A stretch of 64,000 nt of DNA from a virus (taxonomy: Duplodnaviria > Caudoviricetes): positions 1-64,000 of the IMG/VR virus record IMGVR_UViG_3300027804_000057. One strand, given 5' to 3'. The notes under the pieces are model-generated. The model made no database searches. It was not told the origin of the DNA and worked only from the letters and a program-made list of their open reading frames with translations. Of this stretch, positions 1-64,000 are shown one piece after another; position 1 is the first letter of the stretch, and each line of letters begins with the position of its first letter. The position numbers were made by a program, and so were the translations under genes.

Positions 1-723
1 ATTTCAAACGAGTTGGAAGTTTTTATTGCCAAGAAATTTAGACCAGACCTTATAACAACATCAAATTATATTTTAGATTTTGGTGTTGAACTGCAACGTG
101 GTACAACAAACGATAACTTCTATACAAGTCCAAACTTCACAGTATTGGATGAAAACGGAATTACAAGGTCAGCGTTTATTGAAGAAGTTCCATCATCATT
201 TACTGGTGTTGAATCAATTACTGTTACGAATCCAGGTATTAATTACTCATCAACACCAACCGTTGCAATTCTAGGTGACGGTCGAGGCGCCAAGGCAGAA
301 GCCACAATTATAAATGGTCGTTTGTCATATATTACAGTTACAAATCCAGGTGTTGGTTACACGACTGCTGCAATTGTAATTACTGGAGGTGGCGGAACAT
401 TAGCCACTGGATCTGCTGTGCTTGAGAATAGATATGGTCAAATACGTATTGCTTACTTTAGACCAGATGAAACATCGAATCAAAGTGTTAAATCAATTCT
501 TAATTACCAAAACAACAATGGTGTGATGGGTCAAATTGACTACACCAAAGGTAAAATTTACATTAACAATTTTAATCCTCTATCTGTAGCCAACGATTTT
601 GATGAGTTGTCTGTACACATTCGTCCATCTAAATCAGTTATTCACTCAGAGAAAAATAAATTATTAACGTTTGATGTTAATGATTCTACTACAATTGTTA
701 TCAACATAGTACCAATAAAATAA
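1..723 (+). CDS. gp6: Baseplate wedge subunit gp6, C-terminal part (5'-truncated by the window)
   Basis: Frame is open from base 1 (ISNELEVF...). C-terminal G.IDY..GKI.IN motif and position directly upstream of gp7/gp8 match T4-like gp6. Confidence 0.8.
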   Translation: MSNELEVFIAKKFRPDLITTSNYILDFGVELQRGTTNDNFYTSPNFTVLDENGITRSAFIEEVPSSFTGVESITVTNPGINYSSTPTVAILGDGRGAKAEATIINGRLSYITVTNPGVGYTTAAIVITGGGGTLATGSAVLENRYGQIRIAYFRPDETSNQSVKSILNYQNNNGVMGQIDYTKGKIYINNFNPLSVANDFDELSVHIRPSKSVIHSEKNKLLTFDVNDSTTIVINIVPIK

Positions 724-3700
724 TGTCAGACGTAATTCTATCAAGTATAGTAGAAAGTCAACTTCCTGAATTTATTAGGGAAGAACATCAACTTTTTGCA
801 ACATTTATTAAACGATACTATGAGTGGTTGGAAAAGAACGGAAACATTGTTTTGGAGTCCAAAAAATTGGATGATGCCAAAGATGTTGACTTGGCTGACA
901 ATGTTTATATTGAACAAATTAGAAAAGAGATTGCACCATTTTTTCCAAAAGAACTGTTGCTCGACAAGGCTAAGTTTTTAAAGATCGTTGGTGAATTTTA
1001 TCGTTCAAAAGGTACACCAGAGTCTGTTAAGTTTCTTTTCCGTGTATTATACAATGAAGAAATAACAATCAGTTATCCAAAAGAACAGGTGTTGCGTACA
1101 TCTGATGGTAAATGGGTTCTTCCACTAGCCTTGCGTGTAACCGACAATGATGTAAATATTTTAGAAATTGAAAAAACAAAAATTATAGGTCAAACATCTA
1201 AAGCATCTGCAATCGTTGAGAAGGCAATAAAATCTGTTGACCGACAGTTGGGCATTGAATATGTTGAGTTATATATCTCCAACATCACAAAATTATTCAC
1301 TACTGGTGAAACGATTAGAACACACGTTACTGGGAATACACAAATTGAAGTTACAGCAACTTTGATTGGTTCTCTATCAGAAATTAAAATTGATCCAATA
1401 AATCGTGGATTGTATTACAATGGATATGATCCAGATTTAGGTTACGATGGTGATCCTGTTACAATTATTGGTGGTTTAAATCCACAATCTGCCAATCCGG
1501 TTGGTGCCTTAGCTACAGTTGGTACTGTTCTAAAAGGTTCTGTTAAAAACATTATTACTAGAAATGGTGGTTTTGGTTTTAGATATGATTCGGTTGCACC
1601 AAACTCAACGATTATTGACTTCAAAGGTGGTTTTGCCGGTGGACTTTTGGGTTCAGAAGCCAAGGCATTCATTTCGTTACTTGATGAAAATTATACACGA
1701 AATGTTAATGTTTCTGATGTTACAATTGAAACTGTTTATTCACAGTCAATTAATCAATGGGATAATACATCTAATACAAAAACAATTGGCCAAGTTACAA
1801 CATATCAAGATTTAGGTTTGTATAGTATTGCTTATGTTGACATTCTGTCATCTGGCGGTGGTTACAGACAAAAACCTGAAGTTGATATTTCCAGTATGTA
1901 TTTGGAAGACGTTGATGATTTATTGGTTATCACATCATGTACTGCCGTTCAAGGCAGTCGCATACTTAGAGATTCTTCACAAGATTTAACAGACACTTTT
2001 GAAGTTGGTGAAAGAGTCAAATTGTTTTTAAAGAATCGTTTTGAAGAAATACGAACAGTTACTGCAGTAACATCCGAAACAATTACGTTAGATGTTCCAT
2101 TTGAAAACAACATTGATAACTTGATGGTTTATAAACTATTGAGAAAAAATCTTGATGCGTTAGGTTCTTTAGGTCGTATTGAAATTTTAAGTGGTGGACA
2201 AAATTACAACGTAGGTGAATATTTAATATTCTCATCGACTGGTGGCCGTGGACTTGGCGCAAACGCACAAATTATTGAAGTTCACACCGCAAACAATGGT
2301 GTTAAATCGGTAGAATTCAACGAAAGAAGTATTGGTGCTTTAACTGGTGTAACAATTTCCACGGGTGGCACTGGTTATGGTGTAGGTAACACATTTACTG
2401 CTACGGGTGGAACTGGAACTTCTGCGGTGCTAACTGTTTTGACTGTTAATGGTAGTGGTAATGTTACTTCAGTTAATGTTTCAAATTCTGGCAAATACAT
2501 CACAAGTCCAACTACAACATTAAATCCATTTACATCAAACACTGGTTCTGGTTCTGGATTTAGAGCTAACTTAACAATTAGTTATGCACCAGAGTATATT
2601 CGTGGTGGTGAAGGTTATGATGCAGCACATTTACCAACAATAACTGTTAACACTGCATTTGGTACAGGTGCAACATTAATTGCCAAAGAAATTCTTGGTG
2701 ATGGTGAAGAACTCGAATTGTCAACAACTAGAATTGGATCTATTTCAACATTACGTGTTGTAAGTTATGGCTATGATTACATTTCTGCACCACAAATTTC
2801 ATTGCGTAATGCAGACTTGGTTGTTTCAAATGTAACATCAGGCCAAATTTTTGTTGCTAATACAAAAATCTATCAAGGTGCATCAAACACAAATACAACT
2901 TGGACAGCTTTTGTTGATAGATACGTCACATCAAACAACCACATGAGAATTTATAATTACCGTGGTGCTTTCAATGTTGCATCACAAATTATATCTGATG
3001 ATAATACAGTTTCTGCGAATGTTGTGAATGTATCTTACTATGGTGACGGCAAAGCAAAGGCAACAGCTGGGTTTGAAAATGGTTTAATTCGTTATCCTGG
3101 TATTTACTTGAACGAAGATGGCCAACTGAGTGCAGATAAGAAATTACAAGATTCTAAGAAATATCACAATTTCTCTTATGTAATCAACACCGAAAATGAT
3201 TATGTTAAATTTAAGAAAGCCTTGAATGATGTTGTTCACCCTGTTGGAACAAAAACATTTGTTACCAGAGTTAGTGCCAATCCAAAAAATGCTGCCAGAC
3301 CAAACAGCACAATCAAAATAATTTCTGTTCAGACTTTATCGAACACATTCAATGTATCCAATGGTTCAAACAATATGGTTGCAACTGGTGCTTCACCTAA
3401 TCTGGCATCTGTCATTTCTGTTGGTGATTATGTGACACTGAGAAATGTTGAACGTAGAATTAGTGGTACTGTAAATGTAGGTGTATCTTCCAATGTTGTT
3501 GTTGGTACTTCCACGAACTTCATTAACGATGTTCAGGCCAATGATGTTATTAAACTATCAACCGGAAACACATCAACTGTAACTGAAGTCATAAACGCAA
3601 ATACAATTTATACATATACTAATTTTGGCATATCAAATAATAATGCAACAATTAGTATCTTGTTCAATGACACAAAACAAGTCACATTTGTCAACGCAAA

Positions 3701-3773
3701 TACAATTTTGGTAAGTACCAAATTTACAACAAATTCTACCTATGTGACAACATCTCACCAAAAACTTGAATAA
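723..3773 (+). CDS. gp7: Baseplate wedge initiator gp7-like (1016 aa) with inserted beta modules
   Basis: N-terminal QLPEFIREE...F..FIK.YYEWLE, FYRSKGT.ES..FLFR.LY and C-terminal KLQDSKKYHNFSYVI..VHPVGTK are motifs of aquatic T4-like gp7. Lies between gp6 and gp8. Confidence 0.8.
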   Translation: MSDVILSSIVESQLPEFIREEHQLFATFIKRYYEWLEKNGNIVLESKKLDDAKDVDLADNVYIEQIRKEIAPFFPKELLLDKAKFLKIVGEFYRSKGTPESVKFLFRVLYNEEITISYPKEQVLRTSDGKWVLPLALRVTDNDVNILEIEKTKIIGQTSKASAIVEKAIKSVDRQLGIEYVELYISNITKLFTTGETIRTHVTGNTQIEVTATLIGSLSEIKIDPINRGLYYNGYDPDLGYDGDPVTIIGGLNPQSANPVGALATVGTVLKGSVKNIITRNGGFGFRYDSVAPNSTIIDFKGGFAGGLLGSEAKAFISLLDENYTRNVNVSDVTIETVYSQSINQWDNTSNTKTIGQVTTYQDLGLYSIAYVDILSSGGGYRQKPEVDISSMYLEDVDDLLVITSCTAVQGSRILRDSSQDLTDTFEVGERVKLFLKNRFEEIRTVTAVTSETITLDVPFENNIDNLMVYKLLRKNLDALGSLGRIEILSGGQNYNVGEYLIFSSTGGRGLGANAQIIEVHTANNGVKSVEFNERSIGALTGVTISTGGTGYGVGNTFTATGGTGTSAVLTVLTVNGSGNVTSVNVSNSGKYITSPTTTLNPFTSNTGSGSGFRANLTISYAPEYIRGGEGYDAAHLPTITVNTAFGTGATLIAKEILGDGEELELSTTRIGSISTLRVVSYGYDYISAPQISLRNADLVVSNVTSGQIFVANTKIYQGASNTNTTWTAFVDRYVTSNNHMRIYNYRGAFNVASQIISDDNTVSANVVNVSYYGDGKAKATAGFENGLIRYPGIYLNEDGQLSADKKLQDSKKYHNFSYVINTENDYVKFKKALNDVVHPVGTKTFVTRVSANPKNAARPNSTIKIISVQTLSNTFNVSNGSNNMVATGASPNLASVISVGDYVTLRNVERRISGTVNVGVSSNVVVGTSTNFINDVQANDVIKLSTGNTSTVTEVINANTIYTYTNFGISNNNATISILFNDTKQVTFVNANTILVSTKFTTNSTYVTTSHQKLE

Positions 3774-3776
3774 ATA
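3769..3776 (+). promoter_or_regulatory. Putative T4-type late promoter (AATAAATA) upstream of gp8
   Basis: 7/8 match to TATAAATA, immediately before the gp8 ATG at 3782. Confidence 0.5.
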
Positions 3777-3781
3777 AAGAC

Positions 3782-5110
3782 ATGTCTTCAATAATTACTA
3801 AAAACTTCTCAACCGAGTTAGCTCAGGATTTCACCTATCTATTTGATATTGGTGCGAATGATTATTTACCTCAAATCAGAAAGAGTTATGTTTTTGCAAT
3901 GTTGGGTAAACAAATTCCTTGGAACGCAGGAACTGAGGTTGTTCCAACACCAACAGAAACTATTCCTTCTTTCGTGCAATGTTGGGACAATGCTATTGTT
4001 GCAAAAAGAATGTCGTTAAATGATATATCTTATGTTGTTCCAAGAAGAAACTGGACATTAAATACCATATACTATGCTTATGATTCTGGTAATGCAAACT
4101 TTTACGTATTGAACAGTAAAGACCAAATCTTCAAGTGTTTAGATAACAACAGTAATGCAAACTCTACTGATGAACCACAACTATTTTTATCTTCAACTTC
4201 ATTAGAAGAACCTTACTTCCAAACTACTGATGGTTATAAGTGGAAATATATGTACACTTTGAACACATCACAAAAAGAACGATTTTTAACAGCAGATTGG
4301 ATGCCAGTTACATACAATAAGTTTGTACGGGCAGCTGCTTTGGACCGAAGTATTGATATTGTAAAAGTTACCAACAGTGGTAACAATTATGTCGATGGTT
4401 CAACACAATCAATTATTTCAGTTGATGGTGATGGCACTGGTGCTGTATTGAAAGCAAACGTATCAAATGGCCGCATTCAAAATGTAATTGTGCAAAGTCG
4501 TGGTTTAAACTACACAAAAGCAAATGTAATATTTACCGATATTACTGGTGGTAATGGTGCTGGTGCTGCAGCCACAATTTCTCTTGCTCCACAAAACGGC
4601 CACGGTTATGATCCAGTCGAAGAACTAACAGCAAACACTGTTATGTTGAATATTGATTTTGACGGCAGTGAATCTGGTGATTTTCCAGCAGAAAATGAAT
4701 TTAGACAAATTTCATTGGTTAAGAACCCTTACGTTTTCAATACATCAACGCTGGCATCTGGTCTACTATATAATGTATACACAAAAATTAATGTGTCACC
4801 AGGTATTGGTGACTTCAACAATGATGAGTATGTTTATCAAGGCGATTCACTAGATACTGCCACATTCTCAGCGCAAGTTATTTCGTTTGATGAACTTACG
4901 AATAACTTATTTTTAAATAATATATTGGGAACATTTCAGCCAAACGTCACAATCAAAGGTAATTTGAGTGGTGCGATTCGAGTTGGTGTTTCAAAAGCAG
5001 ATCCGGAATTACATTTGTATTCCGGTAAAACATTAATGATTATCAATCAGTTACCTTTAACTAGGGATCCTGACCAAACCGACCGAATTAAATTTATATT
5101 GAGTTTCTAA
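3782..5110 (+). CDS. gp8: Baseplate wedge subunit gp8
   Basis: Motifs VVPRRNW, FYVLNS..IFKCLDNN, DGYKWKYMYT, FRQISLVKNP and the C-terminal R..DQTDRIKFILSF. Confidence 0.9.
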   Translation: MSSIITKNFSTELAQDFTYLFDIGANDYLPQIRKSYVFAMLGKQIPWNAGTEVVPTPTETIPSFVQCWDNAIVAKRMSLNDISYVVPRRNWTLNTIYYAYDSGNANFYVLNSKDQIFKCLDNNSNANSTDEPQLFLSSTSLEEPYFQTTDGYKWKYMYTLNTSQKERFLTADWMPVTYNKFVRAAALDRSIDIVKVTNSGNNYVDGSTQSIISVDGDGTGAVLKANVSNGRIQNVIVQSRGLNYTKANVIFTDITGGNGAGAAATISLAPQNGHGYDPVEELTANTVMLNIDFDGSESGDFPAENEFRQISLVKNPYVFNTSTLASGLLYNVYTKINVSPGIGDFNNDEYVYQGDSLDTATFSAQVISFDELTNNLFLNNILGTFQPNVTIKGNLSGAIRVGVSKADPELHLYSGKTLMIINQLPLTRDPDQTDRIKFILSF

Positions 5111-5120
5111 CGAGGAATAC

Positions 5121-8100
5121 ATGACAACTCTTTTCAACTACGACCCATATTTCGATGACTTCGATGAAGACAAGAACTTCATGCGTGTCTTATTCCGACC
5201 TGGATATGCAGTCCAAGCCAGAGAATTAACTCAAGCTCAAACAATCCTCGCAAACCAGATTGAAAAATTTGGTAACCATATCTTTAAGAGTGGTAGTCCA
5301 ATCACTGGTGGTAAAATCTCACTTGATGACCGAGCATACTATATTCAATTAGATACACAATATAATGGTGAAGATGTTGTGTTGGAAAACTGGTTGAATA
5401 AAACTATTATTGGTTATAACACAACTAAAATTGTACGTGCAAAAGTTATTGCAATTGACAATACCACAACAAATCCTATCTTGGTCGTTAAGTATTTGAG
5501 TGGTGAGAAGTTTGTTGAAGCTGATGAGATAAAAATTTATGGTCAAAACATCTTTGCTCAAGCTAAAGCATTAAATGCTGTTGGTCGTTCATATGTTGCC
5601 AGTATCCAAGAAGGTATATATTACTTCAAAGGTCAATTTGTAAAAGTACTGCCTGAGTTCTTGGTACTTGAGACATTCTATCGTTTAGGTTATGATACAT
5701 CTACAATTAATGTATTGCCATCATATAAAATTGGTATTGAATTTGACCAAGAAATCTATGATGAAATTGATGATTCTTCGTTGTTGGATCCTGCACAAGG
5801 CTCATTTAACTATCAAGCTCCAGGTGCAACACGTTCAAAACTCATCACACGATTATCAAAACGCACATTAGATTCTGCTGATGAATCTGCGTTCTTTGAA
5901 GTTGTTCGTGTTGTTGATGGTGTTAAAACTAAAGAAGTTCAATACCCAATATACAGTGAAATAGAAAAAACTTTGGCCAGAAGAACTTATGATGAGTCTG
6001 GTAATTACACAGTTGATCCTTTTGTTTTGACTTTGGAAGAAGAATATGCGAATCGTGCAAACAATAATTATGCTGACCCAAATTATTTCAGTGTAATTTT
6101 GGATCCAGGTAAAGCTTATGTTGCCGGCCATGAATTTCAAACTATTGCACCTACTAAGTTAGGTGTTTATCGTGGTCGTGCTACAGCAAACGTATCAGAC
6201 TATGATATTCCTACAAATTATTCTAGTTATGTTGTTGTTGAGAATATTCAAGGTACAACAAACTTAGACATTACTACATTTCCAACTTTAGATATTCATT
6301 GTGTACCAAAACAATATATCGATAAGAGTGGTACAGTATATTACAATTCTACAAAAATTGGTACTGTTCGTGTCAACAACATGAAGTATCATGGTGCAAC
6401 GTCTACAACATTAGGTACATCACACACTCATAGATTGAATCTATTTGAAGCAAACACCACACCAATCATTGGTAATCTTGCTTCAAGTGGCCACACCTCA
6501 GCAAATGTTATATTGCCTACTGCGTGGTGTACAACATTGCAAGCCAACTCATATCAAGGAATGTATTTCCACATCACTGATGGTGCTGGTAGAGATTTGG
6601 CTCCAATTCGAATCGAATCTTCTGGTTCAAACTTCATTAGATTAGATTCAAGTTTATCATTTACTCCAGCTGCAAATGCTTTCACAATTGAATCTGGATT
6701 CAGTGGTGCTGAATCATTGGTGATTCGTTCTGGTGGTGCATTGCTTTGGGGTGCCGATGTTAATGCTGAATCTAGAGATTCTACAGGTGATGCATATATT
6801 ACCGAGAAAAACAAAGACAGTTTGTTATTCCCAATTCCTTTTGAAGCTTTAAAAGAAGGAACAATTACAAATTTTGATTTCTTTGCTAATAAAGTTTACT
6901 CCAACAAATTGTCTGATGGTGGTGGTGTAATTACAATCTCCACAGTTGGTACAGATACATTCGCATTTGCTGGTTCTGGTGGTACTTTAGGTGACACCGC
7001 AATTTTAGAAAATATTGTTTGTTTAGTTCGTTCTGATACTTCTGCAACAAATGCTGCATCAGGTATTGCTGGAAACACTATCTTATCTTTGGCTAATAAC
7101 TTATTTACTGTTGTTGCTGTTGATAGTACAACAATTCAAGTTGATTTGAATACTCCTGCTGTACGTTGTGATTTCATTATCAAAACTAAAGTAAATCAAG
7201 CTGAAGATGGTACCAATGGTGCAGTTAGAACAAAATCACTGTTCCCTGCGAACGATTATTTTCACACAAGAGTTCCATACATTTTAGATGACGTTGATGC
7301 TTTAAATGTTGGTAACACAGGTACGGTTACCGCTATTACTGGCGGTTATGTTTTCCCAACTATTGGTGTGACACACTATGATTTTTCATCTGTTGGTGGT
7401 TCTTTTCCATTGAATCAATTGAAAACTCCTGGTGTTCCGGTTAGTTTGCAAGTTGCAGACGTTTATGAAATTGTTAAGATCATTGATTCCAAAACAAATA
7501 CTGGCAACATTACAATGTCAATGTTGACTGATCCAACACACGATGTAACAGACCATTATGAGTTGGACAATGGCCACAGAAAAACACACTACGACCATGC
7601 TTCTATTAGATTGAAGCGTGGTTACAGTTCACCAACTGGTTCATCATTGATGATTCAGTACAAATATTTCAATCACGGTAGCGCACCATCTCCACAAAAT
7701 AATGGTTTGTTTACTGTTGATTCATATACTGGTTCAACTAATTTGACATACAATCAACTACCAAAATTCTTCAATCGTGAAGATGGTAGAATTGTTTCAG
7801 CTCGTGCTGCATTGGATTTTAGACCAACAAGAGATGTTGCAAGCACAACATTAACCGGTGCAGTCAATCCTGATCCAGATTCATTAGCAGAATTGTCATT
7901 TGAATATTATTTACCAAGGATTGACCAGGTTGTTGTTAAACCATCACAAGAAATTTCGATTATCAGTGGTAAACCTGCTGTAATTCCAGTTGCACCACCA
8001 GTTGGTCCAGAGGATTTACATCTATACACAATGTATGTTCCAGCATACACAGAAAGTGTAAAAGACATTCGTGCCGACTTTAAGAATAATAAACGTTACA

Positions 8101-11100
8101 CGATGAAAGATATTAGTTCGTTTGATACTAGAATTCGAGGCCTTGAGTATTATGTGTCTTTGAATACATTGGAAAAGAATGCCAATGATTCTAAAATCTT
8201 GGATGCAACTGGACTCGAAAGATCCAAGTATGGTATTCTAGTTGATAACTTTGGTGATAATGGTGTACAAGCAACATATGGTGATGCTGGTTTCGATAAT
8301 CGTTGTATGGTTGACAATGGTTTATTGAAGCCTGCTGCTTTGATGCGTACAGTGAAGATGCTTTGGAATGAAGCCGCATCTTCTGGTTCTTATCGTGCCA
8401 TTGGTTCTGGTGATAAACGTTCATTGATGATGGACTATACATCTTTACCATTTGCACAACAAGATTCTGCAACAAAGTCTGTCGGTGTAGCAAGTGCATT
8501 GTATGGTGCATTTAGAGGTAACATGAAGTTGTTCCCAGAGTATACAGCAGAAGCTGATACAGATTCAACAGCTAAAGTTACTTTAAATTCTTTACAAGGT
8601 ATCGAAAACCCATTCAACTTTATTAATGATGCATTTAGATATTTGTCTGATGCGAATCCTGGTTGGGTAAACGATGCAAATAATCCTTTTGCAAAAGTTA
8701 TTGACTCTAAGTGGTTCGAAAGTGCTTCTGAAACATCCGACACTAAAGTCACTAGTGGCGGTATTGGTTACGATTTAAAAGGCGCAGATTTTGGTAATTT
8801 ACAAACTACCACAAATAGTGTTTACATTAAGAGTGGTGCTCAATACACATTACAACAAATTGCAAAGCCAACTGCAAGTACTGTTGACGTTGGTACATAT
8901 GTTACCGATGTTTCAATTAATCCATACTTAAAGCCAAAAGCAATTTCTTTTGTTTGTAACTCTTTACGACCAGATAGTAATTATTTTGCTTTCTTTGATG
9001 GTGTTTCCGTAAACAATTATGTTGTTGTTCCTAATAGAATTACAACAACTATATCTCTTTCTACAAATGGTTTTCAGCCTGGTGAAATAGCAGTTATTGC
9101 GAATAATCAAGGTGAAGCTGCAACATTCATAACAAATTATAAAGCTCGTTCAGGAACTTATAAGACAGTTAGAATTGTTAATGCTGATGTTGGAAGAAAC
9201 GTGTCATTGGTCAACGAATCTGGTCAATCATTGCAAGGTAAATATTTGAGAGGTGTTAACTCCGACTCACTACGTTATATTGAGACATTGGAAGAACACA
9301 AATCTGGAGTAACACGTTCTGTTGGTGCAACAACAATTACTTTGGCTTCTGATGCTCCATCATTTAACATTGCAGCTTCAGCAAATACAAATGTTCTATA
9401 TTTGGTAAGGTCTATTGGAACAGATAGTGATGAAAAGGCAGGTATATTAGAAAATGCAACTTCAGGTGCGACTGTATCTGGTGCAACATTCAACATTATT
9501 GCCTACGATACAACAACAAAAATTGCTACTATACAACAAACAACATCAGCAACACAGAGAAGTTTAAATTGGACATATTCTCTAGGTTCAAATAAATCCA
9601 CATCTACTGGTGATGTTGGTGGTGTTTTGTATCCACCTAAAGCAACATTTAGAACCGGTGAACGTGTATTGCGTATTACTGAATCTTTCAATAATACTTA
9701 CGACAAAGATGCAATTTCATTTACTGAAACATCTTACGTTTCTTCTGGTGTTGCTCTTAAGAAAACAAATTTAATTGACACAGTTTATAACTTTGCTACT
9801 TCATCTAAGTTTACTGGTGAAACTACATCTAAAGTTCTTTCAAGTCAAACAACATCTTCAGTTCTAACAAGTACTGGTTACAATCCACCACCAGCGGCTG
9901 AAAATCCAACACCGGCTGCAGTTGTGGACCAAGCAGTGGTTACAAATGTGATATCTACTGCTGTGGATGATCCATTAGCACAAACATTCTATGTTGATCC
10001 TGAAAAGTATCCATTAGGTTTGTTTGCTGAAAGTATTGATCTATTCTTTAGTGCCAAAGATGATACATTACCTGTTACTGTTCAAATTCGACCAACAGTT
10101 AATGGTGCTCCATCAGCAGATTTCTGGTATCAAGAATCTGTATCGACAAAATATCCAAGTGAAGTTAATGTTTCTTCTACACCAAGTGTTGATGTTGCAT
10201 CTACTGCAACGAAGTTTACATTCCCATCACCTGTATTCTTAAAACCAGGTTTATATGCGGCAGTTATTTTGTCTAGCAGTCCAGACTACTTAATGTGGGT
10301 TGCTGAAAAAGGTGCATTGACAACAGCTAATAAAACTGTTTCACAAAACCCATATGTTGGTACTTTATACAAATCACAAAATTCAATGGAATATGTTCCA
10401 TTCTTAAACGAAGATTTGATGTTTACGTTGAATCGTTGTAAGTTTGTTACTGGTACATCTGCATACTTTAGTTTAGATTCAGAGAAGCCACCAAAAACAT
10501 ATTACATAGACAAATTTAGATTGTTGGAAACATCAATCAAACCGGCTTCAGATTTCCCTGTTGCATCAAACTACTATTTTGTTTCAACACCAATTAATGG
10601 TGCCAAAGAAACTCAATATAGAAGTTTGATTCCACAAATGAAATATGATTGTGGTTTGGATAGTAAGTACACACTTGGTTCCAGAAGAAAAGAGTTGGTC
10701 GATAAGGGTGACTTTACTGTTAAATACCAAATCTCAACCAACACAGATACTATTTCTCCAATCGTATCTTTAGAAAGTTTACACCTAAACGTTTGGGAAA
10801 ACTTTATTGATAACGCTGAAATCAATGCTGAAGATTTTAATATCATCAGTCCTGGTGCAGGTTATGCCAACTCAAATACGATTGTTATCAATTCATCAAC
10901 AGGTGAAGGTGCAACAGTTTATATGTCTTGTGATGGTGTAAAAGGTAATGTTCTTTCTATGAATGTTGCTTCAACAGGTTTTGGCTATTTGGATGATTTC
11001 ACAATTTCTTATCCAAATGCAAACACTACCGCAAACGTAACTTCGAATGCAAGTATTGTTTTGAATTCTGAATTTGATAGTACTGCTGGTCCTTGTTTGG

Positions 11101-11492
11101 CCAAGTATATCACTAAACCAGTTGTTCTTGCTGATGGATTTGATGCTGGTGATTTGCGTGTTTATTTGGCCGTTAATAGACCATCAGGCACTGATGTTAC
11201 CGTATTCTATAAGTTATTGTCGTCTTCAGATTCTACCTCATTCAAAGATAGAAGATATCAGAAGATGGAATGTTTCAATCCAACAACAAGTATTTCAGTA
11301 ACTGATTCGGACTTCTTTGAATTTGAATTTAGACCATCATTAACTGCCGATGCTGCAACGTATACATCTGATAATGGTGTAACGTATGATACCTTTAAAA
11401 CATTCTCAGTTAAGATTGTTATGACTTCATCAGATCCATCAGTCGTTCCGTCTATCAAAGACCTACGAATCATTGCTTTGCCAGCAGGTTGA
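5121..11492 (+). CDS. VrlC-like (DUF4815-type) large baseplate/virion structural protein, 2123 aa
   Basis: N-terminal PYFDDFDEDKNFMRVLFRPGYAVQARELTQ, RRTYDESGNY, ERSKYGILVDNF, DPLAQTFYV and the C-terminal PSIKDLRIIAL resemble VrlC-like proteins that follow gp8 in aquatic T4-like phages. Confidence 0.8.
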   Translation: MTTLFNYDPYFDDFDEDKNFMRVLFRPGYAVQARELTQAQTILANQIEKFGNHIFKSGSPITGGKISLDDRAYYIQLDTQYNGEDVVLENWLNKTIIGYNTTKIVRAKVIAIDNTTTNPILVVKYLSGEKFVEADEIKIYGQNIFAQAKALNAVGRSYVASIQEGIYYFKGQFVKVLPEFLVLETFYRLGYDTSTINVLPSYKIGIEFDQEIYDEIDDSSLLDPAQGSFNYQAPGATRSKLITRLSKRTLDSADESAFFEVVRVVDGVKTKEVQYPIYSEIEKTLARRTYDESGNYTVDPFVLTLEEEYANRANNNYADPNYFSVILDPGKAYVAGHEFQTIAPTKLGVYRGRATANVSDYDIPTNYSSYVVVENIQGTTNLDITTFPTLDIHCVPKQYIDKSGTVYYNSTKIGTVRVNNMKYHGATSTTLGTSHTHRLNLFEANTTPIIGNLASSGHTSANVILPTAWCTTLQANSYQGMYFHITDGAGRDLAPIRIESSGSNFIRLDSSLSFTPAANAFTIESGFSGAESLVIRSGGALLWGADVNAESRDSTGDAYITEKNKDSLLFPIPFEALKEGTITNFDFFANKVYSNKLSDGGGVITISTVGTDTFAFAGSGGTLGDTAILENIVCLVRSDTSATNAASGIAGNTILSLANNLFTVVAVDSTTIQVDLNTPAVRCDFIIKTKVNQAEDGTNGAVRTKSLFPANDYFHTRVPYILDDVDALNVGNTGTVTAITGGYVFPTIGVTHYDFSSVGGSFPLNQLKTPGVPVSLQVADVYEIVKIIDSKTNTGNITMSMLTDPTHDVTDHYELDNGHRKTHYDHASIRLKRGYSSPTGSSLMIQYKYFNHGSAPSPQNNGLFTVDSYTGSTNLTYNQLPKFFNREDGRIVSARAALDFRPTRDVASTTLTGAVNPDPDSLAELSFEYYLPRIDQVVVKPSQEISIISGKPAVIPVAPPVGPEDLHLYTMYVPAYTESVKDIRADFKNNKRYTMKDISSFDTRIRGLEYYVSLNTLEKNANDSKILDATGLERSKYGILVDNFGDNGVQATYGDAGFDNRCMVDNGLLKPAALMRTVKMLWNEAASSGSYRAIGSGDKRSLMMDYTSLPFAQQDSATKSVGVASALYGAFRGNMKLFPEYTAEADTDSTAKVTLNSLQGIENPFNFINDAFRYLSDANPGWVNDANNPFAKVIDSKWFESASETSDTKVTSGGIGYDLKGADFGNLQTTTNSVYIKSGAQYTLQQIAKPTASTVDVGTYVTDVSINPYLKPKAISFVCNSLRPDSNYFAFFDGVSVNNYVVVPNRITTTISLSTNGFQPGEIAVIANNQGEAATFITNYKARSGTYKTVRIVNADVGRNVSLVNESGQSLQGKYLRGVNSDSLRYIETLEEHKSGVTRSVGATTITLASDAPSFNIAASANTNVLYLVRSIGTDSDEKAGILENATSGATVSGATFNIIAYDTTTKIATIQQTTSATQRSLNWTYSLGSNKSTSTGDVGGVLYPPKATFRTGERVLRITESFNNTYDKDAISFTETSYVSSGVALKKTNLIDTVYNFATSSKFTGETTSKVLSSQTTSSVLTSTGYNPPPAAENPTPAAVVDQAVVTNVISTAVDDPLAQTFYVDPEKYPLGLFAESIDLFFSAKDDTLPVTVQIRPTVNGAPSADFWYQESVSTKYPSEVNVSSTPSVDVASTATKFTFPSPVFLKPGLYAAVILSSSPDYLMWVAEKGALTTANKTVSQNPYVGTLYKSQNSMEYVPFLNEDLMFTLNRCKFVTGTSAYFSLDSEKPPKTYYIDKFRLLETSIKPASDFPVASNYYFVSTPINGAKETQYRSLIPQMKYDCGLDSKYTLGSRRKELVDKGDFTVKYQISTNTDTISPIVSLESLHLNVWENFIDNAEINAEDFNIISPGAGYANSNTIVINSSTGEGATVYMSCDGVKGNVLSMNVASTGFGYLDDFTISYPNANTTANVTSNASIVLNSEFDSTAGPCLAKYITKPVVLADGFDAGDLRVYLAVNRPSGTDVTVFYKLLSSSDSTSFKDRRYQKMECFNPTTSISVTDSDFFEFEFRPSLTADAATYTSDNGVTYDTFKTFSVKIVMTSSDPSVVPSIKDLRIIALPAG

Positions 11493-11493
11493 T

Positions 11494-11727
11494 ATGATGC
11501 AAGTTAAAGTTGAAGGAACAAACTACGTTAAGGACATGGGCAACAAAGCCCTCCTTAACACGAATAAAAATGCTATCCTAGAAAATGAAGCTAGGAAGAA
11601 AATACGACAAAATTTATTGTCTAAAAATGATGAAATAAATACATTAAAAGAACAAGTATCTTCGATGAATGATGACCTTAGTGAAATTAAAAACTTGTTA
11701 AAAACATTACTAGAAAAAAAGAGTTAA
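11494..11727 (+). CDS. Small hypothetical protein with C-terminal coiled coil
   Basis: ATG follows the VrlC stop by 1 nt, so it is preferred over the track start at 11473. Coiled-coil tail EINTLKEQVSSMNDDLSEIKNLLKTLL. Confidence 0.65.
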   Translation: MMQVKVEGTNYVKDMGNKALLNTNKNAILENEARKKIRQNLLSKNDEINTLKEQVSSMNDDLSEIKNLLKTLLEKKS

Positions 11728-11736
11728 AGGTTAACG

Positions 11737-14700
11737 ATGCCAACGTCTACTATCCCAACAATTGCCAGAAGCGATACCATTGACCAGTGGAGAATCCAAA
11801 CCAACAAATCAGCAACAGATTTGAATGATTTGGGATTCTTCACATACGAGAAAGACCAAGGTCAATTACTCATTTCCAACACAGCAAATGTGTCTATTAC
11901 GGCATCAGGTACACCACTGTCTGTGGCAAACAATGTACTCTTTCAAAGTAACTTAACTCTTGCCAACAACATGTTTTTGGGTGTTGTTGGTGCGGCAACA
12001 GGTAACCTAATCTCTGGTGGAACAATTCGTATAACAGGTCCAGGAACAGCGTTAAACGTAGCCAATAACGTCTTGGTTGGTGCGGATGTTCAAGTTGTTA
12101 ACAATGTATATGTGCAGAACATTACTGCAAACGGCAACGTGTCAGTTACCCGAAATATTACAAGTGCGGGCATTTTGAGACTTTCTGGTTTGGCAAATGT
12201 AATGTATGTCAATACCGGTACGGCAACTATCAATCGTGTATTGAGCACTTACATGTATGCAGATGATGTGTTTACTGCAAACTTAACCGCTGCTGTGGCC
12301 ACAATTGGTGTATTGAATTATTTGCCATATGCAAACATTGGTACAATCGATAACAATCTATTGAATTCTAATGATATCAATTCAAACACATTAGATACAA
12401 CATATGGTAATGTTACTGTGTTGGTTGCAAGAACTTCTGCAAACTTAGTTACATTAACATCAAACGTTTCAACAATCAATAATGGCACTGTTCAGAATTT
12501 AGTTTCCACAAATTCAACAATTACAAATGGTACTGTGATTAATGGTAACGTTGTTACATTGTCATCTAATGTTGCCACAATTAATACATTAACTGCATTA
12601 GTTGGAACCACAATCACTGGCAATGTTGTGACACTTACCTCAAATGTTGCAACAGTTAATACTGGTACAATACAAACATTGTTGTCAAGTAATGCTAACG
12701 TTACGAATGCTTCAATTACATATTTGTCGTCTTCAAATACAATTACAGCCAACACATTAATTTCAAATAACATTGAAGTTTCCACTGCAAATGCTGCATG
12801 GATTAATGTGTCAAATAATTTGAGTGTTAAAACTGGTGGTGCAATTCGTGTTTATGCAAATACAGTAGAAGATGAAGTTTTGACTGTTGATGGTAAAACA
12901 ACTCTGCAAACAACATATATTCGTGGTAACATTGCCGTTGAAGGTACATGGACTGCGTTAGGTAACGTTGAGTATGAAGTTAGTGAATTTACGTTAAATG
13001 CAAACACACCAACAAATGCTGATGCAACAATTCGTAACAATCGTGTTGTTGGCACAGATGCTTTGATTCGTTGGGATGAAACAGATGACCAATGGAAAAT
13101 TTCTAAAGGTAATACATACTCAAGTTTGTATGGTATCTTGGATGCAAGTTTCTTAAATGCAACAGTAACGAGTAATAGTACCGCAAATGTTGCAACACCA
13201 AGTGCGGTTAAGGCTGCATATGATACCGCAGTTGTTGCTGGTGGTTATGGCAACAGTGCTTATACTTTGGCCAATACTGCCAATCAAACTGCAACATCAG
13301 CTTCTTCATATGCCAATGGTGCATTCACTGCCGCAAACACTGCAAATACATTTTTAATCATCACATCAGCAATTGTTGGTAATGTTGCAAATCTTGCTTT
13401 GAATTTGGCAACAACCGCAAATGCAAACTCCAATTTGGCATTCTTTCATGCTAATGCTGCTTTTACTTTAGCTAATACAGTTTCTGCTGGTTCGGTTGAT
13501 AATTTTGCAAGAGAAAATGGCAACAGTGCAAATACATTGGCTACAACTGCAAACAATAATGCAAGGTCCGCTGGTTCTTATGCCAACAGTGCATTTGAGG
13601 TAGCTAATACGGCATTAAATAATGCTTCAATTGCTTTCAATTTGGCAGAAACAGCAAACACTAATGCTGCGTTAGCTAACGTTGCAGCTGCTTCTGCAAA
13701 TACATTAGCTGGTAGTGCTTGGACATTAGCTAACGTTGCAAATACAACAGCAACATTAGCGACAACACTTGGCAATGGCGCATTACTAAAAACATCTGCA
13801 TCATCACAAACTATTGCCAGTGATTTAACAATTAATGGTGATGTAACGTTTCCAAATGCAAAACGATTAATTAGTTATAATGCTTTCATTTCTGGTGATA
13901 TTCGTGCGAATGGCAACTTCGTAGTAGTCAATAATGGATTGTTAGACACATCTGGTCCAACACAACCTGGTGGTATCAGAGTTAAACGTGGTACATCAAC
14001 TGACGCTTATATTAGATGGAATGAGAGTGTAAGTCCTCCAAGATGGCAATACAGTGATAACGCTGGTAACTTTACAGATTTTAATGCTGCAAGTTTATTG
14101 GCTTCAAAAGCAACTAACATTGCTGGTGGAAGTGGATTTAGAATTCCATATCAATCTGCAGCTGACACAACAACTTTTATTGATGCACCAAGTGTTGGTG
14201 ATAGATTCTTACAATGGACAGGTTCAGCATTTGCTTGGTCTTCAGTTACTCCTAATTTGACGAATTTGAGTGCAAGTAACTTAACTTCAGGTACAGTTCC
14301 ATCAGCCAGAATGTCTGGTTCTTATGCAATTGATATTAGCGGTAAGGCATCAACAGCTGGCAATGCTGATACTGTTAGTAATGGTGTTTATACAACTCAG
14401 AGTTATTCTAATCCATCTTTTATTTCAAGTTTAGCATATAGTAAATTAACTGGTGCACCAACTATACCAACAAATACAAATCAGTTAACTAACGGTGCTG
14501 GATTTGTTACCGGCACTCCATGGACTTCATACGGTTATTTAACATCGGCTGTCACATCAGTATCAACAGGAAATGGTTTGAGTGGTTCAATTACTTCCAC
14601 TGGCACATTAACTATGAGTGGTTCTTACACCGGCACCTTTTCGGTTACTGGTTCAATCACTTCTAGTGGTAATGTTACTGCTTTCTCTGATAGAAAACTT

Positions 14701-14967
14701 AAAGATAACCTTGAGAAAATTGGTGATGCTCTTGCAAAAGTTAGACAAATTACTGGTTATACATATAACAGAAAAGACCTCTCCGATAAAGCAAAGAGAC
14801 ATACTGGTGTTATCGCTCAAGATGTTGAAGTAGTTTTACCTGAAGCTGTTGAAGAACACAATGGAATTAAAGGTGTTGCTTATGGTAATATGATGGGACT
14901 AGTTTTTGAAGCTATTAAAGAGTTAGACGATAAATTAGAGGAAATCAAGAAACAACTGAACAAATAA
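11737..14967 (+). CDS. Tail fibre protein with C-terminal intramolecular chaperone (peptidase S74-like)
   Basis: N-terminal DTIDQWRIQTN baseplate-anchor-like motif, beta repeats (GNVVTL.SNVAT), A-N-x-A-Y heptads, and a C-terminal SDRKLKDN...GYTYNR...GVIAQDVE.VLPEAV...VAYGNM.GLVFEAIKEL chaperone motif. Confidence 0.8.
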   Translation: MPTSTIPTIARSDTIDQWRIQTNKSATDLNDLGFFTYEKDQGQLLISNTANVSITASGTPLSVANNVLFQSNLTLANNMFLGVVGAATGNLISGGTIRITGPGTALNVANNVLVGADVQVVNNVYVQNITANGNVSVTRNITSAGILRLSGLANVMYVNTGTATINRVLSTYMYADDVFTANLTAAVATIGVLNYLPYANIGTIDNNLLNSNDINSNTLDTTYGNVTVLVARTSANLVTLTSNVSTINNGTVQNLVSTNSTITNGTVINGNVVTLSSNVATINTLTALVGTTITGNVVTLTSNVATVNTGTIQTLLSSNANVTNASITYLSSSNTITANTLISNNIEVSTANAAWINVSNNLSVKTGGAIRVYANTVEDEVLTVDGKTTLQTTYIRGNIAVEGTWTALGNVEYEVSEFTLNANTPTNADATIRNNRVVGTDALIRWDETDDQWKISKGNTYSSLYGILDASFLNATVTSNSTANVATPSAVKAAYDTAVVAGGYGNSAYTLANTANQTATSASSYANGAFTAANTANTFLIITSAIVGNVANLALNLATTANANSNLAFFHANAAFTLANTVSAGSVDNFARENGNSANTLATTANNNARSAGSYANSAFEVANTALNNASIAFNLAETANTNAALANVAAASANTLAGSAWTLANVANTTATLATTLGNGALLKTSASSQTIASDLTINGDVTFPNAKRLISYNAFISGDIRANGNFVVVNNGLLDTSGPTQPGGIRVKRGTSTDAYIRWNESVSPPRWQYSDNAGNFTDFNAASLLASKATNIAGGSGFRIPYQSAADTTTFIDAPSVGDRFLQWTGSAFAWSSVTPNLTNLSASNLTSGTVPSARMSGSYAIDISGKASTAGNADTVSNGVYTTQSYSNPSFISSLAYSKLTGAPTIPTNTNQLTNGAGFVTGTPWTSYGYLTSAVTSVSTGNGLSGSITSTGTLTMSGSYTGTFSVTGSITSSGNVTAFSDRKLKDNLEKIGDALAKVRQITGYTYNRKDLSDKAKRHTGVIAQDVEVVLPEAVEEHNGIKGVAYGNMMGLVFEAIKELDDKLEEIKKQLNK

Positions 14968-14989
14968 AACTTATTGTGCCCCTATTCAT

Positions 14990-14997
14990 TATAAATA
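14990..14997 (+). promoter_or_regulatory. T4-type late promoter TATAAATA
   Basis: Exact consensus, intergenic, upstream of an AAGGAG SD and the GTG at 15019. Confidence 0.75.
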
Positions 14998-15018
14998 AGT
15001 AAAAGTAAGGAGTTTCTT

Positions 15019-15351
15019 GTGGCTGAATTTGTAGAACTAACCATCGATCAAGGTGCAACATTTAATACTGTCATTACTGTCAATGACGGTACCGGCGTAG
15101 GTCAAAACCTTGTTGGTTATGTTGCTCGGTCACAAATGAGGAAATCATATTATTCCTCTTCAAAAAGTTCATTTAATGTAACGGTTTCAACACCAAATAT
15201 TGGTGAAATCACCATGGCCATGACTGCAGCCAATACTGCAAATCTTACGCCTGGTAGATATGTTTATGATGTGGAAATTGATGATGGTGCCGGAGAAGTC
15301 ACCAGAATTTTTGAAGGTATCATAACCGTTCTACCTAACGTAACGAGATAA
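15019..15351 (+). CDS. Small virion/baseplate-associated protein (possibly BppU-like beta sandwich)
   Basis: ELTIDQGATF...A.SQMRKSY...T.NL.PGRYVYDVEI...RIFEGIITV.P.VTR pattern; GTG start with SD. Confidence 0.6.
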   Translation: MAEFVELTIDQGATFNTVITVNDGTGVGQNLVGYVARSQMRKSYYSSSKSSFNVTVSTPNIGEITMAMTAANTANLTPGRYVYDVEIDDGAGEVTRIFEGIITVLPNVTR

Positions 15352-15353
15352 AA

Positions 15354-15554
15354 ATGGCAATACAAGTACAAGTAAAACCACAAAAAACAACCATTTCATC
15401 TGTAACAGTTGCACGAACAGCAAATATCAATTTGTCACAGTTAAACAACGTTGAAACACAAGGTGCCTTAGATGGCCAAGTGTTGACATATGAAGCTGGT
15501 TCAGGAAAATATGTTGTCAAGGATGTTCCCACAGTTAGAGGCGGTACATTCTAA
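15354..15554 (+). CDS. Small hypothetical fibre-associated protein (66 aa)
   Basis: L.QLNNV..GALDGQVL.Y and C-terminal GGTF resemble short fibre-associated peptides; tightly packed between + strand genes. Confidence 0.55.
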   Translation: MAIQVQVKPQKTTISSVTVARTANINLSQLNNVETQGALDGQVLTYEAGSGKYVVKDVPTVRGGTF

Positions 15555-18500
15555 GTGTCAACGATAATCATAACCAAATATTCGGTATCTAATACCGAAC
15601 CAACTCCGGGTCAACTCGATACAGGTGAGTTTGCGTATTCCTTTGTTTCCGATAAGATGTTTATTGGTAATGCAAATGGTTCTTTTGATATTATTGGTGG
15701 TAAACACTATATTGATTTAATCGATGAACGTACTAGCAATGTAAGTGCTAATACTCTTGTTAAACGTGACGCAAATGGGAACATTAGTGCTAATACATTT
15801 ATTGGTAATTTACGAGGTACTGCAAACACTGCGAATACATTTGCAAGTCCAGTTCACTTAAATTTTTCTGGTGACTTGAGTGGTAATGTTATAGTTGGTG
15901 ATGGAGATGAATATCCAGCAGTAGACATTTATTTAACTGACATTATTACTGGTGGAATTTATGGTAATGCCACTCATATACCAATTATTTCTGTTGCTTC
16001 TTCTGGTAGAGTTATCAATGTTAACACAGTACAAATTACAACACAAGATAGTTTTGACAAAGCAAATTCAGCTGCCAATACGGCAAATGCCGCTTTTGCG
16101 GCTGCCAATGTTTTAAATCCAACCAGTGTACTAACAATATCCAATACAGCCAATGCAGCATTGGCTTTGGCAAATTCTTCTTATATACATGTTAACAGTG
16201 TATATGATTTAGCAAACACAATTAACACCAACGCATTATCTGCCGGTGTTTATGCTAATGCAGCTTTCTTGGCTGCAAACAATGCAGTTGATCCTTGGGT
16301 ACGTGCGGCCGCTAATAGTGCAAGTTCTTATGCTAATGGTGCTTTTGCAGCTGCCAATCTATCTGCAAATATTGCGGCAACAGCCAACACACAAGCAAAT
16401 CTTGCTTTCAATACGGCACAAGAAACATCAAATTTAGTAATATCTTTATCAAATACGATATCGATTGTTTCAAATTCAGCAACGCTGGCATACAACACCG
16501 CACAAAATAGTGCGACTGATATTGTTAATGCTGGTTCATATGCCAACTCTGCGTATCTACATGCTAATGCAGCCTTTGCAAATTCAAATACAAAACTATC
16601 TACAACTGGTGGCACAATTGCTGGCAGTTTAGTTGTTACAGGTAATTTAACTGTATCTGGTAATTTAACTTACGTTGATTCGAATCAGTTAAACATTGGT
16701 GATAACATCATCACACTCAATGCTGATTTAGGTCAGTCTGCAACACCAACACAAAATGCAGGTATTGAGATTGAACGTGGTATTGAACCAAATGCAGCTA
16801 TTACTTGGGATGAAACTGGTAATAGATGGTTATACAGTGATGGCAATAACGCTATTCAAATTGGTGCCGCAAGTGATGGTGACTATGCCAACTCAGCATA
16901 CTTACAAGCTAATGCGGCATTTGCTGTTGGTTCTGTTGTAACAATTCACGCAGAAGCGGCTTTCGCTAGAGCTAATCTTGCTAACAATAGAGCAGTTGTT
17001 TCTGGTAACTATGCTAACGCTGCATACACTCAAGCAAATACTCCGAGCTTTGTTGCTAACTCAGCTTGGTCACACGCTAATGCAGCTTTTGAGGCTGCAA
17101 ATACTTTAAGTCCTACATTTTCTCAAGCGGCTTTCAACCAAGCAAATACTGCAAATACAATTGCGGCCACGGCTGACCAACGTGCTATAACTTCTGGTTC
17201 ATATGCTAATTCAGCATTTATAAAAGCAAATACAGTAACGTTAGCTTACAATCACGCAAATGCTGCTTTTATTCAAGCAAATACTGGTGTACAGTCTTCA
17301 CAATTTGCAAATGCGGCTTTTTCTCAGGCTAATACTGCAACATTAATTGGTTTGGCTGCATACGCAAAAGCAAACTCAGTTATTGATTTAGCAACAGGTA
17401 TTCAAGCTCTAAACCACGCCAATGGTGCTTTTGATGCAGCTAATATATCATTCACTATTGCAACTAGTGCTTTTGCATATGCTAATAGTTTGTCAGTTAC
17501 TGCTGTTGATACATTCGCTAGAACACATACAAATTCAGCATTCGAAAATGCAAACACAGTTGGTCGTTATGCAAATGCGGCTTATGTTCAAGCCAATTCT
17601 GCAACATCTGCAGCTTCTCAAGCAGACCAACGTGCTGTTACTTCTGGTGATTACGCAAACTCTGCTTTTATTACTGCCAACACAAAACTGTCTGCATCTG
17701 GTGGCACTGTATCTGGTGATTTGACAGTTTCTGGTAACTTAACTATTAATGGTACTACTGCAAGATTTAGTGTGCCAACGTTGACTGTTGAAGATTCTAT
17801 CATTGACATTAGCGCAGAAACAATTGGAACACCAACACAAAACTCCGGTATTCGTGTTATTCGTGGTGATGAAAATCCAGTATTGCTTCGTTGGAATGAA
17901 TTAGTAAAATCTTGGCAATATACAAATGATGGTGTTTTATACTCAAACATTTCATCTTCAGCCGCAGAGTCATATGCTAACGTTGCATATTTACATGCTA
18001 ATGCGGCTTTTATTCAAGCTAATACTCCTAGTCATACTGCCAACTCTGCTTCTGTTTATGCCAATGCGGCATATAATCAAGCAAACGTAACGACTTTACA
18101 TGCTAATGCCAGTTATATACAGGCAAATACTGGAACACAGTATGCACAGTCAGCTGGTGTTTATGCCAATGCAGCTTTTGAAGCTGCTAACACAGCAGAC
18201 CAAAAAGGTGTAAGTGCTGGTTCATACGCTAATGCAGCTTTTGCATATGCTAACGTCATCGCATCTGGTTCAACTACTGCGGCATGGAATCACGCTAACT
18301 CAGCATATGACCATGCTAATACTAAGTTTGCTTCTGCAGGTGGTACAATTTCTGGTGACGTATCTGTTACTGGTAATTTCACTGTTTCGGGAACAACAAG
18401 TTACATAAACACAGAACAAGTTAATATTGCTGATAATATTATTAACTTAAATTCTGACGTTGGCCAGTTTGATTTACCTTCACAGAGTGCTGGTATTTCT

Positions 18501-21500
18501 GTTGAACGTGGTTCTTCTGCGAATGTTGCATTGTTGTGGAATGAAGTAACCGATAAGTGGACATTTACAAATAACGGATCCAACTATTTAAATATTGGAA
18601 CTGATGCAGCTGAGTCTTATGCTAATGGTGCTTTCGCACAAGCAAACACTGCCAACACTAATGCGGCAACTGCTGACCAACGAGCTGTTACTAGTGGTGA
18701 TTATGCTAATGCAGCTTACACACAAGCAAACACTGCTACAACTAATGCAGCTACTGCTGACCAAAGAGCTCTTACATCTGGTTCATATGCTAACTCTGCA
18801 TACACATTAGCTAATACTGCTGACCAAAGAGCTGTTACATCTGGTGATTATGCTAACTCATCTTTTAATGCGGCCAATACTGCAGATCAAAAGGCAGTAT
18901 CTGCTGGTTCTTATGCTAACTCTGCTTACTTACATGCTAATGCTTCTTTTGTTGCAACAAACACAACAAATCAACAATCAGTAACTTCCGGTTCTTACGC
19001 TAATTCTGCTTACAGTCAAGCAAACACCGCTACAACAAATGCCGCAACGGCCGACCAACGTGCCGTAACATCTGGTGTATATGCTAATGTTGGATACACT
19101 CACGCCAATGCGGCGTTTGTTGCAGCTAATACTGCTGACCAAAGAGCTGTTACATCTGGTGATTATGCCAATTCTGCATACGTTCAAGCAAATACTGGAA
19201 CACAGTATGCAACATCCGCTGGTTCATATGCTAACTCTGCATACACTAATTCCAATGTAGCAAGTCAACGTGCAGTAACATCTGGTGCATACGCTAACGC
19301 AGCTTACACTCAAGCAAATACTGGAACACAGTATGCAACAAGTGCTGGTGTATACGCTAATGCAGCTTTTGACCACGCCAATACTAAATTTGCTTCTGCT
19401 GGTGGTTCAATTACTGGTGACGTTGATATTACAGGTAACTTAAACGTTTCTGGTTCAACAACATATTTAAATACACAACAACTTAATATTGGCGACAATA
19501 TTATTAATTTGAATGCTGACTTACCACAATTAAGTTTGCCTTCTGAGAGTGCAGGTATTTCTGTTGAACGTGGTGTATCTGCAAACGTATTAATTTTGTG
19601 GAATGAAACTACAGACAGATGGACATTCACAAACGATGGCACAAACTATCGTAACATTGGTTCTGATTCTGGCGAGACATATGCAAATGCTGCTTTCTCA
19701 CAAGCAAACACTGGTACAGAAATTGCACTTACTGCTGGTGATTATGCCAACTCGGCATTCTTAGCCGCAAACGTTGCTGACCAAAAAGCAGTATCTGCCG
19801 GTTCATATGCCAACTCAGCGTACACTAATTCTAACGTTGCAAGTCAGAGAGCTGTTACATCTGGTTTATATGCCAATTCGGCTTATTTACATGCTAATGC
19901 GGCTTACATTCAGGCTAATACTCCAAGTTTTACGGCCAATTCTGCCAGTTCATATGCCAATGGTGCGTTTGATGCCGCAAATACGGCCGATCAGAAAGCA
20001 GTTTCTGCTGGTGTTTATGCTAATACTGCTTACTTACATGTCAATTCTGCATTCACATTATCAAATACTGCAAACCAAACTGCAACAGCCGCAAGTTCTT
20101 ATGCCAATTCTGCATATAACTTAGCAAATACAATTGCTTCTGGTTCAGCAGCTGGTGCTTACTTACACGCTAATGCTGCTTATGTTCAGGCAAATACTGC
20201 ATATGATGATGCAACAGCTGCAGGTTCATATGCTAATTCTGCTTATACATTATCCAACACCGCAAATCAGAGAGCTCTGACTGCAGGTTCATACGCTAAC
20301 TCTGCATATGTTCAAGCAAATACTGGTACTCAATATGCACAAGCCGCAGGTGACTATGCCAACTCAGCATACTTACATGCAAATGGTTCTTTCATTGCTG
20401 CAAATACTGCCGATCAAAAAGCAGTATCTGCTGGATCTTATGCCAACTCAGCATATACATTATCTAATACTGCAAATCAAACTTCTATTTCTGGTAGTTC
20501 TTATGCCAATAGTGCTTTTGTTGCGGCTAATACAGCTGACCAAAAGGCAGTATCAGCAGGTCTATATGCTAATTCAGCATATGCATTAGCTAATACATTA
20601 GTATCTGGTTCAATTGATGGATATGCAAGACCACATTCTAATAGTGCTTTTGATGCAGCTAATACCGCTGACCAAAGAGCAGTAACTAGTGGTTCATATG
20701 CTAACTCTGCATATGCATTAGCTAATACAAAATACTCAGCTTCTGGTGGTACAATCTCTGGTGATGTAACAGTTACTGGTAACTTGATAGTTTCTGGTAA
20801 TGTTGTAACGATTAGTGCAACAAACCTAAGCGTTGAAGATAACATGATTTATCTTAACGCTAACAATACTGTTGCTAATCCTGATATTGGTATTGCTGGT
20901 AACTACAACGATGGCACTTACCATCATACTGGTGTCTTTAGAGATGCATCAGATGGAACTTGGAAATTCTACTATAACTACTCTCCAGAACCAGATGCAT
21001 CACCATACATTGATACATCACATGCTACATTTAGAATTGCTAATCTAACTGCAAATCTAATTACAGATGTGGCGTTTATTCGTGGTTTTGATCCGATATC
21101 TTATACATCTGGTGCATATGACGTTGCGAATGCTGCTTCATCATATGCTAACAGTGGTTTTGTAAAAGCTAATACTGCTGACCAAAGAGCTGTTACATCT
21201 GGTGATTATGCGAATTCTGCATACACACAGGCCAATACAGGTACTCAATATGCGACAAGTGCAGGTGTATATGCCAATACAGCATATCTACATGCCAACG
21301 CAGCTTATATTGCAACAAATACTGCAACGCAATTTTCACAATCTTCAGGTGCATTCGCTAATGCAGCTTACGCAGCCGCAAACACCGCAGACCAGAAAGC
21401 AGTTTCAGCTGGTGTATATGCCAATGCAGCTTTCAGTAAGGCAAATACTGGTGTAACTGATGCCGCTACGGCAGATCAAAAGGCAGTGTCTGCTGGTGAA

Positions 21501-22463
21501 TATGCAAACGCATCTTATATCCAAGCAAATACTGCAACAACAGATGCTGCTCAAGCTGACCAACGAGCTGTTACTTCTGGTGTCTATGCCAACGCTTCTT
21601 ATATTATTGCTAACACTGCCAATCAACGTGCAGTAACTTCTGGTGTATATGCGAATTCAGCTTACTTACACGCTAATGCCAGTTTTGTTCAAGCCAATAC
21701 TGCAGATCAGAGAGCTCTAACTGCTGGTGATTATGCAAATGCCGCATTTACTCAGGCCAATACAGCAACATCTGATGCCGCAACTGCAGATGGTAAAGCA
21801 CTCACTGCAGGTTTCTTTGCGAATGCTGCATTTGGTAGAGCTAATACTGCAAACACTAATGCTGCAACTGCTGACCTAAAAGCAGTAATTTCTGGACTAT
21901 TTGCCAATGGTGCATATGGTGCCGCAAATACAGCTTATGTACATGCCAATTCTGCTTACGAATTAGCAAATACTTTAATATCAACTTCTGTTGATTCATA
22001 CGCAAGACCACATGCTAATGCAGCTTATGTTGCGGCTAATACGGCAGATCAGAAAGCAGTCTCTGCTGGTGTATATGCCAACGCAGCTTATGTTCAAGCA
22101 AACACAGGAACACAATATGCAACGAGTGCTGGCTCTTATGCTAACTCTGCATACTCACAGGCAAATACTGCAACATCTAATGCTGGTGCCGCTCAGAGTG
22201 ATGCTACATTGGCTGGTATTTTGGCAGCTGCAGCTTACAATCAAGCAAACACACTTACTGGTTTTGTGGCCAGTGCGTCTTCTTATGCCAATGGTGCATT
22301 TGCGGCCGCAAACACCGCAGATGCAAAATCTGTAATTTCAGGAGGTTACGCCAATTCAGCTTACAGTCAAGCAAATACGGGCACTATACTTGCACAGGCA
22401 GCATATAATTCTGCCAACACAATTATAGCAGATTCTCTGGCATTCTCAATTGCACTCGGATAA
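15555..22463 (+). CDS. Giant fibre-like protein A (2302 aa), Ala/Asn heptad coiled coil with interspersed beta knob modules
   Basis: GTG start. N-terminal P.PGQLD.GEFAY...DKMFIG fibre-attachment-like motif, long runs of A-N-x-A-Y/F heptads, four type-A and one type-B knob modules, C-terminal AFSIALG. Confidence 0.75.
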   Translation: MSTIIITKYSVSNTEPTPGQLDTGEFAYSFVSDKMFIGNANGSFDIIGGKHYIDLIDERTSNVSANTLVKRDANGNISANTFIGNLRGTANTANTFASPVHLNFSGDLSGNVIVGDGDEYPAVDIYLTDIITGGIYGNATHIPIISVASSGRVINVNTVQITTQDSFDKANSAANTANAAFAAANVLNPTSVLTISNTANAALALANSSYIHVNSVYDLANTINTNALSAGVYANAAFLAANNAVDPWVRAAANSASSYANGAFAAANLSANIAATANTQANLAFNTAQETSNLVISLSNTISIVSNSATLAYNTAQNSATDIVNAGSYANSAYLHANAAFANSNTKLSTTGGTIAGSLVVTGNLTVSGNLTYVDSNQLNIGDNIITLNADLGQSATPTQNAGIEIERGIEPNAAITWDETGNRWLYSDGNNAIQIGAASDGDYANSAYLQANAAFAVGSVVTIHAEAAFARANLANNRAVVSGNYANAAYTQANTPSFVANSAWSHANAAFEAANTLSPTFSQAAFNQANTANTIAATADQRAITSGSYANSAFIKANTVTLAYNHANAAFIQANTGVQSSQFANAAFSQANTATLIGLAAYAKANSVIDLATGIQALNHANGAFDAANISFTIATSAFAYANSLSVTAVDTFARTHTNSAFENANTVGRYANAAYVQANSATSAASQADQRAVTSGDYANSAFITANTKLSASGGTVSGDLTVSGNLTINGTTARFSVPTLTVEDSIIDISAETIGTPTQNSGIRVIRGDENPVLLRWNELVKSWQYTNDGVLYSNISSSAAESYANVAYLHANAAFIQANTPSHTANSASVYANAAYNQANVTTLHANASYIQANTGTQYAQSAGVYANAAFEAANTADQKGVSAGSYANAAFAYANVIASGSTTAAWNHANSAYDHANTKFASAGGTISGDVSVTGNFTVSGTTSYINTEQVNIADNIINLNSDVGQFDLPSQSAGISVERGSSANVALLWNEVTDKWTFTNNGSNYLNIGTDAAESYANGAFAQANTANTNAATADQRAVTSGDYANAAYTQANTATTNAATADQRALTSGSYANSAYTLANTADQRAVTSGDYANSSFNAANTADQKAVSAGSYANSAYLHANASFVATNTTNQQSVTSGSYANSAYSQANTATTNAATADQRAVTSGVYANVGYTHANAAFVAANTADQRAVTSGDYANSAYVQANTGTQYATSAGSYANSAYTNSNVASQRAVTSGAYANAAYTQANTGTQYATSAGVYANAAFDHANTKFASAGGSITGDVDITGNLNVSGSTTYLNTQQLNIGDNIINLNADLPQLSLPSESAGISVERGVSANVLILWNETTDRWTFTNDGTNYRNIGSDSGETYANAAFSQANTGTEIALTAGDYANSAFLAANVADQKAVSAGSYANSAYTNSNVASQRAVTSGLYANSAYLHANAAYIQANTPSFTANSASSYANGAFDAANTADQKAVSAGVYANTAYLHVNSAFTLSNTANQTATAASSYANSAYNLANTIASGSAAGAYLHANAAYVQANTAYDDATAAGSYANSAYTLSNTANQRALTAGSYANSAYVQANTGTQYAQAAGDYANSAYLHANGSFIAANTADQKAVSAGSYANSAYTLSNTANQTSISGSSYANSAFVAANTADQKAVSAGLYANSAYALANTLVSGSIDGYARPHSNSAFDAANTADQRAVTSGSYANSAYALANTKYSASGGTISGDVTVTGNLIVSGNVVTISATNLSVEDNMIYLNANNTVANPDIGIAGNYNDGTYHHTGVFRDASDGTWKFYYNYSPEPDASPYIDTSHATFRIANLTANLITDVAFIRGFDPISYTSGAYDVANAASSYANSGFVKANTADQRAVTSGDYANSAYTQANTGTQYATSAGVYANTAYLHANAAYIATNTATQFSQSSGAFANAAYAAANTADQKAVSAGVYANAAFSKANTGVTDAATADQKAVSAGEYANASYIQANTATTDAAQADQRAVTSGVYANASYIIANTANQRAVTSGVYANSAYLHANASFVQANTADQRALTAGDYANAAFTQANTATSDAATADGKALTAGFFANAAFGRANTANTNAATADLKAVISGLFANGAYGAANTAYVHANSAYELANTLISTSVDSYARPHANAAYVAANTADQKAVSAGVYANAAYVQANTGTQYATSAGSYANSAYSQANTATSNAGAAQSDATLAGILAAAAYNQANTLTGFVASASSYANGAFAAANTADAKSVISGGYANSAYSQANTGTILAQAAYNSANTIIADSLAFSIALG

Positions 22464-22466
22464 ATA
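22459..22466 (+). promoter_or_regulatory. Putative late promoter GATAAATA overlapping the fibre A stop codon
   Basis: 7/8 match to consensus, 20 nt upstream of the ATG at 22487. Confidence 0.5.
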
Positions 22467-22486
22467 AATTATTCAAGAGGTTATAC

Positions 22487-22813
22487 ATGGCAAACAGTTT
22501 TAAAAATAGTTTAGTACAAGCAGTTGGAACAGCAGCAGTTAACGTATATGCATCTGGCATTGGCGTACAATCTACTGTTATTGGTTTTACAATATCAAAT
22601 GTAACATCGGCCGACATTACTGCAAATGTAACAGTACATTCTGGTGGTAATACTTCATATATGGTCAAACAAGCAACAATCGAACCTGGTAGTTCCATGG
22701 TTCCTGTTGGTCAACTACAAAAATTAGTATTAACTAATGGTGATTATATAAGAGTTCAAACCAACACACCATCATCAGCAGATGTTATTCTAAGTGTGCT
22801 TGAAATAAGTTAA
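22487..22813 (+). CDS. Small beta-rich fibre adaptor-like protein (108 aa)
   Basis: Pattern I.NV...TANV.V...MVK.ATIEPGSS...KLVL.NGD.IRV...DVILSVLEIS is shared with 31518..31877 and the C-terminus of 36988..38862. Confidence 0.65.
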   Translation: MANSFKNSLVQAVGTAAVNVYASGIGVQSTVIGFTISNVTSADITANVTVHSGGNTSYMVKQATIEPGSSMVPVGQLQKLVLTNGDYIRVQTNTPSSADVILSVLEIS

Positions 22814-22817
22814 AGAC

Positions 22818-25800
22818 ATGACAATAAATTACCTAGGCGATCAAGCTAAGAGTCAAGCAAAAAGAGTATCGAATACAGCCAATTCTGCTTTTGTTGCGGC
22901 CAATACGGCTGACCAAAAAGCAGTTTCAGCTGGTGTATATGCCAATTCGGCATATGCGTTCGCTAACACAATTGCTGGAGGTTCAGCAGCTGGTGCATAC
23001 TTACACGCCAACTCATCATACGTTCATGCAAATGCTGGATTTAATGAAGCGAATACTGCAACTCAATATGCACAATCCGCTGGTGTATACGCTAATGCTT
23101 CATATACATTAGCTAATACAAAATACTCATCTTCTGGTGGTACAATCTCTGGTAATGTTGTAGTTACAGGTAATTTAACTGTATCTGGTGCAACAACAAC
23201 TGTAACATCTGAGATTGTTAAGATTGCAGACAACACAATTGATTTAAATAGTAACTTCGAATCTGGCACTCCAACTGAAAACTCTGGTATACGTGTCATC
23301 CGTGGTGATGAATTACCTGTTCAATTCCGTTGGAATGAAGCAAATGATAACTGGGAATTCACTAATGATGGTACAAACTTTCGTTACATAGCTTCAATAT
23401 CTGCAGAGTCTTATGCTAATGGTGCTTTTAGTGCCGCAAACTCAGCATCATCTTATGCTAATGGTGCTTTTGTTGCAGCCAACACTGCTGACCAAAAGGC
23501 TGTGTCTGCTGGTTCTTATGCCAATTCAGCATATGCCAAGGCTAATAGTAGTGTAAATTTTTATGGTAACTCTGGTGTAGATGGATTTGGTTTAGGTGGC
23601 AGTTTCTCCGTACTTGGCCAAAATGGTATTGTAACTTCTGGTGGTATTGGTGGCAACTTTTACATTAATGGTGAACAGATATTCACACATGCTAATGCAG
23701 CGTACAATTTAGCAAACACATTAGTATCGACAGCAATTGATTTATATGCTAGACCACATGTAAATGCCGCATTTATTCTTGCCAATACGAATGCAACAAA
23801 TATAACCATTACTGGTTCATATGCTAATTCAGCATATTTACAGGCAAACACAGCTACAACTAATGCAGCTCAAGCCGACCAGCGTGCAGTAACTTCTGGC
23901 GCATACGCTAATGCATCATACATTCAAGCAAATTCTAGTTATTTACAGGCGAATGCTGCAACTATTAATGCAGCTGTTGCGGATCAAAAAGCAGTCACAT
24001 CAGGCTTATATGCAAACTCAGCATATACACAGGCAAACGCATCATATACTCAAGCAAACACTGCTACGACAAATGCAGCTACTGCAGATCAGCGTGCAGT
24101 AACATCTGGTGTTTATGCTAATGCGGCTTTTGGTGTTGCCAACTCTGCATCATCTTACGCAAATGGTGCTTTTGTTGCAGCTAATACTGGTATAACAAAT
24201 GCAGCGGCCGCTAGCTCTTTTGCTAACTCTGCTTTTATACATGCCAATGCATCATATCAATTTGCAAATACAATTGGTGGTGCAGTTAGAGGTACTTTCA
24301 TTGCACGTAATTATGTAGCTGATGGTATAAATGTAAATTTTGAAGTATCTAATACCGCATCCGAGAGTAGTATATTTGTTACTCAAGATGGTGTTGTACA
24401 AGCTCCCTTTTCAGACTACATAGTTTATGGCACAACATTAACATTTACTCTTGTACCTGCAGCCAATGTTGACATTCAGATTAGAGAATTGTCTATTGCT
24501 GAAACTGCTGCTTCAGATAATGTTGCTAGAGGATTAATTTCTACAGTTAGTTCACATGCCAATGCAGCTTTCAATGTTGCAAATTCAGCATCTTCATCAG
24601 CTATTACTGCAGGTCTAGATGCAATCACTGCATCCAACTTGGCAAATACTGCCAACTTAAATGCAACATCTGCCGGTTCATATGCTAATTCAGCCTACGC
24701 ATTAGCAAATACAATTGCATCTGGTTCAGCTGCTGGTGCTTACTTACATGCTAATGCTGCTTATGATTTAGCTAACACAGCTTCAGTTAATGCACTGTCA
24801 GCTGGTTCATATGCAAATTCTGGTTATACAACAGCCAATACGGCCGCCCTAAATGCTTTATCTGCTGGTTCATATGCCAACGCATCTTATCTAACTGCCA
24901 ACACAGCTTCGTTGAATGCACTCTCAGCTGGTTCATATGCGAATGGTGCTTTTGTTGCAGCCAATACGGCAGACCAGAAAGCCGTAACTTCTGGTGTTTA
25001 TGCTAATGGTGCTTTTCTCTCCGCAAATTCAGCAGGTGTTTATGCTAATGCTGGTTTGTTGGCAGCCAATACTGCTGACGAAAAAGCAGTAATTGCTAGT
25101 TCATATGCGAACTCTGCATATACAACCGCAAATTCTAAACTGTCTTCATCTGGTGGTACAATTTCTGGTGACTTGAATGTCTCTGGTAACTTAACTGTAT
25201 CTGGCCAAGTAACAACAATCAACACAGAAGTTATTGCTCTTGCTGATAACACCATTGATTTAAACAGTAATTTTTCAACAGGTATTCCAACAGAGAATGC
25301 TGGCTTAAGAGTTATTCGTGGTGATTCAACACCAACTCAATTACGTTGGAATGAAACGAATGACAAATGGGAATTTACAAACGATGGTTCTTCTTACAGC
25401 AATATTGGTTCAGCAGCTGCAGAATCATATGCTAATTCAGCCTACGCATTAGCAAATACGATTGCTTCTGGTTCAGCTGCTGGTGCTTACTTACATGCTA
25501 ATGCTGCTTATGCACAGGCAAATATTTCTTCTCAATATGCAGTATCAGCTGGTTCTTATGCCAACTCTGCATACATTCAGGCCAATTCTAGTTACGTTGC
25601 GGCAAACTCTGCAAGCTCTTATGCCAACTCAGCATTCATAGAGGCAAACTCTAGTTACAACCAAGCAAATACTGCAACAACTAATGCATTATCTGCAAGT
25701 TCATATGCTAATTCTGCTTACATACAAGCAAACACAGCAAACCAAACGGCAATTGCGGCAAGTTCATATGCTAACTCTGCTTACATACAAGCAAACACAG

Positions 25801-28800
25801 CAAACACAAATGCGGCAACCGCAGACCAAAGAGCAGTAACGTCAGGTGTGTTTGCTAATAGTGCATATAGTTCTGCTAACTCAGCATCTAGTTATGCTAA
25901 TAGTGCTTTTGCCGCAGCCAATACTGCTGACCAAAAAGGTGTGTCTGCTGGTGTTTACGCCAATAGTGCATATAGTTCTGCTAACTTAGCATCTAGTTAT
26001 TCTAATAGTGCTTACTTGGCAGCTAATACTGCAGACCAGAAAGCAGTTTCTGCTGGTTCATATGCTAACAGTGCTTTCTTGGCAGCCAATACCTCCGACC
26101 AAAAAGCAGTAACTTCTGGTGTATATGCTAATGCAGCTTACACATTATCTAATACAGCAAATCAAACTGCAACTTCTGCTAGTGTCTATGCCAACGCAGC
26201 TTTTGCAGCTGCCAACTCAGCAGTGGATACATGGGTTCGAACAGCTGCAAACAACGCTTCGAATTACGCTAACTCAGCATATTCAACTGCCAACACGGCA
26301 CTAATCAATGCTGGTACGGCTGACCAAAAAGCAGTAACATCTGGTTCATATGCCAACTCTGCATATGCTCAAGCAAACACTGGAACAATTTTAGCGCAAG
26401 CATCATTTGATTTAGCTAATTTATTATCTGGCGGTACTTCAACCGATGGTTTTGCTAGAAATGTTGCTAATGCCGCAAGTTCATATGCCAACTCAGCATT
26501 TGTTGCAGCTAATACTGCAGACCAAAAAGCAGTTTCTGCTGGTGTATACGCTAATGCAGCCTACACACAAGCTAATTCCAATTATACAAGTGCTGTCACT
26601 AAGTTGGTGGTTACATCTCCTGGCTTGTACTACAGTGTTGACCAATATTCAGGAAACAATCCTACAATATATGTTTCTGCCGGTGAAACAATAGCATTCT
26701 TTTTAGATAATGTATCTGGTCATCCGTTCATGTTGCGTGAATCAGCAGGTGGCACAAACTATAATACAGGTTTAACACACGTTTCTGTTAATGGTGTAGT
26801 ATCAACAGGCTCTAGCGCCCAATCTCAAACCACTGGCACTATCTACTGGAAGGTGCCTTTTGATTTGGCTGGTTTGACTTATGTGTATCAATGCTCAGTA
26901 CACTCAGGTATGGTTGGTAACATTGTTATTCAACAACCAGTTTCTCTTGTTGCATCTAATACCACATTAGCTTTTGCTCAAGCCAATGCCGCATTTGCAG
27001 CTGCTAACAATGCAGTAGATACATGGGTTCGTTCTGCTGCTAACTCTGCTTCCAATTATGCTAATGGTGCTTTCGTTGCAGCTAATACAGCTGACCAGAG
27101 AGCAGTTACATCTGGTACATACGCCAACTCAGCATACACTCAGGCCAATACAGCTGCAACGAATGCACTGTCTGCCGGTTCATATGCAAACTCTGCATAT
27201 ACATTAGCTAATACAACTGCACTAAATGCGGCAGCTGCATTTAATACTGCCAACACCAAGTTCAATTCTACTGGTGGTACAATCTCTGGTGATGTAACTG
27301 TTACTGGTAACTTAGTAATTTCTGGTAATGTAACAACAGTTTCTGCAAATAATTTAAGCATACAAGATAACATGATTTATCTGAATGCTAATAATACTGT
27401 TGCCAATCCAGATTTAGGTTTTGCTGGTAATTATAACGATGGTACGTATCACCACACTGGTGTGTTCCGTGATGCTTCCGATGGTACATGGAAGTTTTTC
27501 TACAACTACCAACCAGAACCAGACGCATCACCATATATCGATACCAATCACTCAACATTTAGAATTGCAAATTTAACTGCAAATCTAATCACTGATGTTG
27601 CTGTAATTCGTGGTTACGATCCAATCAACCACACAAATACGGCATATGCACACGCCAATGCTGCGTTTGCTTTTGCTAATACAGTTTCTTCTGGTACTGC
27701 CGTTGACTCTTGGGTTCGTGATGCCGCTAATGCAACTTCTAGTTATTCTAATAGTGCTTACTTGGCAGCTAACACTGCCGACCAGAAAGCAGTCTCTGCT
27801 GGTGTTTATGCTAATGCTTCATACACTCAGGCTAATACTGCAGTTACAAATGCTGGTTCAGCTAGTTCTTATGCAAATGGTGCTTTCGCTGCGGCTAATA
27901 CAGCAGATCAACGTGCAGTTACAAGTGGTTCTTATGCTAATTCTGCATACAGTCAAGCAAACACTGCAGTAACCAATTCTTCTACTGCTGACCAGAAAGC
28001 AGTAACTTCAGGTGTTTACGCTAATGCAGCTTTTGAAGCTGCTAACACAGCAGACCAAAAAAGTGTAAGTGCTGGCACTTATGCTAATGCATCATTCACC
28101 TTAGCTAATACAGCCAATGTTACTGCAACTTCTGCTGGTGTGTATGCTAACGCAGCCTTTTTAGCTGCTAACACTGCAAATGTAAATTCTGTTTCTGCTA
28201 GTTCATACGCCAACTCAGCATACACACAGGCCAACACAGGTACAATACTAGCACAAGCATCTTTTGATTTGGCAAACTCATTATCTGGTGGTACTTCTAC
28301 AGATGGTTTTGCTAGAAATTCTGCAAATGCTGCAAGTTCATATGCTAACTCTGCATACTTACAGGCTAATACAGCAAACACAACTGCTACTAGTTCTGTA
28401 GTATACGCTAATGCAGCTTTTGTAGCCGCAAATGCTTCTATCAACTTCATCACATTAGGCACTGCCAACTCTGCAGCTTCTTATGCAAATGGTGCCTTCG
28501 TTCAGGCAAATACTGCTGCAACAAATGCTGCTCAATCAGATCAACGTGCCGTAACATCTGGTGCATATGCTAACTCAGCATACATTCATGCTAATGCAGC
28601 CTTTGCAATTGCTAACTCTGGCGGTGGCGGTACTACCGACACATTTGCTAGAAATCAAGCTAATGCATCATACATTCATGCAAATGCAGCTTTTGCGGTT
28701 GCTAACTCTGGTGGCGGTGGTACTACCGATACGTTTGCAAGAATTCAAGCGAATGCTGCTTTTGATGCGGCCAATGCGGCATCTGGTGGTGCATTCAACT

Positions 28801-31508
28801 TAAGTGTTGCACTTGATTCTTTTGTTGCTGATGGAAACACAACAACATTTACACTTTCAACAACACCAACAAATGAGAACTACACATTAATTACATTGAA
28901 TGGTGTAACGCAACATAAGTCTGCATACACATTAACAGGCAACGTAATTACATTCTCTGAGGCGCCATCTACTAGTTTACCAATTGATGTTGTAACTTAT
29001 TATGGTGTTCCCGATTCTGCTGGTTCTTATGCTAACTCCGCATTCCAAACTGCCAACTCTGCTGGTGCATATGCAAATGCAGCTTTTGCAGCAGCTAACA
29101 ATGCAACAGACACATGGGTAAGAAACGCAGCTAATGCGGCTAGTTCTTATGCCAACTCATCATTCATTCAGGCTAATACTGCAGACCAAAAGGCAACAAG
29201 TGCTGGTGTTTATGCGAACGCAGCGTTTGCAGCTGCCAATAATGCTGTCGATACATGGGTAAGAAATGCGGCCAACTCTGCTTCTTCATATGCCAACTCT
29301 GCGTTTGACTTGGCCAATACTGCAAATGTCACAGCAACATCAGCTGGTGTTTACGCTAATGCAGCCTTTGCAGCTGCCAACAATGCAGTAGATACTTGGG
29401 TTCGCAACGCAGCCAATTCAGCAAGTTCATATGCCAACGGTTCATTTGGTACTGCAAACTCTGCGTCATCGTATGCTAATGGTGCATTCATTCAGGCAAA
29501 CACTGCTACAACTAATGCAGCTACTGCTGACCAAAGAGCAGTTACTTCTGGTGCATATGCCAACTCAGCATACACTCATGCTAATTCATCTTATGCATTT
29601 GCAAATACTGTTGCTTCTGGTTCTGCTATTGACTCTTGGGTTCGTTTGGCTGCAAATGCGGCAAGTTCTTATTCAAACTCTGCATATGCCGCAGCTAACG
29701 TTGCTGACCAAAGAGCAGTAACATCAGGTGTCTATGCTAACTCATCATTCGAAGCAGCCAACACGGCCGACCAACGTGCAGTAACAAGTGGTTCTTATGC
29801 TAACTCAGCATATACATTAGCTAATACTAAGTTTAATTCTACTGGTGGTACTATCTCTGGTGATGTTAATATCACTGGTAACTTGACAATCACCGGCCAA
29901 ACAACTTACGCAAATACAACAACAGTACTTTTAGGTGATAATATTATTACCTTGAACGCTGACATTCCTGCGGCAACTGCTCCAACAGAGAATGCCGGTT
30001 TTGAAGTTGCACGTGGAAGTTCTACAAATACAGCGATACTCTGGAACGAAACCACAGACAAGTGGACGTTCACAAATGATGGCACCAACTACAGTAACAT
30101 AGGTTCTGCAGCTTCTGAGTCCTACGCCAATTCCGCATATCTTGCCGCAAACACTGCCGATCAACGTGCGGTAACTTCAGGTACATATGCCAATGCCGCA
30201 TTTGGTATTGCTAACTCTGCTAGTTCATATGCTAATGGTGCTTTTGTTGCAGCCAATACTGGAGACCAAAAGGCAGTATCTGCTGGTGTATATGCCAATG
30301 CCGCATTTGGTATTGCCAACTCTGCAAGTTCTTATGCAAATGGTGCATTCGTTGCGGCTAACACAAAACTATCAACATCTGGTGGTACAATCACTGGTGA
30401 CTTGACAATCAACGGCAACATAACAGTTTCTGGATGCACTGCAACCTTAACTGTTGAAACATTAAGAGTACATGATTCTATTGTTGATGTTGCATGGGAT
30501 GTAACTGGTGTTCCTGCACTTGATGCTGGTATACGAGTTGTTCGTGGCGATTCTAATCCAGTAATGTTGAAGTGGAATGAGTCTATTGATAAGTGGACAT
30601 TTACCAATGACGGCACAAGTTACTCCAATATTGGTTCATCCGCAGCAGAAGATTACGCAAATGCAGCCTTCACAACAGCCAATGCTTCTGTAAACTTCAT
30701 TGCAATTGGTACTGCTAATTCTGCAGCTTCATATGCTAACTCTGCATTTGCCGCAGCCAATGCATCAACAAACTTCATTACAATCGGCACTGCAAACTCT
30801 GCAAGCGCTTATGCTAATGCCGCATACTTACATGCCAATGCGGCCTTCGCAGCTGCTAATACAGGTGGTGGCGGTGGTACAACAGATACATTTGCGAGAA
30901 ATCAGGCTAATGCGGCATTCATTCAAGCAAATACTGCTGTGTCTTTGAATGTTGCTGTAGATAGTTTCACTGGTGATGGATCAAACACAGCATTTACATT
31001 AAGTGTAACACCATTCAGTAAAAACTTTACAACTGTTACGTTAGACGGCATTTCACAACATAAATCTGCATATAACGTCAGCAGTAATATATTAACATTC
31101 TCAGATGCACCTGATACTGGTGTTGCAATCGATGTTTCTACATATTATGGTGGTCAACAAGGTTCTGGCCAATATCAAAATAGAAACTACACTGGTGACG
31201 GCACAACTGTAAACTACACAGTCTCAGCAAGAACAAGTGCAAACAGTGTTATGGTAATGGAGAACGGTGTCGTACAGACACCAATCACCGACTATACATT
31301 GACTGGAACAACTTTAACATTCACAACTGCACCAACGTCTGGCACTAAGATTCAGATTAGAGAATTGTCATACGGCAGTGATAGTGCAACTGTTGCATCT
31401 TCGTATGCCAACTCAGCCTACATACAAGCTAACTCTGCATTTGAAACTGCAAACACAAAAGCGTCAACTGGTAAAGCTATTGCAATGGCAATAGTATTTG
31501 GATTCTAA
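22818..31508 (+). CDS. Giant fibre-like protein B (2896 aa), heptad coiled coil with knob, cupredoxin-like and small beta modules
   Basis: Same heptads as fibre A; four type-A and one type-B knobs; a GHPF...YQCSVHSGM domain; DG..T.FTL beta modules; C-terminal GKAIAMAIVFGF. Confidence 0.75.
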   Translation: MTINYLGDQAKSQAKRVSNTANSAFVAANTADQKAVSAGVYANSAYAFANTIAGGSAAGAYLHANSSYVHANAGFNEANTATQYAQSAGVYANASYTLANTKYSSSGGTISGNVVVTGNLTVSGATTTVTSEIVKIADNTIDLNSNFESGTPTENSGIRVIRGDELPVQFRWNEANDNWEFTNDGTNFRYIASISAESYANGAFSAANSASSYANGAFVAANTADQKAVSAGSYANSAYAKANSSVNFYGNSGVDGFGLGGSFSVLGQNGIVTSGGIGGNFYINGEQIFTHANAAYNLANTLVSTAIDLYARPHVNAAFILANTNATNITITGSYANSAYLQANTATTNAAQADQRAVTSGAYANASYIQANSSYLQANAATINAAVADQKAVTSGLYANSAYTQANASYTQANTATTNAATADQRAVTSGVYANAAFGVANSASSYANGAFVAANTGITNAAAASSFANSAFIHANASYQFANTIGGAVRGTFIARNYVADGINVNFEVSNTASESSIFVTQDGVVQAPFSDYIVYGTTLTFTLVPAANVDIQIRELSIAETAASDNVARGLISTVSSHANAAFNVANSASSSAITAGLDAITASNLANTANLNATSAGSYANSAYALANTIASGSAAGAYLHANAAYDLANTASVNALSAGSYANSGYTTANTAALNALSAGSYANASYLTANTASLNALSAGSYANGAFVAANTADQKAVTSGVYANGAFLSANSAGVYANAGLLAANTADEKAVIASSYANSAYTTANSKLSSSGGTISGDLNVSGNLTVSGQVTTINTEVIALADNTIDLNSNFSTGIPTENAGLRVIRGDSTPTQLRWNETNDKWEFTNDGSSYSNIGSAAAESYANSAYALANTIASGSAAGAYLHANAAYAQANISSQYAVSAGSYANSAYIQANSSYVAANSASSYANSAFIEANSSYNQANTATTNALSASSYANSAYIQANTANQTAIAASSYANSAYIQANTANTNAATADQRAVTSGVFANSAYSSANSASSYANSAFAAANTADQKGVSAGVYANSAYSSANLASSYSNSAYLAANTADQKAVSAGSYANSAFLAANTSDQKAVTSGVYANAAYTLSNTANQTATSASVYANAAFAAANSAVDTWVRTAANNASNYANSAYSTANTALINAGTADQKAVTSGSYANSAYAQANTGTILAQASFDLANLLSGGTSTDGFARNVANAASSYANSAFVAANTADQKAVSAGVYANAAYTQANSNYTSAVTKLVVTSPGLYYSVDQYSGNNPTIYVSAGETIAFFLDNVSGHPFMLRESAGGTNYNTGLTHVSVNGVVSTGSSAQSQTTGTIYWKVPFDLAGLTYVYQCSVHSGMVGNIVIQQPVSLVASNTTLAFAQANAAFAAANNAVDTWVRSAANSASNYANGAFVAANTADQRAVTSGTYANSAYTQANTAATNALSAGSYANSAYTLANTTALNAAAAFNTANTKFNSTGGTISGDVTVTGNLVISGNVTTVSANNLSIQDNMIYLNANNTVANPDLGFAGNYNDGTYHHTGVFRDASDGTWKFFYNYQPEPDASPYIDTNHSTFRIANLTANLITDVAVIRGYDPINHTNTAYAHANAAFAFANTVSSGTAVDSWVRDAANATSSYSNSAYLAANTADQKAVSAGVYANASYTQANTAVTNAGSASSYANGAFAAANTADQRAVTSGSYANSAYSQANTAVTNSSTADQKAVTSGVYANAAFEAANTADQKSVSAGTYANASFTLANTANVTATSAGVYANAAFLAANTANVNSVSASSYANSAYTQANTGTILAQASFDLANSLSGGTSTDGFARNSANAASSYANSAYLQANTANTTATSSVVYANAAFVAANASINFITLGTANSAASYANGAFVQANTAATNAAQSDQRAVTSGAYANSAYIHANAAFAIANSGGGGTTDTFARNQANASYIHANAAFAVANSGGGGTTDTFARIQANAAFDAANAASGGAFNLSVALDSFVADGNTTTFTLSTTPTNENYTLITLNGVTQHKSAYTLTGNVITFSEAPSTSLPIDVVTYYGVPDSAGSYANSAFQTANSAGAYANAAFAAANNATDTWVRNAANAASSYANSSFIQANTADQKATSAGVYANAAFAAANNAVDTWVRNAANSASSYANSAFDLANTANVTATSAGVYANAAFAAANNAVDTWVRNAANSASSYANGSFGTANSASSYANGAFIQANTATTNAATADQRAVTSGAYANSAYTHANSSYAFANTVASGSAIDSWVRLAANAASSYSNSAYAAANVADQRAVTSGVYANSSFEAANTADQRAVTSGSYANSAYTLANTKFNSTGGTISGDVNITGNLTITGQTTYANTTTVLLGDNIITLNADIPAATAPTENAGFEVARGSSTNTAILWNETTDKWTFTNDGTNYSNIGSAASESYANSAYLAANTADQRAVTSGTYANAAFGIANSASSYANGAFVAANTGDQKAVSAGVYANAAFGIANSASSYANGAFVAANTKLSTSGGTITGDLTINGNITVSGCTATLTVETLRVHDSIVDVAWDVTGVPALDAGIRVVRGDSNPVMLKWNESIDKWTFTNDGTSYSNIGSSAAEDYANAAFTTANASVNFIAIGTANSAASYANSAFAAANASTNFITIGTANSASAYANAAYLHANAAFAAANTGGGGGTTDTFARNQANAAFIQANTAVSLNVAVDSFTGDGSNTAFTLSVTPFSKNFTTVTLDGISQHKSAYNVSSNILTFSDAPDTGVAIDVSTYYGGQQGSGQYQNRNYTGDGTTVNYTVSARTSANSVMVMENGVVQTPITDYTLTGTTLTFTTAPTSGTKIQIRELSYGSDSATVASSYANSAYIQANSAFETANTKASTGKAIAMAIVFGF

Positions 31509-31517
31509 GGAAATAAA

Positions 31518-31877
31518 ATGGCAAACCCGAACATAGTAGCGGTAACGACAATTAACGGAAACACAACGGTGCAATCAATCACAACAGCTGCAACTGCAAT
31601 TGTTGAAAATGGTTCTGGTAGTGGTAAAGTTTATAAGATTAACTGTTTGATTATTGCTAACGTTGATGGTACAAATGCATCAGACATTACAGTTGACTTA
31701 TATAGAAATTCAACTGCATATAAAATTGTTAATACTGTTTCTGTTGCAGCCGACAGTTCATTTACCGCAATTGACAAAACACTGTCTCTGTACCTATTGG
31801 AGGGTGATGCACTACGTTTGACCGCTGGCAATAACAGCAGACTTCAAGGCGTATGTTCATTTGAGGAGATTTCTTAA
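31518..31877 (+). CDS. Small beta-rich fibre adaptor-like protein (119 aa, MANPNIV type)
   Basis: IIANVDG...ITVDL...IVNTVSVAADSS...LYLLEGDALR...SFEEIS; follows a fibre ending in AIAMAIVFG. Confidence 0.65.
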   Translation: MANPNIVAVTTINGNTTVQSITTAATAIVENGSGSGKVYKINCLIIANVDGTNASDITVDLYRNSTAYKIVNTVSVAADSSFTAIDKTLSLYLLEGDALRLTAGNNSRLQGVCSFEEIS

Positions 31878-34800
31878 TGTTTAATGCTGGTGTTCGTGGT
31901 AAAAGAGCAAAAGACGGTGTTGGTTTTTTATCAACTGCCGAACAGTTTAATCAAAAGAGTTTTCTTGTTCCAACAGTAACATCATTCTCGGTTACTGACG
32001 TTTCTTATGTTCCACTAGATAACACTGCCGTAGATACTGCAGGTGGTGAAACGATTGTTATTAATGGTTCAGGTTTTGCTCCTGGTGCCACAGTTCAAGT
32101 TGGTGCCACAACAATTGGTTCAGTAACATTCATTGACCAAAACAGATTGGCATTCACTGCACCAGCACTCAGTTCTGGCAGTTACACAATCTATGTCACA
32201 AACAGTAATGGTGGTACAGGCATATTATTATCTGGTTTGGTGTATTCTGGATTACCAACATATACAACAACGGCAGGAACACTAGGCACAATCTATGAAA
32301 CTGCAAACATCAATACTGCCGTTGTTGCCACAGGTGATGCGCCGATTACATATTCGGTAATATCAGGTACATTGCCATCTGGTGCAACGCTAAATTCAAA
32401 TGGTACAATCACTGGTAATGCACCAGTCGATGGTTCAAGTACAACATATTCATTTACAATTCAAGCATCTGACGCACAGTTACAAGATTCTACACGTGCA
32501 TTTACGTTAACAATTAATACAGATGTTTTGACTTGGGGACTGGCAAACAATACAGTGTATTCATTGGATGGTGGTACAACAATGTCCAACGTTACATTGA
32601 GTGCAACAAGTTCGGCTAATTCAAACTCTGCTGTGACATTTGCAGCCAATACATTACCGACAGGTGTGTCTTTATCTGGCAATACAATATTTGGAACACC
32701 AACAACAGAACAAACAGTCTATTCTACATTGACTGCTACTGCAACTCAAACAGGAAGAACTGCGACTCGTTTTGTTTCTTGGGTAGTTTCTGTTTCAGAT
32801 TTGTTTTTTAAATATAATACACTAGCAATTCAAGGTGCTGATACAACATTTGTAGATGATGCTAGTACGAATAACTTTGCTGTAACAATTAATGGCGATA
32901 CAAAGCCAAACAGTTTTAACCCATACACACCGGGTTATTATAGTAATTATTTTGATGGATTGGGTGATTGGTTGACAATACCTAATAATACAGGGTTTGC
33001 GTTTGGATCGGGTGCATTTACTATTGAGATGTGGGTAAATATAAGTGGATCCAGTGGAACAGTAGCTAATTATTCAAATGGGCAAACATCCAATTCAAAT
33101 TTTTCATGGGAGTTATATCAGGTTAATTCAACTACTATAAATTTTTCAGTGTTAGAAGGTGCCACACAGTACTCATCCTCATCAGCTTCATTTTCATTAA
33201 ACAAATGGAATCATATTGCTTGTGTTAGAAATGGTAATACACTAACTATTTATGTAAATGGAGTAGCCGGCGGAACTACTGCAAATTTAACCGGAGTTAC
33301 TGTTACTGAACCAGCAGGATCAACACTTAAATTATGTTCATATGGCAATGGTTCAAGTTATGTAACTGGTTATATTTCTAACTTCCGAGTAGTTAAAGGC
33401 ACTGCGGTATATACAGCGGCATTTACTCCAAGCACTACACCACTTACAGCAATATCCGGTACAAGTGTATTAACCTGTCAATCTAATCGTTTTATTGATA
33501 CTAGTACTAATGCATTAACAATAACAGTTACTGGCAATACATTAATAAGTTCATTTGATCCATTCATACCAAACAGTAGTTATAGTACATATGGTAGTGG
33601 ATACTTTGATGGTACTGGGGATTATTTAGGTTTAGGTAGCAATTCTTCATCTTCATTTGGTACAAGTAATTTTACTGTTGAATGCTGGGTGTACATGACT
33701 GCTAACAGCAGTTACAGGATGCTATTAGGAAATGGCACATCTTATTTATGCGTTGTTGATGGTGCGTTAAATGCTTTTTACACTGGTGTAAGTATTTCTA
33801 GTACTAGTACAGTTCCCTTAAATACTTGGACTCATGTTGCATTTGTTCGTTCTTCAGGAACAATGTATTTTTATATTAATGGGATTTTATCAGGTTCAGG
33901 AGCGTTTGGTGGTACGTGGGGTGCAATTGGTGTAAGTAATATTGGCTTTTCAGCGGCATATCCTGGCTTGTATTTTTACACCGGATATATCTCTGACCTG
34001 CGTATAGTTAAAGAAACTGCAGTATACACCACAGCATTCACACCTCCATCAGCACCATTAACCGCTATAGCAAATACAAGTTTATTAACATTACAAAACA
34101 ATCAATCAGTAAACAATAGTGTGTTTTTAGATAATAGTACTAATAATTTTTTAGTGACACGCAACGGTAATGCTACTCAAGGTACATTTAGTCCTTATGG
34201 TGGTAACTGGAGTAACTACTTTGGTGGACAAATGGTTTCAACATTAAGTCCATCTTCTACTAAATTTAATTTGACAGGTGATTTCACACTTGAAGCATAT
34301 GTATTTCTTACTGCATTACCTGGTGGTGATTGGGGCATTTTAGATGCAAGGACCGCAGGAGCTAGTCCAACATCATGGTTATTTGGATTCAATGGATCCG
34401 GTAAAATGCAATACTATGATGGAACCGCACGTGTTGGTGCAACCACAATTACTCTCAACACTTGGCATCACGTATCATGGGTTAGAAATGGTTCTGTATT
34501 ACGTGCATATTTAAATGGTGTTTTAGATTATTACAACGGATCATATGGTACAAGTGCAATTAGTCCGGGTTCAACTGCTCCGGTTATTGGTACTAAAGAT
34601 TATGGCATCAGTGCGGCATGGGGAACAACAGGTTATATTAGTAACCTAAGAGTTGTTAATGGCACGGCTGTTTATACAACATCATCAACAACAGTTGGTA
34701 CAACAATATTTACACCAAGTACTACACCATTAACACCAATTGCAAATACAACTTTATTGACATGTGCTGATAGTAGATTTATAGATGACAGTATAAACAA

Positions 34801-36679
34801 CTATACTATAACACCAAGTTCTACTACAATTTCAGCACAACGTTTCAGTCCATTCAATCCATCATCAGTAACCCCAACAAGTTATAGTGGTTATTTTGAT
34901 GGTACGGGGGATTACTTGACATGGTCTGGTACTACAGTTGGTACAGGAGCAATGACTTTTGAATGCTGGTTTTATTATACAGGTTCTTTTAGCGGAATAT
35001 CATCTTTCATCGGACCGGGTAGTGCTATTACTGGTGGATTAAATTGCAATCTTAATAATTCGACAACATTTTCTTTTGATGCGTATGGCGTAACAGCTAA
35101 TAATTTTACTGTTCCAACAATAGCCGCAAATACTTGGAACCATGTCGCTTTTGTAAGAAATTCAAGCAATGTAGCAACAGTATTTTTTAATGGTGTTAGA
35201 TCAAGTACAGGAACAGTATCAGATACATACAGTTATACAACTTCTGCCGCTATTGGATACACAGGTGGAGTAGTCCCGAGAAATTGGATTGGATATATTT
35301 CCAACGCAAGATTGGTTGTTGGGTCTAATGTTTACGACCCAACCTTAACAACGATTACTGTCCCAACAACTCCGTTAACCGCTATCGCAAATACAAGTTT
35401 ATTAACATTACAATCACCAACATTTATTGATAACAGTACAAACAACTTTACGATTACTGCATTTGGTAATAGTCAACCAAGACAACAAAACCCATTCGGT
35501 TATACAAGTACAACAACTAATGGCTATACACCAAGTACAATTGGCGGTAGTGTTTACTTTGACGGTACTGGTGATTATTTAAGTATTCCTGCCGGTACGT
35601 ACCTGCAATTTACAGGTAATTACACTATAGAATTTTGGATATATTTTACAAGTGTATCGGGTGACCAAGATTTAGTTTCAAATTATGTGTCTAATACATC
35701 TGCGGATTGGACTATTGTTTTATCTACAACATTCCAATATTATCCAAGTAGTGCTGCTTCAGCTGTCGTCGGACCGACTGCAATTGCTAATAGATGGTAT
35801 CATTTTGCAGCAGTTAGATCCGGGACAACTTGTTCTATGTATATTGACGGCGTATCAGTTGGCACGCCATTAACTTTCTCGGGAACATTGGGCGATGCAA
35901 CAAGACCAGCATATATAGGTTCAAGAGGTGGTAGTAGTAATTTTACACGTGGTTATATGTCAGATGTCCGAATTACAAAATCTGCACTATACACAAGTAA
36001 CTTTGTACCACCTGCACAACCACTACTCGCAGTACAAAATACAGTATCATTACTTAATATGACCAGTGCTGGTATCTACGATGCCGCAATGATGACTACA
36101 ATGGAAACACTAGGTGATGCAAAACTAAGTACAGCAGTAACTAAGTTTGGTTCTAGTAGTATGAGTTTTGATGGTACTGGGGATTATTTAAAAGCACCCT
36201 ACAATCCAGCATACTCGTTACCCGGAGACTTTACGGTAGAAACATGGATTTATTTAACATCGGCTGCAGGAACAGGTAATCAAACTATTGCCTCTTATCA
36301 ATATAATAATTCTGATGGAACAGGAGTTTGGGGATTTTACTTAAACGGATCTGGACCTTACACTCTATATTTTAATACACAAGGTACTAACCATGCTAGT
36401 ACTACTACTGTTGCTATTCCTATTAATACTTGGACACACGTTACTTATTGTAGATCAGGATCCACTGGTAGATTTTTTGTTAATGGTACCATTGTAGGTT
36501 CAAGTGTAGCTGATTCTAGCACATATAGTTCAACTTCAGGATCATTATTCGTTGGTATTATGTCTAACGCATCATCAGCTCCGTTATATGGTTATTTAGA
36601 CGACTTCCGTATTACTAACGGTTATGCACGTTATACAAGTAACTTTACGCCACCAACCACAACATTTAAAATCAAGTAA
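31877..36679 (+). CDS. Multi-domain adhesin: IPT/Ig-like N-terminus plus six LamG/concanavalin-A-like domains (1600 aa)
   Basis: GGETIVINGSGF (IPT-like) and Ig-like LPSGATL motifs, then six repeats of (F)DG.GDYL...FT.E.W...W.H.A.VR...Y.NG...GYIS..R...A.YT..F.PP. Confidence 0.85.
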   Translation: MFNAGVRGKRAKDGVGFLSTAEQFNQKSFLVPTVTSFSVTDVSYVPLDNTAVDTAGGETIVINGSGFAPGATVQVGATTIGSVTFIDQNRLAFTAPALSSGSYTIYVTNSNGGTGILLSGLVYSGLPTYTTTAGTLGTIYETANINTAVVATGDAPITYSVISGTLPSGATLNSNGTITGNAPVDGSSTTYSFTIQASDAQLQDSTRAFTLTINTDVLTWGLANNTVYSLDGGTTMSNVTLSATSSANSNSAVTFAANTLPTGVSLSGNTIFGTPTTEQTVYSTLTATATQTGRTATRFVSWVVSVSDLFFKYNTLAIQGADTTFVDDASTNNFAVTINGDTKPNSFNPYTPGYYSNYFDGLGDWLTIPNNTGFAFGSGAFTIEMWVNISGSSGTVANYSNGQTSNSNFSWELYQVNSTTINFSVLEGATQYSSSSASFSLNKWNHIACVRNGNTLTIYVNGVAGGTTANLTGVTVTEPAGSTLKLCSYGNGSSYVTGYISNFRVVKGTAVYTAAFTPSTTPLTAISGTSVLTCQSNRFIDTSTNALTITVTGNTLISSFDPFIPNSSYSTYGSGYFDGTGDYLGLGSNSSSSFGTSNFTVECWVYMTANSSYRMLLGNGTSYLCVVDGALNAFYTGVSISSTSTVPLNTWTHVAFVRSSGTMYFYINGILSGSGAFGGTWGAIGVSNIGFSAAYPGLYFYTGYISDLRIVKETAVYTTAFTPPSAPLTAIANTSLLTLQNNQSVNNSVFLDNSTNNFLVTRNGNATQGTFSPYGGNWSNYFGGQMVSTLSPSSTKFNLTGDFTLEAYVFLTALPGGDWGILDARTAGASPTSWLFGFNGSGKMQYYDGTARVGATTITLNTWHHVSWVRNGSVLRAYLNGVLDYYNGSYGTSAISPGSTAPVIGTKDYGISAAWGTTGYISNLRVVNGTAVYTTSSTTVGTTIFTPSTTPLTPIANTTLLTCADSRFIDDSINNYTITPSSTTISAQRFSPFNPSSVTPTSYSGYFDGTGDYLTWSGTTVGTGAMTFECWFYYTGSFSGISSFIGPGSAITGGLNCNLNNSTTFSFDAYGVTANNFTVPTIAANTWNHVAFVRNSSNVATVFFNGVRSSTGTVSDTYSYTTSAAIGYTGGVVPRNWIGYISNARLVVGSNVYDPTLTTITVPTTPLTAIANTSLLTLQSPTFIDNSTNNFTITAFGNSQPRQQNPFGYTSTTTNGYTPSTIGGSVYFDGTGDYLSIPAGTYLQFTGNYTIEFWIYFTSVSGDQDLVSNYVSNTSADWTIVLSTTFQYYPSSAASAVVGPTAIANRWYHFAAVRSGTTCSMYIDGVSVGTPLTFSGTLGDATRPAYIGSRGGSSNFTRGYMSDVRITKSALYTSNFVPPAQPLLAVQNTVSLLNMTSAGIYDAAMMTTMETLGDAKLSTAVTKFGSSSMSFDGTGDYLKAPYNPAYSLPGDFTVETWIYLTSAAGTGNQTIASYQYNNSDGTGVWGFYLNGSGPYTLYFNTQGTNHASTTTVAIPINTWTHVTYCRSGSTGRFFVNGTIVGSSVADSSTYSSTSGSLFVGIMSNASSAPLYGYLDDFRITNGYARYTSNFTPPTTTFKIK

Positions 36680-36680
36680 A

Positions 36681-36688
36681 GATAAATA
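36681..36688 (+). promoter_or_regulatory. Putative late promoter GATAAATA
   Basis: 7/8 match, intergenic, 4 nt before the ATG at 36693. Confidence 0.5.
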
Positions 36689-36692
36689 GTAC

Positions 36693-36956
36693 ATGGCACT
36701 AACAAAAATACAACCAGCAAACTTAGACTCAGCCAATGACTTCTCTTCATTGGTGACCTCAGTATTCTTAATTGCTAACTCTGCTTATCAAACTGCAAAC
36801 ACTGCATCCACCAATTATTTTCCGGCCGGAGATTATGGTTCCGTTGTACCTGCTGCAGGAACTTTAGACGAAGAAACCGTTGTTACATATGATTTGAAGA
36901 CAGAACCTTCAACGCCAGCAAATTACTTTCTAGAGTTGGACTTTGGACCACTCTAA
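36693..36956 (+). CDS. Small fibre-related protein (87 aa)
   Basis: MALTKI start, one ANSAYQTANTA heptad stretch, DYG/DFG motifs. Confidence 0.55.
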   Translation: MALTKIQPANLDSANDFSSLVTSVFLIANSAYQTANTASTNYFPAGDYGSVVPAAGTLDEETVVTYDLKTEPSTPANYFLELDFGPL

Positions 36957-36957
36957 A

Positions 36958-36965
36958 CATAAATA
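36958..36965 (+). promoter_or_regulatory. Putative late promoter CATAAATA
   Basis: 7/8 match, intergenic, upstream of the AAGGA SD and the ATG at 36988. Confidence 0.6.
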
Positions 36966-36987
36966 GAATATAAAAAAGGACTTTTAA

Positions 36988-38862
36988 ATGCCAACACAGA
37001 TACAATTAAGAAGAGGTAGTACTGTACAAACGTCTACCTTTACTGGCGCAGCAGGTGAGATTACAGTAGATACCGATAAGAAAGTAGTTGTTGTACACGA
37101 TGGTTCTTCTGCTGGTGGTATTCCTCTTGCACGTGGTAATCATGCACAAGCTGCGTTTGATGCGGCCAATACTACATCAACTGGTGCAACTTCTGCTGGT
37201 TCGTATGCCAACTCTGCTTACTCAACGGCAAACACGGCTGCAACCAATGCTTTATCTGCTGGTGTATATGCTAATGCAGCCTTTTCAGCTGCCAACAATG
37301 CAGTAGATACATGGGTTAGAAATGCCGCAAACTCAGCAAGTTCTTATGCCAATGGTGCTTTTGCAGTGGCCAACACCAAGTTCTCATCAACCGGTGGCAC
37401 TATTTCTGGTGACGTTGTTATCACTGGTAACTTGAGTGTATCGGGCAACGTATTCCAAGTTGACGCAACAAATCTAAGCGTTGAAGATAATATGATTTAT
37501 CTTAACGCAAATAATACCGTGGCGAATCCTGACCTTGGTTTTGCTGGTAACTACAACGATGGTGCTTATCACCACGCAGGTATGTTCCGTGATGCCACCG
37601 ATGGAATATGGAAGTTCTTTTATAATTACGATCCTGAACCAGATGCATCACCTTATATTGACACAAGTCATGCATCATTTAGAATTGCCAACATTACGGC
37701 TAATTTGATTACTGACGTTGCGACTATCCGTGGTTACGATCCAATCAATCATTCTAATGCCGCTTATGCACAAGCTAATGCCGCATATAACGCAGCCAAT
37801 AACTCAACTGATACGTGGGTTCGTAACGCAACCAATGCCGCAAGTTCGTATGCCAACTCTGCATATGCTGTTGCGAATACTGGTAATACGACTGCAACTT
37901 CAGCTTCTAGTTATGCCAACTCAGCATATCTACAGGCAAATACTGCTACGACAAATGCGGCAACTGCTGACCAACGTGCGGTAACTTCTGGTGTTTATGC
38001 CAATGCTGCCTATGGTGTTGCAAACTCCGCAAGTTCTTATGCCAACGGTGCTTTCACACAGGCAAACTCTGCATTCAATAACGGTACTTCTGCGTCTTCG
38101 TATGCCAATGGTGCATTCTCTGCAGCTAATGCAGCCAGTTCTTATGCCAACTCTGCATATGCAAAGGCCAATACAGCTGGCGGTGGTTCAGGACTATTCA
38201 ACTCTGCAATTAACGTAGCAACTGGTTACGCAATCACAAGTTCTTTGGCCAATGCCGTTGTATTCACTGCAAATGCCACAATTTATTCTATCTACGTAAC
38301 AAACATTGGTCCAGATGTTAATGCTGCCGTGACTGTTACTGCTGACTTTACACCAACAGGTTCTTCTGCAAACGTTTCTTTGTTTAGAAATATTCCAATT
38401 CCATCTCGTTCTTCTGTAGAGATGTTGAAGAAACCACAAGTTGTTAAGGCAAATGACATTATCAAAATGCAATCGTTTGTCAATGGCACTGCAGCATCTT
38501 CTAATGCACACGTAACTATTGTATATGAAACTACTGCACTATCTTCATATGACAGAGCAACTGCATTGGCTGGTACTGGTTACTCCACACTTTACACTGC
38601 ATCAGGTAGTCCAGCAGTTATTGAGAGTATCAAAGTTGTTAACCAAGACACTGCATTTGGCAACCATGCAATCAGTATTATCTGGTCAAACTCAAGCAAT
38701 ACTATTCAAGGTTACATTGCCAAAGACATTATTTTACCTGCAAACTCAACAATCGAGTTGTGTGAGGCACCAAAATATCTATATGCTGGAGATGAACTAG
38801 ATATCTATTCATCATATGCTAACGTAGTGTCGGTGTTTGTGTCAGCTAAACGTACAGCATAA
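36988..38862 (+). CDS. Fibre protein C (624 aa): Mtd N-terminal-like domain, heptads, type-B knob and two fused adaptor-like domains
   Basis: MPTQIQLRRG...FTGAAGEITVDTDKKVVVVHDG..AGG.PLA matches the major-tropism-determinant N-terminal motif. The C-terminus carries two copies of the adaptor pattern. Confidence 0.75.
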   Translation: MPTQIQLRRGSTVQTSTFTGAAGEITVDTDKKVVVVHDGSSAGGIPLARGNHAQAAFDAANTTSTGATSAGSYANSAYSTANTAATNALSAGVYANAAFSAANNAVDTWVRNAANSASSYANGAFAVANTKFSSTGGTISGDVVITGNLSVSGNVFQVDATNLSVEDNMIYLNANNTVANPDLGFAGNYNDGAYHHAGMFRDATDGIWKFFYNYDPEPDASPYIDTSHASFRIANITANLITDVATIRGYDPINHSNAAYAQANAAYNAANNSTDTWVRNATNAASSYANSAYAVANTGNTTATSASSYANSAYLQANTATTNAATADQRAVTSGVYANAAYGVANSASSYANGAFTQANSAFNNGTSASSYANGAFSAANAASSYANSAYAKANTAGGGSGLFNSAINVATGYAITSSLANAVVFTANATIYSIYVTNIGPDVNAAVTVTADFTPTGSSANVSLFRNIPIPSRSSVEMLKKPQVVKANDIIKMQSFVNGTAASSNAHVTIVYETTALSSYDRATALAGTGYSTLYTASGSPAVIESIKVVNQDTAFGNHAISIIWSNSSNTIQGYIAKDIILPANSTIELCEAPKYLYAGDELDIYSSYANVVSVFVSAKRTA

Positions 38863-38872
38863 GAGAATCAAC

Positions 38873-39829
38873 ATGGCAATCAGTGGAATATTATCATCTC
38901 AGAATCATTACAACCAGAGGGTTAGTGGTTCATGGCCAACTAGTTTTTATGTGTATGCACCTGTTCTTACCCAGAAAGCTATATTTGGATATGGGTTTCA
39001 GTCGAGTGGCGCGTTATCCATGACCAACCTAGTATCAAATACAGGTGTAGTTGATAATGATGTAACTGGTGTAGGTACTGCTAGACGTTATCTAGCGGCA
39101 GCAGGATATGGTAGTGATAAAGCTATATTTGGATATGGACATAGTGGTGTATCACGTATATCGATAACCAATCTAGTATCAAATACAGGTGTAGTTGCTA
39201 GTGATACGGCAGGTGTAGGTACTGGTAGAAGTGACCTAGCGGCTGCCGGTTATGGAAGTTCTGGTCAAGCTATTTTTGGATATGGATTTTCTGATGTAGG
39301 TTATCAATCAGTAACTAATCTAGTATCAAACACAGGTGTCGTTGCTACCGATACAACGGGTGTTGGTACTGCTAGATTTGCACTTGCGGCCGCAGGATAT
39401 GGCGGTGATAAAGCTATATTTGGATATGGATACAGTACTAATATAACCAATCTAGTATCAAATACAGGTGTAGTTGCTAGTGATACGGCAGGTGTTGGTA
39501 CTGCTAGAAGTTATCTCGCAGCCGCAAGGTATGGTAGTGATAAAGCACTATTTGGATATGGTAACAATGGTGGACTTTATCAATCAATAACCAATCTAGT
39601 ATCAAACACAGGTGTTGTTTCTACTGATACTGCAGGTGTCGGTACTGCTAGAAGTTCTTTAGCAGCCGCAGGTTATGGTGGTGATAAAGCTATATTTGGA
39701 TATGGAAATGGCGGATCAAATACATCAGTAACCAATCTAGTATCAAACACTGGTGTAGTTGCTACTAATACCGCTGGTGTTGGTACTGCTAGACAAGGCC
39801 TTGCAGCTGCTGGTTTTTCACTAACATAA
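38873..39829 (+). CDS. Six-repeat Kelch-like beta-propeller protein, paralog 1
   Basis: Likely start MAISG at 38873, downstream of the fibre C stop. Six repeats of KAIFGYG-x-TNLVSNTGVV..DT.GVGTAR-xx-LAAAGYG.D follow a leader ending GSWPT. Confidence 0.75.
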   Translation: MAISGILSSQNHYNQRVSGSWPTSFYVYAPVLTQKAIFGYGFQSSGALSMTNLVSNTGVVDNDVTGVGTARRYLAAAGYGSDKAIFGYGHSGVSRISITNLVSNTGVVASDTAGVGTGRSDLAAAGYGSSGQAIFGYGFSDVGYQSVTNLVSNTGVVATDTTGVGTARFALAAAGYGGDKAIFGYGYSTNITNLVSNTGVVASDTAGVGTARSYLAAARYGSDKALFGYGNNGGLYQSITNLVSNTGVVSTDTAGVGTARSSLAAAGYGGDKAIFGYGNGGSNTSVTNLVSNTGVVATNTAGVGTARQGLAAAGFSLT

Positions 39830-39832
39830 ATA
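39825..39832 (+). promoter_or_regulatory. Putative late promoter CATAAATA
   Basis: 7/8 match overlapping the paralog 1 stop, upstream of the GAGG SD and the ATG at 39863. Confidence 0.55.
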
Positions 39833-39862
39833 CATATTTAAACATTATTATGAGGAATCATT

Positions 39863-40531
39863 ATGGCATCAAATCTAAACTCTGAATTCAACTATCGTTA
39901 TCAAGTTATTGGTAGCACACCATGGGAAAAAATTAAAACTCTACAAGGCTTCTTAGTCGGTAGAAAACGTGCAGCGGTACTAGAAGAATGTGGCGAACTT
40001 AAATATCGAGCTAAACTTGAAGAATTGAAACATCTAAAAGAAGTACCTGCATTACCACATATTATTCTTAACTTACAAGCAGAAATTATTGAACTAGAAT
40101 CACACTTAGATGACCAAAAACATGCTTTTGAATTGAATCGTAAAGAGATTAAAATATTGGAAAAACTAATGGCTGAACTCTATGCTGAAGTCGAACCAAC
40201 AAGACTTAAGCATGAAGACGGTACACCTTATACTGATGACGAAATGTTTGAAGCTAATGCTAACTATGAATTCACGGTAACTATTGGTCGTGAGATTCAA
40301 TCGGAAATTATTGCTTTGGGAAGACCTAGTCCAGCTAAACTATTAAATGCAATGAGTAATCCACAGACATTAGAATCATTGATGCAAATTGGTCTTGTAC
40401 CACAAGGTACTATGTTACTAGAGCAGAAAGATATTATGTTACAATTAACTAATCAACGAACTGCTACAATGGAACCACCAAAAGAATTAGGTACATCTGT
40501 TCCTAAAAAGAAAACAAAGAAAAAGATGTAG
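39863..40531 (+). CDS. Hypothetical charged helical/coiled-coil protein (222 aa)
   Basis: Clean ORF with SD. Glu/Lys/Leu-rich helical composition unlike the flanking fibre genes; basic C-terminal tail. Confidence 0.7.
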   Translation: MASNLNSEFNYRYQVIGSTPWEKIKTLQGFLVGRKRAAVLEECGELKYRAKLEELKHLKEVPALPHIILNLQAEIIELESHLDDQKHAFELNRKEIKILEKLMAELYAEVEPTRLKHEDGTPYTDDEMFEANANYEFTVTIGREIQSEIIALGRPSPAKLLNAMSNPQTLESLMQIGLVPQGTMLLEQKDIMLQLTNQRTATMEPPKELGTSVPKKKTKKKM

Positions 40532-40568
40532 TTGTACTAATCAGTAACAACACAACAGGGTAAAACAA

Positions 40569-41528
40569 ATGAGTCTTTTAAACGATATTTTTTCGCTGCG
40601 CCAGATGAATGACCTGAGAGCAGATGGGTTGTGGCCGACTAGTGTTTATGTAGCACTTACCGGCACACAGAAAGCTATATTTGGATATGGATTTAATAAT
40701 AATAATCTCTCAATTACCAACCTAGTAACTAATACTGGTGTTGTTGGTAATGATGTTACAGGAGTCGGTACTGCTAGAAGGGCTCTAGCAGCCGCAGGGT
40801 ATGGTGGTGATAAGGCCATATTTGGATATGGGACTGGTGCTCCATTCGCTGTCTCAATGACCAACCTAGTATCAAATACCGGTGTAGTTGCTAGTGATAC
40901 TGCTGGAGTAGGAACTGCTAGAAGTGTATTAGCAGCCGCAGGTTATGGTACTGATAAAGCTATATTTGGATATGGAACTGGCGGGCCAAATACATCAGTA
41001 ACCAATCTAGTATCAAACACAGGTGTAGTTGCTAGTGATACTACAGGTGTTGGTACTGCTAGAGGTTATTTAGCAGCCGCAGGTTATGGTGGTGATAAAG
41101 CTATATTTGGATATGGAAATGGCGGATCAAATACATCAGTAACCAATCTAGTATCTAATACAGGGGTAGTTGCTACTGATACTGCAGGTGTAGGTACAGG
41201 TAGATTAGAATTAGCAGCCGCAAGTTATGGGACTGATAAAGCTATATTCGGATATGGTGGAACCACTGTAAATGTATCATTAACCAACAAAGTCTCAAAC
41301 ACCGGTGTTGTCGCCACTGATACAACAGGGGTTGGTACTGAAAGAAAAGCACTTGCGGCTGCAGGTTATGGCACAGATAAGGCTATTTTTGGATATGGTG
41401 GTAATAGTTCTGGCACATTATATTCAATGACCAATCTAGTATCAAACACAGGTGTAGTAGCAACTGATACCGCAGGTGTCGGTACTGCTAGATATTATCT
41501 AGCAGCCGCTGGATATTCATTAAGTTAA
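40569..41528 (+). CDS. Six-repeat Kelch-like beta-propeller protein, paralog 2
   Basis: Leader ending GLWPT, then six copies of the same ~46-aa repeat. Confidence 0.75.
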   Translation: MSLLNDIFSLRQMNDLRADGLWPTSVYVALTGTQKAIFGYGFNNNNLSITNLVTNTGVVGNDVTGVGTARRALAAAGYGGDKAIFGYGTGAPFAVSMTNLVSNTGVVASDTAGVGTARSVLAAAGYGTDKAIFGYGTGGPNTSVTNLVSNTGVVASDTTGVGTARGYLAAAGYGGDKAIFGYGNGGSNTSVTNLVSNTGVVATDTAGVGTGRLELAAASYGTDKAIFGYGGTTVNVSLTNKVSNTGVVATDTTGVGTERKALAAAGYGTDKAIFGYGGNSSGTLYSMTNLVSNTGVVATDTAGVGTARYYLAAAGYSLS

Positions 41529-41539
41529 AAGAGTAAAAA

Positions 41540-42502
41540 ATGGCAGAAACAAATATTACAGGCCCACTTTGGGGTTACGAACAACGAAGCAGAAGACTTG
41601 CTGGCTTGTGGCCGACTAGTGTTTATGTAGCACTTACCGGCACACAGAAAGCTATATTTGGATTTGGATCTACTGGCTCTAACTCAAATTTGACCAACCT
41701 AGTATCAAACACAGGTGTAGTTGGAAATGACGTCACTGGTGTTGGTAGTGCTAGAACTAATTTAGCAGCTGCAGGTTATGGTGGTGATAAGGCAATTTTT
41801 GGATATGGATATATATCTTCCGGTGGGCCCACTTATAGCAACCTAGTATCAAATACAGGTGTAGTTGCTACTGATACTGCTAGGGTTGGTACTAATAGAT
41901 ATCAACTAGCGGCCGCCGGTTATGGAACTGATAAAGCTATTTTTGGATATGGAATTAATGCATCAACTGGTAACGGTTCCTCAATAACCAATCTAGTATC
42001 AAACACAGGTGTAGTTGCAAGTGATACTTCAGGTGTTGGTAGTGCTAGAGATAGACTTGCGGCTGCAGGTTATGGAACTGATAAAGCTATTTTTGGATAT
42101 GGTGCTGCTCCAAATGCCGCATCAATGACCAATCTAGTATCAAACACAGGTGTAGTTGCAAGTGATACTTCAGGTGTTGGTAGTGCTAGGACAGGCCTTG
42201 CGGCCGCTGGATACGGAATTGATAAAGCTATTTTTGGATATGGCCGTACTACTGTCAATGTATCAATAACCAATCTAGTATCAAATCTCGGAGTAGTTGC
42301 TACTGATACTACAGGTGTTGGTACTGTTAGGCAATCATTAGCCGCCGCTGGATATGGGGGTGATAAAGCAATTTTTGGATATGGCAACCCTGCCACATCT
42401 ATAACCAATCTAGTATCAAACACAGGTGTGGTAGCAAGTGATACTGCAGGTGTCGGTACAGCTAGATTTGGATTAGCAGCCGCAGGTTATTCATTAAGTT
42501 AA
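41540..42502 (+). CDS. Six-repeat Kelch-like beta-propeller protein, paralog 3
   Basis: Leader ending GLWPT, six repeats. Shares 58 identical bp at the 5' end and 24 identical bp across the stop with paralog 2. Confidence 0.75.
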   Translation: MAETNITGPLWGYEQRSRRLAGLWPTSVYVALTGTQKAIFGFGSTGSNSNLTNLVSNTGVVGNDVTGVGSARTNLAAAGYGGDKAIFGYGYISSGGPTYSNLVSNTGVVATDTARVGTNRYQLAAAGYGTDKAIFGYGINASTGNGSSITNLVSNTGVVASDTSGVGSARDRLAAAGYGTDKAIFGYGAAPNAASMTNLVSNTGVVASDTSGVGSARTGLAAAGYGIDKAIFGYGRTTVNVSITNLVSNLGVVATDTTGVGTVRQSLAAAGYGGDKAIFGYGNPATSITNLVSNTGVVASDTAGVGTARFGLAAAGYSLS

Positions 42503-42537
42503 AAGAGTAAATACATAAACAATACAAAGGAAACAAA

Positions 42538-42753
42538 ATGACAGACTTAGAAAACAGGCCTGCTCCAACAGCAGAACAAATTGCACAAGCAAGAGAAAAT
42601 GCAATAAATGCAGAACGACCAGCATCATGGACATGGAATGAGGAGTCAGTATCATATGTTGCACCAGTCGCTATTCCAACCGATGGTTATCCATACTTGT
42701 GGGATGAAGCTACAACTAATTGGGTACCGTTTCCAGATTATCCTAGAGGTTAA
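42538..42753 (+). CDS. Small Trp/Pro-rich hypothetical protein, possibly fibre-assembly related (71 aa)
   Basis: P.SWTWNE...APVAIP.DG..Y.WDE.T.NW pattern; SD AAAGGA; closes the fibre island. Confidence 0.55.
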   Translation: MTDLENRPAPTAEQIAQARENAINAERPASWTWNEESVSYVAPVAIPTDGYPYLWDEATTNWVPFPDYPRG

Positions 42754-42762
42754 TTTTTAACA

Positions 42763-42770
42763 CATAAATA
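42763..42770 (+). promoter_or_regulatory. Putative late promoter CATAAATA upstream of gp13
   Basis: 7/8 match, intergenic. Confidence 0.6.
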
Positions 42771-42796
42771 TACCTCATAAGTTAAGAATATAAAAA

Positions 42797-43750
42797 ATGG
42801 CTGCACCTTCAACAAGAACAGAATTTAAAGACTATTGTCTGCGTAGACTAGGGTTTCCCGTTATTCAAATTAACGTGGATGATGACCAAGTTGACGACCG
42901 TATTGATGATGCTTTACAGTTTTTCCACGACTATCATTTTGATGGTGTTGAAAAGATTTACATGAAGCACAGAATTACACAAGATGATATTGACCGTAAA
43001 TTCATTTACTGTCCTGATCCAGTTATTTTTGTAACTAAAATATTTCCGTTTGATGATTCCAATTCATCAATCAATATGTTTGACCTTCGTTATCAATTGC
43101 GTCTACATGATTTGTATGACTTCACATCGGTATCTTATGTGTCATATGAAATCACTATGCAACACATCACAACACTAAACATGTTGTTCTCTGGTTACCC
43201 ACAACACCGATTCAATCGTCATCAAAACAAAATCTTTTTAGACATTGATTGGTCACGTGATGCGACTTTAGGTGAATATGTGGTTATTGAATGTTATCGT
43301 AAGTTAGCGCCAGATACAGTGATACTAACAGGCACAGTTACGGCAACAAACACATCAAACGTAATGACTGGAACAGGTACAACATTCGACCAACAAATTC
43401 TTGAGGGTGATATCATTACAGTTGGTGGGCAAGATGTACAAGTTAATCGCATCATTTCACCAACACAAGCATATCTAACCACAAACTTAACGACAAGTGT
43501 GACTGATGCGACAGCCACAAAGACTGGTGTGTCTGATGTTTGGGATGATAGATTTTTAAAACAGTATGCCACGGCGTTGATTAAATACCAGTGGGGTACT
43601 AACTTGTCAAAATTTGCTGGTGTACAGATGCCAGGTGGAGTCACGTTAGATGGTCCTCGAATTATGGCTGAAGCACAAGTAGAAATCGATAAGATTGAAA
43701 CTGAGATGCAAGCTTATAACGTTCTACCTCCAGAAATTTTGACTGGTTAA
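42797..43750 (+). CDS. gp13: Neck protein gp13 with an inserted beta domain
   Basis: YCLRRLGFPVIQINVDDDQVDDRIDDALQFF.DYHFDG; W.DRFLKQYATALIK.QWG.NLSKF.GVQMPGGVTLDG. Confidence 0.92.
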   Translation: MAAPSTRTEFKDYCLRRLGFPVIQINVDDDQVDDRIDDALQFFHDYHFDGVEKIYMKHRITQDDIDRKFIYCPDPVIFVTKIFPFDDSNSSINMFDLRYQLRLHDLYDFTSVSYVSYEITMQHITTLNMLFSGYPQHRFNRHQNKIFLDIDWSRDATLGEYVVIECYRKLAPDTVILTGTVTATNTSNVMTGTGTTFDQQILEGDIITVGGQDVQVNRIISPTQAYLTTNLTTSVTDATATKTGVSDVWDDRFLKQYATALIKYQWGTNLSKFAGVQMPGGVTLDGPRIMAEAQVEIDKIETEMQAYNVLPPEILTG

Positions 43751-43753
43751 TGA

Positions 43754-44698
43754 ATGCCTACAAATTTTTACTTTCAACCATTTCCAACAGGAATTACCCA
43801 AGAACAACTACTTGTTGAAGACTTGGTGATTGAGGCCATGCAACAGTATGGTATGGACGTGTTTTACCTACCACGTTCTAGTGCAGACCCTAATGGTCCT
43901 GACACATTGTATGGTGAAGATACACTCAAACAATATAGAGTTGCATTTCCAATTGAAGTATATTTGGAGAATGTTACTGGTATGGATGGTGAACAAGATT
44001 TCATCTCTAAATTTGGACTTGAGATTCGAGATGAATTAACATTACTAATTTCTCGCCGCAGATTTAAGTATGCCTCAGGTGCCACAAACTATAGTATACC
44101 TAGACTTGGTGACTTAGTTATTAACTCTGGACCAAAACGACCAATGGAAGGTGATTTAATTTACATTCCATTGATGCAAAACTTTTTTGAAGTAACTTTT
44201 GTTGAACACGAAAATGATCAAGCAATGTTTTATACATTAGGTCGTGGACGTGGTGGTAATGTTTATGTTTATGCACTGAAACTTAAACAATTTGTATTAT
44301 CTGATGAGTTGATTCAAACTGGTCACACAGAGATAGATGAACAAGCATTTGATTCATACAAGAGAACACGTTTGGATGTACCTATCAATGGCACAGGCAA
44401 ATTTACAGTTGGTGAATTTGTTTATCAAGGCAATTCTTTGGCAACTGCCAATGCGGTGGCCACGGTGCATACAACAGTTCCTGGTAGACACTTAGATGTG
44501 GTTAATGTCAAGGGTCAGTTTACAGTTGGTGTCACCATCATTGGCGCAACAAGTGGTGCAACATGGGCACTAGAAACTGCAGCTGACGATATGCCAACAG
44601 ACAGTGTGTTTGAAGATGTTGCCGATAATAATATTATTCAAGATGAAGCTGGCGACATACTCGACTTCACTGAACACAACCCATTTGGTGAACCTTAA
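43754..44698 (+). CDS. gp14: Neck protein gp14
   Basis: EQLLVEDLVIEA..YG.DVFYLPR, SKFGLEIRDE, RPMEGDLIY.P, C-terminal DILDFTE.NPFGE. Confidence 0.92.
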   Translation: MPTNFYFQPFPTGITQEQLLVEDLVIEAMQQYGMDVFYLPRSSADPNGPDTLYGEDTLKQYRVAFPIEVYLENVTGMDGEQDFISKFGLEIRDELTLLISRRRFKYASGATNYSIPRLGDLVINSGPKRPMEGDLIYIPLMQNFFEVTFVEHENDQAMFYTLGRGRGGNVYVYALKLKQFVLSDELIQTGHTEIDEQAFDSYKRTRLDVPINGTGKFTVGEFVYQGNSLATANAVATVHTTVPGRHLDVVNVKGQFTVGVTIIGATSGATWALETAADDMPTDSVFEDVADNNIIQDEAGDILDFTEHNPFGEP

Positions 44699-45495
44699 TG
44701 TTAGGTAATGCACATTTCTATAACAGAACCATACGAAAAGTTGTCGTTGGTTTTGGCACACTATTTAACGACATTCAGTTGATTCGTTACACCAGAGATA
44801 TGGCAACAGAGGTCGAAAGATTTAAAGTGCCTCTGTCTTATGGTGCCAAAGAAAAATACTTAACTCGTTTGGCTTCCGATCCAGACCTAACAAAATCTAT
44901 TGCAATAACTGTACCTAGAATCTCATTTGATATGGTAGGTATGTCATATGATTCTAGTCGCAAAGGTGTTACAACCAACCGAAACTTCTCTCTTGGTACA
45001 AATAACACATCATTAAAATCTCAATACGGACCAATACCATATAACTTTGATTTTAACTTATCAGTATATGTTCGTAATACAGAAGATGGTGCTCAGATTA
45101 TGGAACAAATACTTCCATTCTTTACACCAGATTTTACTGTAACAATGGATTTTATTCCTGGTATGGATCAAAAGTATGACATGCCAATCATATTAAATTC
45201 TGTTTCTACGACTACAGACTATGAAGGTGACATGATGAGTACCCGTTTGATTCTATGGGACTTGACATTCACTGCCAAAGCGTTCATCTGGCCACCAGTT
45301 AAAACAAGTGAGATGATTACTACATCTACTGCAAACACATATTTGAATTTTGCCAACTCTGCAAATGGTGACATTATAACATCAAATACATTTACACAGA
45401 ATTCAATTATATCTTCCGTACAAACTAGACCAAGTCCTAACACTGCTGGTCCAGATGATGAATTTGGATTTGCAGAAACTATTACGTACTTTTAA
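44698..45495 (+). CDS. gp15: Tail sheath stabiliser / completion protein gp15
   Basis: HFYNRTIRKVVVGFGTLFNDI, KVPLSYG.KEKYL, PRISF, DGAQIMEQILPFF.PDF. Confidence 0.92.
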   Translation: MLGNAHFYNRTIRKVVVGFGTLFNDIQLIRYTRDMATEVERFKVPLSYGAKEKYLTRLASDPDLTKSIAITVPRISFDMVGMSYDSSRKGVTTNRNFSLGTNNTSLKSQYGPIPYNFDFNLSVYVRNTEDGAQIMEQILPFFTPDFTVTMDFIPGMDQKYDMPIILNSVSTTTDYEGDMMSTRLILWDLTFTAKAFIWPPVKTSEMITTSTANTYLNFANSANGDIITSNTFTQNSIISSVQTRPSPNTAGPDDEFGFAETITYF

Positions 45496-45497
45496 TT

Positions 45498-45893
45498 ATG
45501 AAAAAATTAGATGAAAATTTATCTCAACTGTTGGAGATAGAACCATTGGAATCTGCTGGTCAGTTAGTACACACTGACTTAACACCAGATATTGCTGATG
45601 ATGCTGAGTTTGCTCGGCAAAATATACGTGAGATGATTACCAAAGGTAACTCTGCAATGGACACTTTGATACACGTTGCTAAAGATACTCATCACCCAAG
45701 AGCATTCGAGGTTGTGGCCACAATGCTTAAGAATATGTCTGACCTAAATAAAGACCTAATGGAAATTCAAAAGCGTAAAAAAGATTTAGCACCAAAATCC
45801 ATGAGTGATAAATCAATGAATATAGATAAGGCTGTGTTTGTTGGTTCAACCACAGAATTGGTAAAGTTTTTAAAGTCAAATAAAGAGAAATAA
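45498..45893 (+). CDS. gp16: Terminase small subunit gp16
   Basis: DD.EFARQN...HPRAFEVVA.MLK and C-terminal AVFVGSTTEL.KFL. Confidence 0.88.
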   Translation: MKKLDENLSQLLEIEPLESAGQLVHTDLTPDIADDAEFARQNIREMITKGNSAMDTLIHVAKDTHHPRAFEVVATMLKNMSDLNKDLMEIQKRKKDLAPKSMSDKSMNIDKAVFVGSTTELVKFLKSNKEK

Positions 45894-45894
45894 T

Positions 45895-46329
45895 ATGGAA
45901 CAATTAATTCAACAATTGAAAGTTATACTAGGCACAAATTTTGCCTTGTATTTTAAGGCACACGGATTTCACTGGAATGTAGAAGGTGTAAACTTCCAAC
46001 AGTACCACGATTTCTTTGCTGAGTTGTATACATCAATATTTAATAATACTGATTTAATTGCCGAAAAGATTCGTATGTTGGATGCATATGCACCAGGTTC
46101 GTTATTGAGAATGTTGGAATTGGCAGACGTAGAAGAATCAGCAATCATTCCTTCTCCAATTTCTATGATGGCAGAATTGAAAAGAGATAACGATAGAATG
46201 ATGGTTCATCTCCGTGCAGGTATTGTTGCTGCTGACCAAGCAGGAGAACCAGCTATTGGTAATTTCTTGCAAGACTTGTTAGACCAACACCAAAAACATG
46301 CATGGATGTTAAGAAGTTTTATTAAATAA
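45895..46329 (+). CDS. dps: Dps-family ferritin-like DNA-protection protein
   Basis: KAHGFHWNVEGVNF..YH...D.IAEKIR.L ferroxidase signature and C-terminal HQKHAWMLRS. Confidence 0.88.
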   Translation: MEQLIQQLKVILGTNFALYFKAHGFHWNVEGVNFQQYHDFFAELYTSIFNNTDLIAEKIRMLDAYAPGSLLRMLELADVEESAIIPSPISMMAELKRDNDRMMVHLRAGIVAADQAGEPAIGNFLQDLLDQHQKHAWMLRSFIK

Positions 46330-46341
46330 TGGGTGTTGTAA

Positions 46342-47982
46342 ATGATTGATGCTGGTGGGTATCTAGGAAATGCCAACCTCAAACGTATTGGTGTAGAGTT
46401 ATCTTACACCGAAGAACAAGTTGCCGAGATTATAAAATGTACTGAAGATCCAGTTTACTTCATTAAGACATACGTTAAGATTGTTAACGTTGACCGTGGT
46501 CTTGTGCCATTCGAAATGTGGCCATTCCAAGAGGACATGGTACGAACATTCCATGAAAATCGATTCTGTATCGCAAAGATGCCTCGTCAGGTTGGTAAAA
46601 CAACTACGACTGTGGGTTTCATGTTGTGGTCTATTCTATTTCAAGACGATTATAGTATTGCCATTCTGGCCAACAAAGGTTCACTGGCACGTGACATTTT
46701 AGGTCGTGTACAGTATGCCTATGAATATTTACCACTTTGGTTACAACAAGGTATCATTACTTGGAACAAAGGTAACATTGAACTTGAAAACAAATCAAAG
46801 ATTGGTGCATTTGCCACTTCTGCTGCTGGCGTTCGAGGTGGTTCATATAACTTGATTTTCTTGGACGAATTTGCGTTCGTTCCAAAGAATATGGCTGACG
46901 AATTCTTTACGTCAACCTATCCGGTTATCTCATCTGGTAAGACTACCAAAGTTATTATTGTTTCTACACCATATGGCCTAAACCACTTCTATAAGATGTG
47001 GGTTGATGCAACAGAGAAACGTTCGACCTATAAACCATTAGAGGTTCATTGGTCACAAGTGCCAGGACGTGATGCCGCATGGAAAGAAGAGACCATACGT
47101 AACACATCAGAAGAACAGTTCCGACAAGAGTTTGAGACAGAATTCATTGGTTCATCGGCAACATTAATCTCTGGTTCTAAATTGAGGTCACTGGCATTCT
47201 TTGACCCTTTGAAACAAGAAGATTGTTTAGATATCTACCAAGACCCAATTCCAGGACACCTATACATCGGTTGTGTGGATTGTTCTGAAGGTGTTGCACA
47301 AGATTACTCAACGATTAATATACTTGATGTGTCTCAAGTTCCATACAGGCAAGTTGCAAAATATCGAAACAATAAACTACCATTGTTATTTTTACCTACA
47401 GTTGTTTATGCATTATGTAAAAGATACAATACAGCATTTGCGTTGATTGAGACTAATAACATTGGCCAACAGGTTGTGGACATTCTTCACTATGACCTGG
47501 AATATGAGAACATATATAAGCTAGAACACCATCATATTAAAGGACAATCAATTTCAGGTGGTTTCAAGCGTTCTACATCATTCGGTATCAAGACCACAAA
47601 ATCAGTCAAAAAGATTGGTTGTGCCAACTTGAAGACCTTGATTGAAAATGACAAGTTAATTATCAATGACTTTGACACAATTGCCGAACTTAATACGTTT
47701 GTGCGAGTTCGAGACAGTTATGAGGCAGAAGAAGGTAACAACGATGACTTAGTTATGGGTCTGGTGTTATTCTCTTGGTTAACTGCACAAAGTTATTTTA
47801 AAGAAGATACCAATATCGACATCCGTAAGATGATGTTAGAGGAACAAAATATGTTAGGTGACGAAGATTTGGCACCAGTAGGTATTATTGACGATGGCAG
47901 ACCAGAGCCAGTAATTGATTCTGGTGGTACAGTATGGCAAGATGATGTTAGAAGCCGAGGTTATATATCCTCAAATTTTTAA
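46342..47982 (+). CDS. gp17: Terminase large subunit gp17
   Basis: YLGNANLKR, Walker A PRQVGKTT, Walker B IFLDEFAF, VSTP.G.NHFYK, nuclease VD.SEG..QDYS and NDDLVM. Confidence 0.97.
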   Translation: MIDAGGYLGNANLKRIGVELSYTEEQVAEIIKCTEDPVYFIKTYVKIVNVDRGLVPFEMWPFQEDMVRTFHENRFCIAKMPRQVGKTTTTVGFMLWSILFQDDYSIAILANKGSLARDILGRVQYAYEYLPLWLQQGIITWNKGNIELENKSKIGAFATSAAGVRGGSYNLIFLDEFAFVPKNMADEFFTSTYPVISSGKTTKVIIVSTPYGLNHFYKMWVDATEKRSTYKPLEVHWSQVPGRDAAWKEETIRNTSEEQFRQEFETEFIGSSATLISGSKLRSLAFFDPLKQEDCLDIYQDPIPGHLYIGCVDCSEGVAQDYSTINILDVSQVPYRQVAKYRNNKLPLLFLPTVVYALCKRYNTAFALIETNNIGQQVVDILHYDLEYENIYKLEHHHIKGQSISGGFKRSTSFGIKTTKSVKKIGCANLKTLIENDKLIINDFDTIAELNTFVRVRDSYEAEEGNNDDLVMGLVLFSWLTAQSYFKEDTNIDIRKMMLEEQNMLGDEDLAPVGIIDDGRPEPVIDSGGTVWQDDVRSRGYISSNF

Positions 47983-47985
47983 AAA

Positions 47986-47993
47986 CATAAATA
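47986..47993 (+). promoter_or_regulatory. Late promoter CATAAATA upstream of gp18
   Basis: 7/8 match, intergenic, with an AAGGAG SD downstream. Confidence 0.65.
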
Positions 47994-48040
47994 CAACATA
48001 CATTAAAAAAATAATTCAGCCCTTAAAAGGAGATTAAACC

Positions 48041-49717
48041 ATGGCTTTTCAATTATCACCAGGCGTGAATGTTTCAGAAGTTGACCTTACAACTGTTGTG
48101 CCTTCCACAGCAACAACTATTGGTGGTTTTGCCGGAAATTTTAACTGGGGACCAGTGAATGAGATTATCACAATTAGTAATGAAGTCCAATTAGTAGAAA
48201 AATTCGGTAAACCAGATAGCAACACCGCAACATCATTCTTCACAGCAGCAAACTTTTTACAATATGGTTCAGATTTGAGAGTTATTCGCTCAGTAGGTTC
48301 TACAGCAAATAATGCAACAAACACTGGAACACCTGTAAGAGTACTCAACAAGACAAATTACGAACAAAACTTTGCAGCAGGAAGTAATTCAATTCAGTGG
48401 GCGGCAAAGTATCCAGGTTCACTAGGTAATGCACTACGTGTTTCGATGGCTGACGCCAACGTATCAACAGGTTGGACATACTCAGGTGAATTTAGTACAA
48501 CACCTACTACTTCCACATATGCATCCAGAGCAGCAGCTTCAAATGATGAAATTCATATTGTTGTTGTTGATATGACAGGTGCTATCACAGGTACAGCAAA
48601 CACAGTTGTTGAAAAATTTGGTTTCGTTTCTAAAGCAGGCGATGCTAAGAATACAGATGGTTCTTCCAACTATTATAAAGATGTTATCAATAGTCAATCT
48701 AAGTATATTTGGTGGATGGGTCACCCAGACACTGGTGCAAACTGGGGTCAAACTGCTATTCAAGTAGCAACAACTGGTGCTTATAATGGTTTGGCAGTTA
48801 ACAACTTTGACTTGTCTGCAGGTAAAGATACTGCACCAACTGCAGGTAACAGAAACACATCTTATGATTTGTTTAACAATGTTGATTCTGTTGATGTTTC
48901 TCTATTGATGGCCGGTGAAACTTCAGATGATGTAGTACCTGACCGACTAATTTCTATTGCCGAGTCACGCAAAGATTGTATGGTGTTTATTTCTCCACCA
49001 TTAACTTCTGTGTTGAACAACTCAGGTTTAGAAGCATCAACTGTTAAAACTTATCGTGATACCATTACATCTTCTTCATACGCAGTTATGGATTGTGGAT
49101 GGAAATATCAATACGACAAATACAATGACATTTATCGTTGGTTGCCATTGAACGGTGATATTGCCGGTCTATTGGTTAGAACTGACGTTGACCGTGACCC
49201 ATGGTTCTCACCAGCTGGGTTGAACAGAGGTCAAATTAAGAACGTTGTTAAATTGGCATGGAGTCCAACAAAATCTGAGAGAGATACATTGTACAATGCA
49301 GGTATTAATCCTGTTGTAACCTTCCCAGGTGAAGGTACTGTATTGTTCGGTGATAAAACTCTATTGAACAGACCAGAAGCAATGGACAGAATTAACGTTC
49401 GTAGATTGTTTATTGTACTAGAGAAAACAGTTGCTCGTGCATCTCGTTCTTCATTGTTTGAATTTAACGATGAATTCACACGTGCTCAGTTTGTTAACTT
49501 GGTTGAACCGTATTTGCGTGAAATCCAAGGCCGCCGTGGTATCTATGACTTCCGTGTTGTTTGTGATACTACAAATAACACACCAGAGGTCATAGACCGC
49601 AATGAGTTTGTTGGTGACATTTATGTTAAACCAGCCCGTTCCATCAACTTCATCCAACTAAACTTTGTTGCAGTCCGTACTGGTGTTGCATTCAATGAAA
49701 TCGTTGGACGATTCTAA
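48041..49717 (+). CDS. gp18: Tail sheath protein gp18 (558 aa)
   Basis: MAFQLSPGVNVSEVDLT, PWFSPAG.NRGQIK, RINVRRLF, KPARSINFIQLNFVA.RTGV.F. Confidence 0.97.
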   Translation: MAFQLSPGVNVSEVDLTTVVPSTATTIGGFAGNFNWGPVNEIITISNEVQLVEKFGKPDSNTATSFFTAANFLQYGSDLRVIRSVGSTANNATNTGTPVRVLNKTNYEQNFAAGSNSIQWAAKYPGSLGNALRVSMADANVSTGWTYSGEFSTTPTTSTYASRAAASNDEIHIVVVDMTGAITGTANTVVEKFGFVSKAGDAKNTDGSSNYYKDVINSQSKYIWWMGHPDTGANWGQTAIQVATTGAYNGLAVNNFDLSAGKDTAPTAGNRNTSYDLFNNVDSVDVSLLMAGETSDDVVPDRLISIAESRKDCMVFISPPLTSVLNNSGLEASTVKTYRDTITSSSYAVMDCGWKYQYDKYNDIYRWLPLNGDIAGLLVRTDVDRDPWFSPAGLNRGQIKNVVKLAWSPTKSERDTLYNAGINPVVTFPGEGTVLFGDKTLLNRPEAMDRINVRRLFIVLEKTVARASRSSLFEFNDEFTRAQFVNLVEPYLREIQGRRGIYDFRVVCDTTNNTPEVIDRNEFVGDIYVKPARSINFIQLNFVAVRTGVAFNEIVGRF

Positions 49718-49723
49718 TAAATA
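49716..49723 (+). promoter_or_regulatory. Putative late promoter AATAAATA upstream of gp19
   Basis: 7/8 match overlapping the gp18 stop. Confidence 0.55.
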
Positions 49724-49743
49724 GAGAGATAGGAGAAAATTAA

Positions 49744-50289
49744 ATGGCATTTAATATTAACGAATTCCGCTCTCAAATGCAGGGTGATGGTGCGAGACCA
49801 AACCTCTTTGAGGTAACCATGCCTTTTCCGGCATTTGCTTTACCTGGTAATGCACAAACGAAATTATCATTCATGTGTAAGACCGCACAACTTCCAGGTT
49901 CTACTGTTGGTACTGTGCCTGTTCAATACTTCGGCCGTGAGTTGAAGTTTGTGGGCAACAGAACCTTCACTGATTGGACACTCTCAATCATCAATGATGA
50001 AGACTTTGTTGTGCGTAATGCATTTGAAAGATGGATGAATGGCCTGAACAGCCATAGTTTAAACGTTCGCAACCCATTGGCACAAACTCCAGGCAGTTAT
50101 ACTGTTGACGGAGAAGTTAAACAATTCGCCAAGAACGGTGACACGTTGAAGAAATATAAGTTTGTTGGTTTATTCCCAACAGACGTTTCTCCAATTGATG
50201 TTGACTGGGGTTCTAACGACTCAATTGAAGAATTCACGGTGACTCTATCATATCAATGGTGGGAATCCGTAGAAGATAACGTGGTTTGA
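49744..50289 (+). CDS. gp19: Tail tube protein gp19
   Basis: GARPNLFEV, FMCKTAQLPGS.VG...YFGRELK..G.RTF.DW, IEEFTVTLSYQWW. Confidence 0.97.
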   Translation: MAFNINEFRSQMQGDGARPNLFEVTMPFPAFALPGNAQTKLSFMCKTAQLPGSTVGTVPVQYFGRELKFVGNRTFTDWTLSIINDEDFVVRNAFERWMNGLNSHSLNVRNPLAQTPGSYTVDGEVKQFAKNGDTLKKYKFVGLFPTDVSPIDVDWGSNDSIEEFTVTLSYQWWESVEDNVV

Positions 50290-50297
50290 CGAAAGAG

Positions 50298-50324
50298 GGT
50301 GGAGTGTAAAAACTCCACCTTTTT
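50298..50324 (+). terminator. Intrinsic terminator after gp19
   Basis: Stem GGTGGAGT, loop GTAAAA, stem ACTCCACC, then TTTTT. Confidence 0.8.
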
Positions 50325-50330
50325 AGATAT

Positions 50331-50741
50331 ATGTCTTTATATTTGTTGGTAAAAGAACACAAAGTTACAGGATTAAAATATCTCTGTAAACATGAAGCAC
50401 AATCTTTAAAAGATTGTGTTTTGTATCGTGGTTCCGGAACATATTGGAAAAGACATTTAAAACATTTATCAGAACACATAAAAATAATTCAACCATTAGC
50501 GGCAAAAGCAGCCAAAGAAAAATTGACAGGTGTTAAAAAGTCCGAACAGCATAGATATAATATGTGTGGTGAAAGACCTCATGTTAATCAAACTGGTAGT
50601 AAAAATAATAATGCTAAAAAAATACAAACACCGTTTGGCATTTTTTATAGTATAAGTGAAGCATCAAAAAATATACAAGGATATACTTATAAAATGATTT
50701 GGTCTAGATTAAATAATGTTTCGGGATGGAGATATATCTAA
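50331..50741 (+). pseudogene. Probably degenerate, internally deleted GIY-YIG-like homing endonuclease
   Basis: N-terminal LYLLVKEHKVTGLKYLCKH...YRGSGTYWKRHLK is Seg/GIY-YIG-like, but it joins abruptly to C-terminal NUMOD-like DNA-binding motifs. Only 136 aa. Confidence 0.55.
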
Positions 50742-52400
50742 ATGATTAAACTTTTTGGTTTTACTTTTGGTGACAAAGAAGTCGTTCAGGTTCAAAACCC
50801 GAACGAATCTTCTTTTGCTCTACCGACAAATGCAATAGATGATGGTGCAGTTACTATTACAGGTAACGCACACTATGGTACGTATGTTGATTTAGAGGGT
50901 TCAATTCGTAATGAGTTGGAACTAATCACACGTTACCGTGAAATGTCGAATCACCCTGAGCTTGAAATGGCTATTGACGAAATTGTCAATGAAGCTATTA
51001 CTCGTTCCGAAGAGGGCAAGATTCTTGATATCGTTATGGATAATCTGAAACAACCAGAATCGATTAAGAAAAAAATACGTGAAGAATTCAACAACGTTAT
51101 GCGTATGTTGAACTTTGCAAACCTTGCCGATGATTTATTCAAACGATGGTATATTGATGGTAGAATTTACTATCACATTATCGTTAACGAAAAGAATCCT
51201 AAAGAAGGCATTAAAGAATTACGTTACATCGACCCACGTAAAATTCGTAAGGTTCGAGAAGTACAAAAAGACCGTGATCCAAAAACTGGTGCATCGGTTA
51301 TTAAATCTATTGCTGAGTACTATGTCTATAATGACCGTGGTACCACAACACAAACATATACTGCCCAAGTTAATCAGGGATTGAGAATTTCTTCTGATGC
51401 AGTTATCAATATCAATTCTGGTTTGATGGATGCAAAGAATACATTTGTTATTTCTTATATTCACAAAGCAATCAAGCCACTTAATCAGTTGCGTATGATT
51501 GAAGATGCGGTAGTTATCTATCGTTTGTCTAGAGCACCAGAACGCCGCATTTTCTATATTGACGTTGGTAACTTACCAAAAGGTAAGGCTGAACAATATT
51601 TACGTGACGTTATGGTTAAGTATCGTAACAAGATGGTTTATGATGCTACGACTGGTGAACTGCGTGATGACCGCAAACACATGTCGATGTTAGAAGACTT
51701 TTGGTTACCTCGCCGTGAAGGTGGTAAAGGCACAGAGATTACAACGTTGCCAGCTGGTCAAAACCTTGGTGAGTTAGAAGACGTTAAGTATTTCAGAAAC
51801 AAACTGTTGAATGCATTGAACGTTCCAATTGCACGTTTAGAACCACAACAATCTGGTGGTATGATTGGCATTGGTAGAAGCACTGAAGTAACACGTGATG
51901 AAGCCAAGTTTGCAAAGTTTGTACAGAGACTACGTAATAAATTCACACACATCTTTGATGAAGCATTGAGTGTACAGTTGACACTTAAAGGTATTTGTAC
52001 CCGTGAAGAATGGGAAGAATTCAAAGAAGACATTTACTACGACTTCCAAAAAGATAATAACTTTGTTGAGTTGCGTGATGCTGAATTGTTACGTGAAAGA
52101 ATTAATTTGTTAACTCAAGTTGACCCATTTGTTGGCCGTTATTATTCTGCTGATTGGGTTAAACGTCATATCTTGCAATTGACTAAAGAACAAATTGAAG
52201 AGATGAATAAAGAGATTAAAAAAGAAGATGACGATGGTACTGGAGGTTCAGTGTTACAACAAGGTGGAGAACCACCCGTATCACCAGATGAATACCCACC
52301 AGTTGACAATACTGCTGATACAGCTGCAACAGAATCTATGACACCAATGTTGGATGCCGAGTTAGATAAATACTCATCAAGTATGATAAATAAGAAATAA
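50742..52400 (+). CDS. gp20: Portal vertex protein gp20
   Basis: LITRYREM..HPE, RWYIDGRIYYH, YRLSRAPERRIFYIDVGNLPK.KAEQYL, MLEDFWLPRREGGKGTEITTLP.GQNLG. Confidence 0.98.
   Translation: MIKLFGFTFGDKEVVQVQNPNESSFALPTNAIDDGAVTITGNAHYGTYVDLEGSIRNELELITRYREMSNHPELEMAIDEIVNEAITRSEEGKILDIVMDNLKQPESIKKKIREEFNNVMRMLNFANLADDLFKRWYIDGRIYYHIIVNEKNPKEGIKELRYIDPRKIRKVREVQKDRDPKTGASVIKSIAEYYVYNDRGTTTQTYTAQVNQGLRISSDAVININSGLMDAKNTFVISYIHKAIKPLNQLRMIEDAVVIYRLSRAPERRIFYIDVGNLPKGKAEQYLRDVMVKYRNKMVYDATTGELRDDRKHMSMLEDFWLPRREGGKGTEITTLPAGQNLGELEDVKYFRNKLLNALNVPIARLEPQQSGGMIGIGRSTEVTRDEAKFAKFVQRLRNKFTHIFDEALSVQLTLKGICTREEWEEFKEDIYYDFQKDNNFVELRDAELLRERINLLTQVDPFVGRYYSADWVKRHILQLTKEQIEEMNKEIKKEDDDGTGGSVLQQGGEPPVSPDEYPPVDNTADTAATESMTPMLDAELDKYSSSMINKK
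52385..52392 (+). promoter_or_regulatory. Putative late promoter GATAAATA upstream of the prohead-core genes
   Basis: 7/8 match at the 3' end of gp20, followed by a GGAG SD and the ATG at 52413. Confidence 0.45.
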
Positions 52401-52412
52401 TGGAGAATAATT

Positions 52413-52595
52413 ATGGATATTAAAAACTTTATTAATGCTTCAATTGAAGGTAATGCAGTCGAAGCACAACAAGCATTGAACGATGTAATCTCAGCACGTG
52501 CCATGGAAGCCTTGGCATCCCGTAAAACTGAGATCGCACAAAATTTGTATAACGGCAGAGAAGCAGAATCAACCGAAGAACAACAAGAAGTATGA
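52413..52595 (+). CDS. Small prohead core protein (gp67-like)
   Basis: 60 aa, directly after the portal; FI.A...GN.VEA..A....I.ARA.EAL..RK.EIA pattern. Confidence 0.6.
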   Translation: MDIKNFINASIEGNAVEAQQALNDVISARAMEALASRKTEIAQNLYNGREAESTEEQQEV

Positions 52596-53428
52596 AATCG
52601 TTACAAGAATTAAGAAACATTGTTGAGGAAGAGAAGAAGGACTATTCAAAGTTCGATGCTCTTGTGCGTGCTGGTTTAGGTAACAAAGCACAGATTCAAC
52701 GTTTGCATAATATTCTTGACAAGATGGGTGAAGAAAAGCCTAACTTTAATAACGCAGATAAAGAAATCATACGTAATATTTTTAACAAGATGGTTGATTT
52801 GATTACCAGTAATCCAAACATCAATCGTCAAGCTCGCCGTGCGGTATCAGAAGAACTTGAAGAAAGTTTAATTGATAGTTCCGATTATAAGATTGGACCA
52901 TCTGGCAAGAAAATTAAAGCGCATCGTATCGAAATTAAATCGGGTACTGAAAAGGCAAAAGACCAAGTGGTTGAAGCAGTTGAAGACAATGTAATTCCAC
53001 CATCGGATCCTCCATTTGTTTTATTGTTGAAACGTAGAGCAGTCAGATTGTTTCCTGATGGTACTAAGGTTGCCTTGTATTACAACGACAAACTTAAAAA
53101 AGTATTCTCAGTACCATTCAACTCACAATACATGGGTTACAACTCAATGGCACCAGTCATTCAGGCCGAAGGCATGGACGAACAAGGAGAGGTGTTGGAA
53201 GAGGCTGTCATGGATACTCTACATAAGATTGTATCCAACAAGTCGGCACAAAAAGTTAAGTTTGCTTCTGGTGAAACGAGAACAGTTGACCATTTCACAG
53301 CATCAGCACTCACACAAGTTCATGGTGCTTTGAATGATAATAATAAGAAGAAGTTTGCAGATATGGTGCATAAGTCACCTGGTCATTTTACAAAGGCTGC
53401 AGATTTTGCTTTCAGTAAATCAAAATGA
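52592..53428 (+). CDS. Hypothetical head-region protein (278 aa)
   Basis: ATGA overlap with the preceding gene; located between the portal and gp21. Confidence 0.6.
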   Translation: MKSLQELRNIVEEEKKDYSKFDALVRAGLGNKAQIQRLHNILDKMGEEKPNFNNADKEIIRNIFNKMVDLITSNPNINRQARRAVSEELEESLIDSSDYKIGPSGKKIKAHRIEIKSGTEKAKDQVVEAVEDNVIPPSDPPFVLLLKRRAVRLFPDGTKVALYYNDKLKKVFSVPFNSQYMGYNSMAPVIQAEGMDEQGEVLEEAVMDTLHKIVSNKSAQKVKFASGETRTVDHFTASALTQVHGALNDNNKKKFADMVHKSPGHFTKAADFAFSKSK

Positions 53429-53856
53429 CATTTATTGAAAGTATATTAAATAACAAACTAACCGAGGCAAAAGATAAATTATTTGCACGGTTAAATGAGG
53501 TTGCTTCTGAGAAATTAACAGAAGCAAAAGGTCATATTGCTCATATCGTATATGAAGAAGTGGAAGACTTGGATGAAGGCAACATTGTTAAAACTGGTAG
53601 AGTACAGAGAATCAAAAGACGTATCAGAAGAAACAAACAAGGCCGAATCATTCTTCAACGCAATGTACGTAGGTCAGCAATTAAAGGATATAGACTTTCT
53701 GGAAATACGGTAAAAAGAATACCTGCTGCACAAAGATTGCACAAAGCCAGAATGTTAAAAAGATATTGGAAAACTAAAGGCCGTTCAAAGATGAATAGAG
53801 TTTTATTAAAAAGAAAAATGTCTATGCGCCGCCGCAAATCAATGGGAATAAAATAA
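53425..53856 (+). CDS. Prohead core protein (gp68-like) with a highly basic C-terminal half
   Basis: Acidic helical N-terminus, then an Arg/Lys-rich segment (RIKRRIRR...KRKMSMRRRKSMG); position upstream of gp21. Confidence 0.65.
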   Translation: MTFIESILNNKLTEAKDKLFARLNEVASEKLTEAKGHIAHIVYEEVEDLDEGNIVKTGRVQRIKRRIRRNKQGRIILQRNVRRSAIKGYRLSGNTVKRIPAAQRLHKARMLKRYWKTKGRSKMNRVLLKRKMSMRRRKSMGIK

Positions 53857-53857
53857 T

Positions 53858-54223
53858 ATGGCATACGAAATTATTAACACAAAAAGATCCCGCTCGATTA
53901 TCAGAATTACTGGTAATACGGCAACAACTATTCCGTTGACTTCACTTGCAACAGATGCCAATGAAGTTATCACAGCTGCATCGATTGCACACATTATTAC
54001 CTCTTCTGATGGATGGATTCGCATCTATCGTGGTGATAATACATCTGCACCATTGGTTGTTGCAATGTATCAGTCAAATGACTTACCATTGACACAGTAT
54101 GATATCTCTTTGGCAAATACACCTTCTGCCAATTTACATATCACCAACAGTGGTACTGATGGTACTGTGATTCTATCAGTTACTAAATCTGCAACTTATG
54201 CAACACCATTAGTAGGTATCTAA
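53858..54223 (+). CDS. Hypothetical beta-rich virion protein (121 aa)
   Basis: Clean, tightly packed ORF between the gp68-like gene and gp21. Confidence 0.55.
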   Translation: MAYEIINTKRSRSIIRITGNTATTIPLTSLATDANEVITAASIAHIITSSDGWIRIYRGDNTSAPLVVAMYQSNDLPLTQYDISLANTPSANLHITNSGTDGTVILSVTKSATYATPLVGI

Positions 54224-54224
54224 A

Positions 54225-54875
54225 ATGAAACTAATTACAGAAAGAATTGAGAGCGTAAAGTATCTCACTGAAGCAACAGAAAAAGGTAAAAAGAACCTTT
54301 ATATTGAAGGTACTTTCCTTGTTGCTGAAAAAGTTAATCGTAATAACCGCATGTACAAGATGGATACATTGCGTAAAGAAGTTAAACGTTATAACGAAGA
54401 ATTTGTTAAAACAAACCGTGCATTGGGAGAACTTGGTCATCCAGACACACCGACTCTCAACTTGGAACGAGTATCACATAAGATTGTATCTTTGACTGAA
54501 GATGGCAATTCATTTTATGGTAAGGCATTGATCCTAGATACTCCATACGGAAATATTGTTAAGAATTTTATTGAGAATGATGTTAACTTGGGTGTATCTT
54601 CTAGAGCTATGGGTTCTGTAACCATGACTAGAGAAGGTTACAACTTGGTACAAGACGATTTGCGTTTGGCTACGGCTGCCGATATCGTTGCGGATCCATC
54701 AGCTCCAGGTGCATTTGTTAACGGAATTATGGAGGGTAAAGAATGGCTATTCGTTGAGGGACGATTCGTGGAAGTAGACATAGATAATGCTAAGAGAGCC
54801 ATACGAAATGCTCCACAAAAACAATTAGAAGCAGTTGCATTGCAGCTGTTTGAAAATTTCATCAGAAAACTTTAA
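54225..54875 (+). CDS. gp21: Prohead protease gp21
   Basis: LYIEG.FL...NRNNRMY, RALGELGHP, GVSSRAMGS, DIVADPSAPGAFV.GIMEGKEW. Confidence 0.97.
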   Translation: MKLITERIESVKYLTEATEKGKKNLYIEGTFLVAEKVNRNNRMYKMDTLRKEVKRYNEEFVKTNRALGELGHPDTPTLNLERVSHKIVSLTEDGNSFYGKALILDTPYGNIVKNFIENDVNLGVSSRAMGSVTMTREGYNLVQDDLRLATAADIVADPSAPGAFVNGIMEGKEWLFVEGRFVEVDIDNAKRAIRNAPQKQLEAVALQLFENFIRKL

Positions 54876-54878
54876 TTT

Positions 54879-54886
54879 TATAAATA
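54879..54886 (+). promoter_or_regulatory. T4-type late promoter TATAAATA upstream of gp22
   Basis: Exact consensus, intergenic, with an AAGGAG SD downstream. Confidence 0.8.
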
Positions 54887-54908
54887 AGATATCATAAGGA
54901 GAATCCTA

Positions 54909-55934
54909 ATGCCTAAAAACAAACTAATGGAAGCAGCAGCTGAAATTCTTTCCTCTGGAAAGAGTAAAGCGTCAGCAATGCCACCACAAAAATTACCTGG
55001 TGAGGAGGTCGACCTAGGCGGACCAACACCCCAGAATGCGAAGCCAGATGATGACTCGCACAAGATCGATGCTACTAAGGCAGCTAAGAGCGCAACCGCT
55101 CCGACAACAAAGCCTTCTGCAGCTTCTGCTGACACTCAACTAAAAATGAGAGAAGAAGAAGAAATCGAAGGTACTGTTGTGTCTGAGTACCGAGTTAATG
55201 CTAAAGACGACATTGATGCTTTGTTTGCCGATGACCAAAACATCTCTGAAGAATTCAAATCTAAAGTTACTACGATTTTTGAAGCACGTGTTATTGACCG
55301 CATTCAACAAATCGAAGAACAAACTGAAGCTAAGTATGCCGGTATGCTTGAAGAAGCTATCGAGTCTGTACGCACTCAGTTAGAAGAAAAAGTAGACGAC
55401 TATGTTAACTACGTAGTTGAACAATGGCTAGAAGAAAACGCAATCGCTATCGAATCCGGTTTGCGTGCTGAATTGGCCGAAGACTTTATTTCTGGTCTAC
55501 ACAAATTGTTTGCTGAGAACTACATCAATGTACCTGAAGACAAGGTAGAATTGGTTGATGAGTTGGCAACTAAAGTGGAACAGTTAGAGTCCAAATTAAA
55601 TGAAGAAATTGAAAAGAGCATCGGTTACAAGAAGTCTTTAATCGAAGCCACAAAACAAGAAGTTACCCGTTCTGTTTGCGAAGGCCTAACAGAAACTCAA
55701 GTTGAAAAAATCAAATCGCTTGCAGAGAGCGTTGAATTCTCCACAGAGGAAGAATACCAAAACAAACTTGAGACAATCCGTGAAAACTACTTCCCATCTG
55801 GTGTTAAAAAGGCAGACGAAGAGCAACTACACGAACAGGTATCTGCAGAAGACGCAGGCGAAACTAAGAAACAAGTAAGTGCCGACCCATATGTGTCATC
55901 TGTTGCTAACGCTATTTCTAAAACCAAACTATAA
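54909..55934 (+). CDS. gp22: Prohead core scaffold protein gp22
   Basis: EEFKSKVTTIFEA.V, KVDDYVNYVVEQW.EEN.IAIESGLR, F..GL..LF.E.YI.VP; acidic coiled coil. Confidence 0.93.
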   Translation: MPKNKLMEAAAEILSSGKSKASAMPPQKLPGEEVDLGGPTPQNAKPDDDSHKIDATKAAKSATAPTTKPSAASADTQLKMREEEEIEGTVVSEYRVNAKDDIDALFADDQNISEEFKSKVTTIFEARVIDRIQQIEEQTEAKYAGMLEEAIESVRTQLEEKVDDYVNYVVEQWLEENAIAIESGLRAELAEDFISGLHKLFAENYINVPEDKVELVDELATKVEQLESKLNEEIEKSIGYKKSLIEATKQEVTRSVCEGLTETQVEKIKSLAESVEFSTEEEYQNKLETIRENYFPSGVKKADEEQLHEQVSAEDAGETKKQVSADPYVSSVANAISKTKL

Positions 55935-55954
55935 ATTAATCAAGGAGATTAAAT

Positions 55955-57292
55955 ATGTTACTTTCTGAACAACTTCAGACCAAATGGGCAACGGTCATTG
56001 ACCACCCAGAACTACCAAAAATTACTGACCCATACCGCAAGGCTGTGACTGCTGTTATTCTTGAGAATCAAGCTCAAGAAATGCAGAAGCAATCTGGTAT
56101 GATGATGGAAACTGCACCAACCAATTCTTTGGGTGGCACAGGTTATTCCGGTGGTTCTACTGCAACAGGCCCTGTTGCCGGTTTCGATCCAATCCTAATC
56201 AGCTTGGTTCGCCGTTCTTTGCCTAACCTTATCGCTTATGATATCGCTGGCGTTCAACCAATGACAGGCCCAACAGGATTGATCTTTGCAATGCGTTCTA
56301 CTTACGGTACTAACCGTGATGTGAATGGCGGTGCTGTCGAAGCTTTCTACAATGAAGCCAACACTGGTTTCTCTGGTGATAAAGCTACACAAACAGCTAT
56401 TTCTATGGCTGCTAATACTGCTTTGGGTAACCAAAACGTTTTTGCTTCTACAGTTACAACTGGCGGTGCAATGGCAACTTCTGTTGCTGAAGATTTGACA
56501 TTCAATGAAATGGGCTTCTCAATTGAGAAAGTTTCTGTTACTGCAAAGTCACGTGCTTTGAAGGCAGAGTACTCAATGGAATTGGCACAAGACTTGAAGG
56601 CAGTTCATGGTCTAGACGCAGAAACAGAATTGGCAAACATCTTGTCAACTGAAATTCTTGCTGAAATTAACCGTGAAGTTATCCGTACAATTTACTCTGT
56701 TGCTAAAGTTGGTGCTCAAGTTGGTACTACTACTGCAGGTACATTTGACTTGGATACAGACTCCAACGGTCGCTGGATGGTTGAAAAGATTAAAGGTTTG
56801 GCATTCCAATTGGAACGTGAAGCTAATACAATCGCTAAGACAACCCGTCGTGGTAAAGGTAACGTGATGATCTGTTCATCTGACGTTGCTTCTGCTTTGG
56901 CAATGGCTGGTCTTTTGGACTACCAATCTGCTTTGAACAGCCAAGTTAACTTGACAGTTGACGATACTGGCAATACATTTGCTGGTACATTGTTCGGTCG
57001 TATCAAAGTGTACATCGATCCATATTTCGCTGCTAACTCCACATCCGAGTTTGCCGTTATGGGTTATAAGGGTTCTAACGCATATGACGCAGGTATTTTC
57101 TACTGCCCATACGTTCCTCTACAAATGGTTCGTGCAGTTGATACAAACAACTTCCAACCAAAGATTGGCTTCAAGACACGTTATGGTCTAGTTGCTAACC
57201 CATTTGCAGAAGGTGCTACACAAGGCGTTGGCGCATTGACCGCTAGAGCTAACTTGTACTATCGTGCATTCAAGATTTCTAACTTGATGTAA
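55955..57292 (+). CDS. gp23: Major capsid protein gp23
   Basis: FDPILISLVRRSLPNLIAYDI.GVQPMTGPTGLIFAMR, AKSRALKAEYSMELAQDLKAVHGLDAE.EL, FQPKIGFKTRYG. Confidence 0.99.
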   Translation: MLLSEQLQTKWATVIDHPELPKITDPYRKAVTAVILENQAQEMQKQSGMMMETAPTNSLGGTGYSGGSTATGPVAGFDPILISLVRRSLPNLIAYDIAGVQPMTGPTGLIFAMRSTYGTNRDVNGGAVEAFYNEANTGFSGDKATQTAISMAANTALGNQNVFASTVTTGGAMATSVAEDLTFNEMGFSIEKVSVTAKSRALKAEYSMELAQDLKAVHGLDAETELANILSTEILAEINREVIRTIYSVAKVGAQVGTTTAGTFDLDTDSNGRWMVEKIKGLAFQLEREANTIAKTTRRGKGNVMICSSDVASALAMAGLLDYQSALNSQVNLTVDDTGNTFAGTLFGRIKVYIDPYFAANSTSEFAVMGYKGSNAYDAGIFYCPYVPLQMVRAVDTNNFQPKIGFKTRYGLVANPFAEGATQGVGALTARANLYYRAFKISNLM

Positions 57293-57320
57293 TAGAAACC
57301 CCGTTAAGAGGGTTACTTAA

Positions 57321-57352
57321 AAGAGAGGGTCGAAAGACCTTCTCTTTTTTTT
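57321..57352 (+). terminator. Intrinsic terminator after gp23
   Basis: Stem AAGAGAGGGTC, GAAA tetraloop, stem GACCTTCTCTT (one G-U pair), then a T run. Confidence 0.9.
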
Positions 57353-57367
57353 CGCCTAAATATACGT

Positions 57368-57904
57368 ATGACAGCACTAACAAGAAACCCATCAAATCCA
57401 AATTTAATTCATCCAAATAAATTTGAGTTAAATTTTGGTCGACTACCAAACATGCAGTACTTTTGCCAAACGGTAACAGTACCTGGAGTTTCATTGTCGG
57501 AAATACCAAAGCCAACACCTTTTGTTGACATGTACATTCCAGGTGAGAAAGCCATCTATGACTTGTTAAACGTAACCTTTATGGTTGACGAAGAACTACA
57601 GGCATGGAAAGAAGTACACGATTGGATTCGTGCCATGACATTCCCTAAAGATTACTCTGAGTATCAAAACTTGGCAAACTTGAATCGATATTCAACTTTA
57701 GGTAAAACTACAGGTCCCCAATATTCTGATGCAACAATTACCATATTGTCATCATCAAATATTCCATTGTACCGATTTAAATTCTACGAAGTATTCCCAA
57801 CAAGCATATCTTCATTCGCCATGTCATCTACCGACACGCCAGAGAATATCATTACTGCCGATGCCACATTCAGATTTACCTATTACGATATTGACAAACT
57901 GTAA
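57368..57904 (+). CDS. gp3: Tail completion / tube terminator gp3
   Basis: P.KF.L...P.MQYFCQ.V..PGVSL, L.VTFMVDE.L..W.EVHDW, F.EVFPTSIS...ADATFRFTYY. Confidence 0.88.
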   Translation: MTALTRNPSNPNLIHPNKFELNFGRLPNMQYFCQTVTVPGVSLSEIPKPTPFVDMYIPGEKAIYDLLNVTFMVDEELQAWKEVHDWIRAMTFPKDYSEYQNLANLNRYSTLGKTTGPQYSDATITILSSSNIPLYRFKFYEVFPTSISSFAMSSTDTPENIITADATFRFTYYDIDKL

Positions 57905-57919
57905 TTTATAATGTATACT
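57891..57919 (+). promoter_or_regulatory. Sigma70-type promoter for uvsY-uvsW
   Basis: TTGACA (57891-96), 17-bp spacer, TATACT (57914-19); AGGAGG SD before the ATG at 57937. Confidence 0.75.
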
Positions 57920-57936
57920 CCTAACTAGGAGGCTCT

Positions 57937-58374
57937 ATGACTAAACTTGAAGAACTGTTGGAGATGTGGCGTAAAGATGCACAGATTGACCGCACACAAC
58001 CCAACGTTGAACTGATTAATATTCCACAACTACACTCGAAGTACTTGACTATCATGTCAAAGCACAGACTTCTTTCTAAAGAAGCTGAGTTTAAGTTTAA
58101 CAAATATAAAAAAATAAAGTGGGAATATTATACAGGCAAAATGGATGATGACGAATTAAAAAAATACGGATGGGAACCATTTCCATTTGTACTCAAATCC
58201 GACATTACTACATACTTTGATAGTGATGAAGATTTAAACAAACTCTCTGCCAGCAAAATAATGCATGATGAAATAGTTGATGTTTGCCAAAGTATTATGA
58301 AGGAACTCAACAGTCGTACATTTCAGTTACGTGACTATATTGCTTGGGAGAGGTTCATACAAGGCATAGGTTAA
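57937..58374 (+). CDS. uvsY: Recombination mediator UvsY
   Basis: W.KD..ID...IPQLHSKYL, KWEYYTGK, PFPFVLKSD...D.DL, ELNSR.FQLRD.I.W.RF..G. Confidence 0.9.
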   Translation: MTKLEELLEMWRKDAQIDRTQPNVELINIPQLHSKYLTIMSKHRLLSKEAEFKFNKYKKIKWEYYTGKMDDDELKKYGWEPFPFVLKSDITTYFDSDEDLNKLSASKIMHDEIVDVCQSIMKELNSRTFQLRDYIAWERFIQGIG

Positions 58375-59837
58375 TGGCAGATTTGATATTAAAAAAACTT
58401 AATGAAGCTTACATTAGGTTTGAATGTGAAAGAAACATAGCACAAGAGTTAAGTGATTATTTCACATTCTATGTTCCAGGTTACCAGTTTACTCCTGCTT
58501 ATAAGTCTCGCATATGGGACGGCAAGATTAGATTGGCAGACCTAAGAACATTTAATATCTATCATGGTCTAGTTCCATACATTCAAAAGTTTTGTGAAGA
58601 ACGTGAATACACATTAGAACTGGAAAAAGAAGTTAATATCACAACTAACTTCTCTGTACACGAAGCAAAAGAATTCATTACATCATTAAATTTGCCACTA
58701 GAGGTACGTGATTACCAACTAGATGCATTTGTAAAAGCCATTCGTAACAAACGAATGTTGTTATTATCACCAACAGCATCAGGCAAATCTCTTATATTGT
58801 ATCTCATTCTTTCTAAGATACAAGAACAGAATCACTCTAAAGGTTTATTAATTGTACCAACCACATCATTGGTTGAACAAATGTATTCTGATTTTAAGTC
58901 ATATGGTTATGATGTTGATACGTATTGTCACCGACAGTATGCAGGTAAAGATAAACACACAGATAAGTTTTTAACTATCACAACATGGCAATCTATTTAC
59001 AACAGAGAGAAAGAATACTTTGAACAGTTTGATTATGTACTAGGTGATGAGGCCCACCAGTTTAAAGCAAAGTCTCTGACAACCATACTATCTGGTTGTG
59101 TGAATGCGTCCATGCGTGTTGGATGTACTGGAACATTAGATGGCACTCAGACACACAGATTAGTATTAGAAGGTTTGTTTGGTGCAGTTCATAAGGCAAC
59201 AACAACTAAAGAATTGATTGAAAACAAACATGCTGCTGATTTTAAAATCAAATGTATTGTACTAAAATATCCAGATGTTGTATGTAAAGAATCCAGAAAT
59301 TGGGATTACAATGCTGAAATGGATTACATTGTTGCTAGTAGAAAAAGAAATGATTTCATTAAGAATCTAACTCTATCGTTAGAAGGTAACACACTTGTAT
59401 TATTCCAATATGTGGATAAACATGGCAAGTTTTTATATGAACACATCAAAGACAGTAACATAGATAGAACAATATCTTTTGTTTATGGTGGTACTGATGT
59501 AGAAGAACGTGAGAATGTTCGTGCCGTAACAGAAAAAGAAACTAATGCAATCATTGTTGCATCTTATGGTACATTCTCTACTGGTATTAATATTCGTAAT
59601 CTACACAATGTAATATTTGCATCACCATCTAAGTCCAGGATTAGAAACTTACAATCTATTGGCCGTGTATTACGATTAGGTGATAACAAAGACCAAGCTG
59701 TGTTATATGATATCGCAGATGATTTTAGAACAGGCAAACATACCAATTATACCTTGCATCATTTCGTAGAACGTGTTAAAATATACGATGAAGAGAAATT
59801 TGAATATAAATTTTACAACGTAGATATAAAAGAATGA
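58374..59837 (+). CDS. uvsW: SF2 DNA helicase UvsW
   Basis: Start MADLI at 58374 overlaps the uvsY stop. WDGKIRL, RDYQ, SPTASGKS, GDEAHQFKAKSL, FSTGINI.NLHN, QSIGRVLR. Confidence 0.96.
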   Translation: MADLILKKLNEAYIRFECERNIAQELSDYFTFYVPGYQFTPAYKSRIWDGKIRLADLRTFNIYHGLVPYIQKFCEEREYTLELEKEVNITTNFSVHEAKEFITSLNLPLEVRDYQLDAFVKAIRNKRMLLLSPTASGKSLILYLILSKIQEQNHSKGLLIVPTTSLVEQMYSDFKSYGYDVDTYCHRQYAGKDKHTDKFLTITTWQSIYNREKEYFEQFDYVLGDEAHQFKAKSLTTILSGCVNASMRVGCTGTLDGTQTHRLVLEGLFGAVHKATTTKELIENKHAADFKIKCIVLKYPDVVCKESRNWDYNAEMDYIVASRKRNDFIKNLTLSLEGNTLVLFQYVDKHGKFLYEHIKDSNIDRTISFVYGGTDVEERENVRAVTEKETNAIIVASYGTFSTGINIRNLHNVIFASPSKSRIRNLQSIGRVLRLGDNKDQAVLYDIADDFRTGKHTNYTLHHFVERVKIYDEEKFEYKFYNVDIKE

Positions 59838-60241
59838 ACAACGAATTATCAATTAAACTCTTTAGATTGGCAACAGGCGATGACATTATCTCCGCATTTG
59901 TTGAAGACATAGAGTCCAATAGTGTTATTCTGCAACACCCTATGAAATTAGTTTTTCGTAGGATTCCAACTGGTGCAACTATATTGGCTATGATGCCATG
60001 GTTGCCTAGTGAGTTGATTAAAGTCGATGCCGCTGTCATCGACCTTGCAGAAATTGTGACTATATTGGAATTGAAAGATGATATGGTTGATTACTACCTG
60101 AATGTAGTAGAGAAATTTTTGTTATCTACTGAAAACTCGGAAGAGATTTTTAGAGAGAGATTACTTGGTGCAATGGATCATTCTGAATTGGATAACCTAG
60201 AACAAGTAATGGAAGAGAAAACTAACAGTGTAATCCATTAA
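59834..60241 (+). CDS. Hypothetical protein, possibly Sm-like beta fold
   Basis: IKLFRLATGDDII pattern; located between uvsW and gp55. Confidence 0.6.
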   Translation: MNNELSIKLFRLATGDDIISAFVEDIESNSVILQHPMKLVFRRIPTGATILAMMPWLPSELIKVDAAVIDLAEIVTILELKDDMVDYYLNVVEKFLLSTENSEEIFRERLLGAMDHSELDNLEQVMEEKTNSVIH

Positions 60242-60261
60242 CATGAAACAGCAACACCGCA

Positions 60262-60291
60262 ATTATATGATTAAACCAACCAACGTGTCAA
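60262..60291 (-). promoter_or_regulatory. Antisense sigma70-consensus promoter in the gp55 upstream region
   Basis: The minus strand reads TTGACA (60291-60286), 18-bp spacer, TATAAT (60267-60262). Confidence 0.55.
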
Positions 60292-60309
60292 GCGTTAAAT
60301 AAGGCAAAT

Positions 60310-60852
60310 ATGAGTACTAAACATTATGTGAACAACGCCGACTTTCTGAAGGCTCTAATTCAATACCGTGAGGATTGTGAAACCGCAAAGAAGGATGGTA
60401 AGGAAGATCCACAGATTCCAAATTATATTGGTGAATGTTTCCTGAAAATTGCGGAACACTTGTCTAGAAAACCAAACTTTATTTCCTATTCCTTCCGTGA
60501 TGAGATGATGAGTGATGGTGTTGAGAATTGCCTGATGTACTTTCGCAACTTTGATCCGGTAAAGAGTAAGAATCCATTTGCTTATTTTACTCAAATCATA
60601 TATTATGCTTTTCTCAGACGAATTATGCGTGAGAAAAAACAACTGTATGTTAAGTATAAGGCAACAGAAATGTTCGGCATACTAGATGAGGGTGAATTTC
60701 TATCTGATGATGATGGAGCCAACAAACAGTTTCAGTTGTATGAAAACATTTCCGAATTCATTTACAACTTTGAAGAAAACAAAAAGAAGAAAAAAGAAAG
60801 TAAAACTAAAGGACTTGAAAAGTTCATTGAAGAGATTGATGAAGATAAATGA
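60310..60852 (+). CDS. gp55: Late-transcription sigma factor gp55
   Basis: HYVNNADFL.AL, IPNYIGECFLKIAEHLS.KPNF..Y.FRDEM..DGVENCL.Y..NFDP.KS.NPFAYFTQIIYYAFLRRI..EKKQ. Confidence 0.97.
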   Translation: MSTKHYVNNADFLKALIQYREDCETAKKDGKEDPQIPNYIGECFLKIAEHLSRKPNFISYSFRDEMMSDGVENCLMYFRNFDPVKSKNPFAYFTQIIYYAFLRRIMREKKQLYVKYKATEMFGILDEGEFLSDDDGANKQFQLYENISEFIYNFEENKKKKKESKTKGLEKFIEEIDEDK

Positions 60853-60880
60853 AGATTTAGTGTCGTTGAAAATCGTTTTT

Positions 60881-60888
60881 TATAAATA
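60881..60888 (+). promoter_or_regulatory. Late promoter TATAAATA upstream of the endonuclease VII-like gene
   Basis: Exact consensus between gp55 and the AGGAG SD/ATG at 60917. Confidence 0.65.
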
Positions 60889-60916
60889 TTAATGATACCA
60901 ATTAATAGGAGAAAAA

Positions 60917-61288
60917 ATGAGAACTACACCAGAAAAAAGAAAAGTTACTTTATTAAAATATAACAATACAACTGAACGCAAACAAGCAATGAAGGAGTAT
61001 TATGCAAATAATAAAGATAAATCTAAAAATAGGATGTTGATTAGGAACTATGGTATATCTCTAGAAGATTACAATAAGATGTTATTTGAACAGAATGGTA
61101 ATTGTTATATTTGTGAAAAACATTATACTGAACAGAAAAAAAGTTTAAGTGTTGACCATTGTCATATAACAGGTAATATTAGAAAACTACTTTGTTCAAA
61201 CTGTAATACTTCTTTAGGTTTACTAAAAGAAGATATCGACCGAGTTAAAAAACTTATAGAATATATTGAAGAAAATAAAATACTATGA
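60917..61288 (+). mobile_element. Free-standing endonuclease VII-family (His-Cys) homing endonuclease
   Basis: YGISLEDYNKML.EQ...CYICE...LSVDHCH.TG.IRKLLCSNCN.SLGL.KED; inserted between gp55 and gp47. Confidence 0.8.
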
Positions 61289-62355
61289 AGCTGGCAATTA
61301 TAAATGATACCCATGCGGGTGCTCGTGGTGATAGTTTACCTTTTAATGAATACTTCTTCAAATTCTGGGAAGGTACATTCTTTCCTTATTTGAAAGAACA
61401 CGACATTAAACATATCTGCCACCTTGGTGATGTGGTAGACCGAAGAAAGTTTATTAACTATGTTATTCTGAATTCGTGGCGTAAACGATTCTTTGATGTG
61501 TTAAAGAACGAAGGCATTACCATGGATGTAATTGTAGGTAATCACGATGTGACTTACAAGAACACAAATGAAATCAATGCCATGAATGAGTTGTTTGACC
61601 ACTATGATAACATAAATGTGTACACAAGTCCAGTAAAGAAGAACTATGATGGTACAGAAGTATTGATGGTGCCTTGGATTAATTCTAGTAATTACCAAGA
61701 AACCTTAGATGATGTACAACAAACAACCGCACAGATTGTATTTGGTCACTTTGAGATTGCTGGCTTTGAAATGGACAAAGGTAATATTTGCCATACAGGC
61801 TTAGAAAAGAAGATGTTTGACCGATTCGATACTGTATTGTCTGGCCACTTTCACCACAAATCAAGTGATGGCAACATTTCTTATTTGGGTAATCAGTATG
61901 AAATTACTTGGGCAGATTATAATGACCAACGTGGCTTTCACATCTTTGATACCGACACAAGAGAGTTGACATTTGTACCAAATCCACATAAGATGTTTCA
62001 TAAGATAACATATGATGATGGCGCACAATCATTTGAAGATTGGAAGACACATGACTTTAGTTTATACAAAGAGTGTTACATTAAAGTTGTTGTAATAAAC
62101 AAACAGAACCCTTACCTGTTTGATACAGTATTGGATAATTTATATAAATCTGGTGCAGCTGATATATCCATTGTTGAAGACTTCAATGATTATGATACCG
62201 ACATTGATGCCGATATTGTGGATCAGGCAGAAGATACAATGACCATACTATCAAAGTACATAGATAACTTGACAATTAATGTAGAACGTGATAAACTCAA
62301 GAACTTAATGAAAGAATTATACGTTGAGGCATTGAATACAGAAACTTCAGAATGA
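61285..62355 (+). CDS. gp47: Recombination nuclease gp47 (SbcD/Mre11-like)
   Basis: INDTH.GAR, HLGDVVDRRK, VGNHD, FGHFEIAGF, SGHFHHKS, YLGNQYEITW.D. Confidence 0.95.
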   Translation: MKLAIINDTHAGARGDSLPFNEYFFKFWEGTFFPYLKEHDIKHICHLGDVVDRRKFINYVILNSWRKRFFDVLKNEGITMDVIVGNHDVTYKNTNEINAMNELFDHYDNINVYTSPVKKNYDGTEVLMVPWINSSNYQETLDDVQQTTAQIVFGHFEIAGFEMDKGNICHTGLEKKMFDRFDTVLSGHFHHKSSDGNISYLGNQYEITWADYNDQRGFHIFDTDTRELTFVPNPHKMFHKITYDDGAQSFEDWKTHDFSLYKECYIKVVVINKQNPYLFDTVLDNLYKSGAADISIVEDFNDYDTDIDADIVDQAEDTMTILSKYIDNLTINVERDKLKNLMKELYVEALNTETSE

Positions 62356-64000
62356 TTATTTTTAGATATGTAAAATGGAAGAATTTTCTATCCACTGGCA
62401 ACAGTTGGACTGAAATCAAGTTGGACAACTCACACAACACACTAGTAGTCGGTGAAAATGGTTCAGGCAAGAGCACAATGTTAGATGCATTGTGTTTCTC
62501 TTTGTTTGGCAAACCATTTCGCAGCATTAACAAACCCCAACTTGTAAATTCAATCAATGGCAAAGATGCTGTGGTTGAAGTTGGTTTTGATACCGCTAAC
62601 AAATCATATAAGATTGTTCGTGGTATCAAACCAAATGTATTTGAAATTTATCAAGACGGTGTTCTAATCAATCAAGAAGCCGCAATGCGTGACTACCAAG
62701 AATTCTTAGAGAAGTTTATTCTCAAGTTGAATTACAAATCATTTACTCAGATTGTGATTCTTGGTTCGGCATCATTCACACCATTTATGCAGTTGTCTCC
62801 AGGTGATCGCAGGTCTATCATTGAAGACTTGTTAGACATTCAAATCTTTTCCACTATGAACAGTTTGGTAAAAGAACGAATGACTGAGAACAAAGAACTG
62901 TCAGTTGCCAAAAAGAGTGAGATCGAATTGGCAAAACAGAAACATGAAATGCAGAAGAAACATATTGATGAGTTGAATCAGAACAATGACCTAAGGGTAA
63001 AACAATATGAGAATGAAATTCAAACTAACAACAACGCCATACAAACCTTACATGGAGAAGTTGCTAATGCCAGTACATTGGTCGAAACGTTGTCAACATC
63101 AGTGGCAGAGAAATCTATTGTTGAGGATAAGGTCAAGAAGATTACAAAGCTTGAATCTCAAATTGAGAGCAACTTATCCAAACTACGTAAAGATATCAGT
63201 TTCTTCCAGCACAATGATGATTGTCCAACTTGTAGGCAAGCCATTGCCTCGGATTTCAAAGATACGGAACTTCTCAATCTAGGTACAAAAGTTGGTGAGT
63301 GTGAACATGGATTGACACAATTAGAATCCAAGTTACTTGCGGAACAAACTAAGTTGAATTCTATCTCCGAGGTACAGAAACAGATTCAGGCACTACAGAT
63401 TCAGATTGCCACAAAGAGTACTTCTATTACCGAGATTAACAAGTATATTGTTAAAATACAAAAAGAGATTGCGGCATTGCAATCAAATAAAGATTCAACA
63501 GAGACACAACAAGTCCAGCTACAAGAACTCGCAAATCATTTGAGTAAGCTAGAAGAAGACTTAAGAGCATTAATAGATACAAAGACATATTATGAGGCCG
63601 CTTCGGTGTTGTTAAAAGATACAGGCATTAAAACAAAGATTGTTCGCCAGTATTTACCAATCATTAATAAATTGGTCAATAAGTATTTATCTACCTTAGA
63701 TTTCTTTGTCAACTTCAACCTCGATGAGTCGTTTAAGGAAACAATCAAGTCTAGGCACCGTGATGAGTTTTCATATGCATCGTTTTCTGAAGGTGAGAAA
63801 CAACGTATTGATATGGCCTTGTTACTGACATGGCGTGCTGTCGCCAAGTTAAAGAATTCATCCAACACCAACCTGTTGATACTGGATGAGGTCTTTGATT
63901 CTTCACTAGATACAGAAGGTACTGAAAATCTAATGAAGATACTACACATGTTGGAAGATGTTAATCTGTTTGTTATTTCACATAAAGGTGATATACTACA
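62352..64000 (+). CDS. gp46: Recombination ATPase gp46 (SbcC/Rad50-like), 3'-truncated by the window; absent from the ORF track
   Basis: ATG overlaps the gp47 TGA. MIIFRYVKWKNFLSTGN, Walker A GENGSGKST, FSEGEKQRID signature, LILDEVFDSSLD Walker B/D-loop, FVISHK. Confidence 0.96.
   Translation, partial: MIIFRYVKWKNFLSTGNSWTEIKLDNSHNTLVVGENGSGKSTMLDALCFSLFGKPFRSINKPQLVNSINGKDAVVEVGFDTANKSYKIVRGIKPNVFEIYQDGVLINQEAAMRDYQEFLEKFILKLNYKSFTQIVILGSASFTPFMQLSPGDRRSIIEDLLDIQIFSTMNSLVKERMTENKELSVAKKSEIELAKQKHEMQKKHIDELNQNNDLRVKQYENEIQTNNNAIQTLHGEVANASTLVETLSTSVAEKSIVEDKVKKITKLESQIESNLSKLRKDISFFQHNDDCPTCRQAIASDFKDTELLNLGTKVGECEHGLTQLESKLLAEQTKLNSISEVQKQIQALQIQIATKSTSITEINKYIVKIQKEIAALQSNKDSTETQQVQLQELANHLSKLEEDLRALIDTKTYYEAASVLLKDTGIKTKIVRQYLPIINKLVNKYLSTLDFFVNFNLDESFKETIKSRHRDEFSYASFSEGEKQRIDMALLLTWRAVAKLKNSSNTNLLILDEVFDSSLDTEGTENLMKILHMLEDVNLFVISHKGDIL

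What the first reader, a model, noticed from the sequence alone, without database searches (positions are those of the whole stretch)
38873..42502. Three six-bladed Kelch-like propellers with antibody-like hypervariable sites on an almost invariant scaffold: candidate RT-independent receptor-diversification system
Seen: 18 blades share KAIFGYG-[loop]-TNLVSNTGVV..DT.GVG(T/S).R-[XX]-LAAAGYG.D, with strong DNA conservation including many synonymous sites. The XX dipeptide differs in all 18 blades (RY SD FA SY SS QG / RA SV GY LE KA YY / TN YQ DR TG QS FG). The loop has 17 different sequences of variable length (e.g. FQSSGALSM, YSTNI, FNNNNLSI, INASTGNGSSI), rich in Ser, Gly, Asn, Thr and Tyr. Knowledge: in Kelch propellers the loop after the GG motif and the residues around the conserved Arg line the top binding face. 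Inference: a combinatorial binding-surface library, VLR/CDR-like, in which the conserved scaffold allows recombination to shuffle blades within and between paralogs. Loop-length changes and the absence of an RT in the window argue against a classical DGR.
Basis: partly seen in the sequence, partly recalled or inferred. Interest (0 to 1): 0.82.

Follow-up and report, generated by a model that had tools for sequence, protein, structure and literature searches.

The report
Phage Kelch-like propeller host-binding heads
Three neighbouring genes of an uncultured freshwater T4-like phage encode six-bladed Kelch-type propellers, most likely host-binding heads, whose binding-face loops differ in every blade because blades are swapped by ordinary recombination and selected for change, not because the phage carries a diversifying machine.

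Summary
Genes A (38873-39829), B (40569-41528) and C (41540-42502) each encode a ~35-aa N-terminal adaptor plus six ~47-aa repeats. The frame is near-invariant. A length-variable loop after FGYG has 17 sequences in 18 blades, and the dipeptide after the conserved Arg has 18.

A confident AlphaFold model (pLDDT 94.9) is a six-bladed Kelch-type propeller (Z 33 to KLHL12/KEAP1). By strand topology both variable sites lie on the face that binds substrate in KEAP1, opposite the termini.

The domain belongs to a very large, unnamed, phage-only family. It usually sits at the C-terminus of fibre or LamG proteins, so it is most likely a receptor-binding head.

Diversity comes from general recombination and positive selection:
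- an 87-nt exact out-of-register copy between A and B;
- half-blade breakpoints;
- a sister strain ~98-99% identical in the flanks but 78-86% in the propellers, mosaic blade by blade;
- dN at the dipeptide 2.3-7.7 times scaffold dS.

No dedicated or fast mechanism was found. The 86-kb record has no RT or template. Contigs of one lineage from different samples and years have unchanged loops.

This scan found the same family before on other DNA. Interest is moderate.

The parts
38873..39829 (+). Propeller gene A (318 aa): N-terminal adaptor 38873-38974, six blades 38975-39826
   Evidence: ORF and blade parsing. 72% identical to B. Mosaic against sister strain L006: blades 2 and 5 are 95-96% identical, the others 76-83%.
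40569..41528 (+). Propeller gene B (319 aa): adaptor 40569-40670, six blades 40671-41525. This is the protein that was modelled.
   Evidence: AlphaFold2 model pLDDT 94.9, pTM 0.89. Kelch domains are the top structural matches, Z 33. 100% identical in L005.
41540..42502 (+). Propeller gene C (320 aa): adaptor 41540-41647, six blades 41648-42499
   Evidence: The adaptor DNA is 96% identical to that of B (family D5).
39658..39744 (+). 87-nt exact copy, arm 1: junction of blades A5/A6, including the whole A6 loop
   Evidence: Longest exact direct repeat in the region. It is out of register (blade 6 of A against blade 4 of B), on a background of 77% scaffold identity for that blade pair.
41069..41155 (+). 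87-nt exact copy, arm 2: junction of blades B3/B4, including the whole B4 loop
   Evidence: This is a gene-conversion or recombination tract that carried a loop between paralogs.
39863..40531 (+). Conserved 222-aa helical protein between A and B. It travels with the propeller genes; function unknown.
   Evidence: No Pfam or PHROG hit. Homologues lie directly upstream of an adaptor-bearing propeller gene in 41 of 77 related loci, at 81-100% aa identity. Its pS of 0.45-0.52 holds even against phages whose gp14 is saturated.
42538..42753 (+). Conserved 71-aa protein downstream of C; right-hand border of the variable cassette
   Evidence: phrog_7759, unknown function. Found in 28 loci at 83-100% aa identity.
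36988..38862 (+). Tail fibre (624 aa) with an Mtd_N-type N-terminus, immediately upstream
   Evidence: PF18454, 3.8e-15, and tail-fibre PHROGs. Its N-terminus and shaft repeats are homologous to P0018, in which the same kind of shaft ends in a propeller.
42797..44698 (+). Neck genes gp13-like and gp14-like. They fix the locus in the T4-type structural module.
   Evidence: phrog_211, phrog_460 and PF11649. gp14 is 37% identical to cyanomyovirus gp14.

Best explanation
A, B and C are three paralogous, free-standing receptor-binding heads of a freshwater T4-like myovirus.

Structure. Each is a six-bladed Kelch-type beta-propeller closed by its C-terminal strand. A ~35-aa N-terminal adaptor leaves from the face that bears the termini. 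The opposite face carries six B-C loops (the length-variable loop after FGYG) and six D-A loop ends (the XX dipeptide, next to the central channel). Because these residues differ in every blade, the face most likely forms one composite, asymmetric binding surface for a host envelope structure (inferred), rather than six copies of one sugar site.

How the diversity arises. No dedicated mechanism makes it.
(1) The frame is held by purifying selection. Its DNA offers 30-90-nt identical tracts on both sides of each variable site.
(2) General homologous recombination crosses over in these tracts, between paralogs in one genome and between co-infecting phages. It moves whole blades, half blades and whole genes.
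(3) Diversifying selection, presumably from host receptor variation, fixes replacements at the XX and loop positions faster than neutral change.

Shown: fold, topology, family architecture, recombination footprints, rate contrasts, stability within lineages. Inferred: presence in the virion, what is bound, and which recombination enzymes act.
For: Fold.
- AlphaFold2 with 95 sequences gives pLDDT 94.9 and pTM 0.89.
- Foldseek's top hits are the Kelch domains of KLHL12/17/20 and KEAP1, E about 1e-14, TM 0.73-0.82.
- VIA-align gives Z 33.1, rmsd 2.4 A over 276 residues, against Z 26 or less for other propellers.

Topology.
- DSSP order is strand A (LAAAGY), turn G-x-D, strand B (KAIFG), variable loop, strand C (TNLV), turn SNTG, strand D, then GVGTAR-XX into the next strand A.
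- So the loop and XX share one face, and the chain termini lie on the other.
- KEAP1 binds substrate in the pocket made by its D-A and B-C loops (PMC12314335).

Binding-head role.
- The locus lies between a tail fibre and neck genes gp13/gp14.
- The module is C-terminal in at least 158 of 255 relatives, behind Mtd_N fibre shafts, Laminin_G_3 and other N-termini, in proteins of 300-4359 aa.
- Family-wide entropy peaks at the same two sites, which are rich in Tyr, Ser, Gly, Thr and Asn.
- There is weak profile similarity to the PLL/PHL lectins (E 7e-7).

Recombination.
- An 87-nt exact out-of-register match carries a whole loop.
- C5 against a blade of L010 is identical for 63 nt and then about 72% identical.
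- Strain L006 is 97-99% identical in the flanks, but 85.5, 80.2 and 78.2% in A, B and C. Its blades A2 and A5 are 95-96% identical and the others 71-83%. L010 shows the same pattern.
- Scaffold pS is the same within the window (0.41) as against other phages (0.41-0.50), even where gp13/gp14 are saturated at pS 0.68-0.80. The blades therefore form a shared pool.

Selection.
- Scaffold dN/dS is 0.14.
- pN(XX)/pS(scaffold) is 2.3-7.7, p 1e-4 or lower. For equal-length loops the ratio is 1.1-2.4, and 22-59% of pairs also differ in loop length.

No dedicated mechanism.
- No RVT_1 in the record, and no blade copy outside the three genes.
- Same-lineage contigs show 4 SNPs in 28 kb of variable codons, against 854 in 726 kb of flanks.
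- B and C are identical in L005, while six SNPs fall in gp13.
Against: - No cultured phage carries the domain: tblastn against 50,697 phage records found nothing. Virion location and binding are therefore untested.
- How a free-standing head is attached is unknown.
- Apparent synonymous differences are also raised at loop and XX codons, by 1.4-7 times. This may be a multiple-hit artefact or patch replacement, but it leaves room for a locally raised change rate.
- All population evidence comes from consensus contigs, which hide rare variants.
- The record is only about 48% complete, so an accessory gene elsewhere cannot be excluded.
- Some relatives (e.g. L020) have nearly identical loops in all six blades. 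That fits a multivalent lectin better than a composite site.
Confidence: 0.65

Rival explanations
1. A dedicated, RT-independent diversification system. In this reading the phage actively and frequently rewrites blades or loops, by programmed gene conversion among 18 cassettes (VLR- or pilin-like), to generate receptor variants within a population.
For: - There are 18 cassette-like units with exact-match DNA flanking each variable site.
- At least one loop was transferred between paralogs.
- Strains with about 99% identical flanks carry different blade mosaics.
- The conserved codons are rare ones, which could suggest constraint at the DNA level.
Against: - There is no recombinase, nuclease or other accessory gene in the locus, which holds only structural genes.
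- All three genes are intact and expressible, not silent donors.
- Loops are unchanged in 86 same-lineage contig pairs and across studies from 2020 to 2025.
- In pairs within 8% overall divergence, synonymous divergence in loops equals that of the scaffold.
- Blades are no more alike within a genome than between genomes. This points to population-level exchange rather than an intragenomic engine.
Confidence: 0.05
2. A DGR target whose reverse transcriptase and template repeat lie in the unsequenced half of the genome.
For: - The record is about 48% complete.
- The neighbouring fibre has an Mtd_N domain.
- The variable sites are Tyr/Ser/Asn-rich.
Against: - No RVT_1 hit even at E<=1, and no extra blade-like copy.
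- Loops vary in length from 5 to 11 residues.
- XX codons vary at all three positions and end in A, T, C or G, which is not an AAY-type pattern.
- There are 36 separate variable patches in three genes, and the fold is a propeller rather than C-type lectin or Ig.
- Mtd_N is only a common fibre N-terminus.
Confidence: 0.02
3. A multivalent PLL/AAL-type lectin. In this reading sugars are bound in up to six pockets between adjacent blades, and the variable loop and XX tune each pocket, so there is no single composite top-face site.
For: - The profile of the family hits the Photorhabdus lectins PHL, PLL2, PLL3 and PLL (E 7e-7 to 0.07).
- In that alignment XX falls on the G-R of the D-G-R-L-E strand, and the loop falls on the Q...S-G-P-W loop. 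These form the polar (Gal) site of PHL, on the half opposite the termini.
- Some relatives carry PF26607 Beta-prop_PLL.
- Relatives such as L020 have near-identical loops in all blades.
- Fusion partners are lectin-like LamG domains.
Against: - The protein has six blades, not seven.
- The Trp residues that make the PLL fucose pocket are absent.
- The structural best matches are Kelch domains (Z 33), far above the lectin propellers (Z 17-18).
- In true multivalent lectins the binding residues are conserved between blades. Here they differ in all 18.
Confidence: 0.25
4. Not a virion adhesin. In this reading the propellers are enzymes or intracellular host-takeover proteins that happen to lie in the structural module.
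For: - Six-bladed propellers include sialidases (Z 16-18).
- The free-standing forms have no shaft.
- There is no experimental evidence of virion location.
Against: - Relatives are fused to fibre shafts and LamG adhesin domains.
- The locus lies between a fibre and the neck genes.
- The most variable residues are surface loops, and no conserved catalytic-type polar residues stand out on that face.
- Strain-level cassette replacement is typical of host-range determinants.
Confidence: 0.07

Closest known systems
Kelch domains of BTB-Kelch adaptors (KEAP1, KLHL12, KLHL17, KLHL20)
   Same: Six four-stranded blades of about 47 aa. A hydrophobic strand B ends in a Gly-x-Gly, and a conserved Arg precedes strand A. 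Blade 1 is closed by the C-terminal strand. The ligand face is built from the B-C and D-A loops. Best structural match: Z 33, rmsd 2.4 A.
   Different: No Pfam Kelch hit at E<=0.1. The Tyr/Trp signature pair is absent. Sequence identity is 11-17%. The repeats are far more regular. The setting is a viral extracellular adhesin rather than an intracellular ubiquitin-ligase adaptor.
PLL-family lectins of Photorhabdus (PLL, PLL2-5, PHL; Pfam PF26607 Beta-prop_PLL)
   Same: These are the only solved structures found by sequence profile (E 7e-7). The repeat length is alike, as are the G-[TG]-D-[KN]-A-[IL]-aromatic and ...R-L-... strand motifs. The variable sites align with the residues of the polar sugar site, on the half opposite the termini.
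   Different: Seven blades against six. The Trp-lined fucose pocket is missing. In the PLL family the binding residues are conserved between blades, whereas here they are hypervariable. The PLL lectins are bacterial secreted proteins, not phage genes.
Beta-propeller receptor-binding domains of phages (phi11 Gp45 five-bladed platform; PRD1 P2; PhiKZ gp131C seven-bladed; K1F/phi92 endosialidase six-bladed)
   Same: A propeller serves as the host-recognition or glycan-handling part of a tail or baseplate protein (PMC4901313).
   Different: The blade number and family differ, with no sequence relation. Those propellers are not built of near-identical repeats and are not reported to evolve by blade shuffling. 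No tblastn match in 50,697 phage records.
Diversity-generating retroelements (Bordetella phage BPP-1 Mtd; 'tentaclins')
   Same: A phage receptor-binding protein with an invariant scaffold and a few hypervariable, Tyr/Ser/Asn-rich positions.
   Different: No RT and no template repeat. There are length changes, no adenine-specific pattern and a different fold. Loops are stable within a lineage.
Segmental gene-conversion repertoires (lamprey VLR, Neisseria pilE/pilS, Borrelia vlsE)
   Same: Repeat units with conserved flanks allow short donor segments to be copied into another unit. One such 87-nt transfer is seen here.
   Different: There is no expression-site and silent-cassette arrangement, no dedicated enzyme or signal, and no sign of frequent switching. 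Exchange is seen between lineages and phages over evolutionary time.

Membership tests
Kelch-repeat beta-propeller | Six (5-7) blades of 44-56 aa, each a four-stranded antiparallel sheet | tested here: met
   AlphaFold2 model pLDDT 94.9. Z 33.1 / rmsd 2.4 A / 276 residues to KLHL12, and Z 32.6 to KEAP1. Foldseek E 1e-14.
Kelch-repeat beta-propeller | Match to a Pfam Kelch model | tested here: not met
   No Pfam family at E<=0.1 for A and B, and only an unrelated sub-threshold HATPase_c_4 hit (E 0.042) for C. Only 18-22% of members of some look-alike clusters carry Kelch_1 or Kelch_KLHDC2 hits.
Kelch-repeat beta-propeller | Signature residues: Gly doublet after strand B, a conserved Tyr/Trp pair, and Arg before strand A | tested here: inconclusive
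   G-Y-G after strand B and an invariant Arg before XX/strand A are present. The conserved Trp is absent, and the Tyr sits in other positions (motif as described in PMC12314335).
Kelch-repeat beta-propeller | Closure of blade 1 by the C-terminal strand | tested here: met
   The model starts with strand B at residue 35 and ends with strand A at 312-316, as described for KEAP1.
PLL-family lectin (PF26607 Beta-prop_PLL) | Seven W-motif blades | tested here: not met
   Six repeats in all three genes and in the model.
PLL-family lectin (PF26607 Beta-prop_PLL) | Two conserved Trp per site forming the hydrophobic fucose pocket | tested here: not met
   In the HMMER alignment the Trp positions of PHL (W199, W214 type) face Phe and Leu/Val of the phage repeat. 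The blades contain no Trp.
PLL-family lectin (PF26607 Beta-prop_PLL) | Significant profile match | tested here: inconclusive
   Family profile against PDB sequences: PHL E 7.4e-7, PLL2 1.9e-6, others 0.006-0.07. Repeats inflate such scores. PF26607 is not in the local Pfam copy. Precomputed hits exist on 5 of 120 listed relatives.
Diversity-generating retroelement target | Reverse transcriptase in the element | tested here: not met
   No RVT_1 match at E<=1 in the 85,933-base record, while the controls were positive. The record is about 48% complete.
Diversity-generating retroelement target | Template repeat differing from the variable repeat at adenines only, with no length change | tested here: not met
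   Blade-like sequence occurs only in the three genes. Loops are 5-11 residues long, and XX codons vary at all three positions.
Phage receptor-binding (tail-fibre tip) domain | Encoded in the tail-fibre/baseplate module | tested here: met
   It lies between the Mtd_N fibre (36988-38862) and gp13/gp14. Baseplate wedge, gp8, an S74-chaperone fibre and a 6x LamG protein lie upstream.
Phage receptor-binding (tail-fibre tip) domain | Occurs as the distal (C-terminal) module on fibre shafts in relatives | tested here: met
   P0018 is Mtd_N plus shaft repeats plus propeller. P0016 is LamG plus propeller. The domain is C-terminal in most representatives of 300-4359 aa.
Phage receptor-binding (tail-fibre tip) domain | Present in virions and binds the host | not testable with these tools
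   No cultured relative and no proteome or binding data.
Programmed antigenic variation by gene conversion | One expression locus plus silent donor cassettes | tested here: not met
   All three genes are full ORFs with their own starts and adaptors.
Programmed antigenic variation by gene conversion | Frequent switching within a clonal lineage | tested here: not met
   There are 4 SNPs and no indel in 28 kb of variable codons over 86 same-lineage contig pairs, a lower density than in the flanks. Alleles are identical across studies. Consensus contigs cannot show rare variants.

The most novel reading that the evidence does not exclude
The nucleotide-level sameness of the frame is itself selected. 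The fixed codons are rare, they are shared across phages whose core genes are saturated, and they give exact 30-90-nt tracts on both sides of every variable site. In this reading the propeller is an evolvability device. The recombination machinery of T4-like phages uses these tracts to reassort blades and half blades from a pool shared by the whole phage metapopulation, giving combinatorial host-range change at sub-domain resolution without any dedicated enzyme.
Probability: 0.15. Interest if true: 0.75.

Novelty: new variant of a known kind. Interest (0 to 1): 0.5.

Why it matters
The family is very large: at least 750 clusters at 50% identity and more than 2,285 at 90%. It is essentially phage-only, occurs in freshwater (and at least one estuarine) metagenomes, and has no name, no solved structure and no paper that I could find.

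It appears to be a common host-recognition head of uncultured T4-like phages. It offers an unusually clean natural case in which binding specificity sits on a rigid, repetitive frame and is reassorted blade by blade.

That makes it useful in three ways:
- for reading host range from metagenomes;
- for studying how recombination and selection shape phage receptor-binding proteins below the domain level;
- as a possible scaffold for engineered binders.

It does not reveal a new diversification mechanism.

Tried and rejected
- **First AlphaFold run.** With the 26-sequence alignment A1 it gave pLDDT 50.5 and was discarded. The 95-sequence alignment A2 gave the model used here.
- **Database searches with no hit.** megablast and tblastn of the genes against 50,697 phage records found nothing. 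Pfam and PHROGs gave no hit for A, B, C or the 222-aa protein. tblastn of the 222-aa protein against phages found nothing.
- **PF26607.** It could not be tested because it is not in the local Pfam copy.
- **Scan of bacterial and archaeal genomes.** The search for related loci with A2 failed for lack of a conserved stretch and was repeated with A1. Only six short MAG contigs of unrelated phyla matched, probably mis-binned phage DNA, so there is no host clue.
- **Complex prediction.** The 222-aa protein with propeller B gave no verdict (score 0.00). This is neither support nor evidence against.
- **Read laying.** All four runs are Logan contigs. The 'joints' between repeats, with other letters in between, are what repeats and related phages give at 90% likeness and were not used. 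Word shares of 0.3-0.45 in other runs were not interpreted.
- **Same-lineage SNP comparison.** It keeps only alignments that run through the propellers, so it cannot see cassette replacement. This was corrected by comparing strains through their flanks.
- **Pairs at 12% scaffold divergence or less.** These include non-orthologous blades, so only the 4% and 8% sets were relied on.
- **Literature.** Searches for a Kelch or six-bladed propeller receptor-binding protein of phages found no description of this family.

Full report
**Setting.** The window is the first 64 kb of an 85.9-kb IMG/VR record, estimated about 48% complete. It holds the structural module of a T4-like myovirus:
- baseplate wedge and gp8;
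- several very large fibre proteins, one with an S74 chaperone and one with six Laminin_G_3 domains;
- a 624-aa fibre with an Mtd_N N-terminus;
- the three genes of the finding;
- neck genes gp13 and gp14;
- terminase, sheath, tube, portal and a major capsid protein.

The capsid protein is 64-67% identical to those of cyanomyoviruses and the Methylophilales phage Melnitz. gp14 is only 37% identical to any cultured phage. The runs that hold the stretch are freshwater, lake-water, drinking-water and one estuary metagenome. The host is unknown.

**The observation.** Genes A (38873-39829), B (40569-41528) and C (41540-42502) each encode about 35 N-terminal residues followed by six repeats of 44-50 aa.

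At the DNA level:
- The 18 scaffolds are on average 82% identical, while the XX codons are 33% identical.
- Codons for the same residue are identical in 65.9% of pairs, against 44.8% expected from the phage's own codon usage.
- The fixed codons are often rare ones: GGA, ACC, CTA.

An independent contig from another sample is identical over B and C. The array is therefore not an assembly artefact.

**Fold and position of the variable sites.** A first model from 26 sequences was poor. With 95 diverse relatives the model of B reached pLDDT 94.9 and pTM 0.89.
- Foldseek and an independent all-against-all structural search both put the Kelch domains of KLHL12, KLHL17 and KEAP1 first (E about 1e-14; Z 33, rmsd 2.4 A, 276 residues). 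They stand well above other propellers.
- The strand order in the model is A (LAAAGY), tight turn, B (KAIFG), variable loop, C (TNLV), tight turn, D, then GVGTAR-XX leading into the next strand A.
- In a four-stranded up-and-down sheet the B-C loop and the end of the D-A loop necessarily lie on the same face. The A-B and C-D turns, and both chain termini, lie on the other face.
- In KEAP1 the substrate pocket is made by exactly these D-A and B-C loops, and blade 1 is closed by the C-terminal strand, as here.
- I had no atomic coordinates, so the one-face statement rests on topology, not on measured distances.

**Family.**
- The word-indexed search found more than 2,285 clusters at 90% identity. 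The exhaustive profile search found 750 clusters at 50% identity.
- The six-blade module is mostly C-terminal, in proteins of 300 to 4,359 residues. It sits behind Mtd_N fibre shafts, Laminin_G_3 domains and other N-termini.
- The shaft of one fused relative is homologous to the window's own 624-aa fibre.
- All look-alike clusters in the ESM Atlas are viral.
- Among 185,579 prokaryotic species genomes only six MAG contigs hold the module, and no cultured phage does.
- Across the family, entropy peaks at the same two sites. XX is led by Tyr (23.5% at position 1). The loops are rich in Thr, Gly, Ser, Val, Asn and Tyr, and eight residues is the commonest length.
- A profile of the family hits only the seven-bladed Photorhabdus lectins among solved structures (E 7e-7). 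In that alignment XX and the loop fall on residues of the polar sugar site of PHL, which lies on the half opposite the termini. This agrees with the topology argument.
- Some relatives carry the new Pfam family Beta-prop_PLL or weak Kelch hits. The window's proteins match no relevant Pfam model: none at E<=0.1 for A and B, and only an unrelated sub-threshold HATPase_c_4 hit for C.

**How the diversity arises.**

*Recombination*
- The longest exact repeat in the region is 87 nt (39658-39744 = 41069-41155). It joins the A5/A6 junction to the B3/B4 junction, out of register. It contains a whole loop, on a background of 77% scaffold identity for that blade pair.
- Blade C5 and a blade of another phage are identical for 63 nt, including the loop, and then drop to about 72%. 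The breakpoint lies in the conserved strand-C DNA.
- Most telling are sister strains. L006 is 97-99% identical to the window in the fibre, the 222-aa gene, gp13 and gp14, but 85.5, 80.2 and 78.2% in A, B and C.
- Within A, blades 2 and 5 are 95-96% identical. Blades 1, 3, 4 and 6 are 76-83%, which is the level of unrelated blades.
- The N-terminal adaptors of B and C stay at 94% (A: 84%).
- L010 shows the same pattern: flanks 99-100%, B and C 77-79%.
- Scaffold synonymous divergence is the same within the window (pS 0.41) as against other phages (0.41-0.50). This holds even where gp13/gp14 are saturated (pS 0.68-0.80). The 222-aa and 71-aa flanking genes are likewise under-diverged.
- The blades thus form a pool shared among phages, and the cassette moves between them.

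*Selection*
- Scaffold dN/dS is 0.14.
- In pairs chosen by scaffold similarity alone, pN at XX is 2.3-7.7 times scaffold pS (p 1e-4 or lower). For loops of equal length the ratio is 1.1-2.4, and 22-59% of pairs also differ in loop length.
- In the closest orthologous blades the few changes sit in the loop or in XX.

**What argues against a dedicated or fast mechanism.**
- No reverse transcriptase and no extra blade-like template occur in the record.
- Loop lengths change, and XX codons vary at all three positions.
- All three genes are complete.
- The locus holds only structural genes.
- In 86 pairs of near-identical contigs from different samples the SNP density is 1.2e-3 in flanking DNA, 6e-5 in the frame and 1.4e-4 in variable codons, with no indel.
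- Between the window and L005, all six SNPs lie in gp13 and none in B or C.
- Contigs from other studies (2020-2025, including an estuary) reproduce parts of B and C with 0-2 differences.
- In pairs within 8% overall divergence, synonymous divergence in loops equals that of the frame.
- With pairs chosen on the frame alone it appears raised. I attribute this mainly to multiple hits and patch replacement, but it is the one observation that leaves a small opening.

**Verdict.** So does the recombination part: blades are shuffled within and between paralogs and phages.

The claim of a diversification system comparable to VLR or antibody loci is not supported. The evidence fits a modular receptor-binding head that evolves by general homologous recombination and diversifying selection, with the unusual feature that the exchanged unit is a single blade or half blade.

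Earlier notes of this scan describe the same family in other genomes. One follow-up reached the same reading, and I checked that reading independently here.

How the free-standing heads are mounted remains open. A complex prediction with the conserved 222-aa neighbour gave no verdict.

Noticed in passing
window 39863-40531 and 42538-42753: The 222-aa helical protein and the 71-aa protein that flank the propeller genes are far better conserved between phages than the adjacent neck genes: 81-100% aa identity and pS 0.31-0.52, against gp13/gp14 at 40-55% aa identity and pS 0.68-0.80. The whole block (222-aa gene, propellers, 71-aa gene) therefore looks like a module exchanged between distantly related T4-like phages.
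   Followed up: partly
window 45895-46329: A ferritin/Dps-like gene (PF00210, 2e-23) sits between the small terminase-like gene (45498-45893) and the large terminase gene. This is an unusual insertion in the T4-type packaging block.
   Followed up: no
window 31877-36679: A 1600-aa protein with six Laminin_G_3 (concanavalin-like) domains. In relatives the same domain type is fused directly to the propeller (e.g. P0016). This phage carries a large and varied set of putative adhesins.
   Followed up: no
window 38762-38872: In Logan contigs of two other studies (X6, X7) the last ~110 nt of the fibre gene and the spacer before gene A carry 17-19 differences, while the sequence upstream is nearly identical. 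L006 also drops to 92% here. This looks like the left recombination border of the variable cassette.
   Followed up: partly
L020:426 onward; L014:10049 onward: Some relatives have almost the same 8-residue loop in all six blades (YTGANVSM-type) with only XX varying. The family thus ranges from homogeneous, lectin-like propellers to fully individualised ones like those in the window.
   Followed up: no
L082-L087 (genome contigs): The only 'cellular' occurrences are six short contigs in MAGs of unrelated phyla (Acidimicrobiia, Oligoflexia, Rhodoferax, Bacteroidales, Sulfurovum, SAR202). These are most likely phage contigs mis-binned into MAGs.
   Followed up: no
window 37277-38138: The 624-aa fibre has internal Ala/Asn/Ser-rich shaft repeats (SSYAN-type). 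Contigs of other samples skip 619-774 nt between them, which suggests that shaft length varies among strains or that the repeats collapse in assembly.
   Followed up: no
window 11737-14967: A 1076-aa fibre protein ends in a Peptidase_S74 intramolecular chaperone domain (PF13884, 3.6e-16).
   Followed up: no
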